A DNA stretch of 64,000 nt from a virus. Shown in pieces: positions 1 through 64,000 of the stretch. The notes beneath the pieces were generated by a model. That model saw only the letters and a program-made list of their open reading frames with translations. It ran no database searches and was not told the DNA's origin. A program made the position numbers and the translations under genes. Location: IMG/VR virus record IMGVR_UViG_3300045988_085724, positions 33,123 through 97,122 of that record; one strand, 5' to 3'. How positions within the stretch are numbered: position 1 is the stretch's first letter; each line of letters begins with the position of its first letter.

Positions 1-28
1 TTGGTCCTTTATAACTAATTGTTGCCAT
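1..28 (-). CDS. 5' end of a further late gene that continues off the window
   Basis: ATG at 28-26 lies 8 nt after the TAA (36-38) of the upstream gene. It reads MATISYKGP.. and runs off the left edge. Confidence 0.35.
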
Positions 29-35
29 AATTATT

Positions 36-1574
36 TTATTTTACATTAGTAGCTTGTCTTTTATCCATTGTAGGCATATATGGAGCTGTACCCTATTCTG
101 TATCCTAATAGTATACTATATTATCTTTATTCGACCTCTATAAGAAGTATCTGTCAAGAATTGGTTTATGAGTTTTATCATCAATCTAAATTTCTCCATT
201 TTTCTTCCTAGGTGCACGGAACCATATATTCACAGCTTCACCTCTAAATCTTTTATTTACTCCATCTTGTTTATAATCTTTAGATTTTAGTTCACCTAAT
301 GCGTAAGTTCCGACTTGAGCAATTTCACTTTCATCTACGCCAGCCTATGCTGCCATCATTTTCAGTAAATTATTACTAGTACTGCGATGTTTGTGTGGCC
401 CGTCAGTAAAACCTTTATCGTTTGTATACATCCATCTTTTACTAACAAGTACGCTTCCAAGTTCATCCTTTGGAACATTATAATAACCTGTAAACCGGCC
501 GCTATTATCGTATACTCTAGTTATTCCTCTTCCAGATGGCGGATTTACTCTGTATGCAGGACCATTATGTACAGGGAATATGGCACCAGTATTTGTACCA
601 ATTCTACGATCCGCATCCTCAAATATATCTACACGTACTCCACCACCATTTCCATCTACATCGTATTTTTGATCAATTATCTTTTTCTGTTCATACGCAT
701 TGAGATCTAATGCATTATTAAAACTTGCTAGCTTAAACGGATCAGCCTCGTACTCTTTCTTCTTTAATTTATTTCGATTTGTAGATACTATTTCATCCAA
801 TAACTTATTATTTGCTTCTTCTGTTAATTGTTTATCGGACAATATTGGATTAGCTTTCCTAAGTTCTTCTTTAATTTTATGTAGTTGGAATTTGCCTTGC
901 GCACTACTAAGATATACAGGCATCTGCGCTTTAGCTATATTTTTTAAGTCATCAGAATTTAATTCGTACACTCTATTGCCACCTTCCATACCTTTATATA
1001 TAGGCTCTACGTCTTTAAACCATCCTTCAGTATCTCCACGTATTCCGGTATATTTATGCGCAACACCGTTCCATGCTCGACCAGATTTCAATGTGTCATA
1101 ATCTTTAAACGGACTATTTCCTTCTAATGCATTAGCATATTCATCGAATTCACGATCATATTGACCAGCCTTCTGAAGGTCACGTACATCTTTCATATAC
1201 TCTTTAGCGGCTTCTGCAGAACGTTTTAAGTTAGCTAAATCCTAATAAGGTCTACTATAAATGTAGTCATATATTGCACTTCTACCTTCGATACTTCTCA
1301 TTGGGTCTATTCCCTATCTACGTAAATCATCATATAATTTAGATGCTCCGCCTAAAGTAAGATTATAATACGCATCATTATCTTTAGCAAAAGGGCTTGA
1401 AAAACTTCGTGTATCTTTTACATACTCTTTTAAATCTTGCATTCCTTGCATATAATCTTGGCGCACAGCATTTGCATAATTCTACTGTGCTGCCAAGAAT
1501 AATTGTGCAGTTGCAGGATCAAACATGTCATCCATCTTATAGATAACAGGTTGTTCTTGTCCTAATATATTCAT
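36..1574 (-). CDS. virion/tail-associated protein (512 codons, TAG-recoded)
   Basis: One frame runs from ATG 1574 to TAA 36-38. It is interrupted only by 8 TAG (CTA on + at 1482, 1314, 1242, 345, 186, 138, 105, 93). Track ORFs 1482..1757 and 345..1196 are fragments of it. Confidence 0.75.
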
Positions 1575-1581
1575 TATTATA

Positions 1582-3726
1582 TTATTTATATAATGTTCTA
1601 TTAAATCTTCTTTCTTCCAGATCTGCTTTGCGATCGTATAAGTTAATAAGTCTATTATTATAATCTTGTGCGCTTGCAAATTGTTGCTGCTAAAATAAAT
1701 TCTTTCCAAGTGCTCCAAGCATATTAAGTCTACCTTGGTTAGCATTCTCCATACCAAGCAATCTACGTGCTATAGCCTCTCTATAAGCTTGCTGTTGTTG
1801 AGCAAGAGCAGTCTGTCGTCTAGTAGCATCTCTATCGCCAGCCTCCATTAATGCTTGTGCATAAGCTTGTTTATACTTATTATTTATGTCATTAGCTTCT
1901 CCGTACAATTTGGCCATATTCATCATATAGTTGTTACCATGCGCAGCTAACATCTTAGTACGTTGTCCAGCACTAAGTCCACCTTGTTGATTTATATTAT
2001 AAATACCTTGTCTATATGCATCACGTATCTATTGAGCTTGTTGATACGGATCAAAATACATTTGTCCAAGTATACTTAATGCTCTATCAGCATTGCTATT
2101 ACGGACATAGCTATTAGCAGCTTGTGGAGCAGAATTTTTATAATAGTTGTATTGGCTGTTAGGTATTCCGTATGCTCCAGCATATATTAATGGCTATAGC
2201 CAATTTAAATTAAATTTACCTTTATCATACTGAGGCATTGTACCGTCATATATATTCTATATCTTATGTTGCATTTCTTGTCTGTTTAATGGTTCTTTCG
2301 TGCTTTCTACAAGCTGCTATTGCATCAAGTCTAACTGCTTGAGGTTAAGCTCTTTAGTTTTGCTATCAGCATTTTTATTAGACTCAATCAACTTACGCAG
2401 TTTTTCATTCTTAGCGTACTATTTAGACATAGGAGCTACTTGGTCTGCAAATGATTTTCCATTAGTCCAATCTATATCATTACCTGCAATATAGTTATTG
2501 TCACCTTCCTGTACCGAACTATATTGATCATCTGCACGTTTCTTTCCTTTATCTATATAGGTCATCTTACCTTCATCGAAGTTTACAATAGTCTCTCCTT
2601 TACCAACCTTAGAGTTTATCGGGCCAAGATGATATCCATCTTTATCGAATACCATTCCATATCTACTTTTGCTAGGTTGATCTATTAAGTTATAATTTAC
2701 AGCTGTTTTTCCTCTATCGGCATTATATAAAGATGTACCAGTATAAGTATCATTATCGAATTCATTTCTAAGTCCTTCTGATGCTGCTACAGATTCAGCT
2801 TGCTTATTCTGATTAGCGTAACTTGAAATCAAAGCTTCTTTTCTGCGTCGTAATTCACGCTTACGTCTGTCACGTCCAAATAATGATCCTAAACCACCTA
2901 CGAGGCCACCAATTAATCCACCACCTATAATTCCAAGCGGACCGAGCGATGTACCAAGCAACGATCCTACTGCTAATGCAGATCCTACACCAGCTCCTAC
3001 TCCAGAAATACTATTGGATAATACTCTGTTATTTTCTCCGTACTTCAGCATTCTATCGTACGCAGAAGTATCTCCGAGGTTTTTAGTAGTATAATCAACT
3101 CCATTTACAGATTGAGTGATTTCATTGTGACTTTGGTCTATCATGCCTGAAGTTGGAATACTCGGACCTTTTGCAAAGCCACTTCCGAGATTATATAATC
3201 CGTACGCAGCACCTACTGCACTTAATGCAGTTCCAACAGTACCTCCTAAAGCTGATGTTGCTTGTTTTGTAGTTTCTTGTATAGCTTTTTTGCTAGCTTC
3301 TTCTCCGGCCTATTTTGCACCGGCAGACATTGCCTATCCGAGTGTATTATTTGCAGCAGCTTTCAACATCTGATCTGTAGACATCTTCGATATATTTGAC
3401 ATCATAGTTTTTGTAGAGGCCTATAATGCTGCATTAGAAGCTTTTTGACCTAGCCCGCCCATTATTGATGAATATTTAAATGCACCAGTCAATGGTTGTT
3501 TTAACATGGTAACATAAGGCGTGCCTGTACTTACAGCACCTTGCAATGATGGTTTATACATTCTGGCCTCTGCAGACATATCTTGTCCCTACTATATTGA
3601 AGGAGTACCTACATTAAAGTTATCACTTTGCTAATAACCAGATGCAGTCTATTTTGCTGCTAAATCATATCTAGGTAGTCCGTTTCGTATTTGTTTATAT
3701 TGTAATAATCTATCTCTTTTATTCAT
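1582..3726 (-). CDS. large structural protein with a glycine-zipper/TM-like block (ejection- or tape-measure-like), TAG-recoded
   Basis: Runs from ATG 3726 to TAA 1582-1584. Track pieces 2419..3144 and 1690..1953 join through TAG only (e.g. 3649, 3631, 3592, 3589, 2419, 1690). Contains GVGAGVGSALAVGSLLG..GGLIGGLVGGLG followed by RRKRELRRRK. Confidence 0.7.
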
Positions 3727-3728
3727 AA

Positions 3729-6700
3729 TTAATTGTATGATTGTCTAAATTTGGTTATTATATGTGATATTGCATGATCATTGTCATTACTATTCATCAA
3801 CAGTTCTTCTATCATCCATTTACCGCGTAATCTACGAATTCCATCTGCACACCTTGGTATCGGGAAGCATATATTTCCTTCTCTATTTGTATATTTATCG
3901 ATCATTCCAGCTTCATCTAAATCTGTATAGAGATTGCAGTTGAAATTATCGTAATCAGCAGTTTGTTTAGTATGACTAGAAGTCGTATTATATAATTGCG
4001 GGAAGACTATTTGCTGATTATCAAATACTTTTGTAACTGATGCATTTGGATTTACTACAAAGTTCAATCTGGCTGTATCATCAGTTGTTGGAGTTTCGCC
4101 ATCATTACACCAACGTGTATATGATGCAAAATTAGATCTTATCGAAATTGCATCAGTCTGATTTGTTAAATTATTATATACTGTAGCTAATTGTCCATTT
4201 AACACATCATACATAGACTACGCTATACCTAATTTGCAGTTAAATGCTAATGTCATTTCCTCACTTAAAATAGCGTTATTTTTAATTGGGTGAAACAATA
4301 ATTCATCGTTAATTGTGTCGTATGTAATTGTAGGTACTTGAGTATCGCCATTAATGTTTATCTACATTAGTGTCTTTACATTACAATTTTCCGTAAAGTC
4401 TAATACTGACATTTTAGTGCTACCATATGCGCCAGATGTAGCTTTGTATGCTGCAATACATTTATTGCCGTAATCAAACCAATATATATCGTTATCGACA
4501 TTTACTTTACACATATCTTGTGCCCTCATTCCAAACTTGGTACTTAAGTAGTCAGATCTCTGCAATACAGTTCCTTGTCCCAGTTGTATAAGGTTACTAT
4601 TTTCATCTTTAACAAGTGAACGCTCATTAACAGATAACTTACCAAATGCTTTAGTTTGCCAGAAATACAATGTATCTTGTGTAGTAAATAAATCAGTTAA
4701 TTCTCCGTATATTGGGTTAACGTCTATGTAATCCACAGGTTTAAATATATTCCAACTATTTAAAAGTTCTCCGTTAGTCTTTAGTTGTGAATAACATATT
4801 CTTTGTGTATAAGTATTCTACAGATATGTAGTGCTCTATGGAGAATATAAATCGTTACTGGTTCCGTTGTCAGAATAAATAAGGTTATATTGATGTACTG
4901 GTCTATCTTGTGAAGTTACACCCTTTATTTCACCAGCTTCAGCTTGTAAGTTAGCGTTATTTGTATTACGATAATTCATTCCATAATCGAAATACTGATT
5001 GATAGTACTTTCCATCGGAATATAATGTATTGTCTGCATAGACTGCAATGAACTCTTATCGTCATTAAAGTCATACGCTTTATACATGCCTTCGATCTCA
5101 TATATCTGTGTATACATATCACCTGTAAATACGCTCATCTTATTGATGTCATTTTCTCCTAAAGAACATGCTTTATAATCACCAAATCCATAATACGTAT
5201 CATATTGCTTAGACGACATATCTTTACCAGAATAGTGTATAGCAGGATGTGTGATCTCACATAGAAGTGTTCCCGGATAACTATTTAATTTAGATACTTC
5301 TTCCGGATCTTTAGAATTTACTTGAGGGTCGAATGATGGTATTAAAATTCCACCTAAAGCCGATGGACTGTAATAATTTGTTATAGGATTGGTCGTTATT
5401 ACTTCTCCAAAAATATATTTTAGACTGTGAGATTTTATTATTCCCCCGTTCTACGAATCTATTAATTTGCCCAATTGTTCTCTATCATCAGATAACTATA
5501 TTATCAAACACCTTGCGGCAGGACCGATTGGCCCAATAGAAGGGAAACTCCTGTGTTCATGGTTACCTGAATTCTCAACGTTTGTAAATTCAACGACATC
5601 CTTCCATGTACCTTCTGTCCATCCGAATTCATTATTTGTCCCTACAGGAATATCATATTTACTACTACAAACCCAATTCAAATAACTAGACGTAGATATA
5701 TTTTTAGCATATGATTTATATTTCTTTACAGCGTTACTTATTTTACTTCCATCCATGACATGATTAGAAAAACCATCCTCCCAATTAAGCATTCTTACGT
5801 TTGATATTTCACGTATCTACATAGAATAATTATTTTGGTTCAGATTAAATTTGGTATCTTTTGTAAACTAAACATTATCTATGTCTACTTTGTATCCGGA
5901 ATTTATATTGTTAGGCCTCAATACTGGCTCACCGTTGTCATATACAATTTTATTATCAGAATCTAGCATGAAAAATCGCCTAGAATATACAGTATTTGCT
6001 GAGTATAAGTACGACAATTTATTTACCTTATTGGATTTGTCTGATTTTGAATAACTTAACGCTTTATAATTTACATTTGTATATTTGCCAAATGTATAGC
6101 TGTATTTATCAAACCCGTCACTACTAAAATCTATAACAGGAACAAAACTTAACGAAAATATATGTGTTTTTTGTATCTAGTATGAGGCGACAGCACACTT
6201 AGACGTATAATCATCATATGCATCATCATTTGTAAATCTTACTATATCTGTTTCGGTTGGAGAATACAAATACAAAGCGGGCGTTAATGATATTTGATTT
6301 GTTTTAAGTTTGTTTAACGTGTCATCCACATACGTCTGTATCTCAGGGCAATATACCTAATATAGTCTATTATCAGACGCACCACTAGTCATTTGTTCTG
6401 GCCATTGTGTTGCATTGCCATTCGGATATGGAGTATATCCTATATACTAAGGATTACTTATAATAAATCCTGTAGGATAATATGGAGAGTACGTACCATC
6501 AACAAGTTTCTGTCTAACGGTACTTGCTATTACAACCTGTTGCAGTGATCTAGAATATTCATCTGTACGTTGACAACGTACTATTTCGTATCCGCATATG
6601 TGGTTTGTATTAGCAAAATCTTTAAATGCATCATTTAATGTAAATTCTATACCGATTTGTATTGTGCCTAATTCGTTTAATTTAATTATGCCCGGATGCG

Positions 6701-8438
6701 GAATTCGTATATCACCTATCCATATTACGTCACTTCTTGTACCGTCGTTCTTATACAATACTATGCCGTATCGGTATACTTCACCACGTTTAAGAGATTT
6801 GATACAACTACTTGTAATAGCATCATTATGAGTCACCTTATCTGGACGTGGAAACCCACAATCAGAAATAATATCATACGCATTCGGTAGAGGTACATTT
6901 TCTTCTTGGTCTTGAGGTATTTTGGGCTTGATATCAAAAACAGGTACAAATCTATCATCGGACAAATCGTACTGTAGATAATACGAATTATTTGTATCTA
7001 TCGCCTCATCGTCATCAATCTAAAGTAACTATAACCTCCATGAGATATAAACACCGCTACCTCCAATATAATTATTATAATCAAACATGGCGTTACTGTA
7101 CTGATTATCAAAATTATGATTTACATCGGCATATGGGTTTGAATAATCAGCATTGTTGAACATCTTATCGCTTATAAAAGCCTAAACTGCTTTATCACCA
7201 TTGTCAACCTAGTCAGGAGATTTAGACTCTGGTTTGTTATATGTATTTACATCTAGATACGGAATATTATACTTATTACCGCTAACCGGAGTAAACTATA
7301 TAGCCCAGAACTTTTTAAGATCTTCTCTATCTAATTGAAATATAGTATCATCCTTTACATTTCCAGCGAATAAATAGCCTTGATTTTGTTCAAGTAATTT
7401 AGGTATAATGTCCTGTCCATGTATCTAAGCGAACTCTTCAACGGATATAGTCTGTAAAGTCTTACGCCCGTTATCTATAACACTAATGTTTGTGCCTGTA
7501 AACTCACCGTCATATATCAGATCAATCTAAGCATTCTAATTAGGTTTTATATATTGTATTCTATATACCTATAGCCTATCGAATTGATCTATCTTCTCAT
7601 CAACTGCTATTCCTAACTATAAACCTATTGACGTAACTGTATCTTCAGCACAGCCAACTTCAGTATCACGAGAAGGATTTATGACTTGATATTTACGACT
7701 TAATGGTGCTAATTTACTAGTTACTCCATATTTCTTATAGAATCTATAAGTATATTGTACCTATGAAGTTTTAAGTTGTCCTCCTACGATTGCCTTATAT
7801 GTAATAGCATGTTTTGGGAAATACCTATTTTGACTAATTAAATCTATATCAATTTCTCCATCTGTTTTATGGGTTGTTTCATCTATTTTATACAGACTTT
7901 TAATATAATCAGTATCCTTTACATTGATCATCATTATCTTATGCTCGCCGTCTGCAATATATAGATTTACTACTTTGTCAGTTTCATACTGTAATACTGC
8001 CGAAACATTTCGCAAGTCAACTGCATCTTCTACTTTTTCTCGAATTTTTATTTTGCACAAGAATGCCCATCTGTATCTTGGTAATTCATCAGAAGCCTCT
8101 ACTTTATACAAATATATGTAATTATTATGTAGCTTAATTAAGATATTAGTGTCTCCTGACGTAATTATTTTTATTATCCGCTGAGTTTTATCGTCGTCGA
8201 ATTTAGGTACAATCTAAGTCGTATAAGTAATGTCTTCATTTAACGCTTTAACTGGAGTCATTACTCCGTATTTTCCATATGCAGCGATATCATTGTAGCT
8301 ATTTATTTTTGACGTACCGTACGGCCGCAAATTAACAGCATATATGTACTGGTTATTTTTAATAGTGTCATACGCAGAATCAGTATTCATACCACCAGTA
8401 AAAGTATTTATAAACGTATTATTCTGTTCAGTAGCCAT
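3729..8438 (-). CDS. giant tail/structural protein (1569 codons, TAG-recoded)
   Basis: Runs from ATG 8438 to TAA 3729-3731. Seven track pieces (8214..8501 down to 3729..4214) share one frame. I checked 6966-7340 codon by codon and found 5 TAG and no TAA/TGA. Confidence 0.75.
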
Positions 8439-9336
8439 AGTAATAATCATTATATAAAGACTGTTGTTTACCAATATTACTGAAGAATGTTTCATCTCCA
8501 TCCCAATCTGGTATTAACTTATTCCAGTCTCTCTTTATGTTCTGCATATCATCTGCTGTAGGCATCATAGCTTCTGCATATGCTTGATTTCTATAAAAAT
8601 TCCACTGTTGCTGTAAGTAAGAATAAACAGCACCGTTATTATTCACGCCTTTACCGCCGAGCTTTCCTTTAAGGTATTTTGAGAAATTTATTTTCATTAC
8701 TACATACCAATATATTGCCTCTTGATACGATGTCGTATCTGGGATAAGTGGATACCCACGCTCATCTGTAGCGATTGCTTTATATTGTAATTTAATGTAC
8801 CCATCTCGCATATTAGTAGCAATCCAACCTGGCTTAATAAAATATTCTGGTTTTTCATTAAGTCTATTGCGCAAATACTTCATTCCGTTTACTGTTGCAA
8901 ACTGTGATTGAGTGGTTGGATATTTATACTTCATCTCCTCGTGTTCGGGCTTAATTTCTTGCCTTTCTGCGGCTAAATTATTTGGGTCTGTAGGAAGTAC
9001 GTATTCTTCTTGAGCCTTAGGTATTTGTTTGCTTTTAAACAACCCTGTAGCAGTACTCATTGGCTGCCATGGTCCATTTTCATTCTTAGAATATGCCACA
9101 CCATCTAATACAATTAAATCGGCAGGCATCGGTATTTGATAGTCTTGTATTTTAAATATAGGTACGCCATCTATGCCAGACTCTCTAACTATATATTGCA
9201 TAGGTGCGCCTATCTTTTCAGTAGCTTCAAATATCCATTCTCTAATATCCTCAATACGCTATCTTACCTCAGACGAATCTAGGTCTGCCATAATCTTAGC
9301 TATGACAGCCTCACACTTAGTATACTTGTATATCAT
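8428..9336 (-). CDS. structural protein (about 300 aa)
   Basis: Runs from ATG 9336 (alternative 9291) to TGA 8428-8430, with one in-frame TAG at 9259. This extends track ORF 8428..9201 upstream. Confidence 0.6.
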
Positions 9337-9721
9337 TGATATCTATATAATCTTGTTTGTTGAATATTAACTAAGCTAGTTTACGTTTATTAGCGCGTAC
9401 TAAATTAAGTTGATATCTATATCTGTCTGGGAACGTCCTAGGTATCTTAGACCAATATAATCTAAATTTATACCCATCTGAATGTTCATTTAAATAATAT
9501 ATTCGCTTATTGTACTCTTTACTAGCTTTATAATCTACAGATAGAGACTTGCCATCATAGTTCTTAGGTCTATATTTACCAACCTATATCATACCTAATC
9601 CATAAGGCATTTTAAAGCCTTCTGAGCGCATGAATACGTGTTCTAGTATAATCTAGCACATACACTCTAATATGCGCTTATACGTAACGTAATCAATCTC
9701 TATTGGCATTCCTTTGTACAT
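9317..9721 (-). CDS. small basic protein, possibly HU/IHF-like DNA-binding
   Basis: Runs from ATG 9721 to TAA 9317-9319 (134 codons, 3 in-frame TAG). It is absent from the ORF track. The ..SEGFKMPYGLGMIQVGKYRPKN.. segment is weakly HU/IHF-like. Confidence 0.45.
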
Positions 9722-9740
9722 GTCTCTAAATGTAATTGAT

Positions 9741-10451
9741 TTACTATTGTTCATCTTGTGGTCCATGTGGTTTAACACTGGCTAATGTAGCATTGTTACT
9801 ATCATCGCTAGGTCTATTTAACATAAACGACAATTCGTTTTTAAGTATATTATTCTTGATTGGAGGAACTAACCATGCGGGTATCTTTACTTCATCCTCA
9901 TCGATATCATCTCCATCTTCAGCATCTTCTATATCTTCGTATATAGCCATTACCCAAATATACTTAAATTTACTATCATCAGGCAATCCTTGTACGTATA
10001 TATAGCCTCCATCATAGTAAGCAGTAATAGCATTACCTGTGTACTTTCTAAATGCTTGGTAATGTTTACGTACGTGATTCATGTACTGTATTATACAACC
10101 ATTTTGATCATGCACGCTAAGTATGCTTGATTCGTCGTTATTATATATACCTTCTAATTTTTCCTTGGTACGCTTAGTGTTGTTTGGCCAATGATCATCG
10201 TCTGTAGGATTTATTAACTCTAAGGGACCTTTTTCTCTAATAAATATATCATCTATATAGTCCTCAAGCAGTTCGTCGTCGACAGCCTACTCCTTCTATT
10301 TATCAAGCCTGTCTTTAAGGATCATCTACTTATAAGCTCTAATCCAAACGGCTATTTGATGTCTTGACAAATCTTCACTTTCACTAATATTGTTATTGCG
10401 TACTATTAAAAGTATATCATCTATAAATTCTCTTAGTGAAATATATGTCAT
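9741..10451 (-). CDS. hypothetical late protein (236 codons)
   Basis: Runs from ATG 10451 to a terminal TAG-TAA pair (9744/9741), with 3 further in-frame TAG near 10,300. Track ORF 9744..10115 is its C-terminal part. Confidence 0.65.
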
Positions 10452-10456
10452 AATTA

Positions 10457-11113
10457 TTAATTGTTTGATTCAACTATTCTTACATCTTTACTTTTAAGTA
10501 AGTCGTTTGTATTTACTATGTTGTATTTATACTTAGTAACTTTCTTAAAGTCCAATGTAAATAATCGTTTAAAGAAATTCTTTTTATTTTTATATTCTCT
10601 TTTAGTATATACGTATAGATATTGTTCATTTTGTAAGTCTATTGCTATATTTACAGTATCGTTACCTATAGTATATTTAACTTTAGTTAGAGGGTTATAT
10701 AATATACTATCTGTATATATACTATCTTTAACTATAATATTACCCCCTACCCCCTTGCTGCCTATAACGTTTAATACCTAGGTTTGAGTTGCTGCAGTAT
10801 GTAGCTGCTTTGGTTTTATTTTTAATTCTTTACGTACACTATCTAATTTATGAAGTACAGAATCCTTTGAATTCTGTAATTGTTCGACTGTAAGCTTTAA
10901 TACATTAGAAGCCTACTAAGAGTCGCTAAGCAACCCCTAATAGGCTTCAATGTTGTTCTAAGCTGTTTCTAAGCTCTGTGACAGCTTTTTATTCTAATTG
11001 TGAAGAATTACTCCCCAGCACAATAAAAGTCCAACACAAAGCCCGGAAATGGCCTTAAATAGAGTCTTACGATTGTTGAACAGATACTTCAGTATTGTTT
11101 TTATCGTCATCAT
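10457..11113 (-). CDS. spanin-like protein (N-terminal TM anchor + coiled coil), heavily TAG-recoded
   Basis: ATG 11113 lies inside the 3' end of the holin gene; the stop is TAA 10457-10459 (218 codons, 6 in-frame TAG). Reads MMTIKTILKYLFNNRKTLFKAISGLCVGLLLCWGVIL, then a heptad-like Q/L/K-rich region. It is completely missing from the ORF track. Confidence 0.6.
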
Positions 11114-11609
11114 GTTTTTTCAATTCAATTTCTACTCCAGTATAAGCCTCCCCTTTCTTCTTTAAGAATTTACTTAAAGCTCTCCAAGGACCGTTTGGAT
11201 TCAATGTATTTAAATTTTCAAGTATTGACCATATTTCAGTTAATGTTATAATAACTGTCGCGCCACCTGTCAATACAAATACGCCTTCGGTACCAAGAAC
11301 TGCATATTCAAGCATTCGTGCTAAACATATTATAGCGAACTCAGCTTTTATTTTATTCCATGTACCATGCCTAGTATGGTCACTAGTAATTTTGCAATGC
11401 TATTTCTTTGCAACAGCTATTCCATAGAACATATCTACAGTAGATGCAGTGAAACAACATGCGAGTAAGCCTATAATAGGAGTAAAGTAAGCAGTAATAA
11501 GTGCTCCAGCAGCAACACAAATCTTTCCTAGTATTGTGTTACCACTTATTGTATTTATAACTTCATAGATACTTGAGCATACTTTTATTATAGACTATCC
11601 TAAACTCAT
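11067..11609 (-). CDS. holin (Phage_holin_4-like), TAG-recoded
   Basis: ATG 11609 overlaps the TGA of the upstream gene (ATGA); the stop is TAA 11067-11069. There are 2 in-frame TAG (codon 5 and mid-gene). It has several hydrophobic helices, and ..TLTEIWSILENLN.. resembles the E-S-x-S-I-x-EN holin motif. Confidence 0.65.
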
Positions 11610-12034
11610 TGTATTGTAATATTAATTTTACCTTCTTTATAAGCTTTTTCTAATAACGGAAATAATTTGTCGTATGTAATCTTTGATTCGACCACTTTAC
11701 CGACAACTTTATTTTTACCTACTATTATACATCCTAGAGAATCCTTGGCTGTATTTCCAGTATGAATCCTTATACCTTCATAGCCTGGCACATTCAATAT
11801 GTGTGCCATTCTACGTTTAAATCTATTACTGTAATCAATGATTAATGAATATGTACCTGTAGGTATTGCTGTTTCACCGTACACTTTCTTTTTCTTTATG
11901 TCATTGATTGACATGTTTTGATTTAATCCACGATCTTTATCTTCAATCGTGTCGCAGAAATACACATTGTCAATATATAACTTGCCAATAGTATATGTTT
12001 CTTTCTTGGCTATACGTTTCAGTAATATATTCAT
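11606..12034 (-). CDS. putative cell-wall hydrolase (DUF5675 / YkuD-like His-Cys motif), candidate endolysin
   Basis: Runs from ATG 12034 to TGA 11606-11608 with no TAG. Motif ..VPGYEGIRIHTGNTAKDSLGCIIVG.. sits immediately upstream of the holin. Confidence 0.5.
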   Translation of the reverse strand: MNILLKRIAKKETYTIGKLYIDNVYFCDTIEDKDRGLNQNMSINDIKKKKVYGETAIPTGTYSLIIDYSNRFKRRMAHILNVPGYEGIRIHTGNTAKDSLGCIIVGKNKVVGKVVESKITYDKLFPLLEKAYKEGKINITIQ

Positions 12035-12038
12035 ATCA

Positions 12039-13160
12039 TTAATCCTCCCAACTACCAGGGTCACTAGTAATAGTTATTGTAATATTGTTCTTTGTAATAG
12101 GACTATATATCCAGAACGTGCGATTATCATTAGTATTAACAGTACACCCGTCACCTTGAGCACCAGTAACATCTCCTACAGATGCACCTGGGGTTTTAAA
12201 TGCTTCAAACTAAATTATCTGTTTAGGGTCACCTGACAGACAATTATTGTTTACAAATATTTCGGAAGGGCCTTCAACAGTAACAGTACTCTCATGAACG
12301 TATTTAACAGTATGCCATTTTCCAGAACTAACTACCTTCATTGTCGCATTTATAGCTACATTGTCCCTCAATAAATATGTAATCTCTGTATTCACATCAC
12401 TATATTTATCAATTCTATTAATTTGCCCGTTTTCACCTACAGCTATAGCAGATGGACCTCCATGCATGGCAACAGTAAACAATTCATTGAATTCATCCGG
12501 AGTTACTTCTTTAGATGCACCGTTCGAGTAATGAAGCTCTATACTATATACAACATGGTTATAATCCTCATCTCCAATATTAAATACTTGCTATGTTTCA
12601 AGTGTTAATGTGTTAGGAATACTTATGCTTGTTATATATGGAGTATCTAAGTCGATTACTGTATCTGTGTCAATATCTTGGTCATTACTGGTTAATGCAA
12701 ATACTACGCCTTTATCTATAGTATACGTACGTAAGTTATCTGCGCCCCATCCTGTTTGATACAGTGTAAGTACAATAACTACACGATATTCTCCTAATAG
12801 CTTCTAGTCTACAGCAGGAAAATAAGCCTCTATCTTATTCTGTTCGGCCAACAGTCTAGACGGTGCTAAATATTCCTTCTTAATGCTCATAAAAGGCGTA
12901 GAATTTACGCCAAAACCATTGTATCCAGGAAACCAGTGAGGAGCGTCTATATTGCATGGGAATACATTGTACATCGGTTTGCCACAGTTACATATATTAT
13001 ATTGTGCAGGATCATATGTTTGAGGAAACGGATTAACGTTGCTATCAGATTCAGGTATGAAATAACATCTCAACTGTTTGATCATCGTAGCATCAAAATC
13101 CGTTAATTCATGTAATGTAGTCTATACACGAATATCATTGCCTATTCTTATTCTTTTCAT
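12039..13160 (-). CDS. structural protein (373 codons, TAG-recoded)
   Basis: Runs from ATG 13160 to TAA 12039-12041. It joins track ORFs 12804..13085 and 12210..12482 through TAG (at least 4). Confidence 0.65.
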
Positions 13161-13170
13161 ATTATTCGTG

Positions 13171-13215
13171 TTAAAACAATAAAAGCTAGAATGGGTAAAT
13201 CCCCACCCTAGCTTT
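13171..13215 (-). terminator. rho-independent terminator after the abundant structural gene
   Basis: The minus strand reads AAAGCTAGGGTGGGGATTTACCCATTCTAGCTTT followed by TATTGTTTT. Confidence 0.6.
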
Positions 13216-13235
13216 AGTGTTTGTTAATATTTAAA

Positions 13236-14330
13236 TTAAGCAGCTTTATATGCAATCTCTTCAAGATTTACTCCAACATTTGTAAATTCGTCTTTAAGAG
13301 CTTTAATATCTGTTTCTGCAGGAGTTCCTGCAGCAGAAACATAAATCTCAATAGCTTGTTTTGTATGACGCTGAATATCATCAGCAGCACGATACTTTGT
13401 CTCAAATTCGATAGTAATACCATCGTACTTCTTAGAAAGATCGGTAATCATAGCAGGCTTGATGATAGGATCTGTGCAGCAGTCACGATTGAGAATTCCC
13501 TCATAACCCATAGCTTGTGCCTCACGGTCACGTACATTCTTAGCGCTCATAGGATCGTTATAACCCTCTTTCTTATTGATAGTAAGACCTGTGGGGAAAT
13601 ACTTATTCTTAGAAGCAAAACCGGCTGCCTGAGGATTAGTGTAGTATACGTTTGCATTGAAACGGACCTTATTGGCTACGTTAAGTGTATCTACGCTATT
13701 GTCATCATCATAAGGCATTGCGGTAAGAATAAGTTTGCCTTTAGCATCGTCAGCTTCAGCAGAAACATTAGTGCCGGCTTTTGCCTCTACACGAGCACGC
13801 TTATACTGATCTGTAATTATTGTAGCAAAAGCTTTGGCAACATCATCAGCGGTATCACCTTTCTTCGTAAGATATTCATAAGACTCTGTCCACTTACGGA
13901 AACGAGTAGGCATATCTTTGAAAGTAAGACGTACTACAATACGACGATTGCCCTGTGCAAACTCATTTTTATCATCAGTAAAAGCACCGTTGAAATTAAT
14001 AGTTATAGTATCCTCTTCAGCAAGTTTTGTGTTCTTTTTGTAAGCATCTGCAAGCATAAACGTTGCAGACTTGATATAATTCTTATCAATCCAGTTAGAC
14101 CACTTTACGATATTGGTATAGGTTTCGGTTTTTGCACCATGTACGCGAAGTACACCATCTTTAACAAGACCGATACGGAATTCATCAGAATTCTTCTCAT
14201 TCTTTTCAAATACGAACTTACCAACATTTCCAGCAACATTCGTTTCAGTTCCTTTAAGAGTCTTAGTTCCTTCTATTACACCTGGATTGTTTGTGTTACT
14301 AACAAACACTGTATTTACATATGTAATCAT
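13236..14330 (-). CDS. abundant virion protein (364 aa, TAG-free), function unassigned
   Basis: Uninterrupted ORF ending in TAA. It has locally elevated GC and strong codon bias like the MCP gene, and is flanked by hairpins/terminators. Confidence 0.8.
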   Translation of the reverse strand: MITYVNTVFVSNTNNPGVIEGTKTLKGTETNVAGNVGKFVFEKNEKNSDEFRIGLVKDGVLRVHGAKTETYTNIVKWSNWIDKNYIKSATFMLADAYKKNTKLAEEDTITINFNGAFTDDKNEFAQGNRRIVVRLTFKDMPTRFRKWTESYEYLTKKGDTADDVAKAFATIITDQYKRARVEAKAGTNVSAEADDAKGKLILTAMPYDDDNSVDTLNVANKVRFNANVYYTNPQAAGFASKNKYFPTGLTINKKEGYNDPMSAKNVRDREAQAMGYEGILNRDCCTDPIIKPAMITDLSKKYDGITIEFETKYRAADDIQRHTKQAIEIYVSAAGTPAETDIKALKDEFTNVGVNLEEIAYKAA

Positions 14331-14412
14331 AATTTATTATGTTTTAAATTTTCTACTTTCCCTATTAAATAAAATGCTAGACCCAACTAGCTGGGATTTC
14401 CACGTTAATTTA

Positions 14413-15108
14413 TCACTCTTGAGTATTCACTTCATTAGAAATAGTCTGATAGCGTTGCTGCATAGGTATCTAGCTTTCTATGTACATCTATGCTGCCATC
14501 TTGATTATCTCTGGCATTATTACATCTGGAAAATCGGAATACTCTTCTTTTGGATTATCCAGACTTATTTTATTTGGATTTCTAAGATAACCTAATGTGT
14601 ATTTAGTTATCTTATATTTCTTATCAGTTAAGAGATCGCATCCATTTTGTGTCTTAATACGCAATGGCCTAGCTTTATAATGACGATAATGGAAGTCAGT
14701 AAGTGTATTATTTACACGATACATAAAGCTATCTGCAGTACATTCAAATACTGACGTATCGAGTTCATGTCCATCATCAATCGAATCTATAACTACATCC
14801 TCATTTAGTACAAACATCATATTTTCAGGATAAGTTACTGTATACTTATTATACGTAGCGCGACTTTCATCCACACTACTTAAATCTAAATTGCTTGATA
14901 CAAATAGGTTTATTAAATCTTTAGTACGTTTCTCATTCTACTCATATGATGTGAAATGTGGTGCATTGCCATTAAATCTAGTTTTACAGAATTTATAAAC
15001 AGCCTGATTTAACCAATACAAAGAATCGTCAGTAGCAGGCTTATTGAGAGTATCATCTATTTGGTTTATCTCTCGCTCAAATGCGGCTAATATCTATATA
15101 TTTGTCAT
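14413..15108 (-). CDS. head-tail connector-size protein (231 codons, TAG-recoded)
   Basis: ATG 15108 overlaps the upstream TGA (ATGA); the stop is TGA 14413-14415, with at least 4 in-frame TAG. It contains track ORF 14488..14874. Confidence 0.65.
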
Positions 15109-15854
15109 CATTCATCCTCCTATTCATCTTGTTGGTTATTCTATTGATTAGATTGTCTCTAAGGCTATTTAGAAGCTGTCTAAGGCTATGAAGCACCTCC
15201 GCGCTTATAGTTTATAAATAACTAAACAGCGCCGCTTACAAGCTCATTAAAACACTCGTACGGAAGTTCACAAGCAACGCCATCGCCAAGTATAGTAAAG
15301 TTTGCCGGTATCTTGATATACCTAATGTCTATAGCTATTATTTTAGTATATTCATCTGTAATTACTTCAAACGTAGTTCCTTTTCCAGCATTCTTCATAA
15401 CTAGTAATGGTCTACGAAGTATTTTACCTTTATTATAAGGATCTCGCATTATTTGGTTATATTGCTGTGAATTTATATAATCATTGCCAACCCAAACCTA
15501 AGTTTGCGAATCTTCTTCGTCATATGGTTTTGCATAAGAACCTTCTATTAAAGAAGTAGAATCAATATACATATTGAAATCATCCAACTTAAACAGATTA
15601 TATTCATCCGGGACACATTCTCCCCAAACAATAAGTGTTTTGAGATAATCATCAATACGATTAGAAGCATTTGAATTAGGCTAAACGCGATCTTTTGTTA
15701 TATATAACTCTTTAACGAACTGATTTTGATATTCATTTAAGAATGCATAAATATCTTCAGTATCAATCTTATCAACTGTTTTAGTTGACGGAAGTATAGT
15801 TTGAATTCTACGTTCAAATTCTATCCCCAATTGTCTTGTCTATTCTAATGTCAT
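15108..15854 (-). CDS. head-tail connector-size protein (248 codons) with a Q-rich tail made largely of TAG codons
   Basis: ATG 15854 overlaps the upstream TGA; the stop is TGA 15108-15110. With TAG=Q the C-terminus reads GASQPQTASKQPQRQSNQQNNQQDEQEDE. Confidence 0.65.
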
Positions 15855-16636
15855 GCCTCTAATGATTTAGTTTGTACTACTGTTGCTAATCTAGGATCTT
15901 GTACATTTCTACAAGCAAATATTACAGCAAGATTAATAAGCTCTTCACACACAGTATTTGATAATGGGAACTTCTCAGTGTTTGTTTTCTATTGTGCAAA
16001 ACTGGTCGGCATCATAATTCCACGTATGTGCAATGAGCTATTAGTTATTTTACCTTTACTACTATCTATAAGTATGTGTATACACGTACCTTCTTTTGAA
16101 GTAGTATTTTCACTATTTTCTTTTGAAGTAGTATTTTCGCGCTATACATACATTATAGGTTCTTTTATCCAAGGTTTATTGTGAACAGTTTCCTTAAATT
16201 TATCCGCTATTACACTTGTTAATAACTAAACCGTTTCTTCATATTTATTTGTATCTTTTGAGCCTTCCGCTTTGCCGGTTTCTTTCTGTTTATCTGTATA
16301 TGTTATCTTACCACCTAATATATAAACAGGCGGTGTAACACCGTTATCATATACATATACAAACTCATTGCTTGCAATACTTGGATCTGTAGTATTTGTA
16401 GATTGGGTGAGAGTCCATATATCTATTAATGGAGCTATATCTGACATAGCTTTAGAATCCATATCTAACGCTACTTTACGAGGATTATTTCCTGTTACTT
16501 TTTGAGCTATTAAAGCATACATTGCTTTATCTAAGATAACTGCAATCTCTTCTTTTGTAAGTGAAGGATATGACGAAGATACATCAGCCTTGTCATATTC
16601 AATCAAAAAATTTTTGTATATATCATTATACGTCAT
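15851..16636 (-). CDS. head-tail connector-size protein (261 codons, TAG-recoded)
   Basis: Runs from ATG 16636 to TGA 15851-15853, with in-frame TAG at 16226, 16142 and 15989. Confidence 0.65.
16091..16140. repeat. in-frame tandem duplication (27-nt period)
   Basis: TTCTTTTGAAGTAGTATTTTC occurs twice, encoding ENTTSKE..ENTTSKE on the minus strand. Confidence 0.8.
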
Positions 16637-16651
16637 ATCTCATTCTAAATA

Positions 16652-17404
16652 TTACTTATTCTTAGTTTCGTTTATGATTGCAAGCTTAAGGTCTTGGTTC
16701 TTTTTGTTATCCAAATATGCGATTGCATCATTGAGTGAATCGGCAATCATCTCAGTACCATAATAGTACTATGTACGCTGCTTACGGATAACACCTTTAG
16801 CGATAGCTTCCTCAAGTATAAACTGAGTATCCTTAGACTTATTGTTTACCCACAAATCAAAAAATTTCTTAGGCTGCTTATCTACAAGATTAAATAATGT
16901 AGACTCAACAAGCTCATTAGACATACGCTCACCGTTAATACCAAACAGACGCAGACACTTACGCATCTGATCAAGAGTAAGCTTACCGAACTCGATAATA
17001 GCCTCTCTACGCTGCTTGTTAATCTTATTAGCTTCAATAGCTTCAGCCTGACGATTAATCAGAAGATAATCCTTACCTTCAGTAAATTTGTCAAGTGATG
17101 TAGCTACACGCTTATGTCCACTAAGGAATTTAATTGCCAAAGCCTAACTAGGAATTGAATCATCAAGTATAAGTGTGCGAGCACCTATTTTTACAGCATA
17201 ATTAATCCAGAAATCGCTAGAACGTGAAAGTCTACCTTTTTCATAACCTAAAGCTTTTTCAAAATATTCTTCATCTTCTGGCGTAAGACCAGTATATCTC
17301 ATCCCAGAACGAGTCCAATACGGACTAATATAATCAACGCATCCTTTATATTTAAGAAGACCTGCCCAGGGGTTTTTCTTTTTAATCTTTAATTCAACTA
17401 CCAT
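16652..17404 (-). CDS. capsid-associated protein (250 codons, TAG-recoded)
   Basis: Runs from ATG 17404 to TAA 16652-16654. Track ORFs 17144..17404 and 16769..17140 are in the same frame, separated by TAG 17144. A second TAG is at 16769. Confidence 0.7.
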
Positions 17405-17436
17405 AATTTTAAATTAGTATGTTGTAATGTCGTACA

Positions 17437-17454
17437 CCGGGGAACACTCCCCGG
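17437..17454 (-). terminator. GC stem-loop between the MCP and the next gene (attenuator/processing hairpin)
   Basis: CCGGGGA-ACAC-TCCCCGG is a perfect 7-bp stem. No clear U-tract follows. Confidence 0.4.
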
Positions 17455-17485
17455 CTCGAACATTATTTATATTTATTGTTTAATA

Positions 17486-18997
17486 TTAAGCACCAACTGT
17501 AGTCATGCCATTATTAGTATGCTCAGCGTCATCTGCATCGCAGTACATAATACCACAAGACAGCGGATTACGGAGCATAATACCCTCCTCACCGAGGAAG
17601 TGTACCTGATAACCATCACGGCTGTTAGAACGTACAGTATTGATGTTGTTAGCGTATCCAGCAGGAGTTACTGAACCAGCAGTACACCACTGAACAAATT
17701 CACGACCCTTGCGGCAAACCTTAACAATGTTAGCCTGGCCATCACGCTGACCAAGATCAATGAACAAGAATGTGTATGACATCAAAGGTTTACCTGACAG
17801 AGGATGAAGCTTACGGAACATTTCCATGTTATCAAACATAGCGCAACGCTTTACAGTAAGTTCAATACCATTAGTCATCTTATAAGTTGTAAACTGTCCG
17901 CCAAGAGTAAGCTCCTGACCAGAACCAGTAATGAAGTGTGTATCAATCATCTGGAAGCTAGCTACCTTATCTTTCATGATACGGTCGAATTCACGGATAC
18001 CCATTTCTCCTGTCAAAGCCATAAATTTACGCTCATTAGTACCAAGCAGATTATAGCACAGATCGAAAAGGAATTCCTCGAACAACTCACATGTCAGAGT
18101 TGTATAGTAACGTATGTTAGCGGGCGAAATCTGCTCGAACAGACCTGCTGAAATAGCTACAGGACGTCCGTTTGAACCTTTAAGGTTGTATGTACCATCA
18201 GCATTACGGTTAGACTTAGAGAACAGAAGAGCCTTCTCTTCACGTTTCTTCCACTCACGAAGAGCCTTCCAGTACTGATAATCTGACCACAAATAAGACT
18301 TCTTACCAGTCTCAGGATCAGTCAGAGCAATAGCAAGTACTGTAGAATAAGCATCACCAGTAATATCATAAGTAAGACGCAGAGTCATAAGATTATTGCG
18401 CATCTTAAACGGCGTCTGATAGTTGATGATATCAGCCTCATCACTGTACTCTTCGTAAGCTGAACCTACGCGGTCTACCTGACGACCTGGTAGCAGATAT
18501 ATACCAGGAATATAAGAGTTAGCAAAACCCTCAGCTACATAGCACTCGTATACCCAAGCGTTACCATCCTGATAAGGCATACCCTTTACGCGTACCTGGA
18601 AGTTGATGTCATCGAATGCGAGGATTGCACCAGGACCGTACCATTTCTCTTCGAGAGCGATATAGATAGGAGTACCATTAAGACCAGCTGCGGTATTTTC
18701 ATTTACATCTACACCGTCACACTTAGCCCACATAATATTAACTGCGTGGTCACCATCAATCATCACAGACCACTCATACTCACGATTATCAATAATCATA
18801 GTCTTGCCGAGACCACCGGTAATCATGTCAATGGCAGTAGATACGCCATCATCCTTTGTACCAAATACAAGTGAAAGCAGACCTGAAACCTGATGAGGAT
18901 TTGTCAGCAAAGCGTTAGAAATCATATTCTCGTCTACCAGATCAGAAAAACGCTTACCGCGATAGAGCTGGAGACCATTAAGCAAATTGTTATTCAT
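17486..18997 (-). CDS. major capsid protein (503 aa, TAG-free)
   Basis: Uninterrupted ORF ending in TAA. It has the highest GC and codon bias in the arm and lies directly downstream of the scaffold-like gene. Its size and position fit a crAss-like HK97-fold MCP. Confidence 0.75.
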   Translation of the reverse strand: MNNNLLNGLQLYRGKRFSDLVDENMISNALLTNPHQVSGLLSLVFGTKDDGVSTAIDMITGGLGKTMIIDNREYEWSVMIDGDHAVNIMWAKCDGVDVNENTAAGLNGTPIYIALEEKWYGPGAILAFDDINFQVRVKGMPYQDGNAWVYECYVAEGFANSYIPGIYLLPGRQVDRVGSAYEEYSDEADIINYQTPFKMRNNLMTLRLTYDITGDAYSTVLAIALTDPETGKKSYLWSDYQYWKALREWKKREEKALLFSKSNRNADGTYNLKGSNGRPVAISAGLFEQISPANIRYYTTLTCELFEEFLFDLCYNLLGTNERKFMALTGEMGIREFDRIMKDKVASFQMIDTHFITGSGQELTLGGQFTTYKMTNGIELTVKRCAMFDNMEMFRKLHPLSGKPLMSYTFLFIDLGQRDGQANIVKVCRKGREFVQWCTAGSVTPAGYANNINTVRSNSRDGYQVHFLGEEGIMLRNPLSCGIMYCDADDAEHTNNGMTTVGA

Positions 18998-19027
18998 ATA
19001 ATATATTAATTGATTTTAAATTTATTG

Positions 19028-20206
19028 TCAAAAGAATCTTGACGCAAGATCTACGACTGATTTAGGTTTATCTTCGACATTATAGGCTGTATGATTTTTA
19101 GCCTGATGTCTTAACATTTTTCTAAGTTTTTCTGTAGCGGATGACTCTCCGTCACGTTTAGCAGTAGACACGAACGAATCTCCCTTCATTGTAATATATG
19201 CAGTAGTAAGAAGATTATTGATAAAGTTATCCTTGTTGTTATAATCTCTTTGGAACTTTGATATTCCGTTTTGATCAACATTAAAGATATAATCAGCAAG
19301 TTTAGCTCTATCTTCTTTTGGTATCTGTACACCTCTAATGCTTGAAAGTGACTTGATTTGATTCATGCAGTCATTATAGAACTGTTTAGATTGCTCTTCT
19401 TGTTGCTGCAAATATGCGGCCTGTTGCTGTTGAGCCATTTCAAGCTCATGCTGTTTAATCTATTTGAGCCTATCGAGAGCATCAGCAGATTCCTCTTCAA
19501 GCATATCGGCGTCTTCGTAACGTGATATTTTGTTTTTTATTTGATCATCTGTATATCCACTATAGCGTAGAAGTTCGCTTACAACAGCTTTCTGGTTATC
19601 TTCATCTTCCATATCCATATTATCGTATGAAATAGACTGCTGTTGTTTACCATAAAAGTCTTCAAACTTACCGCCATTTTTAACATATTCATCGAGCTAC
19701 TATATTCGCTCATCTGCGTATTGAGGTACAGAGTTTTGCTGTACAACTTCACGCATGTAATTTGTCAAATCATCTACTGTTAAAGGACGATCTTCTTCTT
19801 TTATATCATCCATGTTCCAACCAAATGATTCGCCAATTGCGTCAAACAAGAGACCTACTTGTTGTGCTTCATGTACATCTGCATCAGATGGTTCTTGCAC
19901 ATCTTCAGTATTATCTACTGTAGCATTAGCAGGTTCCTGAACTGGTTCTTCTTTTGGTTTTCCGTCCATTCTATCAAGGACGTCCTGTGGAATCTCACTA
20001 TCATCGTCATTAATATTAGACGGATTAGTGTCATCCGCACTATTATCCTCAGCAGGTTTATCTGCTGGTTTATCGTCATCCTCAACGACGTTTATAAATG
20101 AATCTTGTGTATCCATATTGGTAGTTTCAGGCATGTTACCTTCATTACCATATACACTATTCAATAGATCATCAAACGGCGTTGGAGTAGTATTCTTTTT
20201 TGCCAT
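19028..20206 (-). CDS. putative scaffolding protein (392 codons, TAG-recoded)
   Basis: Runs from ATG 20206 to TGA 19028-19030. It has a very acidic N-terminal half and a Q-rich coiled-coil C-terminal half. Two consecutive TAGs lie at 19700/19697 and one near 19,46x. It sits immediately upstream of the MCP. Confidence 0.55.
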
Positions 20207-20264
20207 AAATTATTATAATAATTTAATTTGTTATACTTATTTTATTCACTGTTCATTCAGTGTA

Positions 20265-21452
20265 TTAGTGTTTCCATTTACGAGCGTTTAGTGCAAACTA
20301 TGCTCTTTTTCTTGTCAAAGGATTCTTAGAATGACTAAGTTCCTCTGTAGTCTTACCTGTACGTTTTTTAGTAGCATTAAACTTACCACGATTAGCTGGA
20401 TTTATATATATTCCAGATTTACCGTGATCAAAAGAGCCATCTGGTTTCTGATCGGGATATAACATAGGTTTTAATGGTATGTTTATGTATGGATTTAACA
20501 CTGTACGTATGTCTTGTGACATTGGTACGTGTACAGTACTTATGTTATAATCAGGACTCATTGGTATTTGTATATTATTAGACGGTACCTATTGCACAAT
20601 ATTACCGTTCACAACACCTGTAGGCTGAAGGCCTTTCATAAACAAATCCTGCTCATATAATCTACGCTTACGTAGGCCAGATAATTTTTTATTATTCATA
20701 CCTACATTTATGGTATCTCTAATGGCAGACAAATCGTCATATTTCATTCCATTTGCAGCCCATTGTCGTATTGCGTTCAATGTTGGATTAAAACTAGATG
20801 GCTTTATATTATAGTAATATGAAGTAAGCGCATCGCGCTGATTTTGTGTCAATGCGTCCCACGCATCATTTCCTATAATATTTCCCAATCTTTTGTAGAA
20901 CGTTCCTACTGCATCACCTCCCCATCTACGATTCTACCCGGCAAAATGCGAACCTTCAGCACTAGCTATATATTTACGAATAGATCGTGATGGACCGCCT
21001 TTTCCAGTATAATATTCAGGCAAGTTTATCTTTACTGGATGGTCTTCTGCATGATCTAAATAATCTCTAGTTCTGTTATAATTCCAGTAGTTAGCTAACT
21101 AAGACATACTAGGTGTATATTCAGTACCAGCTTCGTTCCAGCTACCACCAACTATTCCATACGGATTATAATCACTTACTTTTCCGCTATATATAGACTA
21201 ATTAGAAAAAGTAGGATGATACATAGTTTTTGCATAATCGTCAAAATGTGCAAATGCAGGAGCATATAACATAGCATTGGCCATAAAAGGACGTCCTTCA
21301 TAAAACTCATTATAGTTATACGTAGGATCGTTCAACATCTCTGTATATACTTCATCTGTAGACAAGGGCTTCATTGGAGCTTGTGTCCATTCTTGTGCTT
21401 TCTTATCAGCTATCTAATCTAGCCAAGTATAAAAATCATTTTTCTTTTTCAT
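20265..21452 (-). CDS. protein with a lysozyme-like (muramidase) segment, TAG-recoded
   Basis: Runs from ATG 21452 to TAA 20265-20267 with 6 in-frame TAG. ..WDALTQNQRDALTSYYYNIKPSSF.. resembles the GH24 lysozyme helix motif. It joins track ORFs 20589..20888 and 20298..20561. Confidence 0.45.
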
Positions 21453-21483
21453 ATGCAGTTTTTCATATAATTATCTATACGGT

Positions 21484-22764
21484 TTACAACGGCTGCAAAC
21501 TTTTTGTCCTAGAGTCTACAAACTTTAATAACTAGTCATAATCTTCAGCTTGATCAAATGTAATTCCAGGTTGAACATACCCAGTTCTCTAAGTATTAAA
21601 ATCTCGCCTACGCCAAAAAGGACCGTTTTTCTCCCAGTAATTAAATTCAGATGCTGGTGCACTTGCATGTTTAGGACTTCCATTTTCTATCAATACGACT
21701 GGAGTTCCTTTATACATAGGAGCTTTTGTATCGTAGCTACCATGCATTCCTTTTGCAAATCTAGAAGCGTTTGTACCATCTATAATATAATCGGTATTTG
21801 TTGGATCATAAAAATACTCACCTTTTACAAAACCAACAGTGCCTTCATGATTAGTAGAAGGGCGATATCCTAGGTTAATCCCCGATTTACTCGTTCTTTC
21901 GGGCCTTCCAAACGAATTCCAATCTAAACCTAAGTCTTCTAAAGCCTATTCTAAATTTACTGGGTTCATGTTCGATAATTCGTCTCTGGTAAAATATTTC
22001 AATAACTGTGGATGATGCTCAATAGCTTTATCTAAAGCACCATGATACCAACCTGTTCTAGATCTTATAATTCCTGTATTAACAGCATCATCAATCATCG
22101 GAGAAGAACCTACCCTATAAAAATGTCCTGCTTGATTAGGCGGCAGTATAGTTCTATTAAAGATTGGATGTTTTGCTTGCCACTGTAAAGCAGAGTTTAA
22201 AGCGTCTCTTCCTGTATCATTGAGTATTCTATATACCTATGAATGTGGTACTTTAGATAGGACTCGCCCTGCTCCAGAAATAGGAACTTTCGATGCACCC
22301 AAATCAAACAACAAGTTAAGTTGTTTATCTCCGTAACTATCACCAAACCCAGGATTCTTTTCATCCCACATAGGTATTCCTGTGCGTAATGTACCAATCC
22401 AATTACTTGGTGTAAACGTTCTTAACACGGGCATTGCTCCAGGGATTTTACTAACCGGCTCCATTACTTTACCTACAGTATTTCCAAGTGCATATTGTAT
22501 ACCTTCTGTTAAAGCGTACGGATTAAATGCTGATTGATACGGATATTGTTTCTTGCCTATAACTTCTACATCAGGTGTAGTAACCTCAAGATTACGTGCA
22601 TCAATTGCGCTAGGGTCTACATTAAATACACTACCGTCGTCAGTGACCACTGTGTTCTTATCTCCAGTATCATACCTAGGCAAATCAATACCTCTTATAT
22701 CCCAGTAACGTTCACCATTCTTCCATCTATCATAGCGTGCTTGAAAATCTTTAATGTTTCTCAT
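21484..22764 (-). CDS. virion protein (426 codons, TAG-recoded)
   Basis: Runs from ATG 22764 to TAA 21484-21486. I translated it codon by codon from 22237 down. TAGs are at 22237, 21946, 21589 and 21532, with no other stops. Confidence 0.7.
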
Positions 22765-24190
22765 ATAATCGTCTGTTTAAATCTTCAGCTGCTTTGCGCA
22801 AAAAATCAGCGTCATATCCTTTTTTTGTTGCAGTTTCAGCACTTATTCCACTGGATCCAATCCCTAACTCTTTTCTTAACTGTGCTTCAATTGGAGTCGC
22901 TCTATTATAAAACAACATATTACCACCAACAACTTTTTCTAGTGGTGTGTTTGGCACCTATGTAGCTTCTCTACTTACAGTAATTGGTAATCCAGTCTAT
23001 TCAGATTGATACATATAATCTTTATAAGTTGGCTATCCACGTTTCTACAGTAGTTTTCTTAAAGTTTCAGTATAATTTATATCCTCATCAGAATATCCAG
23101 CTTTTCTAAAGCTCAAAGCTCTCATTATATTAGACTAGCTAGTTTGCTCAAACGTTTCCTATTCTGCATCTCTTGCGGCCTACATTTCTGCAAATCGCTT
23201 TCTTAGTTTTGGAGTACTTAGCGTTTCATATCCTGCACTTTTGGCTGCTCGTAAAAGATCAGTATTGCCACTTACAATAGTATAATTGGACAGATTAAAC
23301 GGGTCATTATTAAAACCTTGTAATATAAATGTGTCGGAAGGCTACGTACTTAAATACGCTTTTGGATCATACATAGCTGGATTTTTTACAATAACATCAC
23401 TACCTGACCAATGTGCTTTTGGGTGGTCTCTGACAACTGTATCTGTAGTAGTATTCTACCATGGAAATCTTACCATCCTACCATTTTCATATGTCGGCAT
23501 GTTATATATATCTATTCCTTTTTTCTCAGCTCTAAATAATTCTGGCATCCTAGGTTTGGTTGGCAAATGAAGTCTTCTTCCAAAAGTTCCTAAGACTCTA
23601 TCAGATAATGAATTTCCGTAATAACCAAGAGATCCTCTAAATGTTGTATAAGGATCAAATAGCCCAGGCATAGAATTTTGTAAAAACTCAGTACCAGCTC
23701 CAATGCCATCTTTTAACATAAAAGGACTAGCTACATCAAAAATAACATTAGCAGTCATATTATTAAAGCCAGTTCCTCCAACAAGATTATCTCCAAAAGT
23801 ACCATCACCTGTTAAACTTCTTGCAGCAGCTCCAACATATGTAGACGGACTAATTAATTTACCAATTGCAGAAACTCCCTCTGCAGCATTCTAATAATTC
23901 TGCTATTCGTGTATTCGTCTTTTGACATTCTATAGCGCAATATCATCCTACCTCTTCTAATAACTAGATCTATTGTCTTGCGATACAACTTCTTGTTTGC
24001 TTTTGACAATACCTGTAGGAAAACGCAATCCTTTTTTATATTTATATATAACAGTTTCTCCTTGATTTATTTTTCTATTTACAGGTAATATTGGATGAGA
24101 TATTCGTGTATTGTCTGACGTAGCAGAGTTGTTAGTATTTAATAGCGTAGATAATCTACGATATGATAATCGTTTATTTGGTTTTGTCAT
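22751..24190 (-). CDS. virion protein (479 codons, very TAG-dense)
   Basis: Runs from ATG 24190 to TAA 22751-22753. I located 14 in-frame TAGs (23957, 23948, 23930, 23903, 23891, 23456, 23342, 23180, 23159, 23135, 23045, 23033, 22997, 22958) and found no TAA/TGA in the checked gaps. Confidence 0.7.
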
Positions 24191-24192
24191 AA

Positions 24193-26679
24193 TTAACGCT
24201 CTCCTACCGTTTTATTCCGCAAAGCGGTCTTAGCTTTAAGTTGTTCTCTTTCCATAGCAGCTTTATCTTTTTGCGCTTGAAGTTGCGATTCATGTTTCAT
24301 CTTATCTTTCTCAAGCTGTATTTTAGCATCTTCGATCTCTTTCTTCTGTTTAGATTCGTAGCGCTTAGAGTACGCATCTTCACGTATCTTCATTTGTGCA
24401 GTAGCATCTTTAGCTATTTCCATAGGATCTGGTATACCATTCTGATTAGCATCTTTATCTTCAGTTCCGCGATATGCAGATATCTCAGCTACAGTAATCT
24501 TAGTGGCATTGTCTTGATCTATCTTATATCTATCAAGATCCATTTGAGCTTCTTGAAGCATGAGCTCTTGTTGTTTAGCTTCATTCTGCATCTGTTGAAG
24601 CTGTTGCTGTGCTTGTGCTTCAGCTTGTTGCTGTTGTTGTGCTTGTTCTTCTTGACGTTTTTGCATGGCTGCAAGTTTCTGTTTAATGATATTAAAGTTA
24701 TCATTAGTGAGTATTTCAGCTGCTTCAAGTAGACTAGCACCATTCTGCATAGCAGGTTGTATAAGCTGTTGGAGCTTCTGTATGTTCTCAAGATCTTTAG
24801 AAGTATCGCTTACGAATACATCCATATCTTCATAGTAGAATTTGTCAGCTATATCGAGAAATGCACGTTCGCCATTGTCAAATATGTACGATAATTTCTT
24901 TTTACCAGTCTATTGCCAAGCACCTTTAGCTGTATTCAAAAGCATATTTAATACATGACGTTTACATTGAGCATGCGCCCAGAATAAAGGCTCTGTGATA
25001 TGTGAAGATTGTACAACAGAACGCTCAACATTACCAACAAGTTCTGAAGAACTGATAGCACCTTGTCGTTGTTCTGTAATACCAGATATAGTTCCAGCAA
25101 GTTGTTCAATCTTATCCATCAACTGAATATATTCAGATATAACATTAGACATTGTAAGATCTAATGCTGTAATCTGATTAAATGAAGCAGGCTTTCCGCC
25201 TTCACGTCCAGGAACATTCCAGCCTTCTTCATATGGATTTATGAAGTTAACACCAACACTAGAAAGATAATGCATCCAACGTTCTGGTGTAATGTTCATA
25301 GACTTAGGTATCTGCGTAATATCCATGTTGATAACTTTACCTTTGTCACGAGCGATAGCCAATTCAAGTCTATACCATAATACAATATACATATACTGTA
25401 ATGGTTTAAGAATACTTACAAGTGATCTAGGTTTGCTATTAGTATTACTATATACACAACCACAATATGGCAGCTTTTGACTATTAGGATTATCAATACT
25501 TACATGTTGATACTCAATAGGCTATATTCCAAAATACAAATCATTTCCTGCACGATATCCTTCCCATACTTCTACAATCCAGTCTGGTTCCACAGATAAT
25601 TCGTTGCCTATCTTTTTATACGACTCATCGGCAATTTGTACCTGAGGAGTGCCTGTCTCATCCATGACTGTTACGTAAAATATCTTTTTAAAAGACTTCC
25701 AGCAACAATGCCACACATTTATACAGTATCTACTTTTCTGATCGAATTCTGGATTATCGTATATATGCAATTGTATTCCTCCGCCTGTATCTACAGGATC
25801 GCCTTCTCGCATATCACCCATTGGTTTTCCAGTGAGCATTTCATTGAGTTTATTTAGATCTTTTTCATCTAATTTATTATAATACCTATCATACACTTCT
25901 GCTACGGGCAGTCTCATCTTACGGCAACACCATGAACCATCTTCAATAAATTCTAGATCGGGACTTTTGTCATATGAAAAATATAACGGATTAACACGTT
26001 CCATATATGGCTCATCATTCTAAACACCTATATAGTATATCTCATTACCGGAGATAAGTGCATCTTTCCATCCTTTTATAAATTCATTGTCTAGATTAAG
26101 CTTTTCTCTTAAGTAGACTAGCGTATGATACGCTGTATTTTCAACAACATCTTTATACGTACTATCCATATATTTAGCAATTTGTTCAGGAGGCATTATT
26201 TCGCCATTTTGTAATTGCTGTTGAAATTGCTATTGTTGTTCGGGATCCATTTTGGCCATTATTGCGGACATCATATATTGGATCAGCATATCTTTTTCCT
26301 TATCCATTAAATCAGACGCTGCTTCCTAAGATGTACGCACTACTCTAAAGTTCATGGGTCTCTTTGTTTCCTCACCAATGAGTAGGTCAATCTTAGGGCG
26401 TATGATATTAAAATCCTAAGGTGTTGCTGGGAATCCATCGTCTACTTTAAATGGGTTTGTTATACGTTTAAAATCTTTTTCGTCGAAAATACTATTATAT
26501 AGATTATAATAAGTCTGCAGCTCCCCGAATTGTGTATTCTATCTTCCGCCGGATACAATATTACCTTCTCCGATAATATAATTCACACAACTGTGTTGCC
26601 AATCCTCATTCTTCTTTGATAGAGGTAACTTCTGTTGCGGAAATGTTGCATTGTATAAATTATCTTCTATTCTAACCAT
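24193..26679 (-). CDS. portal protein (828 codons, TAG-recoded)
   Basis: ATG 26679 lies 2 nt after the TerL TAA; the stop is TAA 24193-24195. Track ORFs 25522..26004, 24910..25392 and 24193..24825 share one frame, with at least 7 TAG. It has a Q/E-rich coiled-coil C-terminus. Size and position match a portal. Confidence 0.75.
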
Positions 26680-26681
26680 CG

Positions 26682-28739
26682 TTAAAAACTAAATATCGGT
26701 ATATCATCTTGTACGCTATTGTCCTAGAACCACTGTGTTCCGAACAATGGCAATTCAAAGAGTTCAACCTATTTATTCTATTCTTGTGATTTGCTAACCT
26801 TCACCTAGTACAACTCTTCTCGATATATCATAACCATGCATAATGCTATAACACGGTCTACGTTCTTAACGCCATCATTTTCTATAAGTTCTTCTATTAA
26901 AGGTTCGCTATATACTCTCTCTACGTTAGGATGCCCAGGTTCGTATTCTTCAAGTAACCATTCTAGAATAAGACCTTCTCCATATGCTCTAATCTATTTA
27001 GTCATATGACATCCTTTACGTCTTTGTACCTTACTGTCCTTAAAGACCTCAGAAATAATCTTATCGGGCTAATCTGCGAGTAAGTAATCACAGTGTTTGT
27101 TTGTGAAATAAGGATATATACCCTTACGTTCATTCTCAAATAATAATCTAGCATTATAGAACACTAATAGTTTTCTGACGTTCTCATAATACTCTTCTGC
27201 TGTATCAGGTCTACCTGAATATTCTGCTACTATTACATCATTCCAAGCTTCTCCAGCTTTTACACGTTTGAATATGAATACTGATCCTAATGAATTCGTA
27301 AATGAATCGTCGTGGTCGTAGGGATCACACCCTCCGATATACAATCCGAATGGCGGATCTTTTATAGGATATTCCCATATTACTATAGATCCATGTGGTT
27401 TATCTCCTTTCTTAAGTGGGTATTCAGTAATATCTCCAGACTTCTTTTCTGTAGCTATTATCTAACCGTTACCATCCCAATTGAGATCTACTATATGTTT
27501 CATATTACGTAACTTAGTGTTTGTACGTATACGTGTTAATTGATCCATTAGAAGTTTTCTTGGAAATATATTCTTACCTAATTCAAGTACAGCCTCTCTT
27601 GGCTTAATAGGACGTTCTGATATAAATCTATCTATGGACTATTGTGAAGCTCCTCCATCTTTAATCTTATTACGCTACTCTATTAGATTCTCAATAGCTT
27701 TCTCACGAAGACTATTTCCATCTTTATCCATATAGATATAATTTCCATCTTTGTCAAAAGATTCTAGATTACTCCATGAAGGAACAAAGAATCCACAATT
27801 AGTTTGCTCAGCATTATCATCCCATATGTTAGGGAATGCCAGTACATTATATGCTTCAGGTTTATAGAACAGTTCCTTTAGACCAGTAAATGAAGCGCCC
27901 TCTGTACCACCTGTACCATAAGCTATCATTAATCCAAAAGCTACACCGTCGTCAGTTTCTACAGACGGCTGTTCTATTCGCCACGCATCTAACAAGCCAG
28001 GGAACTTACCTCCCTCCTCCCATAGTACTAATTTACCACGAGTACCACGAATACGTTCTGGGTCGTTCTTAAGTGTTATTCCACTAATAGATGACATATA
28101 ACCTTGTTCAGTCTATTTACCGAATTCATCAGTTACCTTATAACCAGCTACGCGTTCCATACGAGTAGATACAAGTCTTTGTTTAGCCCATGCTGTATTC
28201 TTGTCTATAAAATCCATGATTTGCCAAGCTTTTGTTAGTAAACCGTCTCCTATTAAGAACTTTTGTTCTGATGCTACAGCAAAGTTTTTAGATCCAGGTA
28301 TCAATTCATAATTACGTACTAGCATTGATGCTCCTTTAAAGGAATACCCACGCTATCTGCTCTTAATCACCGACATGTGTTTACCTTGATCTTCCGCTTC
28401 TTCTATAGCGTTGTAGTAATAGTAATCATAGTCCCAAAATCTAGGAAAGTCTAATATACGTTCACGTCTTGTACGTACATTTCCATTTCTATCAGTATAC
28501 TTAACTTCTTCTAGTTTCATAATAGGACTATAGTTTAGATAGAAATAATGATATCCAGTAATATAATCACCATCTGGCGCTATATAACCATTTAAACATC
28601 TATCTGTTTCTTGCTCCCAATATGTATTATAATCAGTAGTCCCTCTGGGAGCTAAAGTATAGCATTTATGCTTCTTAAAAAACTCAGCAGCAGGACTGAA
28701 TTTTATAGAATTATAAATGCGTTTATTGAAATCTACCAT
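26682..28739 (-). CDS. terL: terminase large subunit (685 codons, TAG-recoded)
   Basis: Runs from ATG 28739 to TAA 26682-26684. Four track pieces share one frame. TAGs are at 28353, 28113, 27675, 27639, 27462, 27069 and 26724. I checked 27345-27675 and 26682-26760 codon by codon. ..RGTRGKLVLWEEGG.. (ATPase) and ..GGCDPYDHDDS.. (nuclease) are TerL-like. Confidence 0.8.
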
Positions 28740-28741
28740 GT

Positions 28742-29035
28742 TTAATTTTTATCTTCGTAAGTATTGAATAATTCTGAATCTCCAGTCTACGTATTTACGC
28801 CAATAGATGCTTTTAACGGATGAACATGTGTTACACTATCAGGAATCCCTGCAAATATATGCACCATTATGTTGTCGTCATTTTTAATACCGCCAGTACA
28901 CCACGTGTGTTCTTTAAGAAATTCATCAATATTACCATTATACTAGTCGTTGATGAAATCTGTCATCATCTATTTTTTTGAGTAATCGCTACTCGTGAGC
29001 TTCTCAAAAGCAATTTTTGTAAAATTCATCATCAT
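28742..29035 (-). CDS. small late protein (97 codons)
   Basis: Runs from ATGATGATG at 29035 to TAA 28742-28744 with 2 in-frame TAG. It is not in the ORF track. Confidence 0.5.
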
Positions 29036-29038
29036 TCG

Positions 29039-29557
29039 TTATCTAGGATTTTCGTAAAGACCTATTACACCTCCACCTTTAACTCTACCGGTTTCAGCCT
29101 GTTCAGCCTTTGCTTGTTTCATCGCCATATCAAGCGATTTAATTATTCCACTTATATCCTTGAGAAGCTTAGACACTTTAGTAGCACTATCTATATCTAA
29201 ATCTGTCTCAGAATAACTATTCATTACACTCATAATCGCCTCTGCTGCATGTTTCGACGAAGTAAGCAAACGAGTCATCGGAGTTTCTTGAAACTCGTTA
29301 AACCGTTTTGCCAACTCCATCATCTATGCATCAGGTTTAAAATTCTCATCCTTAAAGACATCCTTAGCTACTCTCCACGTACGCTCCTTTTCTGGATATG
29401 CCTCATATGGAGTATTCCATTTATATCGCCATACTATAAATTCGATTTTCTTCAACGCTTCTTGTTTATCTTTAGCGTTATTATAGTAATCTTTAAATGG
29501 AGGTATAGCTAATTCATCAGTCTTTAGTATTATCTTATTTCCCTATATATCAAACAT
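29039..29557 (-). CDS. small late protein (172 codons), possible small-terminase position
   Basis: Runs from ATG 29557 to TAA 29039-29041, with TAG at 29543 and 29324. Translated codon by codon. Track ORF 29039..29323 is its C-terminal half. Confidence 0.6.
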
Positions 29558-29985
29558 TATGTTAGTTTAGTTAATGCGCCATGCATAATAAATGTAACTT
29601 GGCTATTATTTGCAGATAACTTACGCACAATCGCTGTAATAATGTACATGTTATTATTTGCAGTATTATAATAATTAGTAGTATAATATAACGTCATACT
29701 GTTGTCTGCACTCGTCTCACGCTATAAATTAAATATAAGCGTTGGGAAATCATTTACTCCGACTGGTCCAAATGCATCTTGTACACCATTCCAAATAATA
29801 TATTGAGGTGGGTATCCATTTCCAAGAGCATCTCCTCTCTATGTAAATATTAGTTTTTGCTAGTCTTCTGGTATACTGTACGAGTACGTATCCGTTGTTT
29901 TACTACCTAAAGTAATCGATATAGGATGAGCAAATTTTGTCCAGTCTTTTAGGCGAACAAGTCCAGATCTGTCTAATGTTTCCAT
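29557..29985 (-). CDS. small late protein (142 codons)
   Basis: Runs from ATG 29985 to TAA 29557-29559 (TAATG overlap with the next gene), with 3 in-frame TAG. Confidence 0.55.
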
Positions 29986-29991
29986 AGGTTA

Positions 29992-31284
29992 TTATATTAA
30001 TATTTTAGTTAATTCGTCATTAGAAATAGCTCTAAGCGTAGATTCATCCCAAACAGCTGCACCATCTATTGATAATGTACTATGATCTGCACTATATTGG
30101 TACGTTAGAGAATCAACAAGTGTACCAACCTCATTAGTTTCAGAATCACATTCTCCAAGGATGCTGTATGTATTTCCTATAGCAGTTGATGATAAATTGC
30201 TATTAGTCAGCTTGTGCGTATTAATAGCGTCATAGACAGCTTTGCCACTTACTGCATCAGTACCAGTACTTTCTACTTTATTCACGACTGTATTCCTAGT
30301 GGCACCATCTGCTATTCCATTCAACTTAGTCAACAGCGTAGGTGACATCAAACCGTTCGTATTAGTCGTTACAGTAGGTATTGTAGTAGGACCTACATTT
30401 GCGCCCTGATACTCAGTTAATTTCAATTGGAGATCACTAGAGCCATCTGTAGCTGGAACAAATCCTATAGTCTCAATGCGATGCTTGTTAATCTCACTAG
30501 CGATTTTCTTGTCTGCGTCAGTCTTAGTATAATAACCACTTAGATCAAATGAAGCAGTAACCTCGCCAAGTTTCTCCCATTTAGTAGCATCATATGTAGC
30601 AGTAAGATCACCAGTGTAAATATATTCGGCATAATTATTCTTGTCTCCAGTAGTTCCTACAGCCTTCAAATAAATATGCTTCTTAATAGTAGCAATAGTA
30701 CTGGGTAATTCAGTCACAACTTCAAACAATGTAGTATCGAGATTACCAAGTTGACTCAATGGTATAAATCCTTTAGTATCAAGTGTAGCAAATCCATTTG
30801 GTAAACCAAATGTATTTAATTTGTCAGCAACTGCTCCACTCCAAAGGTTAAGACTCTCAAATTTAGCATCAGAATCAGTTTTAAAAGAATTTAAATCAGA
30901 CGTAACGGAATTTAAATTATTTTCAAATGTTTCGTCTTTTTCTTTTAATTCCTCGAGAATTGGAGTAATCTCGTCACTAACCACGGTAATGATTTCATCA
31001 GCAGTAGGAACCTTTTCCCAACCTGCAGCTTTACCACGGCTGGCCCAATTGATTAATCTGTAATCCTCATTACTTTCTTGTACGTGCCAAATCTGACCTA
31101 CAGCATCAGCGCCAGTAGTTGTACCATCACCATATGAAGATGACAGGACACAAGCTGCGATCGAATAAAGGTCTGCCTGTGTAGCAACTGTTCTAAAACC
31201 AGATATCTGGTTGGCGTCAACAATTCCCCAAGATGCTGGGTTAGCAGACACCACTTTCGCCATTCTATATAATCTTCCTGCCAT
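29992..31284 (-). CDS. tail fibre protein (430 aa, TAG-free)
   Basis: Uninterrupted ORF. It shares the ..LPxT...IYL...EYIY....DLSxYYTK.. module with the 32572-34479 fibre gene and has a T/S/G-rich beta-like sequence. Confidence 0.65.
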   Translation of the reverse strand: MAGRLYRMAKVVSANPASWGIVDANQISGFRTVATQADLYSIAACVLSSSYGDGTTTGADAVGQIWHVQESNEDYRLINWASRGKAAGWEKVPTADEIITVVSDEITPILEELKEKDETFENNLNSVTSDLNSFKTDSDAKFESLNLWSGAVADKLNTFGLPNGFATLDTKGFIPLSQLGNLDTTLFEVVTELPSTIATIKKHIYLKAVGTTGDKNNYAEYIYTGDLTATYDATKWEKLGEVTASFDLSGYYTKTDADKKIASEINKHRIETIGFVPATDGSSDLQLKLTEYQGANVGPTTIPTVTTNTNGLMSPTLLTKLNGIADGATRNTVVNKVESTGTDAVSGKAVYDAINTHKLTNSNLSSTAIGNTYSILGECDSETNEVGTLVDSLTYQYSADHSTLSIDGAAVWDESTLRAISNDELTKILI

Positions 31285-31286
31285 AA

Positions 31287-32078
31287 TTATTCAAATTTAA
31301 GAGTACAACTAGAATTCAGTGCACCATTGCCAGTATAATATACATTATACGAAATTGCAGCAGCACCTGAACCATTATCATGATTAACAGTCGTTTTAGT
31401 AAATGCAGTAAGCACAGCATCTACACCATCCTTAGAGATGGCTTTAAGATCTCCCCAAGCAGTAGGATAAGCATATACATACATCTGTGATACAGATGTA
31501 GCGCTAGCATTAACCTGCTTAGTCTTTGATGTAGTTATCTCACTTGTGAGACCGCTGATTAATGCATCTGTAATAGTACCTGCAGTAGCTACACCATAGA
31601 ATATCTTGTTACCAAAAGAAGCACGAGCTGTACATGAAGTAGTATCCACAGCAGTAGCACTAGCCTGATGAATCTTTCCATTCTCATATACAAGGCCTGC
31701 CTGAGGAGCTGTAATGCTCTGTGTAATATTGGTAGTAGTTGAAATCAAATCTGATGTATATGAAGCACTGGCCGATGACGGATCTGGTAGTGTTGTGCCC
31801 CATGAACCGCTTGTTTTTGTAGGAAGTTTCTTAGCACTGTCTGCAGTATACATCCACCTACCTGTGAATTTTACTTTGTAACCATTTTCTACAGAAACGT
31901 TGGTAGTTGTAATCGGAGAGCCAACAGCAGTTGTTCCATCATTCTTATATATCTGCCAACTTGGAGAAACAATTACAGGGGTTACAAGAGGTTTATCGCC
32001 TGTAAGAATACCGTCATATCTACCTTTGATTTTGTTCCAAAAAGCAGTAACGCCGGCCTTATCTAAAAATTCTGCCAT
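31287..32078 (-). CDS. tail fibre/receptor-binding-associated protein (263 aa, TAG-free)
   Basis: Uninterrupted ORF with S/T/A-rich composition, lying between the fibre genes. Confidence 0.6.
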   Translation of the reverse strand: MAEFLDKAGVTAFWNKIKGRYDGILTGDKPLVTPVIVSPSWQIYKNDGTTAVGSPITTTNVSVENGYKVKFTGRWMYTADSAKKLPTKTSGSWGTTLPDPSSASASYTSDLISTTTNITQSITAPQAGLVYENGKIHQASATAVDTTSCTARASFGNKIFYGVATAGTITDALISGLTSEITTSKTKQVNASATSVSQMYVYAYPTAWGDLKAISKDGVDAVLTAFTKTTVNHDNGSGAAAISYNVYYTGNGALNSSCTLKFE

Positions 32079-32079
32079 A

Positions 32080-32388
32080 TTATAAATCTTCTATAAATTG
32101 TTTAGATATACTTTCGACATTTATAATTCCGTTATGTATATTAAGATTGTCTCCGCACTGTACTATGCCAGGTCTCTATTTAGATGCTATATTGTTAAAT
32201 GTAACAACATTGTCAAGTCCAGACAGATATTTTATATACATTTTTATACTATTCGCATCTAATAAATCACCTTCCTCAAAATTGATATTAGACAGGCCTT
32301 CATACTTATTTAGAATGATAACCGACGGTATTTTAGGTATCTTTACATTTTCAATTAGTTTAGTACCAAATAGTTTTGATTTATTCAT
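32080..32388 (-). CDS. small protein (102 codons)
   Basis: Runs from ATG 32388 to TAA 32080-32082, with one TAG at 32176. This extends track ORF 32176..32388. Confidence 0.55.
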
Positions 32389-32431
32389 GCTATATTTATG
32401 TATATCTGTAATTTTATAAGTAATACAATAT

Positions 32432-32542
32432 GGACTAGGACTAGATACATCCTAGTCCACGATAATTAAAATATAAGACCTACCTTTTTCATATTTAAAT
32501 ATGCGGTAGATTCTGTTGCACTAGGCGGGGTAGCGAACCCCG
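32432..32542 (-). promoter_or_regulatory. two intergenic GC hairpins after the fibre gene
   Basis: The hairpins are GGACTAGGA-N9-TCCTAGTCC (32432-32458) and CGGGGT-AGCGA-ACCCCG (32526-32542). No clear U-tracts follow. Confidence 0.35.
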
Positions 32543-32571
32543 TAATGCTTACATTAAGACCTAGTTAAGTT

Positions 32572-34479
32572 TTATGCAGGAGTATTAGCAGCTTCAAGAG
32601 CTCTTACCTTAGTTTCTAATTGTTCAATACGTGATGTTAAATCTGCTATTACTTCTTGAACTGATTTATAAGTAGTATTGTCTGTGCTAATACCGTCATA
32701 TCCACCTACGCCTATAAGGTATTTGTATCCGTTTTTAGGATCGTCAGTTAAACCAGTACCATTTTCGTTATTTTTAGCATAGATATATTCAGCATTTTTT
32801 CTAGTTGTATCATTACCTATACCGACTGAATGAATAGCATTTTTGTTATCAACGTTATAAATACCCTAAGCGTGAGAACAATACCCACTAGCTTTTGTAT
32901 TATTTCCTTCTGAATGAGATGAGTATCCATTGCTATACGTATTGCTTCCTTCAGCATGTGAAAAATCATCGCTTGCAATTGTATTTAGTCCTTCGGCATG
33001 AGAAGAGTTACCAAGAGCTTTCGTGGTTTGTCCTTCTGCATGTGAATAAGGTCCACTAGCTTTTGTACTATTACCTTCAGCGTGAGAACCAGTGCCGGCA
33101 GCTTCTGTAGAATATCCTTCAACGAATGAATAATATCCACTAGCAGCACATGAACCATTAGCAGTAAAAGCTTTCAATCCTAACGCTTTACGACTCTCTT
33201 CAATATAATAACCACCACTAGCACTCTTCTTTAACAATACATCAGAAGCATTAGCTTTAGTAGCTAAATCAGCAACATTAGCCTTAGTAGATAAATCTAC
33301 AGTAGAGCCATCAGTAGCCCATGCTTTAGTAGCAGAGGGATTAGCGAAAGCTGCTATACTTTTTACACCTGTTATAGTAGCTCCTTCGGTACCATTTATA
33401 GGACGAGATATTTTAAATTTAGGGTTATTATATTGTCCAAAAATTATTGAACATTCATCATTAAAGGTTGTTAAGTTAATAGCTGTATCGTCATCTACAT
33501 CCAGCTATATAGAATTGTTAATAACATGTGAGGAATAATTTGCACCATATATACGTAATCCATATTTATCAAGTCTACCACTATAGTTTCCATTGTCTTT
33601 TAAAAAAAGACCATAGATAGCATTAATCCTTACATTATTGGCGCCGTCATCTAAAGACAGCTCTACTGGAGAATACCCATACTCTTGTTCTTCCTCTGTA
33701 AGGTCTTTATTGGTATTTATTTCAATACTACCGTTAATATTATAGTTATACATATACATATAACCGTCATATACATGAGCACTCTGGCCTCTACTTTCAA
33801 TATCCAGACCACCACTGTAAAGATTACCATAACATCCGTTGTCATCACTATGTCTAAAACCATCGGAAGCATTAATATCAATAGTACTGCCATCATTGTG
33901 GTCAGTTAAAGATACATTTACCGGACTACCGTAATCTTCACCAGCCGCAGTATCATTGATGTCTAGTTTTATAGATTTGGTATCGTCTTCATTATGTATA
34001 TTAATAGCACTATTCTTTGCTATCTATATCTAATTATCAGTTTCTTCTTTAGTATAGTAGTCTGACAAATCTACTTTGGCCTGTATTCTACCTACTTCCT
34101 CAAATGTATTCTTTGACTCTACATAGATATACTCAATGAATACATTATTGCCTTCACCATCCTTATTTGGTACAAGATATATACAATTCTTATCTATATC
34201 TGTAGTAGGAAGCTCTGTAACTATCTTAATCAAGTTATGATCTATAAGCTGTTTAATAGACTCATTAATCTTATTAATCTTATCAGTTTGAGCATCAAGC
34301 TCATTAGATATATCCGAATCCAGTGCATTCAGATATGCCACAATGTCTTTAGCAAGCAATATATCAGATGTACCAAACTCAGTATCTTTACTGTCGGCCG
34401 GAACAGCAATATTAAGATTAGTCATCTGGTTAGTTTGTGGGGATAAGTACTTAGCCCCAGTTATTTGTGTTTTTAACAT
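32572..34479 (-). CDS. tail fibre with Hep_Hag-like repeats (635 codons, TAG-recoded)
   Basis: Runs from ATG 34479 to TAA 32572-32574. It joins track ORFs 34030..34479, 33505..33759 and 32866..33237 (same frame) through TAG. It ends in a C-terminal coiled coil. Confidence 0.7.
32869..33138 (-). repeat. about 14-residue protein repeats (xSHAEGxxTxAxGx)
   Basis: Reads GYYSFVEGYSTEAAGTGSHAEGNSTKASGPYSHAEGQTTKALGNSSHAEGLNTIASDDFSHAEGSNTYSNGYSSHSEGNNTKASGYCSHA. Confidence 0.8.
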
Positions 34480-34508
34480 GTTAATTTAATTTTTAGTTAG
34501 TATATATA

Positions 34509-34544
34509 CAAATAAAGGGGTAGCCCTATGTAGGACACCCCCTT
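34509..34544 (-). terminator. terminator after dUTPase
   Basis: The minus strand has AAGGGG..CCCCTT stem arms followed by TATTTG. Confidence 0.45.
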
Positions 34545-34564
34545 CCTCGGATTTTATACCGGTA

Positions 34565-35095
34565 TTATTTATCCGACTCAGAACCGTTTGTTGGTTCAGC
34601 CGCTTGATCTGGTGCAGTCTCAGTATTCTGAGATCCTGTATCCGCGCTAATATCTTTCTTATCTGAAGAACCATAGCCATCTTCTCCACGCTCAGACTCT
34701 GAAAGATTATCTGCAAAAACAGGTTCAATTTCAGGATAAGGCATGATGACCAACTGCGCAATCCTATCACCAATACTATATACAGCAGGAATAGAATCAC
34801 CACTAGTGTTCTTAAACTTTAGAAGGATTTCTCCACGATAGCCTGAATCTATTACACCCACAGCGTTAGTAAGAGTAAGAGATTTCTTATATACGCTAGA
34901 TCGTTGGAACAAAAGACCAACATGACCAACGGGAATTTCGGCAGCAATACCTGTATGATATACTAAAACAAACTGACCACACTCGTTAACCTCACTTGTA
35001 ATATTTACACACGTAAGATCCAAACCTGCATCTGTAGAATGTGCTTTACTAGGCAATACTGCTTTATCTGATAATTTCTTAAATTTAACTTCCAT
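34565..35095 (-). CDS. dut: dUTP diphosphatase
   Basis: Carries dUTPase motifs AGLDL, GVIDSGYRGEI, RIAQLVI and a C-terminal ERGEDGYGSS. It is TAG-free and ends in TAA. Confidence 0.85.
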   Translation of the reverse strand: MEVKFKKLSDKAVLPSKAHSTDAGLDLTCVNITSEVNECGQFVLVYHTGIAAEIPVGHVGLLFQRSSVYKKSLTLTNAVGVIDSGYRGEILLKFKNTSGDSIPAVYSIGDRIAQLVIMPYPEIEPVFADNLSESERGEDGYGSSDKKDISADTGSQNTETAPDQAAEPTNGSESDK

Positions 35096-35096
35096 A

Positions 35097-35720
35097 TTAT
35101 TGTATGTTTATAAAATCTATAAATAAATAATCTTTAGAACCCGATTGTTTATGTTCTTCTATGTTCTGATGGTTCTTCAATTTAGCATATAATATAGGAC
35201 ATAGGTCGTCAATTATACGTAAGAACTTATTATCATTCTTAAATAAAGATGTAGTACTAGAGTACTTATCAACCAGTGTAGGTATGTCTTTATTCTTAAA
35301 CTCGTACAATACTTTCCAATCGTACTTTCTATTGCCTCCGAAAAACTTTATGTTCTTATATTGCGTCTCGTAAGTTTCACAGTCGTAAATAAATTCGTGC
35401 TCCTTATTTACAGCTAAAGGATCATGTTTGGCAAAAGAATCTTCTTCGCATAATACTCGTACATAGCAATCTCCTTTCTTGTCGAGGAATTTAAGCATTT
35501 CCCGTAATACCCTCCATGAATTATCGTATGCTATTCTACCATGACGAATTTCTTCACACATCATATCGTTATACCACAATCGTATATCAAATACTCTTGC
35601 TCCAAGTTCATATTGTTTTTCGTAATCTATTGATTGACATCTAGCGGTAAATTTAAGTAACTTACCCCACCATGTTTTAGGTGTAAGATATGTCAATGAG
35701 TTATGTGTTCCTATATTCAT
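35097..35720 (-). CDS. PI-PLC X-domain-like phosphodiesterase
   Basis: N-terminal IGTHNS, then ARVFDIRLWY..IRHG. This is the same order as the GTHDS / FDIR / HHG catalytic motifs of bacterial PI-PLC. Confidence 0.5.
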   Translation of the reverse strand: MNIGTHNSLTYLTPKTWWGKLLKFTARCQSIDYEKQYELGARVFDIRLWYNDMMCEEIRHGRIAYDNSWRVLREMLKFLDKKGDCYVRVLCEEDSFAKHDPLAVNKEHEFIYDCETYETQYKNIKFFGGNRKYDWKVLYEFKNKDIPTLVDKYSSTTSLFKNDNKFLRIIDDLCPILYAKLKNHQNIEEHKQSGSKDYLFIDFINIQ

Positions 35721-35738
35721 ATGTCTATATTTAATTAG

Positions 35739-36000
35739 TAGCCCATGTAGGTATCGATCCCACTCCTTCGGGGTTCTTCCAACATCATGTCACCATGACC
35801 GTAAAACGTTGTTGGCTGGACTTTGTCTTCACCATGCTTTCGTTTAGGTGTCTCGTATAAAGTCTCTACACTCGGTATTTAAACCTAGCTCGGCGTTATC
35901 TACTAGAGACGTTCGCCGACTTAGCGAGATGTTCATCTAAATGTTTCCAAATAGAGCTCCACCAAAGAGCCCGACGTGCTAGCCAGTACACAAATGGGCA
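35739..36000 (-). tRNA. amber-suppressor tRNA(CUA), Gln-like body, interrupted by a group I intron
   Basis: Exon 1 (36000-35966) is TGCCCAT-TT-GTGT-ACTGGCTA-GCAC-G-TCGGG-CTCT. Exon 2 (35775-35739) is AAC-CCCGA-AGGA-GTGGG-ATCGATA-CCTAC-ATGGGCT-A. Joined, they form a 72-nt cloverleaf with anticodon loop CTCTAAC (anticodon CTA). Confidence 0.8.
35776..35965 (-). ncRNA. group I intron (190 nt, no ORF) between anticodon positions 35 and 36
   Basis: P1 pairs exon GCUCU with intron GGAGC, with a U.G at the splice site. P10 pairs GGU, adjacent to the internal guide sequence, with ACC of exon 2. The intron ends in G. It has R-like GUAGAGACUUUA and S-like GAAGACAAAGUCC elements (P7 GACUUU/AAAGUC) and GAAA- and GUGA-capped hairpins. 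Confidence 0.75.
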
Positions 36001-36216
36001 ATAATGTTGACATTTGTATCCCTCTGCCAACGAAGGGTGTAATTTATGCATCATTACAAAGCCGGACCTCATTCGTGTCGTTGTCTTCGCAGGACAATTA
36101 ACCGATCCTGTGCAATCGGTTTGATTATTTCGTAATCAACGCATATTTTATAAACTATCGTTTACTAAATATGAAAGTAATATAACCTCCTTTCTTAAGG
36201 GAGATTAATATTTGGG

Positions 36217-36435
36217 TTATACAAATAAAGATATGACTATTATTTGTAAAGCTTGGCCGATTACTCCGCCAATTTCACCAGCGGCTATGTCTAACCAATC
36301 AAACTTACCGCCATTTTGTTTATCTTTAAATTCCATACCGAATGCCAATCCTGTACTAAACAGTATTGTGCCAATGAAGGCTGCTGGTATAGAATATAAA
36401 AGATGTTTTGGTCTGTTACTTTCTTTTAACCACAT
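36217..36435 (-). CDS. small two-TM membrane protein (72 aa)
   Basis: Intact ORF with two hydrophobic helices. Confidence 0.5.
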   Translation of the reverse strand: MWLKESNRPKHLLYSIPAAFIGTILFSTGLAFGMEFKDKQNGGKFDWLDIAAGEIGGVIGQALQIIVISLFV

Positions 36436-36500
36436 ATTATTTGTATATTTATGTTTAAATAAAAAATTTACATTATGAAAATTCTCATCATTATGGATAG

Positions 36501-36570
36501 AACCTTATGCCGGAATCGAACCGACCTAGTAGCTTTGTATCGCCTGACTCCACCAGTTGTCTTATAAGGT
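36501..36570 (-). tRNA. tRNA-like gene with an unresolvable anticodon arm
   Basis: It has a perfect 7-bp acceptor (ACCTTAT/ATAAGGT), a D arm (GAC..GTC) and a T arm (GTCGG-TTCGATT-CCGGC). I can pair no 5-bp/7-nt anticodon arm in GGCGATACAAAGCTACTAG. Confidence 0.35.
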
Positions 36571-36607
36571 TACATTTGTTAATATGAGCTCAATTATAAG
36601 TATGGAG

Positions 36608-36689
36608 CGCAGAGCCCAGGATTTGAACCTTGATTCTTCTGATAATCACCAAAGGTTAATCAGATGTTTTACCTTATAAACTACTCCGC
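36608..36689 (-). tRNA. tRNA-like gene with a 27-nt anticodon arm (10 extra nt)
   Basis: Acceptor is GCGGAGT/GCTCTGC, D arm GTTT-ATAAGGTA-AAAC, T arm CAAGG-TTCAAAT-CCTGG. The anticodon position is TCTGAT-N15-ATCAGA. Confidence 0.35.
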
Positions 36690-36717
36690 GAGGAATTTCT
36701 TAACTGTGTTCATGTCG

Positions 36718-36792
36718 TGGGCGCTGATGGATTCGAACCACCGACCACCTACTTGTAAGGCAGGTGCTCTAAACCAGCTGAGCTAAGCGCCC
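36718..36792 (-). tRNA. tRNA-Val(UAC)
   Basis: GGGCGCTTAGCTCAGCTGGTTTAGAGCACCTGCCTTACAAGTAGGTGGTCGGTGGTTCGAATCCATCAGCGCCCA forms a canonical cloverleaf with anticodon loop CTTACAA. Confidence 0.85.
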
Positions 36793-36841
36793 AAAGTACA
36801 GTGTTTGAGGTACACCGTAAAACCTAGTTTTAGTAACCAAC

Positions 36842-37144
36842 TTATTTCTTTCGTGTGATCCAATCCCAGAAACGAGCAAAGATGTTCTTTTTCTTAGGAG
36901 TCTCTTTCTCTGTCTCATTAGCAATAGGAGCAAATGCCTTTGTAAGTGCTTCTGTAACAAGAGCACTAATTCTTTCAGTTGAAAGAATTGCCTCACTTAC
37001 TGCATGACCAACAGTAGCGTTGTATTCAAATTTAGTGATAGGTACACCAGCATTAACTTTCTCTTTTGCTATTGCTACAAATACATCAACATCATCGATG
37101 CATTCTGTAAGATCTACTACAAATGTATATTTATTCTTTTTCAT
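36842..37144 (-). CDS. hypothetical protein (100 aa)
   Basis: Runs from ATG 37144 (MKKNKYTFVV..) to TAA 36842. The track start at 37174 is a non-ATG extension. Confidence 0.55.
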   Translation of the reverse strand: MKKNKYTFVVDLTECIDDVDVFVAIAKEKVNAGVPITKFEYNATVGHAVSEAILSTERISALVTEALTKAFAPIANETEKETPKKKNIFARFWDWITRKK

Positions 37145-37164
37145 AATACCGATATTAATTATTT

Positions 37165-37548
37165 TTACTCGCATTTACAACAGTCACAGCTACATGATCC
37201 TTTGCAGATAGAATAAGCTGCGTCAATCATTGCATCATTCTTTTTTGCCTCTTCTCGTTTGATATAAGCAAGAACGTTCTCCTTCCAGTCTTTGTTCTTT
37301 ATTACAATCACAGGATAAATAATCCAATCTTCATCGTAGAACGTTACGATAATATCACCTTTATCTGCCTTGAGTACCACATCTTTTCCGTTCTTTTTAT
37401 AACGAATCTCCATGTCCTCTGGTGCAATATAACATTCATTGACGCTGCATCTAAACGGAGCAATTGTTTCGACTGTCTGCTTATTAAAATCTATGAATAC
37501 CGGACGTTTTACGTATTTACCGGTTCCAATAAAACTAAGTGTCTTCAT
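37165..37548 (-). CDS. hypothetical protein with a Cys-rich C-terminus (CKGSCSCDCCKCE)
   Basis: Intact 127-aa ORF ending in TAA. Confidence 0.6.
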   Translation of the reverse strand: MKTLSFIGTGKYVKRPVFIDFNKQTVETIAPFRCSVNECYIAPEDMEIRYKKNGKDVVLKADKGDIIVTFYDEDWIIYPVIVIKNKDWKENVLAYIKREEAKKNDAMIDAAYSICKGSCSCDCCKCE

Positions 37549-37751
37549 CTGTACGTTTGTTTTTTATTTGTTTTAAATCTGGTTTTCAGCTTAAACTTAA
37601 ATAGCGTATTGAATAGTATGTCTTTAGTTTCATCTCCTTTCATTAAGTTTACTGTCTGTTTAAAAGGATGTTTACATACACTACTTACAATCTATTCATC
37701 TATGTTAAGTTTTTTAGATACTTCTTTTACGACATCATCTATATCAATCAT
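37545..37751 (-). CDS. small protein (68 codons) with one in-frame TAG
   Basis: ATG 37751 overlaps the upstream TGA (ATGATTGA); the stop is TGA 37545-37547, overlapping the next ATG (ATGA). It is not in the ORF track. Confidence 0.5.
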
Positions 37752-38151
37752 TCTTTACAGCTACAATATCGAAATATCTGATAAGTCTACTATCTTTAAG
37801 TAGATCAAAAGGCATTGTTCTAGTCTGTTTGTAAAGAATAACATCTCCAACTTTTATTTCCATCAAAGTTGAATGGTTATTAGTTTCTTTGTATGTAATA
37901 GGAACTTTAATTACAACACCTTGCTGATAATCAGATTCTACTTCTTTTACCTCGGTTTTAGGGGTTCCTTCAATGGCTTCTACGCCATCAGCATCCTTAA
38001 CCGGTTTACTATTTGGAAGTTCTGTAACTTCCTTCTTTACCATAATCTTGTCCAGCGGTTTTACAAGAAAGCAATCGTGAAATGTATAAGGGATCTTTTC
38101 AGCAACGCTCTCTGCTAACTGCGACTGATTTATCAATTTCTCTTCGTTCAT
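37744..38151 (-). CDS. GroES/gp31-like co-chaperonin candidate
   Basis: 135 aa. The C-terminal ..GVVIKVP..IKVGDVILYKQ..IRYFDIVAVK.. matches the GroES beta-barrel pattern. Confidence 0.45.
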   Translation of the reverse strand: MNEEKLINQSQLAESVAEKIPYTFHDCFLVKPLDKIMVKKEVTELPNSKPVKDADGVEAIEGTPKTEVKEVESDYQQGVVIKVPITYKETNNHSTLMEIKVGDVILYKQTRTMPFDLLKDSRLIRYFDIVAVKND

Positions 38152-38549
38152 TTTCTAAGGTTCTTTAGGTAGTTAAGAGTCTTAATGAGATTTTTAAGTA
38201 CAGTAGTCTTTTCTACTTTAAGGCATTCGGGAGCATTATTCATATCAGAGTCAATGTTCTTGAGATCGCTTGTGTATGTATTAAGCATCTTATCAATCTC
38301 ATCGAATACATTCACGAAAGGCTTCTTAGGTTCGTCCATATCAACAATTCCCTCTTCTGCCATTTCCTTCATATAATCGGCGGATACTGTAAATTCTGAT
38401 GTAAGCGATGATTTAAAATCGCCAGAATCATCAGTACGAGTAAACTCATCATGCTGCTTAGCAGTATAACTCCCATCTTCATTCAGCTCAAATGTATCAC
38501 CAGGAACCAAATGCATAAACGGTTTAATAACATTTAATGTTTTTGTCAT
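38148..38549 (-). CDS. hypothetical protein (133 aa), first gene of the minus arm
   Basis: Runs from ATG 38549 (MTKTLNVIKPF..) to TGA 38148. Upstream lies the divergent intergenic region. Confidence 0.6.
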   Translation of the reverse strand: MTKTLNVIKPFMHLVPGDTFELNEDGSYTAKQHDEFTRTDDSGDFKSSLTSEFTVSADYMKEMAEEGIVDMDEPKKPFVNVFDEIDKMLNTYTSDLKNIDSDMNNAPECLKVEKTTVLKNLIKTLNYLKNLRK

Positions 38550-38732
38550 AGCTTCTATTTTTGTTTTACGCCGCCTTAACGTAATGACATATACATTTGG
38601 TTGCAATAGGTAAATATTTTTATAATTTTGCAACTTTTTCGTGTATTTTACGTTATGTCGGCATAAGAAGGGGGACTATAGGGGGTTAATAAACTTATAT
38701 AGTCTATATTAACATAAGACTAATAGATTTGT

Positions 38733-39071
38733 ATGAATGATATAGAATTAAATGCTATTTTATACTACGCTGATCTTCTAAGTCTAAAAGAAACTTCTAC
38801 GCCAGTAACAGATAACTGTAAGTGGTATTTCGTACATAACATGCCTATGAATAGTGCATGTATAGTAAATCTAATGCCTACATATGATGAAAATAATAAA
38901 TATTTCATACAGGCTAAAGAAGATTACTATAGACTAAAAGAGAAGTTCTTAGACGATGGGGTTGAAAGTATTGTAGGACACATATGCAATTTGGATGCTC
39001 TTGGTTGTATAAATGCAGAGCAAATGCTCAAGTGTATACACCAATATAGTTCCCGTAGGGAACGAGCATAG
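38733..39071 (+). CDS. hypothetical protein, first gene of the plus arm; ends in TAG with a 46-codon stop-free extension to 39212
   Basis: Intact ORF. The stop is TAG 39069-39071, and the next in-frame stop is TAA 39210-39212. Confidence 0.6.
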   Translation: MNDIELNAILYYADLLSLKETSTPVTDNCKWYFVHNMPMNSACIVNLMPTYDENNKYFIQAKEDYYRLKEKFLDDGVESIVGHICNLDALGCINAEQMLKCIHQYSSRRERA

Positions 39072-39286
39072 TCATTCAGTAAATACTATAATTGGAAGAA
39101 TAATCAAATATTTACGCATAAAACAATCAATGAGAACGGAGATGTAGTAGAACAAGAATGTACAAAATATGTGTTACACGCTGAAATAGGCCGCAGAGGA
39201 CATACGCTTTAAGAAAGCAGTAGAATGGCTAAAAAAGGATTAGAAAGCCCGGTTAAAAAACGGGTATTACGATAAAGATAATTTAT

Positions 39287-39649
39287 ATGGGAAAGATTTG
39301 TAAATACGCTAATATATATAGCAAAGAGTGCACTTCTTATAATTGTAAAGACCACATTATACGTCATGTAGACGATAATGGCGTACTTAAGGGCTATACA
39401 ATGGAAGAGCTCGAACAATTAGTAGACAACCTTGGTAACGATAAAGATGAGAACGGTAAAATACGTAACATTGAAGCTTTCAATAACGCATCATCTATAC
39501 TGTTACAGTACTATCAGAAATACGGATATCCGCACAAAGACGAGTTGTTAAATATGTTAAGTAAAGCAAAACAACGTCCGATTGAAGAACAAGTAACTGA
39601 CGCACTAAACGATACATACGATGAATACGAAGAAATTAAAAAAGCCTAA
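39287..39649 (+). CDS. hypothetical protein (120 aa)
   Basis: Intact ORF ending in TAA. Confidence 0.6.
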   Translation: MGKICKYANIYSKECTSYNCKDHIIRHVDDNGVLKGYTMEELEQLVDNLGNDKDENGKIRNIEAFNNASSILLQYYQKYGYPHKDELLNMLSKAKQRPIEEQVTDALNDTYDEYEEIKKA

Positions 39650-40052
39650 CGTATATTCGTATAAATGCGATATATATCCAACCAAATTAGACATAATGTT
39701 TGATATAAATTGCATAGAATATTTAAACGATACATACGGCTGGGCAGCTGCTCCAGATGCACTATTTGTACAAGATGACGATGATCACTATGGTTCTACA
39801 TATGATCTATTATACAATAAACTCGATATGTACAAAACAATATTAGTTGTATTCGATGGAATACCATCTTCTCCACAAATGGCGCATGAAGCATTTCACG
39901 TAGCAAATGGTATCCTAAAGAGCGTAGATCTCGAATTTAATTACAGTAAAAATACAGGCAACGAGCATTTAGCTTACATAATAGAATGGGCAGTTAAATG
40001 TATGTGCGATGCTATAGAAAAAGAAAAGAAATGCAAAAAGAAGACAAAGTAA
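39621..40052 (+). CDS. putative zinc metallopeptidase (HExxH)
   Basis: Carries the HEAFH motif in ..PQMAHEAFHVANGIL.. Confidence 0.4.
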   Translation: MNTKKLKKPNVYSYKCDIYPTKLDIMFDINCIEYLNDTYGWAAAPDALFVQDDDDHYGSTYDLLYNKLDMYKTILVVFDGIPSSPQMAHEAFHVANGILKSVDLEFNYSKNTGNEHLAYIIEWAVKCMCDAIEKEKKCKKKTK

Positions 40053-40279
40053 ATCACCCGTCACATTATCTTTGGCTAAAAGATAAAGCGGGTATTGAAG
40101 TAATAGATATTACCAGACATATGGATTTTGACCTCGGTAACGCTATAAAATACATTTTAAGGGCTGGTCATAAAACTGAAGAAGGATACGACGATAAAGC
40201 TAAGACCGTAGAGGATCTTAAGAAAGCAGTTTGGTATATTAACGATAAAATTAAAACATTAGAAAATGAAACTAATTGA
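40031..40279 (+). CDS. DUF3310-family protein
   Basis: Reads ..VNHPSHY..IEVIDI..GNAIKYILRAGHK..EDLKKA.WYI.. from ATG 40031. Confidence 0.65.
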   Translation: MQKEDKVNHPSHYLWLKDKAGIEVIDITRHMDFDLGNAIKYILRAGHKTEEGYDDKAKTVEDLKKAVWYINDKIKTLENETN

Positions 40280-41057
40280 GCAATCAGCAGAGATTTGTAA
40301 AACACACGGTTATACATTACAAGATATCTATAAAGATATAGAGCGTGCTGCTAGAGTATCGTATAAATCTGAAGACAAGATAACTGAAGATAGTGCTGAA
40401 AAGATGGTTGAACGCCTCATAAATATGAAGCATTATAGTCCATTAGAGTTTGGTACTGTATATCTTGAAATTGACGACATAGATAAGGTTCAAAAATACA
40501 TAAATAACCCATATTCAAGAGTAAGCGGAAATTGCTATGTAACAACTAACTATAGAGTTATAATAGAAAATCATTGGCAACAAGATCTTAAATACTTAGT
40601 AGAACCTACTAGATTTCATATGCGTCGTATAACAGCTCATTTCATAACAAACAGAGCTGTATCACATGAATTGGTGCGTCATAGATCTATGTCGTTTATG
40701 CAAGAATCACAACGCTACTGTAACTACTCTAAGGGTAAGTTCAATAATGAATTGACATTCATATATTCTGTATCAATGTACAGTGAAACTATATCACTGC
40801 ATAGTGAAAATAGTTACGTAGATTTTCTTACTGCAGCAGAAAATAAATACATGGATCTTATAGATAAAGGATGGAAACCACAACAAGCACGTATAGTATT
40901 ACCAAATGCTACTAAAACAGAGCTATATATGTGTGGATTTGAGGATGATTGGGATCATTTCTTTGACTTAAGAGATAAAGACGTAGTAGATCCTCAGATG
41001 TATGATTTAGCACATAAATTACATTTAGAATTCATAGAGAAAGGTAAATGCAAATGA
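40266..41057 (+). CDS. thyX: FAD-dependent thymidylate synthase ThyX
   Basis: Carries the ThyX signature RHRSMSFMQESQRY. Confidence 0.85.
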   Translation: MKLIEQSAEICKTHGYTLQDIYKDIERAARVSYKSEDKITEDSAEKMVERLINMKHYSPLEFGTVYLEIDDIDKVQKYINNPYSRVSGNCYVTTNYRVIIENHWQQDLKYLVEPTRFHMRRITAHFITNRAVSHELVRHRSMSFMQESQRYCNYSKGKFNNELTFIYSVSMYSETISLHSENSYVDFLTAAENKYMDLIDKGWKPQQARIVLPNATKTELYMCGFEDDWDHFFDLRDKDVVDPQMYDLAHKLHLEFIEKGKCK

Positions 41058-41221
41058 AAAAACAATTAGATGAAACTGAGCGTAATAGAATGCTCAAGTT
41101 AATTGATGAAGCTAAGAAACGTGGAGAAGACGGAATAGCTAGTATGCTACAATTAGCTATAGATCTTAGTGATAAAGGGGAATACGATAAATTCATACAA
41201 ATATTTAGTGAAAATGATTGA
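41054..41221 (+). CDS. small protein (55 aa)
   Basis: ATGA overlap with the thyX stop. It is below the track cutoff. Confidence 0.4.
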   Translation: MKKQLDETERNRMLKLIDEAKKRGEDGIASMLQLAIDLSDKGEYDKFIQIFSEND

Positions 41222-41417
41222 AACGTTATTACAATTGTCGGTCATAATTGGTATAGGTTTCTTTGTCGCCTGGGTAGTATCTCCAGATAAAAACGTAGAA
41301 ACATATAGGAAATATATTAAAAATATAATCGAATCTATCATAACTGACGCATTTAGTTTATATCCAGACCAGAAAGATGCGATAATATATATTAGAAAGA
41401 GATTATTGGGTAATTAA
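41214..41417 (+). CDS. small membrane protein (67 aa)
   Basis: ATG 41214 overlaps the previous stop. Hydrophobic segment LLQLSVIIGIGFFVAWVV. Confidence 0.45.
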   Translation: MIETLLQLSVIIGIGFFVAWVVSPDKNVETYRKYIKNIIESIITDAFSLYPDQKDAIIYIRKRLLGN

Positions 41418-41421
41418 TATA

Positions 41422-41460
41422 ATCCGGGTTAGCCTAGCTAGCTCGGATTTTTTATTTTTA
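41422..41460 (+). terminator. rho-independent terminator closing the thyX block
   Basis: ATCCGGGTTAGC-CTA-GCTAGCTCGGAT followed by TTTTTTATTTTTATTTTTT. Confidence 0.7.
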
Positions 41461-41484
41461 TTTTTTAAAATTTTTTATTTTACA

Positions 41485-41537
41485 GGCATATAAAGAGGAA
41501 ACAAAAAATTTATTTTATGGACATAAAAAGAGGAAAC
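41485..41537 (+). repeat. direct repeat GGCATATAAAGAGGAAAC / GGACATAAAAAGAGGAAAC
   Basis: Two copies lie 34 nt apart, immediately after the terminator. Confidence 0.6.
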
Positions 41538-41639
41538 TCTATTGGTTAGTCCCCCGGGATGTTTTAGCGGATGGAAGCACCCCCACCTAAACGTTCCAGA
41601 CTCCGAATACTGAACCAAGTCAGATTAAAACTTAAAATT

Positions 41640-41816
41640 ATGAGTAGATTGGATTCTTTCTTGTTTGTAGTGATAGCATTCGGCATATTGCTGATGTATG
41701 TAATCACAATGATAGACATCGTTGGATTTGGGGATAAGATATTATTCACAATTGTCTTCTTGCCAATGATTGTGGTTTGCCTATACATACTAAAAGAAGT
41801 ATGGAGTAACAAATAA
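41640..41816 (+). CDS. small membrane protein (58 aa)
   Basis: ATG 41640; MSRLDSFLFVVIAFGILLMYVITMIDIVGF.. Confidence 0.45.
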   Translation: MSRLDSFLFVVIAFGILLMYVITMIDIVGFGDKILFTIVFLPMIVVCLYILKEVWSNK

Positions 41817-41857
41817 GCTGTGTGGTGTGCACGTCATTTGGCGTGTGCACTTCACAC

Positions 41858-41873
41858 TTAAACTGTCCATACA
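41858..41873 (+). promoter_or_regulatory. early-cassette motif TTAAACTGTCCATACA (copy 1)
   Basis: Lies 8 nt after a 9-bp hairpin (41825-41850) and 50 nt before ATG 41924. Confidence 0.55.
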
Positions 41874-41923
41874 TACTACTCTAATCACATGCAATATTGC
41901 ACTAACATTAAATTAACAAACAT

Positions 41924-42244
41924 ATGCTTACATTACATCAATTCACAGCCTATTGCAAACGTCATAACCTCACTGCCGTAGTCATGTCGGCAACGTTCAT
42001 GATACATAACGACGAATGCATTGGCGAAAGTATAAAACTCTCACAAGACGACCCCAATTCGTATAAAAAGCATCAAGAAGGTTTGCTCACATACGACACT
42101 GTTCGCATGCTGTCTCCAGCTGATGCATACGACAAATTGCAGTATGCATTCTCAACTCCCGAAGATCTCGTAAAAGCACACATGCATTCATTAATGCCTA
42201 AGCGTGCCGTATTCTCAAACAACGTCGAAGACCTTCCGTTCTAA
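41924..42244 (+). CDS. early hypothetical protein (106 aa)
   Basis: Intact ORF ending in TAA, in a GC-richer block. Confidence 0.6.
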   Translation: MLTLHQFTAYCKRHNLTAVVMSATFMIHNDECIGESIKLSQDDPNSYKKHQEGLLTYDTVRMLSPADAYDKLQYAFSTPEDLVKAHMHSLMPKRAVFSNNVEDLPF

Positions 42245-42287
42245 CTACACAACAAGCGGCGCACCTTGCGTGCGTTGCTTTGTGTTC

Positions 42288-42303
42288 TTAAACTGTCCAT
42301 ACA
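42288..42303 (+). promoter_or_regulatory. early-cassette motif TTAAACTGTCCATACA (copy 2)
   Basis: Identical 16-mer, after hairpin GCGGCGCAC-CTTG-CGTGCGTTGC and 40 nt before ATG 42344. Confidence 0.55.
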
Positions 42304-42343
42304 AAGTCAGCTCTATCATAATGCATAACTAAAACATACAATT

Positions 42344-42541
42344 ATGGAAAAGACAAAGATGAAACCGATAGAGGTTTGGCGTGTCGGTATACAAAATGGC
42401 GCTAACTGTGGTTATAATTGGACATGGTCTCCTGAGTTCCCAAGCTTTGACGCAATAATAGCAGCCTATCACGATTGGTTTGTTGCTAATCCTATGCGTC
42501 GCATACAATTCCGCAAGGAAACCAAGTTCATACCAGCGTAA
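42344..42541 (+). CDS. early hypothetical protein (65 aa)
   Basis: Intact ORF ending in TAA. Confidence 0.55.
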   Translation: MEKTKMKPIEVWRVGIQNGANCGYNWTWSPEFPSFDAIIAAYHDWFVANPMRRIQFRKETKFIPA

Positions 42542-42614
42542 CTACATGGGCATTGGTGCAGCTTTGCTGTGCCTTTGCCCTTTTCTTTTGCAATCTTTTA
42601 AACACATTATACAT

Positions 42615-42908
42615 ATGAAACATTTGTTCGTACTCTTCATGTTGTCATTCACACTGACAGCAGCTGTAGCCACACAGCGAGACACAGTTGGCATTACAGA
42701 CAACGTTACTAAAACTATCGTAGACCAACAACTTGTCAATGGCAAGCATGTCACACGATACTATGTTATTGCTGGAGGTAGACTCATTCCCTCTAATAGA
42801 GAGACTGTACATGCTATCGAACTTTGCCGTAAATACAACGCTAAATGCGCTCTTGCGGCTGTTGTGAACACCAAGACTAAGCGTGTATTGCGCATTATTC
42901 TTGATTAA
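42615..42908 (+). CDS. early secreted/anchored protein (97 aa)
   Basis: ATG 42615; signal-like MKHLFVLFMLSFTLTAAVA. Confidence 0.5.
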   Translation: MKHLFVLFMLSFTLTAAVATQRDTVGITDNVTKTIVDQQLVNGKHVTRYYVIAGGRLIPSNRETVHAIELCRKYNAKCALAAVVNTKTKRVLRIILD

Positions 42909-42947
42909 TCAATGGGCTAATTGGGTCACTTTGTGACCCTTTTGGCC

Positions 42948-42963
42948 CTAAACTTTCCATACA
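42948..42963 (+). promoter_or_regulatory. early-cassette motif CTAAACTTTCCATACA (copy 3)
   Basis: Follows hairpin GGGTCAC-TTTG-TGACCC and lies 36 nt before ATG 43000. Confidence 0.55.
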
Positions 42964-42999
42964 CACGGCTTAATTTATATGCACTAAAAATACACAATT

Positions 43000-43251
43000 A
43001 TGAAAAATTCAGCATTATTTATCGTTCTGGCCTTTGCATTAGGCCTTGGTGTTGGTCTCTATTCAGGTTATCGTAATGGTATGCGCAATCCTGACTTCTG
43101 TAACTACGTTGAGAACCTTGAACGTGTGGACAGCTGTTCACGTGTTCTTGTCGATAGGCATGATTTACCTGACATTGATGGTTCAGATGAAATGTCTGAT
43201 TTGCTTCAGGCATATCATGATATTGACGAGTTCTTGGATGACAACATCTAA
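43000..43251 (+). CDS. early membrane-anchored protein (83 aa)
   Basis: Starts MKNSALFIVLAFALGLGVGLYSGY. Confidence 0.55.
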   Translation: MKNSALFIVLAFALGLGVGLYSGYRNGMRNPDFCNYVENLERVDSCSRVLVDRHDLPDIDGSDEMSDLLQAYHDIDEFLDDNI

Positions 43252-43396
43252 GCACAATTCCACTGAGCACCGCGCAAGCGGTTGCTCTCTGGAACATATG
43301 CATTGCAAACGTTATTTTGCACTATGGATATATGCTTTGCAAATATCGGAAACAATCCCAACGTAGCCTGTATATTTTAGCGAATCATTTTTGCCC

Positions 43397-43411
43397 CTAA
43401 ACTTCCCATAC
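43397..43411 (+). promoter_or_regulatory. early-cassette motif CTAAACTTCCCATAC (copy 4)
   Basis: Lies downstream of hairpin GCACCGC-GCAA-GCGGTTGC and 45 nt before ATG 43457. Confidence 0.5.
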
Positions 43412-43456
43412 TTCGACTACTTGAGGAACATGCATTAACAACTAAATTTTACAAAT

Positions 43457-51530: not shown

Positions 51531-51983
51531 ATGGCAAAAGAAACTAAAAAAGTAGAGGTAGCAAAAACAGTAGTTGACGAAAACAATGTTCTTGATACAA
51601 TCAAGAATGGTAACAAAATGCCAGATGGCTTGGCTGATGAGGTAAAGAACGAAATCGCCGAAGAGGAGAAAAAGAAGAAGAAGAGTATCCTCAAGGAGAA
51701 GATCTTGAAGGCCGGCTATTGGAACAAGAAGGAACTACTGCAACTGCGCCAGCGTCGTCGCGAGGAGAAGGCGACAAAGGAAGCTCTGACTCGCTCAAAA
51801 GAGCAGTTAGATAATTTGGCAAGTGGCAAAATCACGCCTGTCGAGTACGAAGAAGAGCTTAAGAAGTCTCAACAAGAGAAGGATAAGGCCATTCGTGAGA
51901 GTAACGAGGCATATCGCAAGGAATTGCGTGAACTTCAGAATTCTCTCGAAGGCGACTACGTCTGGGATTGGGACCGCTACTAA
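51531..51983 (+). CDS. K/E-rich coiled-coil protein (150 aa)
   Basis: Intact ORF ending in TAA. Confidence 0.6.
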   Translation: MAKETKKVEVAKTVVDENNVLDTIKNGNKMPDGLADEVKNEIAEEEKKKKKSILKEKILKAGYWNKKELLQLRQRRREEKATKEALTRSKEQLDNLASGKITPVEYEEELKKSQQEKDKAIRESNEAYRKELRELQNSLEGDYVWDWDRY

Positions 51984-52494
51984 AAGCTCGATTCATAAAT
52001 TGAATTCAGATCATAGAACCTTTGAGTCACATGATTACGTGGAGGGGGAAGTTAACGCTTGGGATCTGGCATTATGCTTCAGTTGCGGAACACCACGAGA
52101 CATGAATTGACATGTCATACAGAGCCTAGAGCCAGTTATGAATTCAGATGCCGAACTTACGGTAGTTTAAATATAAGTCACATGATCAAAAGAATTGAAT
52201 CTTAGCGAGTCATTGGAGCCTCGACAAGGTTAGCATTGGTTAACTACGTCGACTGAGATGTAAATCAAAAATGTTGAAAGCGACATGCAAGAGTCTTAGA
52301 ACCAGTCATATCACCGCTTGTATTAAGCCAAATAAAGCCGTTTTAAAGCGTTATTAATCGATTGTGAAGTAGCTAATCACATGAGACCAAATAACGTCTT
52401 AAAACGGCTTAAAACAGGCTTAAATCAAATGTTCTATCTGATCAATAGAACATTTACAAAGAATAATAGCATGTATGAGGTAATTTACGAAGAC

Positions 52495-52539
52495 GAGGGT
52501 TCGAATCCCTCATGGTCCACGTCTACATAGACATTTTTT
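52495..52539 (+). other. tRNA 3'-half-like module + terminator
   Basis: GAGGG-TTCGAAT-CCCTC-ATGGTCC-A, then GTCT-ACAT-AGAC-ATTTTTT. No matching 5' acceptor strand was found within about 130 nt. Confidence 0.45.
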
Positions 52540-52559
52540 CATAATAAGGAAAACTATCG

Positions 52560-52592
52560 CCAATGTGGTTCGTGAGAATAGCATTGGTTTTT
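52560..52592 (+). terminator. hairpin with conserved loop GGTTCGTGAGAATA + T-run (copy 1)
   Basis: CCAATG-TGGTTCGTGAGAATAG-CATTGG-TTTTT. Confidence 0.5.
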
Positions 52593-52735
52593 AACAAGGG
52601 CCATACTGGATTTGATTCGTAAAGGAAGTAAATACGTTAAGTGCTACTATATAAATTCAACTGGCAACTATAATGTTGTAGATTACACACATGTAGCATG
52701 AGTGTAATCTGAGTGTTTCCTACTAAAGTGGAGGA

Positions 52736-52793
52736 AGATGTAATACGATAGGCGTACATTGTGGTTCGAGTCCACTACATCTACGAAATTTAT
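52736..52793 (+). other. mini tRNA-like element (acceptor + T arm + one short hairpin)
   Basis: AGATGTA..TACG-ATAGG-CGTA..GTGG-TTCGAGT-CCAC-TACATCT-A. Confidence 0.4.
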
Positions 52794-52829
52794 TTGTCTA
52801 TTGTTTATGAAAAGTTATTAGAGTAGTAG

Positions 52830-52858
52830 TGCACGGTTCGTGAGAATAGTGCATTTTT
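52830..52858 (+). terminator. hairpin with conserved loop GGTTCGTGAGAATA + T-run (copy 2)
   Basis: TGCAC-GGTTCGTGAGAATA-GTGCA-TTTTT. The stem differs from copy 1 while the loop is identical. Confidence 0.5.
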
Positions 52859-52867
52859 AATTTGATT

Positions 52868-53320
52868 ATGAGTAATACAGGATATAAAGCTATGTTACGA
52901 GACAGAGTCCCGTACGTAGTAAATCTAGCATTACTATGGTGTAATTCCAAAGGAAGCTGGATTAATCATGTCTATGAAACGCAAATCGCTATTTATGTGA
53001 ATAAAAAAGATCGAGACGATGCCACACGAAACGTATTAGGTCTTAAAAAGCATAATAAAGGATTTAACTTTCATAAATCTATTGATTGGGGTAACCTAAG
53101 TGTAGATGATAAAACCAAATGGGAAAACATCGAAGCATGGGTTACTTGGTTCCAAGTTCATCATATGTATATCAAATATATATGTGATTGTGCTTTAGCG
53201 AAAGGTGAAAAAGTAGACACTATCAAAGAAAGTGTCAAAAAATATCTTTCGTCCTCTGTTGATCCCAGTTTATGGGATAAGTTGGTAACATTCTTAATTA
53301 ATAATTTAGTTTATGAATAG
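52868..53320 (+). CDS. hypothetical protein (150 aa); TAG-terminated
   Basis: Runs from ATG 52868 to TAG 53318-53320, overlapping the next ATG. Confidence 0.55.
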   Translation: MSNTGYKAMLRDRVPYVVNLALLWCNSKGSWINHVYETQIAIYVNKKDRDDATRNVLGLKKHNKGFNFHKSIDWGNLSVDDKTKWENIEAWVTWFQVHHMYIKYICDCALAKGEKVDTIKESVKKYLSSSVDPSLWDKLVTFLINNLVYE

Positions 53321-53759
53321 TTTCCCCTATATTTTAACACAACGTCTAATGTTAGAAAAACTAAGATTGGGCGTAAATGTTGATGTTTCTAATGTAAATA
53401 CTATGAGTGAAACTTTGACGGCGTTGCGTATCGCAAGCAATCAAGGCGTTAATGCTGGAAAAGTGTATATACCAGAAGTATTTATTAGAGGCATTTCGTG
53501 GTCAAAACAAAATCAAAGAATCTTAGAATATTTAGCTTCAAGTAAGATATTTCAAAATAGAGCAATATGGGTATATCGTAATATAATCATAACTTGTAAC
53601 ACAGATGAGTGGACTACAGGTGATGTCAAAATACGAATAGCCTCCAGCGCTATGAGATGTTTGTTTGACAAAGATGATTACATATACATATGTGATTCTC
53701 TTTTAGCCAATATTAAAGATTTGAGAGAATGTTTGATAAACGAATCGCTGCCATTTTGA
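53313..53759 (+). CDS. hypothetical protein (148 aa)
   Basis: Intact ORF ending in TGA. Confidence 0.55.
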   Translation: MNSFPYILTQRLMLEKLRLGVNVDVSNVNTMSETLTALRIASNQGVNAGKVYIPEVFIRGISWSKQNQRILEYLASSKIFQNRAIWVYRNIIITCNTDEWTTGDVKIRIASSAMRCLFDKDDYIYICDSLLANIKDLRECLINESLPF

Positions 53760-53868
53760 GCAGCACCCGTGTCTCCAAAGAGAGTAGTGTTTAATCACAA
53801 CACGGGACATTATGAGCACCGTCTCTTACGTCAGTGACAGACTAATAACCGGTTAAAATTTGTTGATT

Positions 53869-54423
53869 ATGAAGAATCCTAAGATTACCCAAGAGGAGAT
53901 TCGTCTAATCAAGGACGCAAAGGCTGGAAATATACTAGCCTTTAATAAACTTTTTTATCGCTATAAAGGCTTCGTAGACAATGTGCTGTATCAGTACATT
54001 AAAGACTACGATGAAGCGAAGGACATTACTAATATAGTATTCCTTAAAGTTTATGAAAAACTCTCGACTTTCGTAGATTATGACTCTTTTGGAGGATGGC
54101 TACGAATTATTGCTAATAGAACGGCTATAGATTACCTGCGTAAAATCGGGGACAAAAACAGAATGCTTGGAGATAACGACAACAAAGTGTCACTGGAACA
54201 AATAGATTCTACGGAGCACGATGCGGTCAATCGAATTACGTATGAACAACTATTGAAAGAGTTTGACCGACTCAATCCAGTTCACAAGCAAATATGCCTG
54301 TTATTCTATAAAGATAATCTAACGGTTGATCAAATTAGCAAAACTTTAAACATTTCACCTGGTACGATTAAGTCTATACTTTCTCGTACGAGAACAAAAA
54401 TCATTAAACGCTTTAAACAGTAA
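53869..54423 (+). CDS. ECF-type sigma-70 family RNA polymerase sigma factor
   Basis: Region 2 reads ..FNKLFYRYKGFVDNVLYQYI..AKDITNIVFLKVY..GGWLRIIANRTAIDYLRK. The region 4.2 helix-turn-helix reads LTVDQISKTLNISPGTIKSILSRTRTKI. Confidence 0.8.
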   Translation: MKNPKITQEEIRLIKDAKAGNILAFNKLFYRYKGFVDNVLYQYIKDYDEAKDITNIVFLKVYEKLSTFVDYDSFGGWLRIIANRTAIDYLRKIGDKNRMLGDNDNKVSLEQIDSTEHDAVNRITYEQLLKEFDRLNPVHKQICLLFYKDNLTVDQISKTLNISPGTIKSILSRTRTKIIKRFKQ

Positions 54424-54424
54424 A

Positions 54425-54853
54425 ATGGCATTATTTTGGTTCATTTGCGGGATATTGTTAATATGCGGAATCGCCCGATATAACGAATCCAACAAATTGT
54501 TCTGGACATTGCTGGTATCCTTCGTAGGTACCTTTGCTGCTGCAAGCATCGTTATTGCAACATGTAATAACGACACGAAGAACGTTAAGACTAATGTTAG
54601 CCCCACACAGTTGTATGTAAGCACACAACTTCCGTCGCTTTATGCCATGGACATGACTTACGATACCACTTACGATGTACCTACAAGTACATCAGTCACT
54701 GTGAGTAAGGATTACTACATTAGTAACGACGTTCTCTCGGACAGCAGAGTAAGTAACTTAGAAGATAAACCACCACAATCCAAACAATTATGTTACAATA
54801 TTTCGATACCTCTTAAATTAAGTAAGTTTAATCCAATTAAAGATTCATCGTGA
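54425..54853 (+). CDS. two-TM membrane protein, candidate anti-sigma factor
   Basis: It starts 1 nt after the sigma gene stop. N-terminus MALFWFICGILLICGIA...LFWTLLVSFVGTFAAASIVIA. Confidence 0.4.
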   Translation: MALFWFICGILLICGIARYNESNKLFWTLLVSFVGTFAAASIVIATCNNDTKNVKTNVSPTQLYVSTQLPSLYAMDMTYDTTYDVPTSTSVTVSKDYYISNDVLSDSRVSNLEDKPPQSKQLCYNISIPLKLSKFNPIKDSS

Positions 54854-54886
54854 ACTACTTGTATACCACAATGAGTTCACAAGTTA

Positions 54887-54911
54887 TTAACATTAAAAAC
54901 ATTTATCAAAA
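54887..54911 (+). promoter_or_regulatory. conserved leader TTAACATTAAAAACATTTATCAAAA-ATG
   Basis: See 50385-50410. Confidence 0.5.
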
Positions 54912-56279
54912 ATGGCAAACAAAAATAAAAAGAGCGTTATTCCTACCGCTCCTAGAACTAAGAAGGAAGAGAGCGTAAACAGCGGTGAGAAGACAAACAC
55001 CACCGTAGAAGTAATTGATGCAAAATCGCTGAAGAACTTGACTCAGCCTAAACAGCAAGCAGGTCTTGATGCAAACCATCAAGTAGACGTGCTGATGGGC
55101 CTTAAGGCCTATTTCCACGACGATCCGTCTGCAGAGGCTAAGTTCGGCAAAGACCCTGTTGATAAGATCAACCGTCTGACAGCGATTGGTTTCGCCACGG
55201 CATTCGTACAAGAGGCCTTTAACGGTGATAACAACTGGGCAGCTACTATGCGTACAGCACAGTTAGAGGAACTTAAGGCAGTAGCCCCGATGATCGGTTT
55301 TACGATCGATACGAAACTGCTTCCAAAGCCTGACGAGGCGGGTAACGTAGTTGTCCCTGCAAAAGCTGTAAAGGTAACTAAGGAGACCAAGAAAAAGCTA
55401 GAAGCAGAGAAGAAGATTATCAACTCTAAGCCGATCATCGATCCTACTAAGATCGAAAACGAAGATCAGCTGAAACAGAGTTTGACCTTCATGTTGTCCG
55501 ATCCGTCTGTACGTCGTCCCTATGACAGAATCGTACGCGCAACTGAGTTTCTTCGCTCCTATCAGCTTTTACAGGCCAATGGTAACGAGGATACCACTAC
55601 TTCCACTAACAGTAAGTCCATATCAGATCTTCTTGAGGAAGTACGTGTGCTAGTCGGAGAAATCCCCTTCTCTACTGTAGGCCTCAGTCACTTCATTTAC
55701 CTCAAAACTTTAGAGTCAAAGAGCCCAATATTCGCATTCTGTCTGTTACGCAATGCGTCTAAGAATAAGGAAACTGATGTTGTTCCTGTAAACGACAATG
55801 TAATTGCAGCAATGGTTCGTACTCTGGTAAACTGGACAAACGAGCCTAAGCTTATTGAAGATACTAAGAATCTTGAGCGTGCTAAAACAGAACTTGCTGC
55901 TGGTAACGTAAATCAAGACTACGTTGATGCTGTACAGCACAATGTAGATTATCGCAAAGAACTGTTTGAAGCAGTTACAAACTGTCCGACAGACTTTGCA
56001 GACAACTTGCTTGACAACCTTAATAGCGAGGATAAAGAGCTGCGTAAAGCTGCATGTCTGGCAGAAAGTGGCATACTTAAGTCATACTATCCTTCATTGG
56101 AGAGTGTTGACGCAGCTGGAGAACAGAAGGATCAGCTCATGCATGACATACAGCAGCGTGCGGGTATCATCACCAACCTGTTCCGCGATCCTCTCTCACA
56201 GGATATCCGATACAGTGAGACAAACCTCTCTTATGAGGCACCTAAAACTGAAGAAAAGAAGACTGAAGAAAAAAACTGA
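54912..56279 (+). CDS. abundant-looking middle protein (455 aa), function unknown
   Basis: Intact ORF with GC-richer codon usage, a basic N-terminus and an acidic/K-rich C-terminus. Confidence 0.7.
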   Translation: MANKNKKSVIPTAPRTKKEESVNSGEKTNTTVEVIDAKSLKNLTQPKQQAGLDANHQVDVLMGLKAYFHDDPSAEAKFGKDPVDKINRLTAIGFATAFVQEAFNGDNNWAATMRTAQLEELKAVAPMIGFTIDTKLLPKPDEAGNVVVPAKAVKVTKETKKKLEAEKKIINSKPIIDPTKIENEDQLKQSLTFMLSDPSVRRPYDRIVRATEFLRSYQLLQANGNEDTTTSTNSKSISDLLEEVRVLVGEIPFSTVGLSHFIYLKTLESKSPIFAFCLLRNASKNKETDVVPVNDNVIAAMVRTLVNWTNEPKLIEDTKNLERAKTELAAGNVNQDYVDAVQHNVDYRKELFEAVTNCPTDFADNLLDNLNSEDKELRKAACLAESGILKSYYPSLESVDAAGEQKDQLMHDIQQRAGIITNLFRDPLSQDIRYSETNLSYEAPKTEEKKTEEKN

Positions 56280-56374
56280 TTCAGTCCACTAAAGAGAAAA
56301 TCTCAGCTTTAGGAGGACGAGTGAAACAATGGTGGGACAATGTTAAACCATATTAGAGATTATCAAAATCAACT

Positions 56375-56809
56375 ATGCGAAAGTTAACAACAATCCTATG
56401 CAGCATTGCCTTTGCATTATCAGGTATTTGCCTGGCAAAGATAACAACTGCTAATTCTTCAACATCATCTCAAGTTATGGCAGCTACTATGCCTGATATT
56501 AACTTGAATGATATAAAGTTGCCTAAAGACCTTACATTAGATCTACAGCAACAGGATAGTATTCGTTCACCCGGCAAACCGGATACTGTCTACTTAGAAA
56601 AGCCGGAAGTAAAAACCAAAAAATCTAAGAAGGTTCGCGCACCTCGAAGAGTAGCAACGAAGACAGTCCACGTCCCAGTTGTCTATCTAATAACGCGTAT
56701 GGATAACAAGGAAGACTCCATTGGTCATGATAGCCTACCGATCTACAAAGTAGAAAAAGTAGGAAAAATTGATCTAAAAAAGTTCAATTCCTCCATAGAT
56801 ATTAATTAG
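56375..56809 (+). CDS. secreted/anchored protein (144 aa); TAG-terminated
   Basis: Signal-like MRKLTTILCSIAFALSGICLA; the stop is TAG 56807-56809. Confidence 0.55.
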   Translation: MRKLTTILCSIAFALSGICLAKITTANSSTSSQVMAATMPDINLNDIKLPKDLTLDLQQQDSIRSPGKPDTVYLEKPEVKTKKSKKVRAPRRVATKTVHVPVVYLITRMDNKEDSIGHDSLPIYKVEKVGKIDLKKFNSSIDIN

Positions 56810-58982
56810 TATTTTAGTTTTGGATTGTGCAGTTATGCGCTACATGATCCAAAACCTATGGGTAAGTACTTATAGTAGGTCTCATTAGCCTATGTACGAA
56901 ATTTATACTTGATCCGAGAATATGTTAGCCGTCTCAAACGGTGAGATCACTCAAAAGGTAGGATGAAATGCATTGTATACTGAAAATATATAATGTAAGT
57001 AGGATTAGCGCTGTATCAGATCCTAGAAACTATATAACTGGACTTGTGAGAACCGATTGGAGACAAGCTGGATGAAGAAGTATGGTTTTGAAACGCATAA
57101 GTCTCAAAAAGAGCATAATGAACCGTATCGGAATTATATTCAATGATACTAAGAATATACGAACGACACACGAGATGAAACATATCTATTAATATCGAAA
57201 ACTTATATTGTGGGAAACTATATACATGGTATGGTATAGTTTGCAATGATATCAGTATAAGACGAGAGTAGATGACCAACCGTAGATATGAGTATCACAA
57301 AAATAGCTGTAGCATAGTGTTCCTTGGTTCCAACCCAAGTATGAAGGTGTGAAGAAAATACACAGATTGTTCTATATCATAAGGATAATACTTATGAAGT
57401 GTATCGTAAATATGCTGTCTATGTAAATCCCTGCTGTTAGATTCAGCACATCTCCGTTGAAGGGGAGCCAGTGATGGGGTAAAACGACTGATACAAGATG
57501 AAGTGTGACCGACAGGCTTTTGTAGTTTATCGGTATATAAAAGAGAAACTACCAGGAGGGTAGGGCAGACCCTTAGTTAGGTTATGATGATTGTATATCA
57601 TAATCTATGCGCGATACGAGGCCGCGAACAAAGTCTGATATGAATACACTAAGTTCAGTAAGCAGAATGATGTGTATTGGACATAGTATAAAAAACTATG
57701 CCGATTCCGGTGATTACGTTATAATCGAAAAACTCTTGATCAGAGAACAGATCATTTACGTAAGTCGATTCGACACTGTACACACCAGTACTGCATGAGA
57801 TCGCTTTCGTTTCAAGACAGATGATAGTTAGAAGGTTCAACTATGTATACATATATTACAGTCCCTGTGGGATAGAATCCGTTATACTGTAACTGCGTAT
57901 GCATTTTGAAATAAGGTACTTCTTACAAAGATAAGTCAGCGATAAAATTAAGAATTAACATGTTTAACAAAAATTAGGTGTCCCCAGATAGCGAAAAACC
58001 TACGTTGTAAGTAGGGAGTAGTGAAGTCTGAAGCCTGAGTACCAACCGTTATATGTAACCAGAACTAAAGTATGGACAGCAAATCCATGCGTAAACTCTA
58101 AAGGTAGGCATAATACATGGAAATGATGGGCAGCTTTAAGGAGCTATGAGACGCAGTGCAATAGCGTATGCAGGTGATGTATCGAAAACATCTCTTACTA
58201 TCCACTGTCTCTGGATGTGTAAGAAACTCTTAAAGTGGGTGACAAGTGAAAGTGTATGAGTTGAAATCTCAATATTCGTGTACTATAAATAAATGAGGTA
58301 GAAACACCAAGAACAGAAAGTCCGTAGGATCGCAGATACCCCCTGAAGGCATAGATCGTTCGATAACGAAACGCACTCCTTGCGTAAACAGCTACACACG
58401 CACGTAGTAAATAGGAAAACCGTCAACAGGACATCCTCAGACGTAAAATTCAGGATGCGCGAGCAAGCGGCTACAGCTTGTATGAATAGATTTGTAGTTA
58501 AAATAGGGAAACTGTCAAAGATATTCAAAGACATTGTGGGTTAAGATACATATTGCGCATTAGTCCAATTGGAAATTTTGCCGATTGTCTAACAATCAGT
58601 ATCAAGAAGCGTACGGAAGATCTTCGTACAATATTTATCTATAAATAAATATGACATCATACATAAACGTAGATGTCTAAAACAAGATTGATTTCTTCAT
58701 AGCAGCATTCAAAGCTTTACCAAAATACAGACGATGGGCTTAGCTAATCATACCGTTTGATTCCCGTTGCGCAATTGAGCTTCATTTTAAGGAATATAAA
58801 ACACAACTATATCTGTATAAAGCGTGGTTCCCATTAGCACACCAACTGTATGCAAGCAATATATTTAACATAAATACACCTAAGTGACTCTCCGAAGCAG
58901 TGTATTTTCTTTTTTTAATTAACATTATTAACAAAAAATATCGTTGGTTTAATCAAAAACGATATCAAAAAGGATATTTTTT
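56810..58982 (+). other. 2.2-kb ORF-free, GC-enriched, purine-rich region (candidate large structured RNA)
   Basis: All six frames are dense in all three stop codons. It has many local hairpins (e.g. CTCC-GTTGAAG-GGGAG and GTACGGAAG-AT-CTTCGTAC), and its GC is visibly above the flanks. Confidence 0.45.
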
Positions 58983-59591
58983 ATGGCAACAACAACAATT
59001 AACGTAAATGTACAAAACGCCCTGTCGGGCAATCGTAACCCTATCTCATTGATGGGTGCTAACCTTGGTAAACAATTCTTCACAACAGAGGTCCGCGACT
59101 GTTGGCCCAACTTTGAGAAGGAAAAGAACGCTATCCAGATGAACGAGCAGAAGACGCTGATCACTAATCGTTCACCTCGTCGCTATCGTATTAACGCTAA
59201 AGATATCTATGGTATCATAATCGATACCGATATCAATAACAATCCGGTGATCAAGATCAATCCCCATAAGGACGGTCTTGCTGATGCCATCATCGCAATC
59301 TCTTCAGACATGAAGGATTACGGTGTAGTAACCGAAGAGGCTGTCAAGGAGGCATTGAAAAATGCCAATGATCCTAACTCGACGGCGACACACGCATTCA
59401 AGGATCCGCAGAAGCTGATCCAGTTTATGAATGCGCTTAATCAGAGTGAGTACGAAAGTATTCAGACTCTGATCGATGCTCTCTGCAAAATGCAACAGAG
59501 TATCAAGTCAGCTATGGCTGATAACACAAAGAAAGTAAACGACTATATGGAACAACTCAATAGTCGTGTGGACATTAATGTTCATGACTAA
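58983..59591 (+). CDS. hypothetical protein (202 aa)
   Basis: Intact ORF with GC-richer codon usage. Confidence 0.65.
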   Translation: MATTTINVNVQNALSGNRNPISLMGANLGKQFFTTEVRDCWPNFEKEKNAIQMNEQKTLITNRSPRRYRINAKDIYGIIIDTDINNNPVIKINPHKDGLADAIIAISSDMKDYGVVTEEAVKEALKNANDPNSTATHAFKDPQKLIQFMNALNQSEYESIQTLIDALCKMQQSIKSAMADNTKKVNDYMEQLNSRVDINVHD

Positions 59592-60166
59592 TGAAACGCT
59601 GCTTGTCACCTGGTTCGGTAGCACTCATCAAGTATTTGTTGAGTGACGAACGAATCTCTGACAAGGTATTTAACAACACTAAAGATAAAGCTAAGTATAA
59701 ATCGATAACTATCCGAGAAGATGGTACGATTATACTTGGCAAAACAAGTTGTCTTTGGTGGAATCAGTTATTGGCTTGTCAGGATAAAATTCCATTCAAC
59801 GATTTTGCGTTGAAAGTATGGGACGCTTTGGTAAACCTCTCTACAGGAGGTAATTCTGAAGCACTTGAACACGGACTTAGTACTGAGATTGCGAACTTAT
59901 CACAACGCGAAGGCGATTACGATAATTTAGTTCATCGTTTGGTGGACTGCTATGAACATGTATGTAATAATAAGGGAAAACTGCCTCTCGAGGGAGGCTC
60001 GGAGAAGTCGGATCTGGAAGGGACTCTTAAAAAGCATATTAATGTTCCGAGCAATATCGTGATCAACGTCGATGGAGTGAAAAAGAAAACTCTCTCTTTC
60101 AACGATAGTTTTGGTGATAAATGGATTGATGTAGATTTGGGAGTGACAGGAGTAAGTATTCGATAG
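59591..60166 (+). CDS. hypothetical protein (191 aa)
   Basis: ATG overlaps the previous TAA (TAATG). It ends in TAG-TAA. Confidence 0.6.
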   Translation: MKRCLSPGSVALIKYLLSDERISDKVFNNTKDKAKYKSITIREDGTIILGKTSCLWWNQLLACQDKIPFNDFALKVWDALVNLSTGGNSEALEHGLSTEIANLSQREGDYDNLVHRLVDCYEHVCNNKGKLPLEGGSEKSDLEGTLKKHINVPSNIVINVDGVKKKTLSFNDSFGDKWIDVDLGVTGVSIR

Positions 60167-60473
60167 TAATTAAGGTAATTATATAAATCTTGCGGGATTT
60201 CGTGCTGTATTACCGAGGTATTTATAGCACATCTTACTAAGATTATTAAAGAGTATTTATAAATGTTATAACTGATCTATATTACCATATATCAGCAAAA
60301 TAGCGGCGTATCTATCCTAAACGATTTGTATTACAAATCAGAGCATTGTATCTGCGGATTTCAATGTTCAAGGGTAGATATGTCAATTTATTATACAGTT
60401 GTACGTATAATAAATACAGGTAGATGATGAACTCGAATTCAACTAACTGAAGTTTAATTTAAATCAAAACTAT

Positions 60474-61019
60474 ATGAATAAGACATCAATGAAATTGAAT
60501 TCAAGTAACATTATTAACATTCGTAAAGATCTTTGTGAGAAGATAACGAAGTATTGGCGAACTATTCGTAACGAAAACGTTATGTCAACTAAAGCGATTA
60601 AGGCAGGACTCGGTTCGGGTTGTGACCTTAAATCTTTGCATAATGAGATTACTCAGATGGCAGAAAAGCGTATCATAGTTAAAGGTATGCTAATGTATCT
60701 TAATATGGGCCTAAAGTTTGACTTGGCCGCATTTAAGAAGAGCAATAACTATGCTATTTTTGCAGCATGCGAGGCAAAAGAAGCAATTGCTCAACTCAAA
60801 ATGATTCCTACTATCAACCCTGTAGAAAAATCGCAAAAAGGGCTAAAGGGTACTGGAAAGAAGGAAACATTCACTAGTGCAAAAATTGCACAATTGATAA
60901 AGAATCTTCAGTTGAAGGCGAATAAATATGACTCTCAATTGGAGAAATTTAATACAGAGACTACAATCGATATTCCCGAAAGCTTATCTAATATGTTTAA
61001 GGACGATATCGCTGTATAA
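60474..61019 (+). CDS. hypothetical protein (181 aa)
   Basis: Intact ORF. Confidence 0.6.
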   Translation: MNKTSMKLNSSNIINIRKDLCEKITKYWRTIRNENVMSTKAIKAGLGSGCDLKSLHNEITQMAEKRIIVKGMLMYLNMGLKFDLAAFKKSNNYAIFAACEAKEAIAQLKMIPTINPVEKSQKGLKGTGKKETFTSAKIAQLIKNLQLKANKYDSQLEKFNTETTIDIPESLSNMFKDDIAV

Positions 61020-61115
61020 AATAACTCTGACTCGGTGTGAAGGACCTTATAGGTAACTATAATTACAGATCGTGGCTGTAACGAGTCACTTCCCTTTTTC
61101 TCTAAGTAATAACAT

Positions 61116-61139
61116 GTTTAATTAAAAATCATTATCAAA
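61116..61139 (+). promoter_or_regulatory. conserved leader GTTTAATTAAAAATCATTATCAAA-ATG
   Basis: See 51505-51530. Confidence 0.5.
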
Positions 61140-61973
61140 ATGAAAAAGAAAACTAAAAATATAAAGGCAAAGAAGTCTGTAACATTGAACAAGTCTAATA
61201 AGACAGTGAATAAAACTGAAGTAGCTAAAGCGAAACAGGAAAAGGCAGACAAACTTAAAAAAGAAAAGAACGAACGGAAAGAACAAAATATAGCAAACAA
61301 TCAATTAGCTTTAGATAAGTTAAGTAAAGCCGCTATAGATAAATTAAGCAAGGCATTGTTGTCGATGGGTGGGGTTAAGAAAACAGAACTAACTCCGAAA
61401 GACAAGGAACTTGTTAAAAAGAAGACAGAAGAACTGCGTGAGCTACGAAAACAGCAATACGAGCAACGTAGATTGCGATCACTAAAACGTCGACTTAAGC
61501 TAGGCGAAAAATCCGAAGAAGAGATGAAAAAGTCTCTCGAGGAACTAAAGAAAGAAATGGCAGAACAAAAGCGCTATGACGTGCTACTATTGTTCAATCC
61601 AAAAGAGAAAGAACCTATTTCTGCAGCATTAGCGGAAAACAAAATAACAGCGACTTATATAAGCAATGATTATCTGTGGATAAAGAACACAGATATCCAC
61701 ATTGTCAATAAACTGCGTGGTCTGCCATTGAAGTTCAATTTATGGCCATACAAAGCAGTAGAACCTAAAGATCCAAAAGAAAAAGCCTCGAAAAAGCCTA
61801 CTGTTAGCAAGACTGTAAAAAAGCCTACTGCCAATACTGTACAAGTACGTAGAGCAGCAAAAACGCGTAGAAAAACTACGAATTTAGCTAAATTTATGGC
61901 TAAACACGCTCATGCTGTAGCTAAAATAGCTGAACGTAAAACCATCAACCAAACCGTTAAACAAGCAGCTTGA
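61140..61973 (+). CDS. lysine-rich protein (277 aa), possible nucleic-acid binding
   Basis: Intact ORF with K/E-rich N- and C-termini. Confidence 0.6.
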   Translation: MKKKTKNIKAKKSVTLNKSNKTVNKTEVAKAKQEKADKLKKEKNERKEQNIANNQLALDKLSKAAIDKLSKALLSMGGVKKTELTPKDKELVKKKTEELRELRKQQYEQRRLRSLKRRLKLGEKSEEEMKKSLEELKKEMAEQKRYDVLLLFNPKEKEPISAALAENKITATYISNDYLWIKNTDIHIVNKLRGLPLKFNLWPYKAVEPKDPKEKASKKPTVSKTVKKPTANTVQVRRAAKTRRKTTNLAKFMAKHAHAVAKIAERKTINQTVKQAA

Positions 61974-61975
61974 TT

Positions 61976-62710
61976 ATGAAAAAGACTATAAATAAACAAA
62001 AGTTAGCGCAAGAGCGCAGCTATAACCGCAAATATAACGTTAATAACAACTGTGTGCCTCCTGTTGTAAAGAATCCGTATAAAACGACGGATAAAGAAGG
62101 AAACACACATATAGAATGGAAAGCTCTTAAGGTTACCATTCCAAAAGGTCTAACGCGTACGTCACGTTATGACAAAGTTGACGGTAAAAAAGTAAAGATT
62201 CCATCGGAACAGGGTGAATTTCACAAAAAATACACCATAAAAGGTATAGTGAAAAACTCTAAAGAGTACATTGAGGCATACGCCAAATATAAATTGGCTA
62301 AATGGGAGAAGAAGAATCCTTGCCCAATAAAATTGGATGGAATTCAGCAGGATATGTTTGAAACCGAGTTCCTTATTCCTTGGCAAGAAAAGCGAAAGGA
62401 AGCTGAGAAGAAAGCATATGCCCATGCTGTACGAGTGTACGGACAATTTTCATTAGTCGGACGATTTAAAACAGATCGAGAAGGCAAATATGAAGAACAT
62501 ACAATCGGAAAATTACGCGATATAGATGGTAGTACTGCCAAATATGGTGGTATTAACCATTGTCCCGAGAAAGTACCGATTATTCAAGCTGCTACGCTAA
62601 TAGCAAATACAACAAAAGCTAAAATAAAGACTCTTGTATCAATAGTGGTAAAAGATTCTTACAACACACAAGGCCGAATAATTCTGCCTAAGTTGTCAGA
62701 AGCAGCTTAA
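61976..62710 (+). CDS. hypothetical protein (244 aa)
   Basis: ATG 61976 lies within track ORF 61970..62710. Confidence 0.6.
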   Translation: MKKTINKQKLAQERSYNRKYNVNNNCVPPVVKNPYKTTDKEGNTHIEWKALKVTIPKGLTRTSRYDKVDGKKVKIPSEQGEFHKKYTIKGIVKNSKEYIEAYAKYKLAKWEKKNPCPIKLDGIQQDMFETEFLIPWQEKRKEAEKKAYAHAVRVYGQFSLVGRFKTDREGKYEEHTIGKLRDIDGSTAKYGGINHCPEKVPIIQAATLIANTTKAKIKTLVSIVVKDSYNTQGRIILPKLSEAA

Positions 62711-62721
62711 TAATTTTTCCA

Positions 62722-62812
62722 TGCAGTGAAGTCTATGTGCGCATAGCTCCTGAAGAGAGATGACATCGTAGCGGATAACGTCTCTTAGTGGGTTCGAGTC
62801 CCACCACTGCAA
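62722..62812 (+). tRNA. 91-nt tRNA-like gene with a non-canonical D arm and an oversized central arm
   Basis: Acceptor is TGCAGTG/CACTGCA (U1:A72), T arm GTGGG-TTCGAGT-CCCAC, D position CTATG-TGCG-CATAG (5 bp / 4 nt). The central region is either AGAGA-N20-TCTCT, or an imperfect arm with loop CTGAAGA (GAA) plus a 26-nt extra arm. Confidence 0.4.
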
Positions 62813-62838
62813 CTATATTAACTAAGAACCTTTGAGTC

Positions 62839-64000
62839 ATGATAATACGAAATTCCGTCGTAATAGTATACGACATAGAAATCTTCCCAAACGTATTTCA
62901 TTGTACTTGTAAAGACACAGAGGAAAATAAATTGTACTTTTTTGAAATATCAGATCGTAAAAATCAGCTAACAGAATTAGTTGATTTTTTCTTTTATAAG
63001 AATATAGGCGATAAGATGTTTTGTGGGTATAATAACAAACACTATGATGATGTAGTAATAAACTATCTTATAGATTTTTATTATAAAATGGATACATTGT
63101 CATATGATAAAGTTTGTACGTCTTTGTATAATCTTTCAAATACGATAATTACGGCAGAAGAAGGTGATACTAGTAAATTTAAGCGATGGAAATATGCAAA
63201 GTATTTCTACTCGATGGATTTGCTAACAATGTTGTTTAGTTCTAAGTTACGCGTAGGTCTTAAAGAAATGCAAGTAACTATGCACTACAAAAATGTAGAA
63301 GAATATTCTGGTGACTTTAGTCAGTTTCTACCAGATTCAGAAATAGATAACATGATAAAATATAATATAAACGATGTAGAGTCAACAACTGAACTTCTAA
63401 ATAGGTTGAAAGACGATGTACAACTACGTCTGTTTATAGAAAAAGAATACGGTATTGATGCCTTATCGATGGATAGTGTAAAATTCGGAGAGACACTTCT
63501 ATTGAAAAAGTATTGTGAACAAACAAAACTTAGTGAACAATATGTGAAAACATTGCGTTCACCTATGGATTACATTCCATTAAAAGACGTCATATTACCA
63601 TTCATATCGTACAAAAATCCAAAATTACAAGACGTTCTTGAGGATATGAAGAGTCAAGTAGTATATTCTAAAGAACGCAAAGGCTATGAGAAGAAGTTTG
63701 TTCTCTCAAACGTACGCTATTCTGTAGGTGTAGGAGGTATACATTCCCTACATACACCACAAATCTTCGTTCCTAATGACAATGAATACATAGGCCATTC
63801 AGATGTGGCTAGTATGTACCCTTCGTTTATCATAAAGTATAAATGGATTCCACGTCATTTAGGTAAAGAATTTTGGCAAGTATATTCGCAAATATATAAA
63901 GAGCGAATAGAAGCAAAACATAGTGGACAGAAATTAAAGAACTTAGCTCTAAAGTTAACTTTAAATTCTGTTACCGGGAAAATGCAACAAGAAACCAGTT
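62839..64000 (+). CDS. family B DNA polymerase (N-terminal 387 codons, continues off window)
   Basis: Motifs are ExoI VYDIEIF, ExoII GYNNKHYDDVVINYL, ExoIII KYNINDVESTTEL, motif A SDVASMYPSFI and motif B KLTLNSVTGKM. There is no in-frame stop to the window edge. It is absent from the ORF track because it is open-ended. Confidence 0.85.
   Translation, partial: MIIRNSVVIVYDIEIFPNVFHCTCKDTEENKLYFFEISDRKNQLTELVDFFFYKNIGDKMFCGYNNKHYDDVVINYLIDFYYKMDTLSYDKVCTSLYNLSNTIITAEEGDTSKFKRWKYAKYFYSMDLLTMLFSSKLRVGLKEMQVTMHYKNVEEYSGDFSQFLPDSEIDNMIKYNINDVESTTELLNRLKDDVQLRLFIEKEYGIDALSMDSVKFGETLLLKKYCEQTKLSEQYVKTLRSPMDYIPLKDVILPFISYKNPKLQDVLEDMKSQVVYSKERKGYEKKFVLSNVRYSVGVGGIHSLHTPQIFVPNDNEYIGHSDVASMYPSFIIKYKWIPRHLGKEFWQVYSQIYKERIEAKHSGQKLKNLALKLTLNSVTGKMQQETS

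What the first reader, a model, noticed from the sequence alone, without database searches (positions are those of the whole stretch)
56810..58982. 2.2-kb ORF-free, GC-enriched, purine-rich region: candidate giant structured RNA
About 2.17 kb lies between genes 56375-56809 and 58983-59591. All three stop codons are frequent in all six frames, so no recoding scheme rescues an ORF. GC content is clearly above that of the flanking AT-rich genome, which is typical of structured RNA in AT-rich genomes. The plus strand is G/A-rich and hairpins are abundant.

A phage of this type normally packs genes tightly, so 3% of the window being silent is unexpected. Large ornate RNAs (the GOLLD/ROOL class) are known to ride on phages next to tRNA genes. 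I cannot verify similarity by eye, and I did not find group II intron domain V or a hammerhead core here.
Basis: partly seen in the sequence, partly recalled or inferred. Interest (0 to 1): 0.7.

Follow-up and report, generated by a model that had tools for sequence, protein, structure and literature searches.

The report
Giant structured RNA of crAss-like phages
The 2.2-kb "empty" stretch is a real, strongly conserved, highly folded non-coding RNA gene of about 2 kb, found at the same place in all five subfamilies of a major group of gut crAss-like phages (Suoliviridae); it matches no catalogued RNA family, I found no description of it in the papers I could search, and it is about 2.5 times the size of the largest known "ornate" phage RNAs.

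Summary
The window is a crAss-like phage (Suoliviridae, Oafivirinae; 97.8% identical to cr131_1).

**Not coding.** Region 56810-58982 has no ORF under any stop-codon recoding. Its substitutions show no codon periodicity, while all flanking genes do.

**Conserved.** It is better conserved at DNA level than most neighbouring genes.

**Structured.**
- Consensus folding of 20 non-redundant homologs gives -305 kcal/mol, against -92 to -119 for column shuffles.
- 148 of 286 pairs show compensatory double changes, against 21-31 in shuffles.
- With 44 sequences the count is 171 of 286.

**Distribution.** A gap of 1.85-2.5 kb sits at the same syntenic place in all five Suoliviridae subfamilies (sigma factor, ~460-570-aa protein, small ORF, gap, replication module). 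Four subfamilies share collinear conserved blocks with this RNA. These include a 5' module with an invariant kink-turn-like hairpin.

**Not a known family.** Rfam 15 finds nothing here or in ten relatives, so it is not GOLLD, ROOL or an intron.

The "giant structured RNA" idea is supported. The GC-enrichment argument is not (0.367 against 0.359).

**Open points.** Function, transcript ends and global fold are unknown. My best guess is a processed, trans-acting scaffold RNA.

The parts
56817..58840 (+). Extent of the conserved structured RNA (about 2.0 kb). Transcript ends are not known. It contains 57 consensus helices with 286 pairs.
   Evidence: RNAalifold on 20 non-redundant homologs gives -304.7 kcal/mol against -92 to -119 for column shuffles. 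148 of 286 pairs are compensatory against 21-31. With 44 sequences the count is 171 of 286. There is no codon periodicity.
56817..56855 (+). First hairpin (P0). It has a long covarying stem and a loop GUUAUGCGCUAC with UGCGC invariant in several genera. It starts 8 nt after the stop codon of the upstream ORF.
   Evidence: Stem variants UUUUGGAUUGUGCAG/CUACAUGAUCCAAAA, UAUAUACUUAUUUACAG/CUGUAGAUAAGUAUAUG and CUCCUAUAUAUUAUAAGC/GCUUAGUAUGCAGGAG. Single-sequence fold of 56810-56900 has z = -3.1.
56866..57077 (+). 5' module, the most widely conserved part. It is detectable in four of the five subfamilies (Oafivirinae, Loutivirinae, Bearivirinae, Boorivirinae) and in one Uncouvirinae genome. It includes hairpin 56875-56893 (loop CUCAUUA), GAGAAUAUGU, hairpin 56928-56942 and CAAAAGGUAGGAUG.
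   Evidence: Alignments A3 and A4. nhmmer cross-subfamily hits with E from 7e-24 to 2.5e-12. Pair counts: 89% paired against 71% shuffled, 0 of 500 shuffles reach it.
57043..57067 (+). Kink-turn-like hairpin: C-stem 57043-46 with 57064-67, bulge UGA 57047-49, tandem G.A/A.G 57050-51 with 57062-63, NC-stem 57052-54 with 57059-61, loop 57055-58.
   Evidence: Bulge, G.A/A.G positions and NC C-G pairs are invariant in 23 of 23 sequences from two subfamilies. The C-stem covaries, with AU, CG, GC, GU and UA at one position. The three-dimensional kink itself was not testable.
57312..57416 (+). Three adjacent covarying hairpins (57312-57350, 57377-57397, 57398-57416).
   Evidence: 12, 7 and 7 pairs, of which 9, 6 and 3 have compensatory changes.
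57430..57640 (+). Multi-hairpin domain, including 57522-57552, 57556-57574 and 57610-57626.
   Evidence: Independent tool alignment and fold A2: 9 of 18 pairs with double changes. Global analysis.
57844..57903 (+). Long hairpin (17 pairs).
   Evidence: 13 of 17 pairs are compensatory. Tool test on A6: 93.1% paired against 73.2% shuffled; covariation score 0.599 against 0.233 (0 of 500 shuffles) and 0.014-0.173 for slid partners.
57853..58292 (+). Central block shared collinearly with the RNAs of other subfamilies. It contains invariant GAGUGCCAACCG (58037-58048) and GUGGGUGA (58235-58242).
   Evidence: nhmmer with the Loutivirinae profile hits window 57853-58292. The same block hits in Bearivirinae, Boorivirinae and Uncouvirinae gaps with E from 1.7e-21 to 8.5e-7. 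Conserved runs are listed.
58631..58807 (+). 3' hairpins (58631-58652, 58684-58697, 58746-58762, 58766-58807).
   Evidence: 5 of 6, 4 of 4, 7 of 7 and 5 of 6 pairs are compensatory.
58872..58918 (+). Weak AU-rich hairpin followed by UUUUCUUUUUUU. This is a possible but unproven 3' end or terminator.
   Evidence: Fold gives -5.8 kcal/mol with z = -0.24, not significant. The outer pair covaries with cr130 (ACAC/GUGU against GCAC/GUGC) in A1.
58938..58965 (+). Operator-like hairpin in the leader of the downstream gene (AUAUCGUU-loop-AACGAUAU). It is followed by AAGGA (58970-58974) and the AUG at 58983.
   Evidence: The stem covaries between subfamilies (UCCGU.GG/CCACGGA in Bearivirinae and Boorivirinae). 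The loop motif AAUCAA is conserved. The element is unique in the window.
56375..56809 (+). Upstream ORF (144 aa, signal-peptide-like N terminus). In cr7-type relatives its 3' end overlaps the first RNA hairpin.
58983..59591 (+). Downstream ORF (202 aa) of unknown function, present after the gap in all subfamilies.
   Evidence: The AF2 model has low confidence and no fold match.
53860..54423 (+). Sigma-70/ECF-like factor gene, a conserved syntenic marker three genes upstream of the RNA.
   Evidence: Pfam Sigma70_r2 and r4. PHROG 1740. Synteny.
54912..56279 (+). 455-aa protein family that co-occurs with the RNA. It is alpha-helical with no known fold.
   Evidence: tblastn finds it in the same 12 phage records as the RNA. 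AF2 pLDDT is 77. Best Foldseek PDB E-value is 0.29.

Best explanation
**What it is (shown).** This is a gene for a very large (about 2 kb), highly structured non-coding RNA read from the + strand. It is a hallmark of the crAss-like phage family Suoliviridae. It always sits between a block holding a sigma-like factor and a ~460-570-aa protein, and the DNA-replication module.

**How it most likely works (inferred).**
- It is transcribed together with the co-directional upstream genes. There is no room for an intergenic promoter, because the folded region begins at or within the end of the upstream ORF.
- It is then probably cut out of the precursor.
- It acts in trans during infection as a stable architectural RNA. 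That could be the scaffold of a phage-specific ribonucleoprotein, or a self-assembling RNA particle like ROOL and GOLLD, possibly with catalytic or sequestering activity.
- The invariant kink-turn-like hairpin and the roughly 200 invariant unpaired or junction nucleotides would be the protein-binding or tertiary-contact sites.

**Confidence split.** That it is a conserved structured ncRNA gene: about 0.95. That the strand is +: about 0.85-0.9. The trans-acting scaffold mechanism: about 0.4.
For: **Non-coding**
- No ORF under any recoding in 20 homologs or in four further subfamily representatives.
- Substitutions are evenly spread over codon positions (p = 0.51 and 0.66). Flanking genes give p <= 5e-11.

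**Selection**
- 45-52% of the RNA still aligns at about 70% identity with genera where most flanking ORFs cannot be aligned at DNA level.
- The neighbouring 455-aa protein is only 28-40% identical between these genera.

**Structure**
- Consensus energy, compensatory pairs and slid-partner controls.
- Tool-based tests with 0 of 500 shuffles reaching the observed values.
- An independent second lineage gives -528 against -314 to -335 kcal/mol, and 136 against 35-45 compensatory pairs.

**Family-wide distribution**
- Syntenic gaps of 1849-2477 nt in Loutivirinae, Bearivirinae, Boorivirinae and Uncouvirinae, with collinear profile hits.
- At least 110 of 120 metagenome hits are true homologs, mostly on 95-105-kb contigs.

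**Strand**
- + strand folds are more stable (-304.7 against -258.5; -528 against -493).
- G.U outnumbers A.C in helices predicted on both strands (154 against 88 cells; 51 against 31 pairs; p = 0.035).
- The kink-turn reading exists only on +.
- All neighbouring genes are on +.

**Co-transcription**
- P0 begins 8 nt after the upstream stop codon, or overlaps it in the cr7 type.
- No conserved TAnnTTTG box is present.
- A covarying RNA hairpin plus an SD-like sequence links the 3' side to the downstream gene.
Against: - There are no expression data of any kind. The 5' and 3' ends are unknown.
- The candidate terminator is weak.
- The predicted long-range helices that would tie the RNA into one global fold are invariant or fail to covary, even with 44 sequences. 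A chain of independent domains is therefore not excluded.
- No RNA-binding or RNA-processing protein could be recognised among the neighbours.
- Embedding in an operon fits a cis-acting role just as well.
- The strand test with symmetric selection is only moderately significant (p = 0.035).
Confidence: 0.55

Rival explanations
1. Cis-acting operon element. The folded region is never released. It works within the polycistronic mRNA as a processing, stability, transcription-timing or translation-control module for the downstream replication genes.
For: - There is no intergenic promoter space. The structure starts at or inside the upstream ORF end.
- A conserved covarying hairpin plus an SD-like sequence sits directly before the downstream start codon.
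- All genes are co-directional.
- There is no strong terminator.
Against: - Two kilobases, 57 conserved helices and about 500 columns at 90% or more identity far exceed any known leader or riboregulator.
- The length is held at 1.85-2.5 kb across five subfamilies.
- The RNA is better conserved than the genes it would regulate.
Confidence: 0.2
2. Replication-origin transcript. The RNA, or the act of transcribing it, primes or activates phage DNA replication, like ColE1 RNA II or phage origin transcripts. The AT-rich 3' part would serve as the unwinding or transition zone.
For: - It always lies at the head of the replication module, with DNA polymerase, helicase and Sak4 3-6 kb downstream.
- The 3' 400 nt are AT-rich, with GC 0.31.
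Against: - The cumulative GC-skew extreme is at about 38 kb, where the strand switches, not here.
- No iteron-like repeats were noted.
- The selection pattern (compensatory pairs, G.U bias, kink-turn) is that of a folded RNA along the whole 2 kb. That is much more than a primer needs.
Confidence: 0.1
3. Anti-defence or host-takeover decoy. This would be an abundant RNA that sequesters a host factor such as a ribosomal protein, RNA polymerase, a nuclease or an immune sensor.
For: - It sits among early/middle-type small genes of unknown function and next to a phage sigma factor.
- There is a precedent of proposed protein sequestration by OLE, and of ribosome binding by GOLLD (PMC12286853).
Against: - There is no sequence or structure resemblance to rRNA, tRNA, 6S or any Rfam family.
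- No defence-related neighbours were found.
- Such strict family-wide conservation is unusual for arms-race genes.
Confidence: 0.1
4. Not a functional RNA: decayed genes, a recoded or intron-split protein gene, an assembly artefact, or a DNA-level element.
For: - Some database records annotate small ORFs inside it. Examples are a 160-168-aa minus-strand ORF in cr7_1 and Bohxovirus, and many tiny ORFs in Dulem virus 42.
- Delta-group crAss phages are known for stop-codon recoding and introns (PMC7886860).
Against: - No ORF is conserved in position or frame under any code.
- There is no codon periodicity.
- No intron or other Rfam model matches.
- The same element is present in more than 100 independent assemblies.
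- Covariation is far above the controls.
Confidence: 0.02

Closest known systems
GOLLD RNA (Rfam RF01998)
   Same: Both are very large, elaborately folded non-coding RNAs carried by phages, of unknown function, embedded among phage genes. tRNA genes are often not far away. Both have a universally conserved part and a more variable part (PMC12286853).
   Different: - There is no match to the GOLLD covariance model, even at E <= 10.
- This RNA is about 2 kb, while GOLLD has 'many members exceeding 800 nt'.
- It is restricted to one family of crAss-like phages at a fixed syntenic site.
- No tRNA island is adjacent in this window.
- Oligomerisation into a cage is unknown here.
ROOL RNA (Rfam RF03087)
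   Same: Both are phage or prophage-borne ornate RNAs with no identified protein partner and no known function. ROOL forms RNA-only nanocages held by kissing loops and A-minor contacts. The RNA here also has many invariant loops and junctions that could serve such contacts.
   Different: - There is no model match.
- This RNA is three to four times longer.
- Quaternary structure was not tested.
OLE, HEARO, raiA and other large bacterial ncRNAs
   Same: They share the discovery signature: a long ORF-free stretch with extensive covariation.
   Different: - There are no Rfam matches.
- The host range differs: gut Bacteroidota-type phages rather than extremophilic Firmicutes or IS605 elements.
- No associated TnpB/IscB or Oap proteins are present.
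Kink-turn (k-turn) RNA motif
   Same: The hairpin at 57043-67 has the defining sequence pattern: C-stem, 3-nt bulge, tandem G.A/A.G, NC-stem. The key positions are invariant and the C-stem covaries.
   Different: This is only a local building block. It does not identify the RNA's family or function. The kinked geometry and any L7Ae-type partner are untested.
Ribosomal RNA / RNase P-type large structured RNAs
   Same: The size class is comparable (16S rRNA is about 1.5 kb). The architecture is also similar: many short conserved helices separated by invariant junctions and variable-length expansion hairpins.
   Different: There is no sequence or model similarity. It is phage-specific. No catalytic or ribosomal role has been shown.

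Membership tests
GOLLD (RF01998) | Match to the family covariance model (conserved 3' domain) | tested here: not met
   cmscan of the window at gathering score, of the region at E <= 10 with permissive filters, and of ten homologous loci at gathering score. No hit in any.
ROOL (RF03087) | Match to the family covariance model | tested here: not met
   Same searches. No hit.
GOLLD/ROOL-like kind (large ornate phage RNA) | Long ORF-free phage region with extensive, covariation-supported secondary structure | tested here: met
GOLLD/ROOL-like kind (large ornate phage RNA) | Homo-oligomeric RNA-only assembly (nanocage) | not testable with these tools
   This needs cryo-EM, native gels or mass photometry of the transcript.
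GOLLD/ROOL-like kind (large ornate phage RNA) | Location near tRNA islands | tested here: inconclusive
   Nearest tRNAs in the window are 9-11 kb upstream. Single tRNAs lie 1.3-3.5 kb downstream in several relatives. There is no tRNA array.
Group II intron | Domain V/catalytic core model match; usually an intron-encoded reverse transcriptase | tested here: not met
   No Rfam intron hit. No ORF inside. No RT domain in neighbours.
Group I intron | Core P3-P8 model match; interruption of a host gene, often with a homing endonuclease | tested here: not met
   No Rfam hit. The flanking ORFs are complete, separate genes in all relatives.
rRNA, tmRNA, RNase P, 6S, OLE, HEARO and all other Rfam 15 families | Covariance-model match | tested here: not met
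   Only four chance-level hits with E from 1.7 to 9.1 to eukaryotic and archaeal snoRNA and miRNA models.
Kink-turn motif | C-stem, 3-nt bulge, tandem sheared G.A/A.G, NC-stem | tested here: met
   Sequence signature: bulge and G.A/A.G positions invariant in 23 of 23; C-stem covaries; NC C-G pairs invariant.
Kink-turn motif | Kinked three-dimensional geometry, or L7Ae-family protein binding | not testable with these tools
   No L7Ae-like neighbour was recognised. Structure probing is needed.
Protein-coding gene with stop-codon reassignment (known in Delta-group crAss phages) | Long ORF appears when TAG or TGA is read as sense; codon-periodic substitutions | tested here: not met
   (no conserved ORF under recoding). 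(no periodicity; flanking genes are strongly periodic).

The most novel reading that the evidence does not exclude
This is the largest structured non-ribosomal RNA yet seen in any phage. It would be a single ~2-kb RNA machine, either a ribozyme, a self-assembling RNA particle or the core of a new ribonucleoprotein. On this reading it is indispensable to Suoliviridae, a major group of crAss-like phages of the human gut, and works by a principle not represented among known phage RNAs.
Probability: 0.3. Interest if true: 0.95.

Novelty: new variant of a known kind. Interest (0 to 1): 0.85.

Why it matters
- **Size and rarity.** Large ornate RNAs are rare, and each new class (OLE, GOLLD, ROOL) has revealed unexpected RNA architecture. 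This one is about 2.5 times larger than GOLLD.
- **Abundance.** It is fixed in an entire family of crAss-like phages. Yutin et al. 2021 call that Delta group the largest in the gut crAss-virome, with 13-18% of crAss reads. The RNA is therefore present in a large share of human and animal gut samples.
- **Annotation.** It is unannotated, or mis-annotated as small ORFs, in public records.
- **New research handles.**
  - A conserved genetic marker for Suoliviridae.
  - An obvious target for cryo-EM.
  - A new angle on the poorly understood infection cycle of phages that have resisted cultivation.
- **Gene callers.** Gaps in phage genomes can be the best-conserved genes in the neighbourhood.

Tried and rejected
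1. **Known RNA families.** Rfam at gathering score and at E <= 10 found nothing.
2. **Hidden coding.** Six-frame ORFs under four recodings, ORF conservation across 24 genomes and substitution periodicity were all negative.
3. **GC enrichment as a signal.** It is not present.
4. **Reverse-transcriptase/template-RNA idea.** This was prompted by the UG/Abi paper mentioning Crassvirales. That paper concerns UG27 in other phages, and the 455-aa neighbour has no RT or any other domain.
5. **Function from neighbours.**
   - Pfam, PHROGs, NCBIfam, PADLOC and a PDB sequence search gave only the sigma factor.
   - The AF2 model of the 455-aa protein (pLDDT 77) has no Foldseek match (best E 0.29).
   - The AF2 model of the 202-aa protein has low confidence (pLDDT 64) and no match.
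6. **Promoter and terminator.**
   - The sigma-70 scan is at chance level (11 sites against 12.8 expected).
   - No Bacteroidetes TAnnTTTG box is conserved.
   - The 3' hairpin plus U-run is not significant.
7. **Long-range helices closing the RNA into one fold.** They are predicted but invariant or non-covarying, even with 44 sequences. This is unresolved.
8. **Replication origin by GC skew.** There is no signal at the locus.
9. **RNAalifold on default MAFFT alignments spanning two subfamilies.** It under-calls pairs because helix registers shift. Within-subfamily L-INS-i alignments were used instead.
10. **Whole-RNA shuffle z-score script.** It timed out. It was replaced by two half-length folds with z = -2.4 and -1.8.
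11. **Literature.** Seven full-text searches found no description of a crAss-phage ncRNA. [quoted passage not shown]
Full report
**Source and observation**

The window is a crAss-like phage. Region 56810-58982 is 97.8% identical to cr131_1 (NC_055902; Crassvirales, Suoliviridae, Oafivirinae).

The interval lies exactly between ORFs 56375-56809 and 58983-59591. It is the longest stretch of the window without an ORF of at least 100 aa. Each of the six frames carries 9-26 copies of each stop codon. The longest stop-free run is 93 codons, and reading TAG, TGA or TAA as sense gives nothing conserved. The longest ORF (87 aa) is what shuffled sequence gives (79 +/- 20).

Two descriptive claims fail. 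GC is 0.367 against 0.359 for the window, the 70th percentile. The purine excess (0.558) equals that of the other + strand-coded parts (0.55).

**Not coding, yet conserved**

The region is alignable in 12 phage records. Identity is 75% over 98% of its length in cr130_1, and about 69% over 42-52% in four other genera.

The flanking 455-aa protein is only 28-40% identical in those same genomes. Most flanking ORFs can no longer be aligned at DNA level, while 45-52% of the 'gap' still can.

Among 20 homologs dereplicated at 96%, the longest stop-free runs (82-198 codons) fall at inconsistent positions and frames.

Substitutions are spread evenly over the three codon positions (99/98/113, p = 0.51; 156/146/162, p = 0.66; no 300-nt window below p = 0.2). 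Every flanking gene tested is strongly periodic (p from 5e-11 to 2.5e-29).

**Structure**

| Test | Observed | Control |
|---|---|---|
| RNAalifold, 20 sequences, + strand | -304.7 kcal/mol | -92 to -119 (six conservation-matched column shuffles) |
| RNAalifold, 20 sequences, - strand | -258.5 kcal/mol | n/a |
| Pairs with compensatory double changes (of 286) | 148 | 21-31 (shuffles); 58-81 (3' partner slid) |
| Cells forming canonical pairs | 90% | 33-44% (slid) |
| Compensatory pairs with 24 more metagenomic sequences (44 total) | 171 of 286, 89% canonical | n/a |
| Independent tool alignment and fold (A2) | 9 of 18 pairs compensatory | n/a |
| Independent tool alignment and fold (A6) | 11 of 14 pairs compensatory | n/a |
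| Domain 57838-57975, cells paired | 93.1% | 73.2% (0 of 500 shuffles) |
| Domain 57838-57975, covariation score | 0.599 | 0.233 shuffled; 0.014-0.173 slid |
| Single-sequence stability | z = -2.4 and -1.8 | n/a |

The anatomy is 57 mostly local helices from 56817 to about 58840. They are separated by invariant junctions and variable-length hairpins. About 505 columns are at least 90% conserved and 214 are invariant.

**Strand**

Four lines point to the + strand:
- The + strand fold is more stable in both lineages.
- In helices predicted on both strands, G.U outnumbers A.C (154 against 88 cells; 51 against 31 pairs; p = 0.035).
- The kink-turn reading exists only on the + strand.
- All neighbouring genes are on the + strand.

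I put + at about 85-90%.

**Distribution**

A motif scan of viral contigs plus an nhmmer profile found 34 full-length homologs. It also found a second class that matched only a ~170-nt 5' module. Those loci also carry a 2.0-2.1-kb ORF-free gap at the same place and belong to Loutivirinae.

Their gaps align with each other and are themselves strongly structured: -528 against -314 to -335 kcal/mol, and 136 against 35-45 compensatory pairs. They share two collinear blocks with the window's RNA, the 5' module and window 57853-58292.

Using the best-conserved neighbour (orf181) as a probe, the same gene order was found in Bearivirinae, Boorivirinae and Uncouvirinae. The order is sigma factor, ~120 aa, 460-570 aa, ~130-155 aa, gap, ~185 aa, ~170-190 aa, orf181, then DNA polymerase, helicase and Sak4. 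The gaps are 2080, 2477, 1920 and 1849 nt and are unannotated. Three of the four hit the Loutivirinae RNA profile in both blocks, with E from 7e-24 to 8.5e-7. All four are ORF-free under every code. The cr118_1 gap is too diverged to call.

In species-representative genomes, the true hits are only phage-sized or fragment contigs binned into MAGs. Two are in Segatella copri bins. There, 110 of 120 loci are true homologs, mostly on 95-105-kb gut contigs. One is OBYQ01000140, a Delta-group genome cited by Yutin et al..

**Notable elements**

1. **5' module (56866-57077).** It has invariant CAUU, GAGAAUAUGU, CAAAAGGUAGGAUG and UGAGAACCGNNUGGNGA.
2. **Hairpin 57043-57067.** It reads C-stem / UGA bulge / G.A-A.G / ACC-loop-GGN. 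All key positions are invariant in 23 of 23 sequences and the C-stem covaries. This is the sequence signature of a kink-turn (the motif definition is from established knowledge, and the geometry is untested).
3. **First hairpin P0 (56817-56855).** It starts 8 nt after the upstream stop codon. In cr7-type genomes its 5' arm lies inside the upstream ORF. Loutivirinae have a different conserved upstream element. No Bacteroidetes-type -7 box is conserved.
4. **Operator-like hairpin (58938-58965).** It lies just before the downstream gene. Its stem covaries between subfamilies and it has a conserved AAUCAA loop. AAGGA and the AUG follow it.
5. **Possible 3' end (58872-58918).** This hairpin plus U-run is not statistically supported.

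**Mechanism**

*Shown:* a + strand, RNA-level selected fold of about 2 kb, with size and position fixed across a phage family.

*Inferred:* co-transcription with the upstream genes, followed by processing, because there is no room for a promoter and no strong terminators.

*Best guess, about 0.4:* a stable trans-acting architectural RNA, either an RNP scaffold or a self-assembling particle in the manner of ROOL and GOLLD. Those are phage-borne RNAs of unknown function that form RNA-only nanocages (PMC12286853).

*Rivals:*
- A cis-acting operon element (about 0.2).
- A replication-origin or primer transcript (about 0.1). The position at the head of the replication module supports it, but there is no GC-skew signal.
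- A host-factor decoy (about 0.1).
- Junk, coding sequence or an artefact (about 0.02).

The global fold is unresolved. The predicted long-range helices are invariant or fail to covary.

**Comparison and novelty**

No Rfam 15 family matches in the window, in the region at E <= 10, or in ten relatives. It is therefore not GOLLD, ROOL, OLE, HEARO, an intron, rRNA or tmRNA. It shares only the kind: a large ornate phage RNA.

At about 2 kb it is roughly 2.5 times the size of GOLLD ('many members exceeding 800 nucleotides').

Seven full-text searches found no description of it. [quoted passage not shown] Papers outside the searchable library cannot be excluded.

**Verdict**

This is a new RNA family of a known, rare kind. 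Interest is high (0.85).

Noticed in passing
window 51984-52861 (ARAGORN call 52430-52792, + strand): This is a second ORF-poor stretch of about 880 nt. ARAGORN calls a permuted tmRNA with tag GNYNVVDYTHVA. RefSeq records of cr131_1, cr130_1, cr124_1 and cr7_1 annotate the homologous place as 'transfer-messenger RNA, SsrA', and it is about 70% conserved. No Rfam tmRNA model reaches threshold there.
   Followed up: partly
window 45353-45459 and 47758-47827 (+ strand): Two RAGATH-1 hammerhead ribozymes (67.7 and 66.9 bits). Each lies about 110-140 nt upstream of a tRNA gene: tRNA-Met at 45599-45673 and tRNA-Gln at 47938-48009.
   Followed up: no
window 53860-54423 (+ strand): A phage-encoded sigma-70/ECF-like factor (Sigma70_r2 and r4; PHROG 1740). 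It is conserved three genes upstream of the RNA in all Suoliviridae subfamilies examined. It could direct transcription of this gene block.
   Followed up: partly
L003 4269-4751 (-), L005 4287-4793 (-), L006 4032-6040; L001 3566-4135: Public records annotate probable false ORFs inside the RNA. cr7_1 and Bohxovirus carry a 160-168-aa minus-strand ORF. Dulem virus 42 carries more than ten tiny ORFs. In cr131_1 the upstream ORF is annotated 135 nt into the region homologous to the RNA's first hairpins, whereas in the window it stops at 56809.
   Followed up: partly
window 26005-27674, 14875-16225, 20207-21549, 28740-29991, 5220-6446, 1197-2418: These are further stretches of 1.2-1.7 kb without an ORF of at least 100 aa on either strand. 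They may hold small genes, introns or other RNAs. No Rfam family was found in them at gathering score.
   Followed up: no
L133, L153 (genome contigs): Complete ~101-kb phage contigs carrying the RNA are binned into two Segatella copri MAGs. Others are in Bacteroidaceae, 'Bacilli' and Intestinibacter bins. This is at best a weak hint at the host, and shows phage genomes contaminating MAGs.
   Followed up: no
window 60474-61019 (+ strand): orf181 is by far the best-conserved protein of the neighbourhood. It is 60-82% identical across Oafivirinae genera and detectable in 33 phage records of all five subfamilies. It has no family or domain match in any library.
   Followed up: partly
window 56375-56809 (+ strand): The ORF just upstream of the RNA starts with a signal-peptide or lipoprotein-like segment (MRKLTTILCSIAFALSGICLA). 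Its only weak hit is to the periplasmic chaperone Spy (E 0.004, far below the cut-off).
   Followed up: no
window 57957-57964 and 56839-56842: Invariant self-complementary sequences sit in conserved, apparently unpaired or uncertainly paired places: AACAUGUU, and GCGC in the P0 loop. They could serve intermolecular (kissing) contacts. This is pure speculation from sequence.
   Followed up: no
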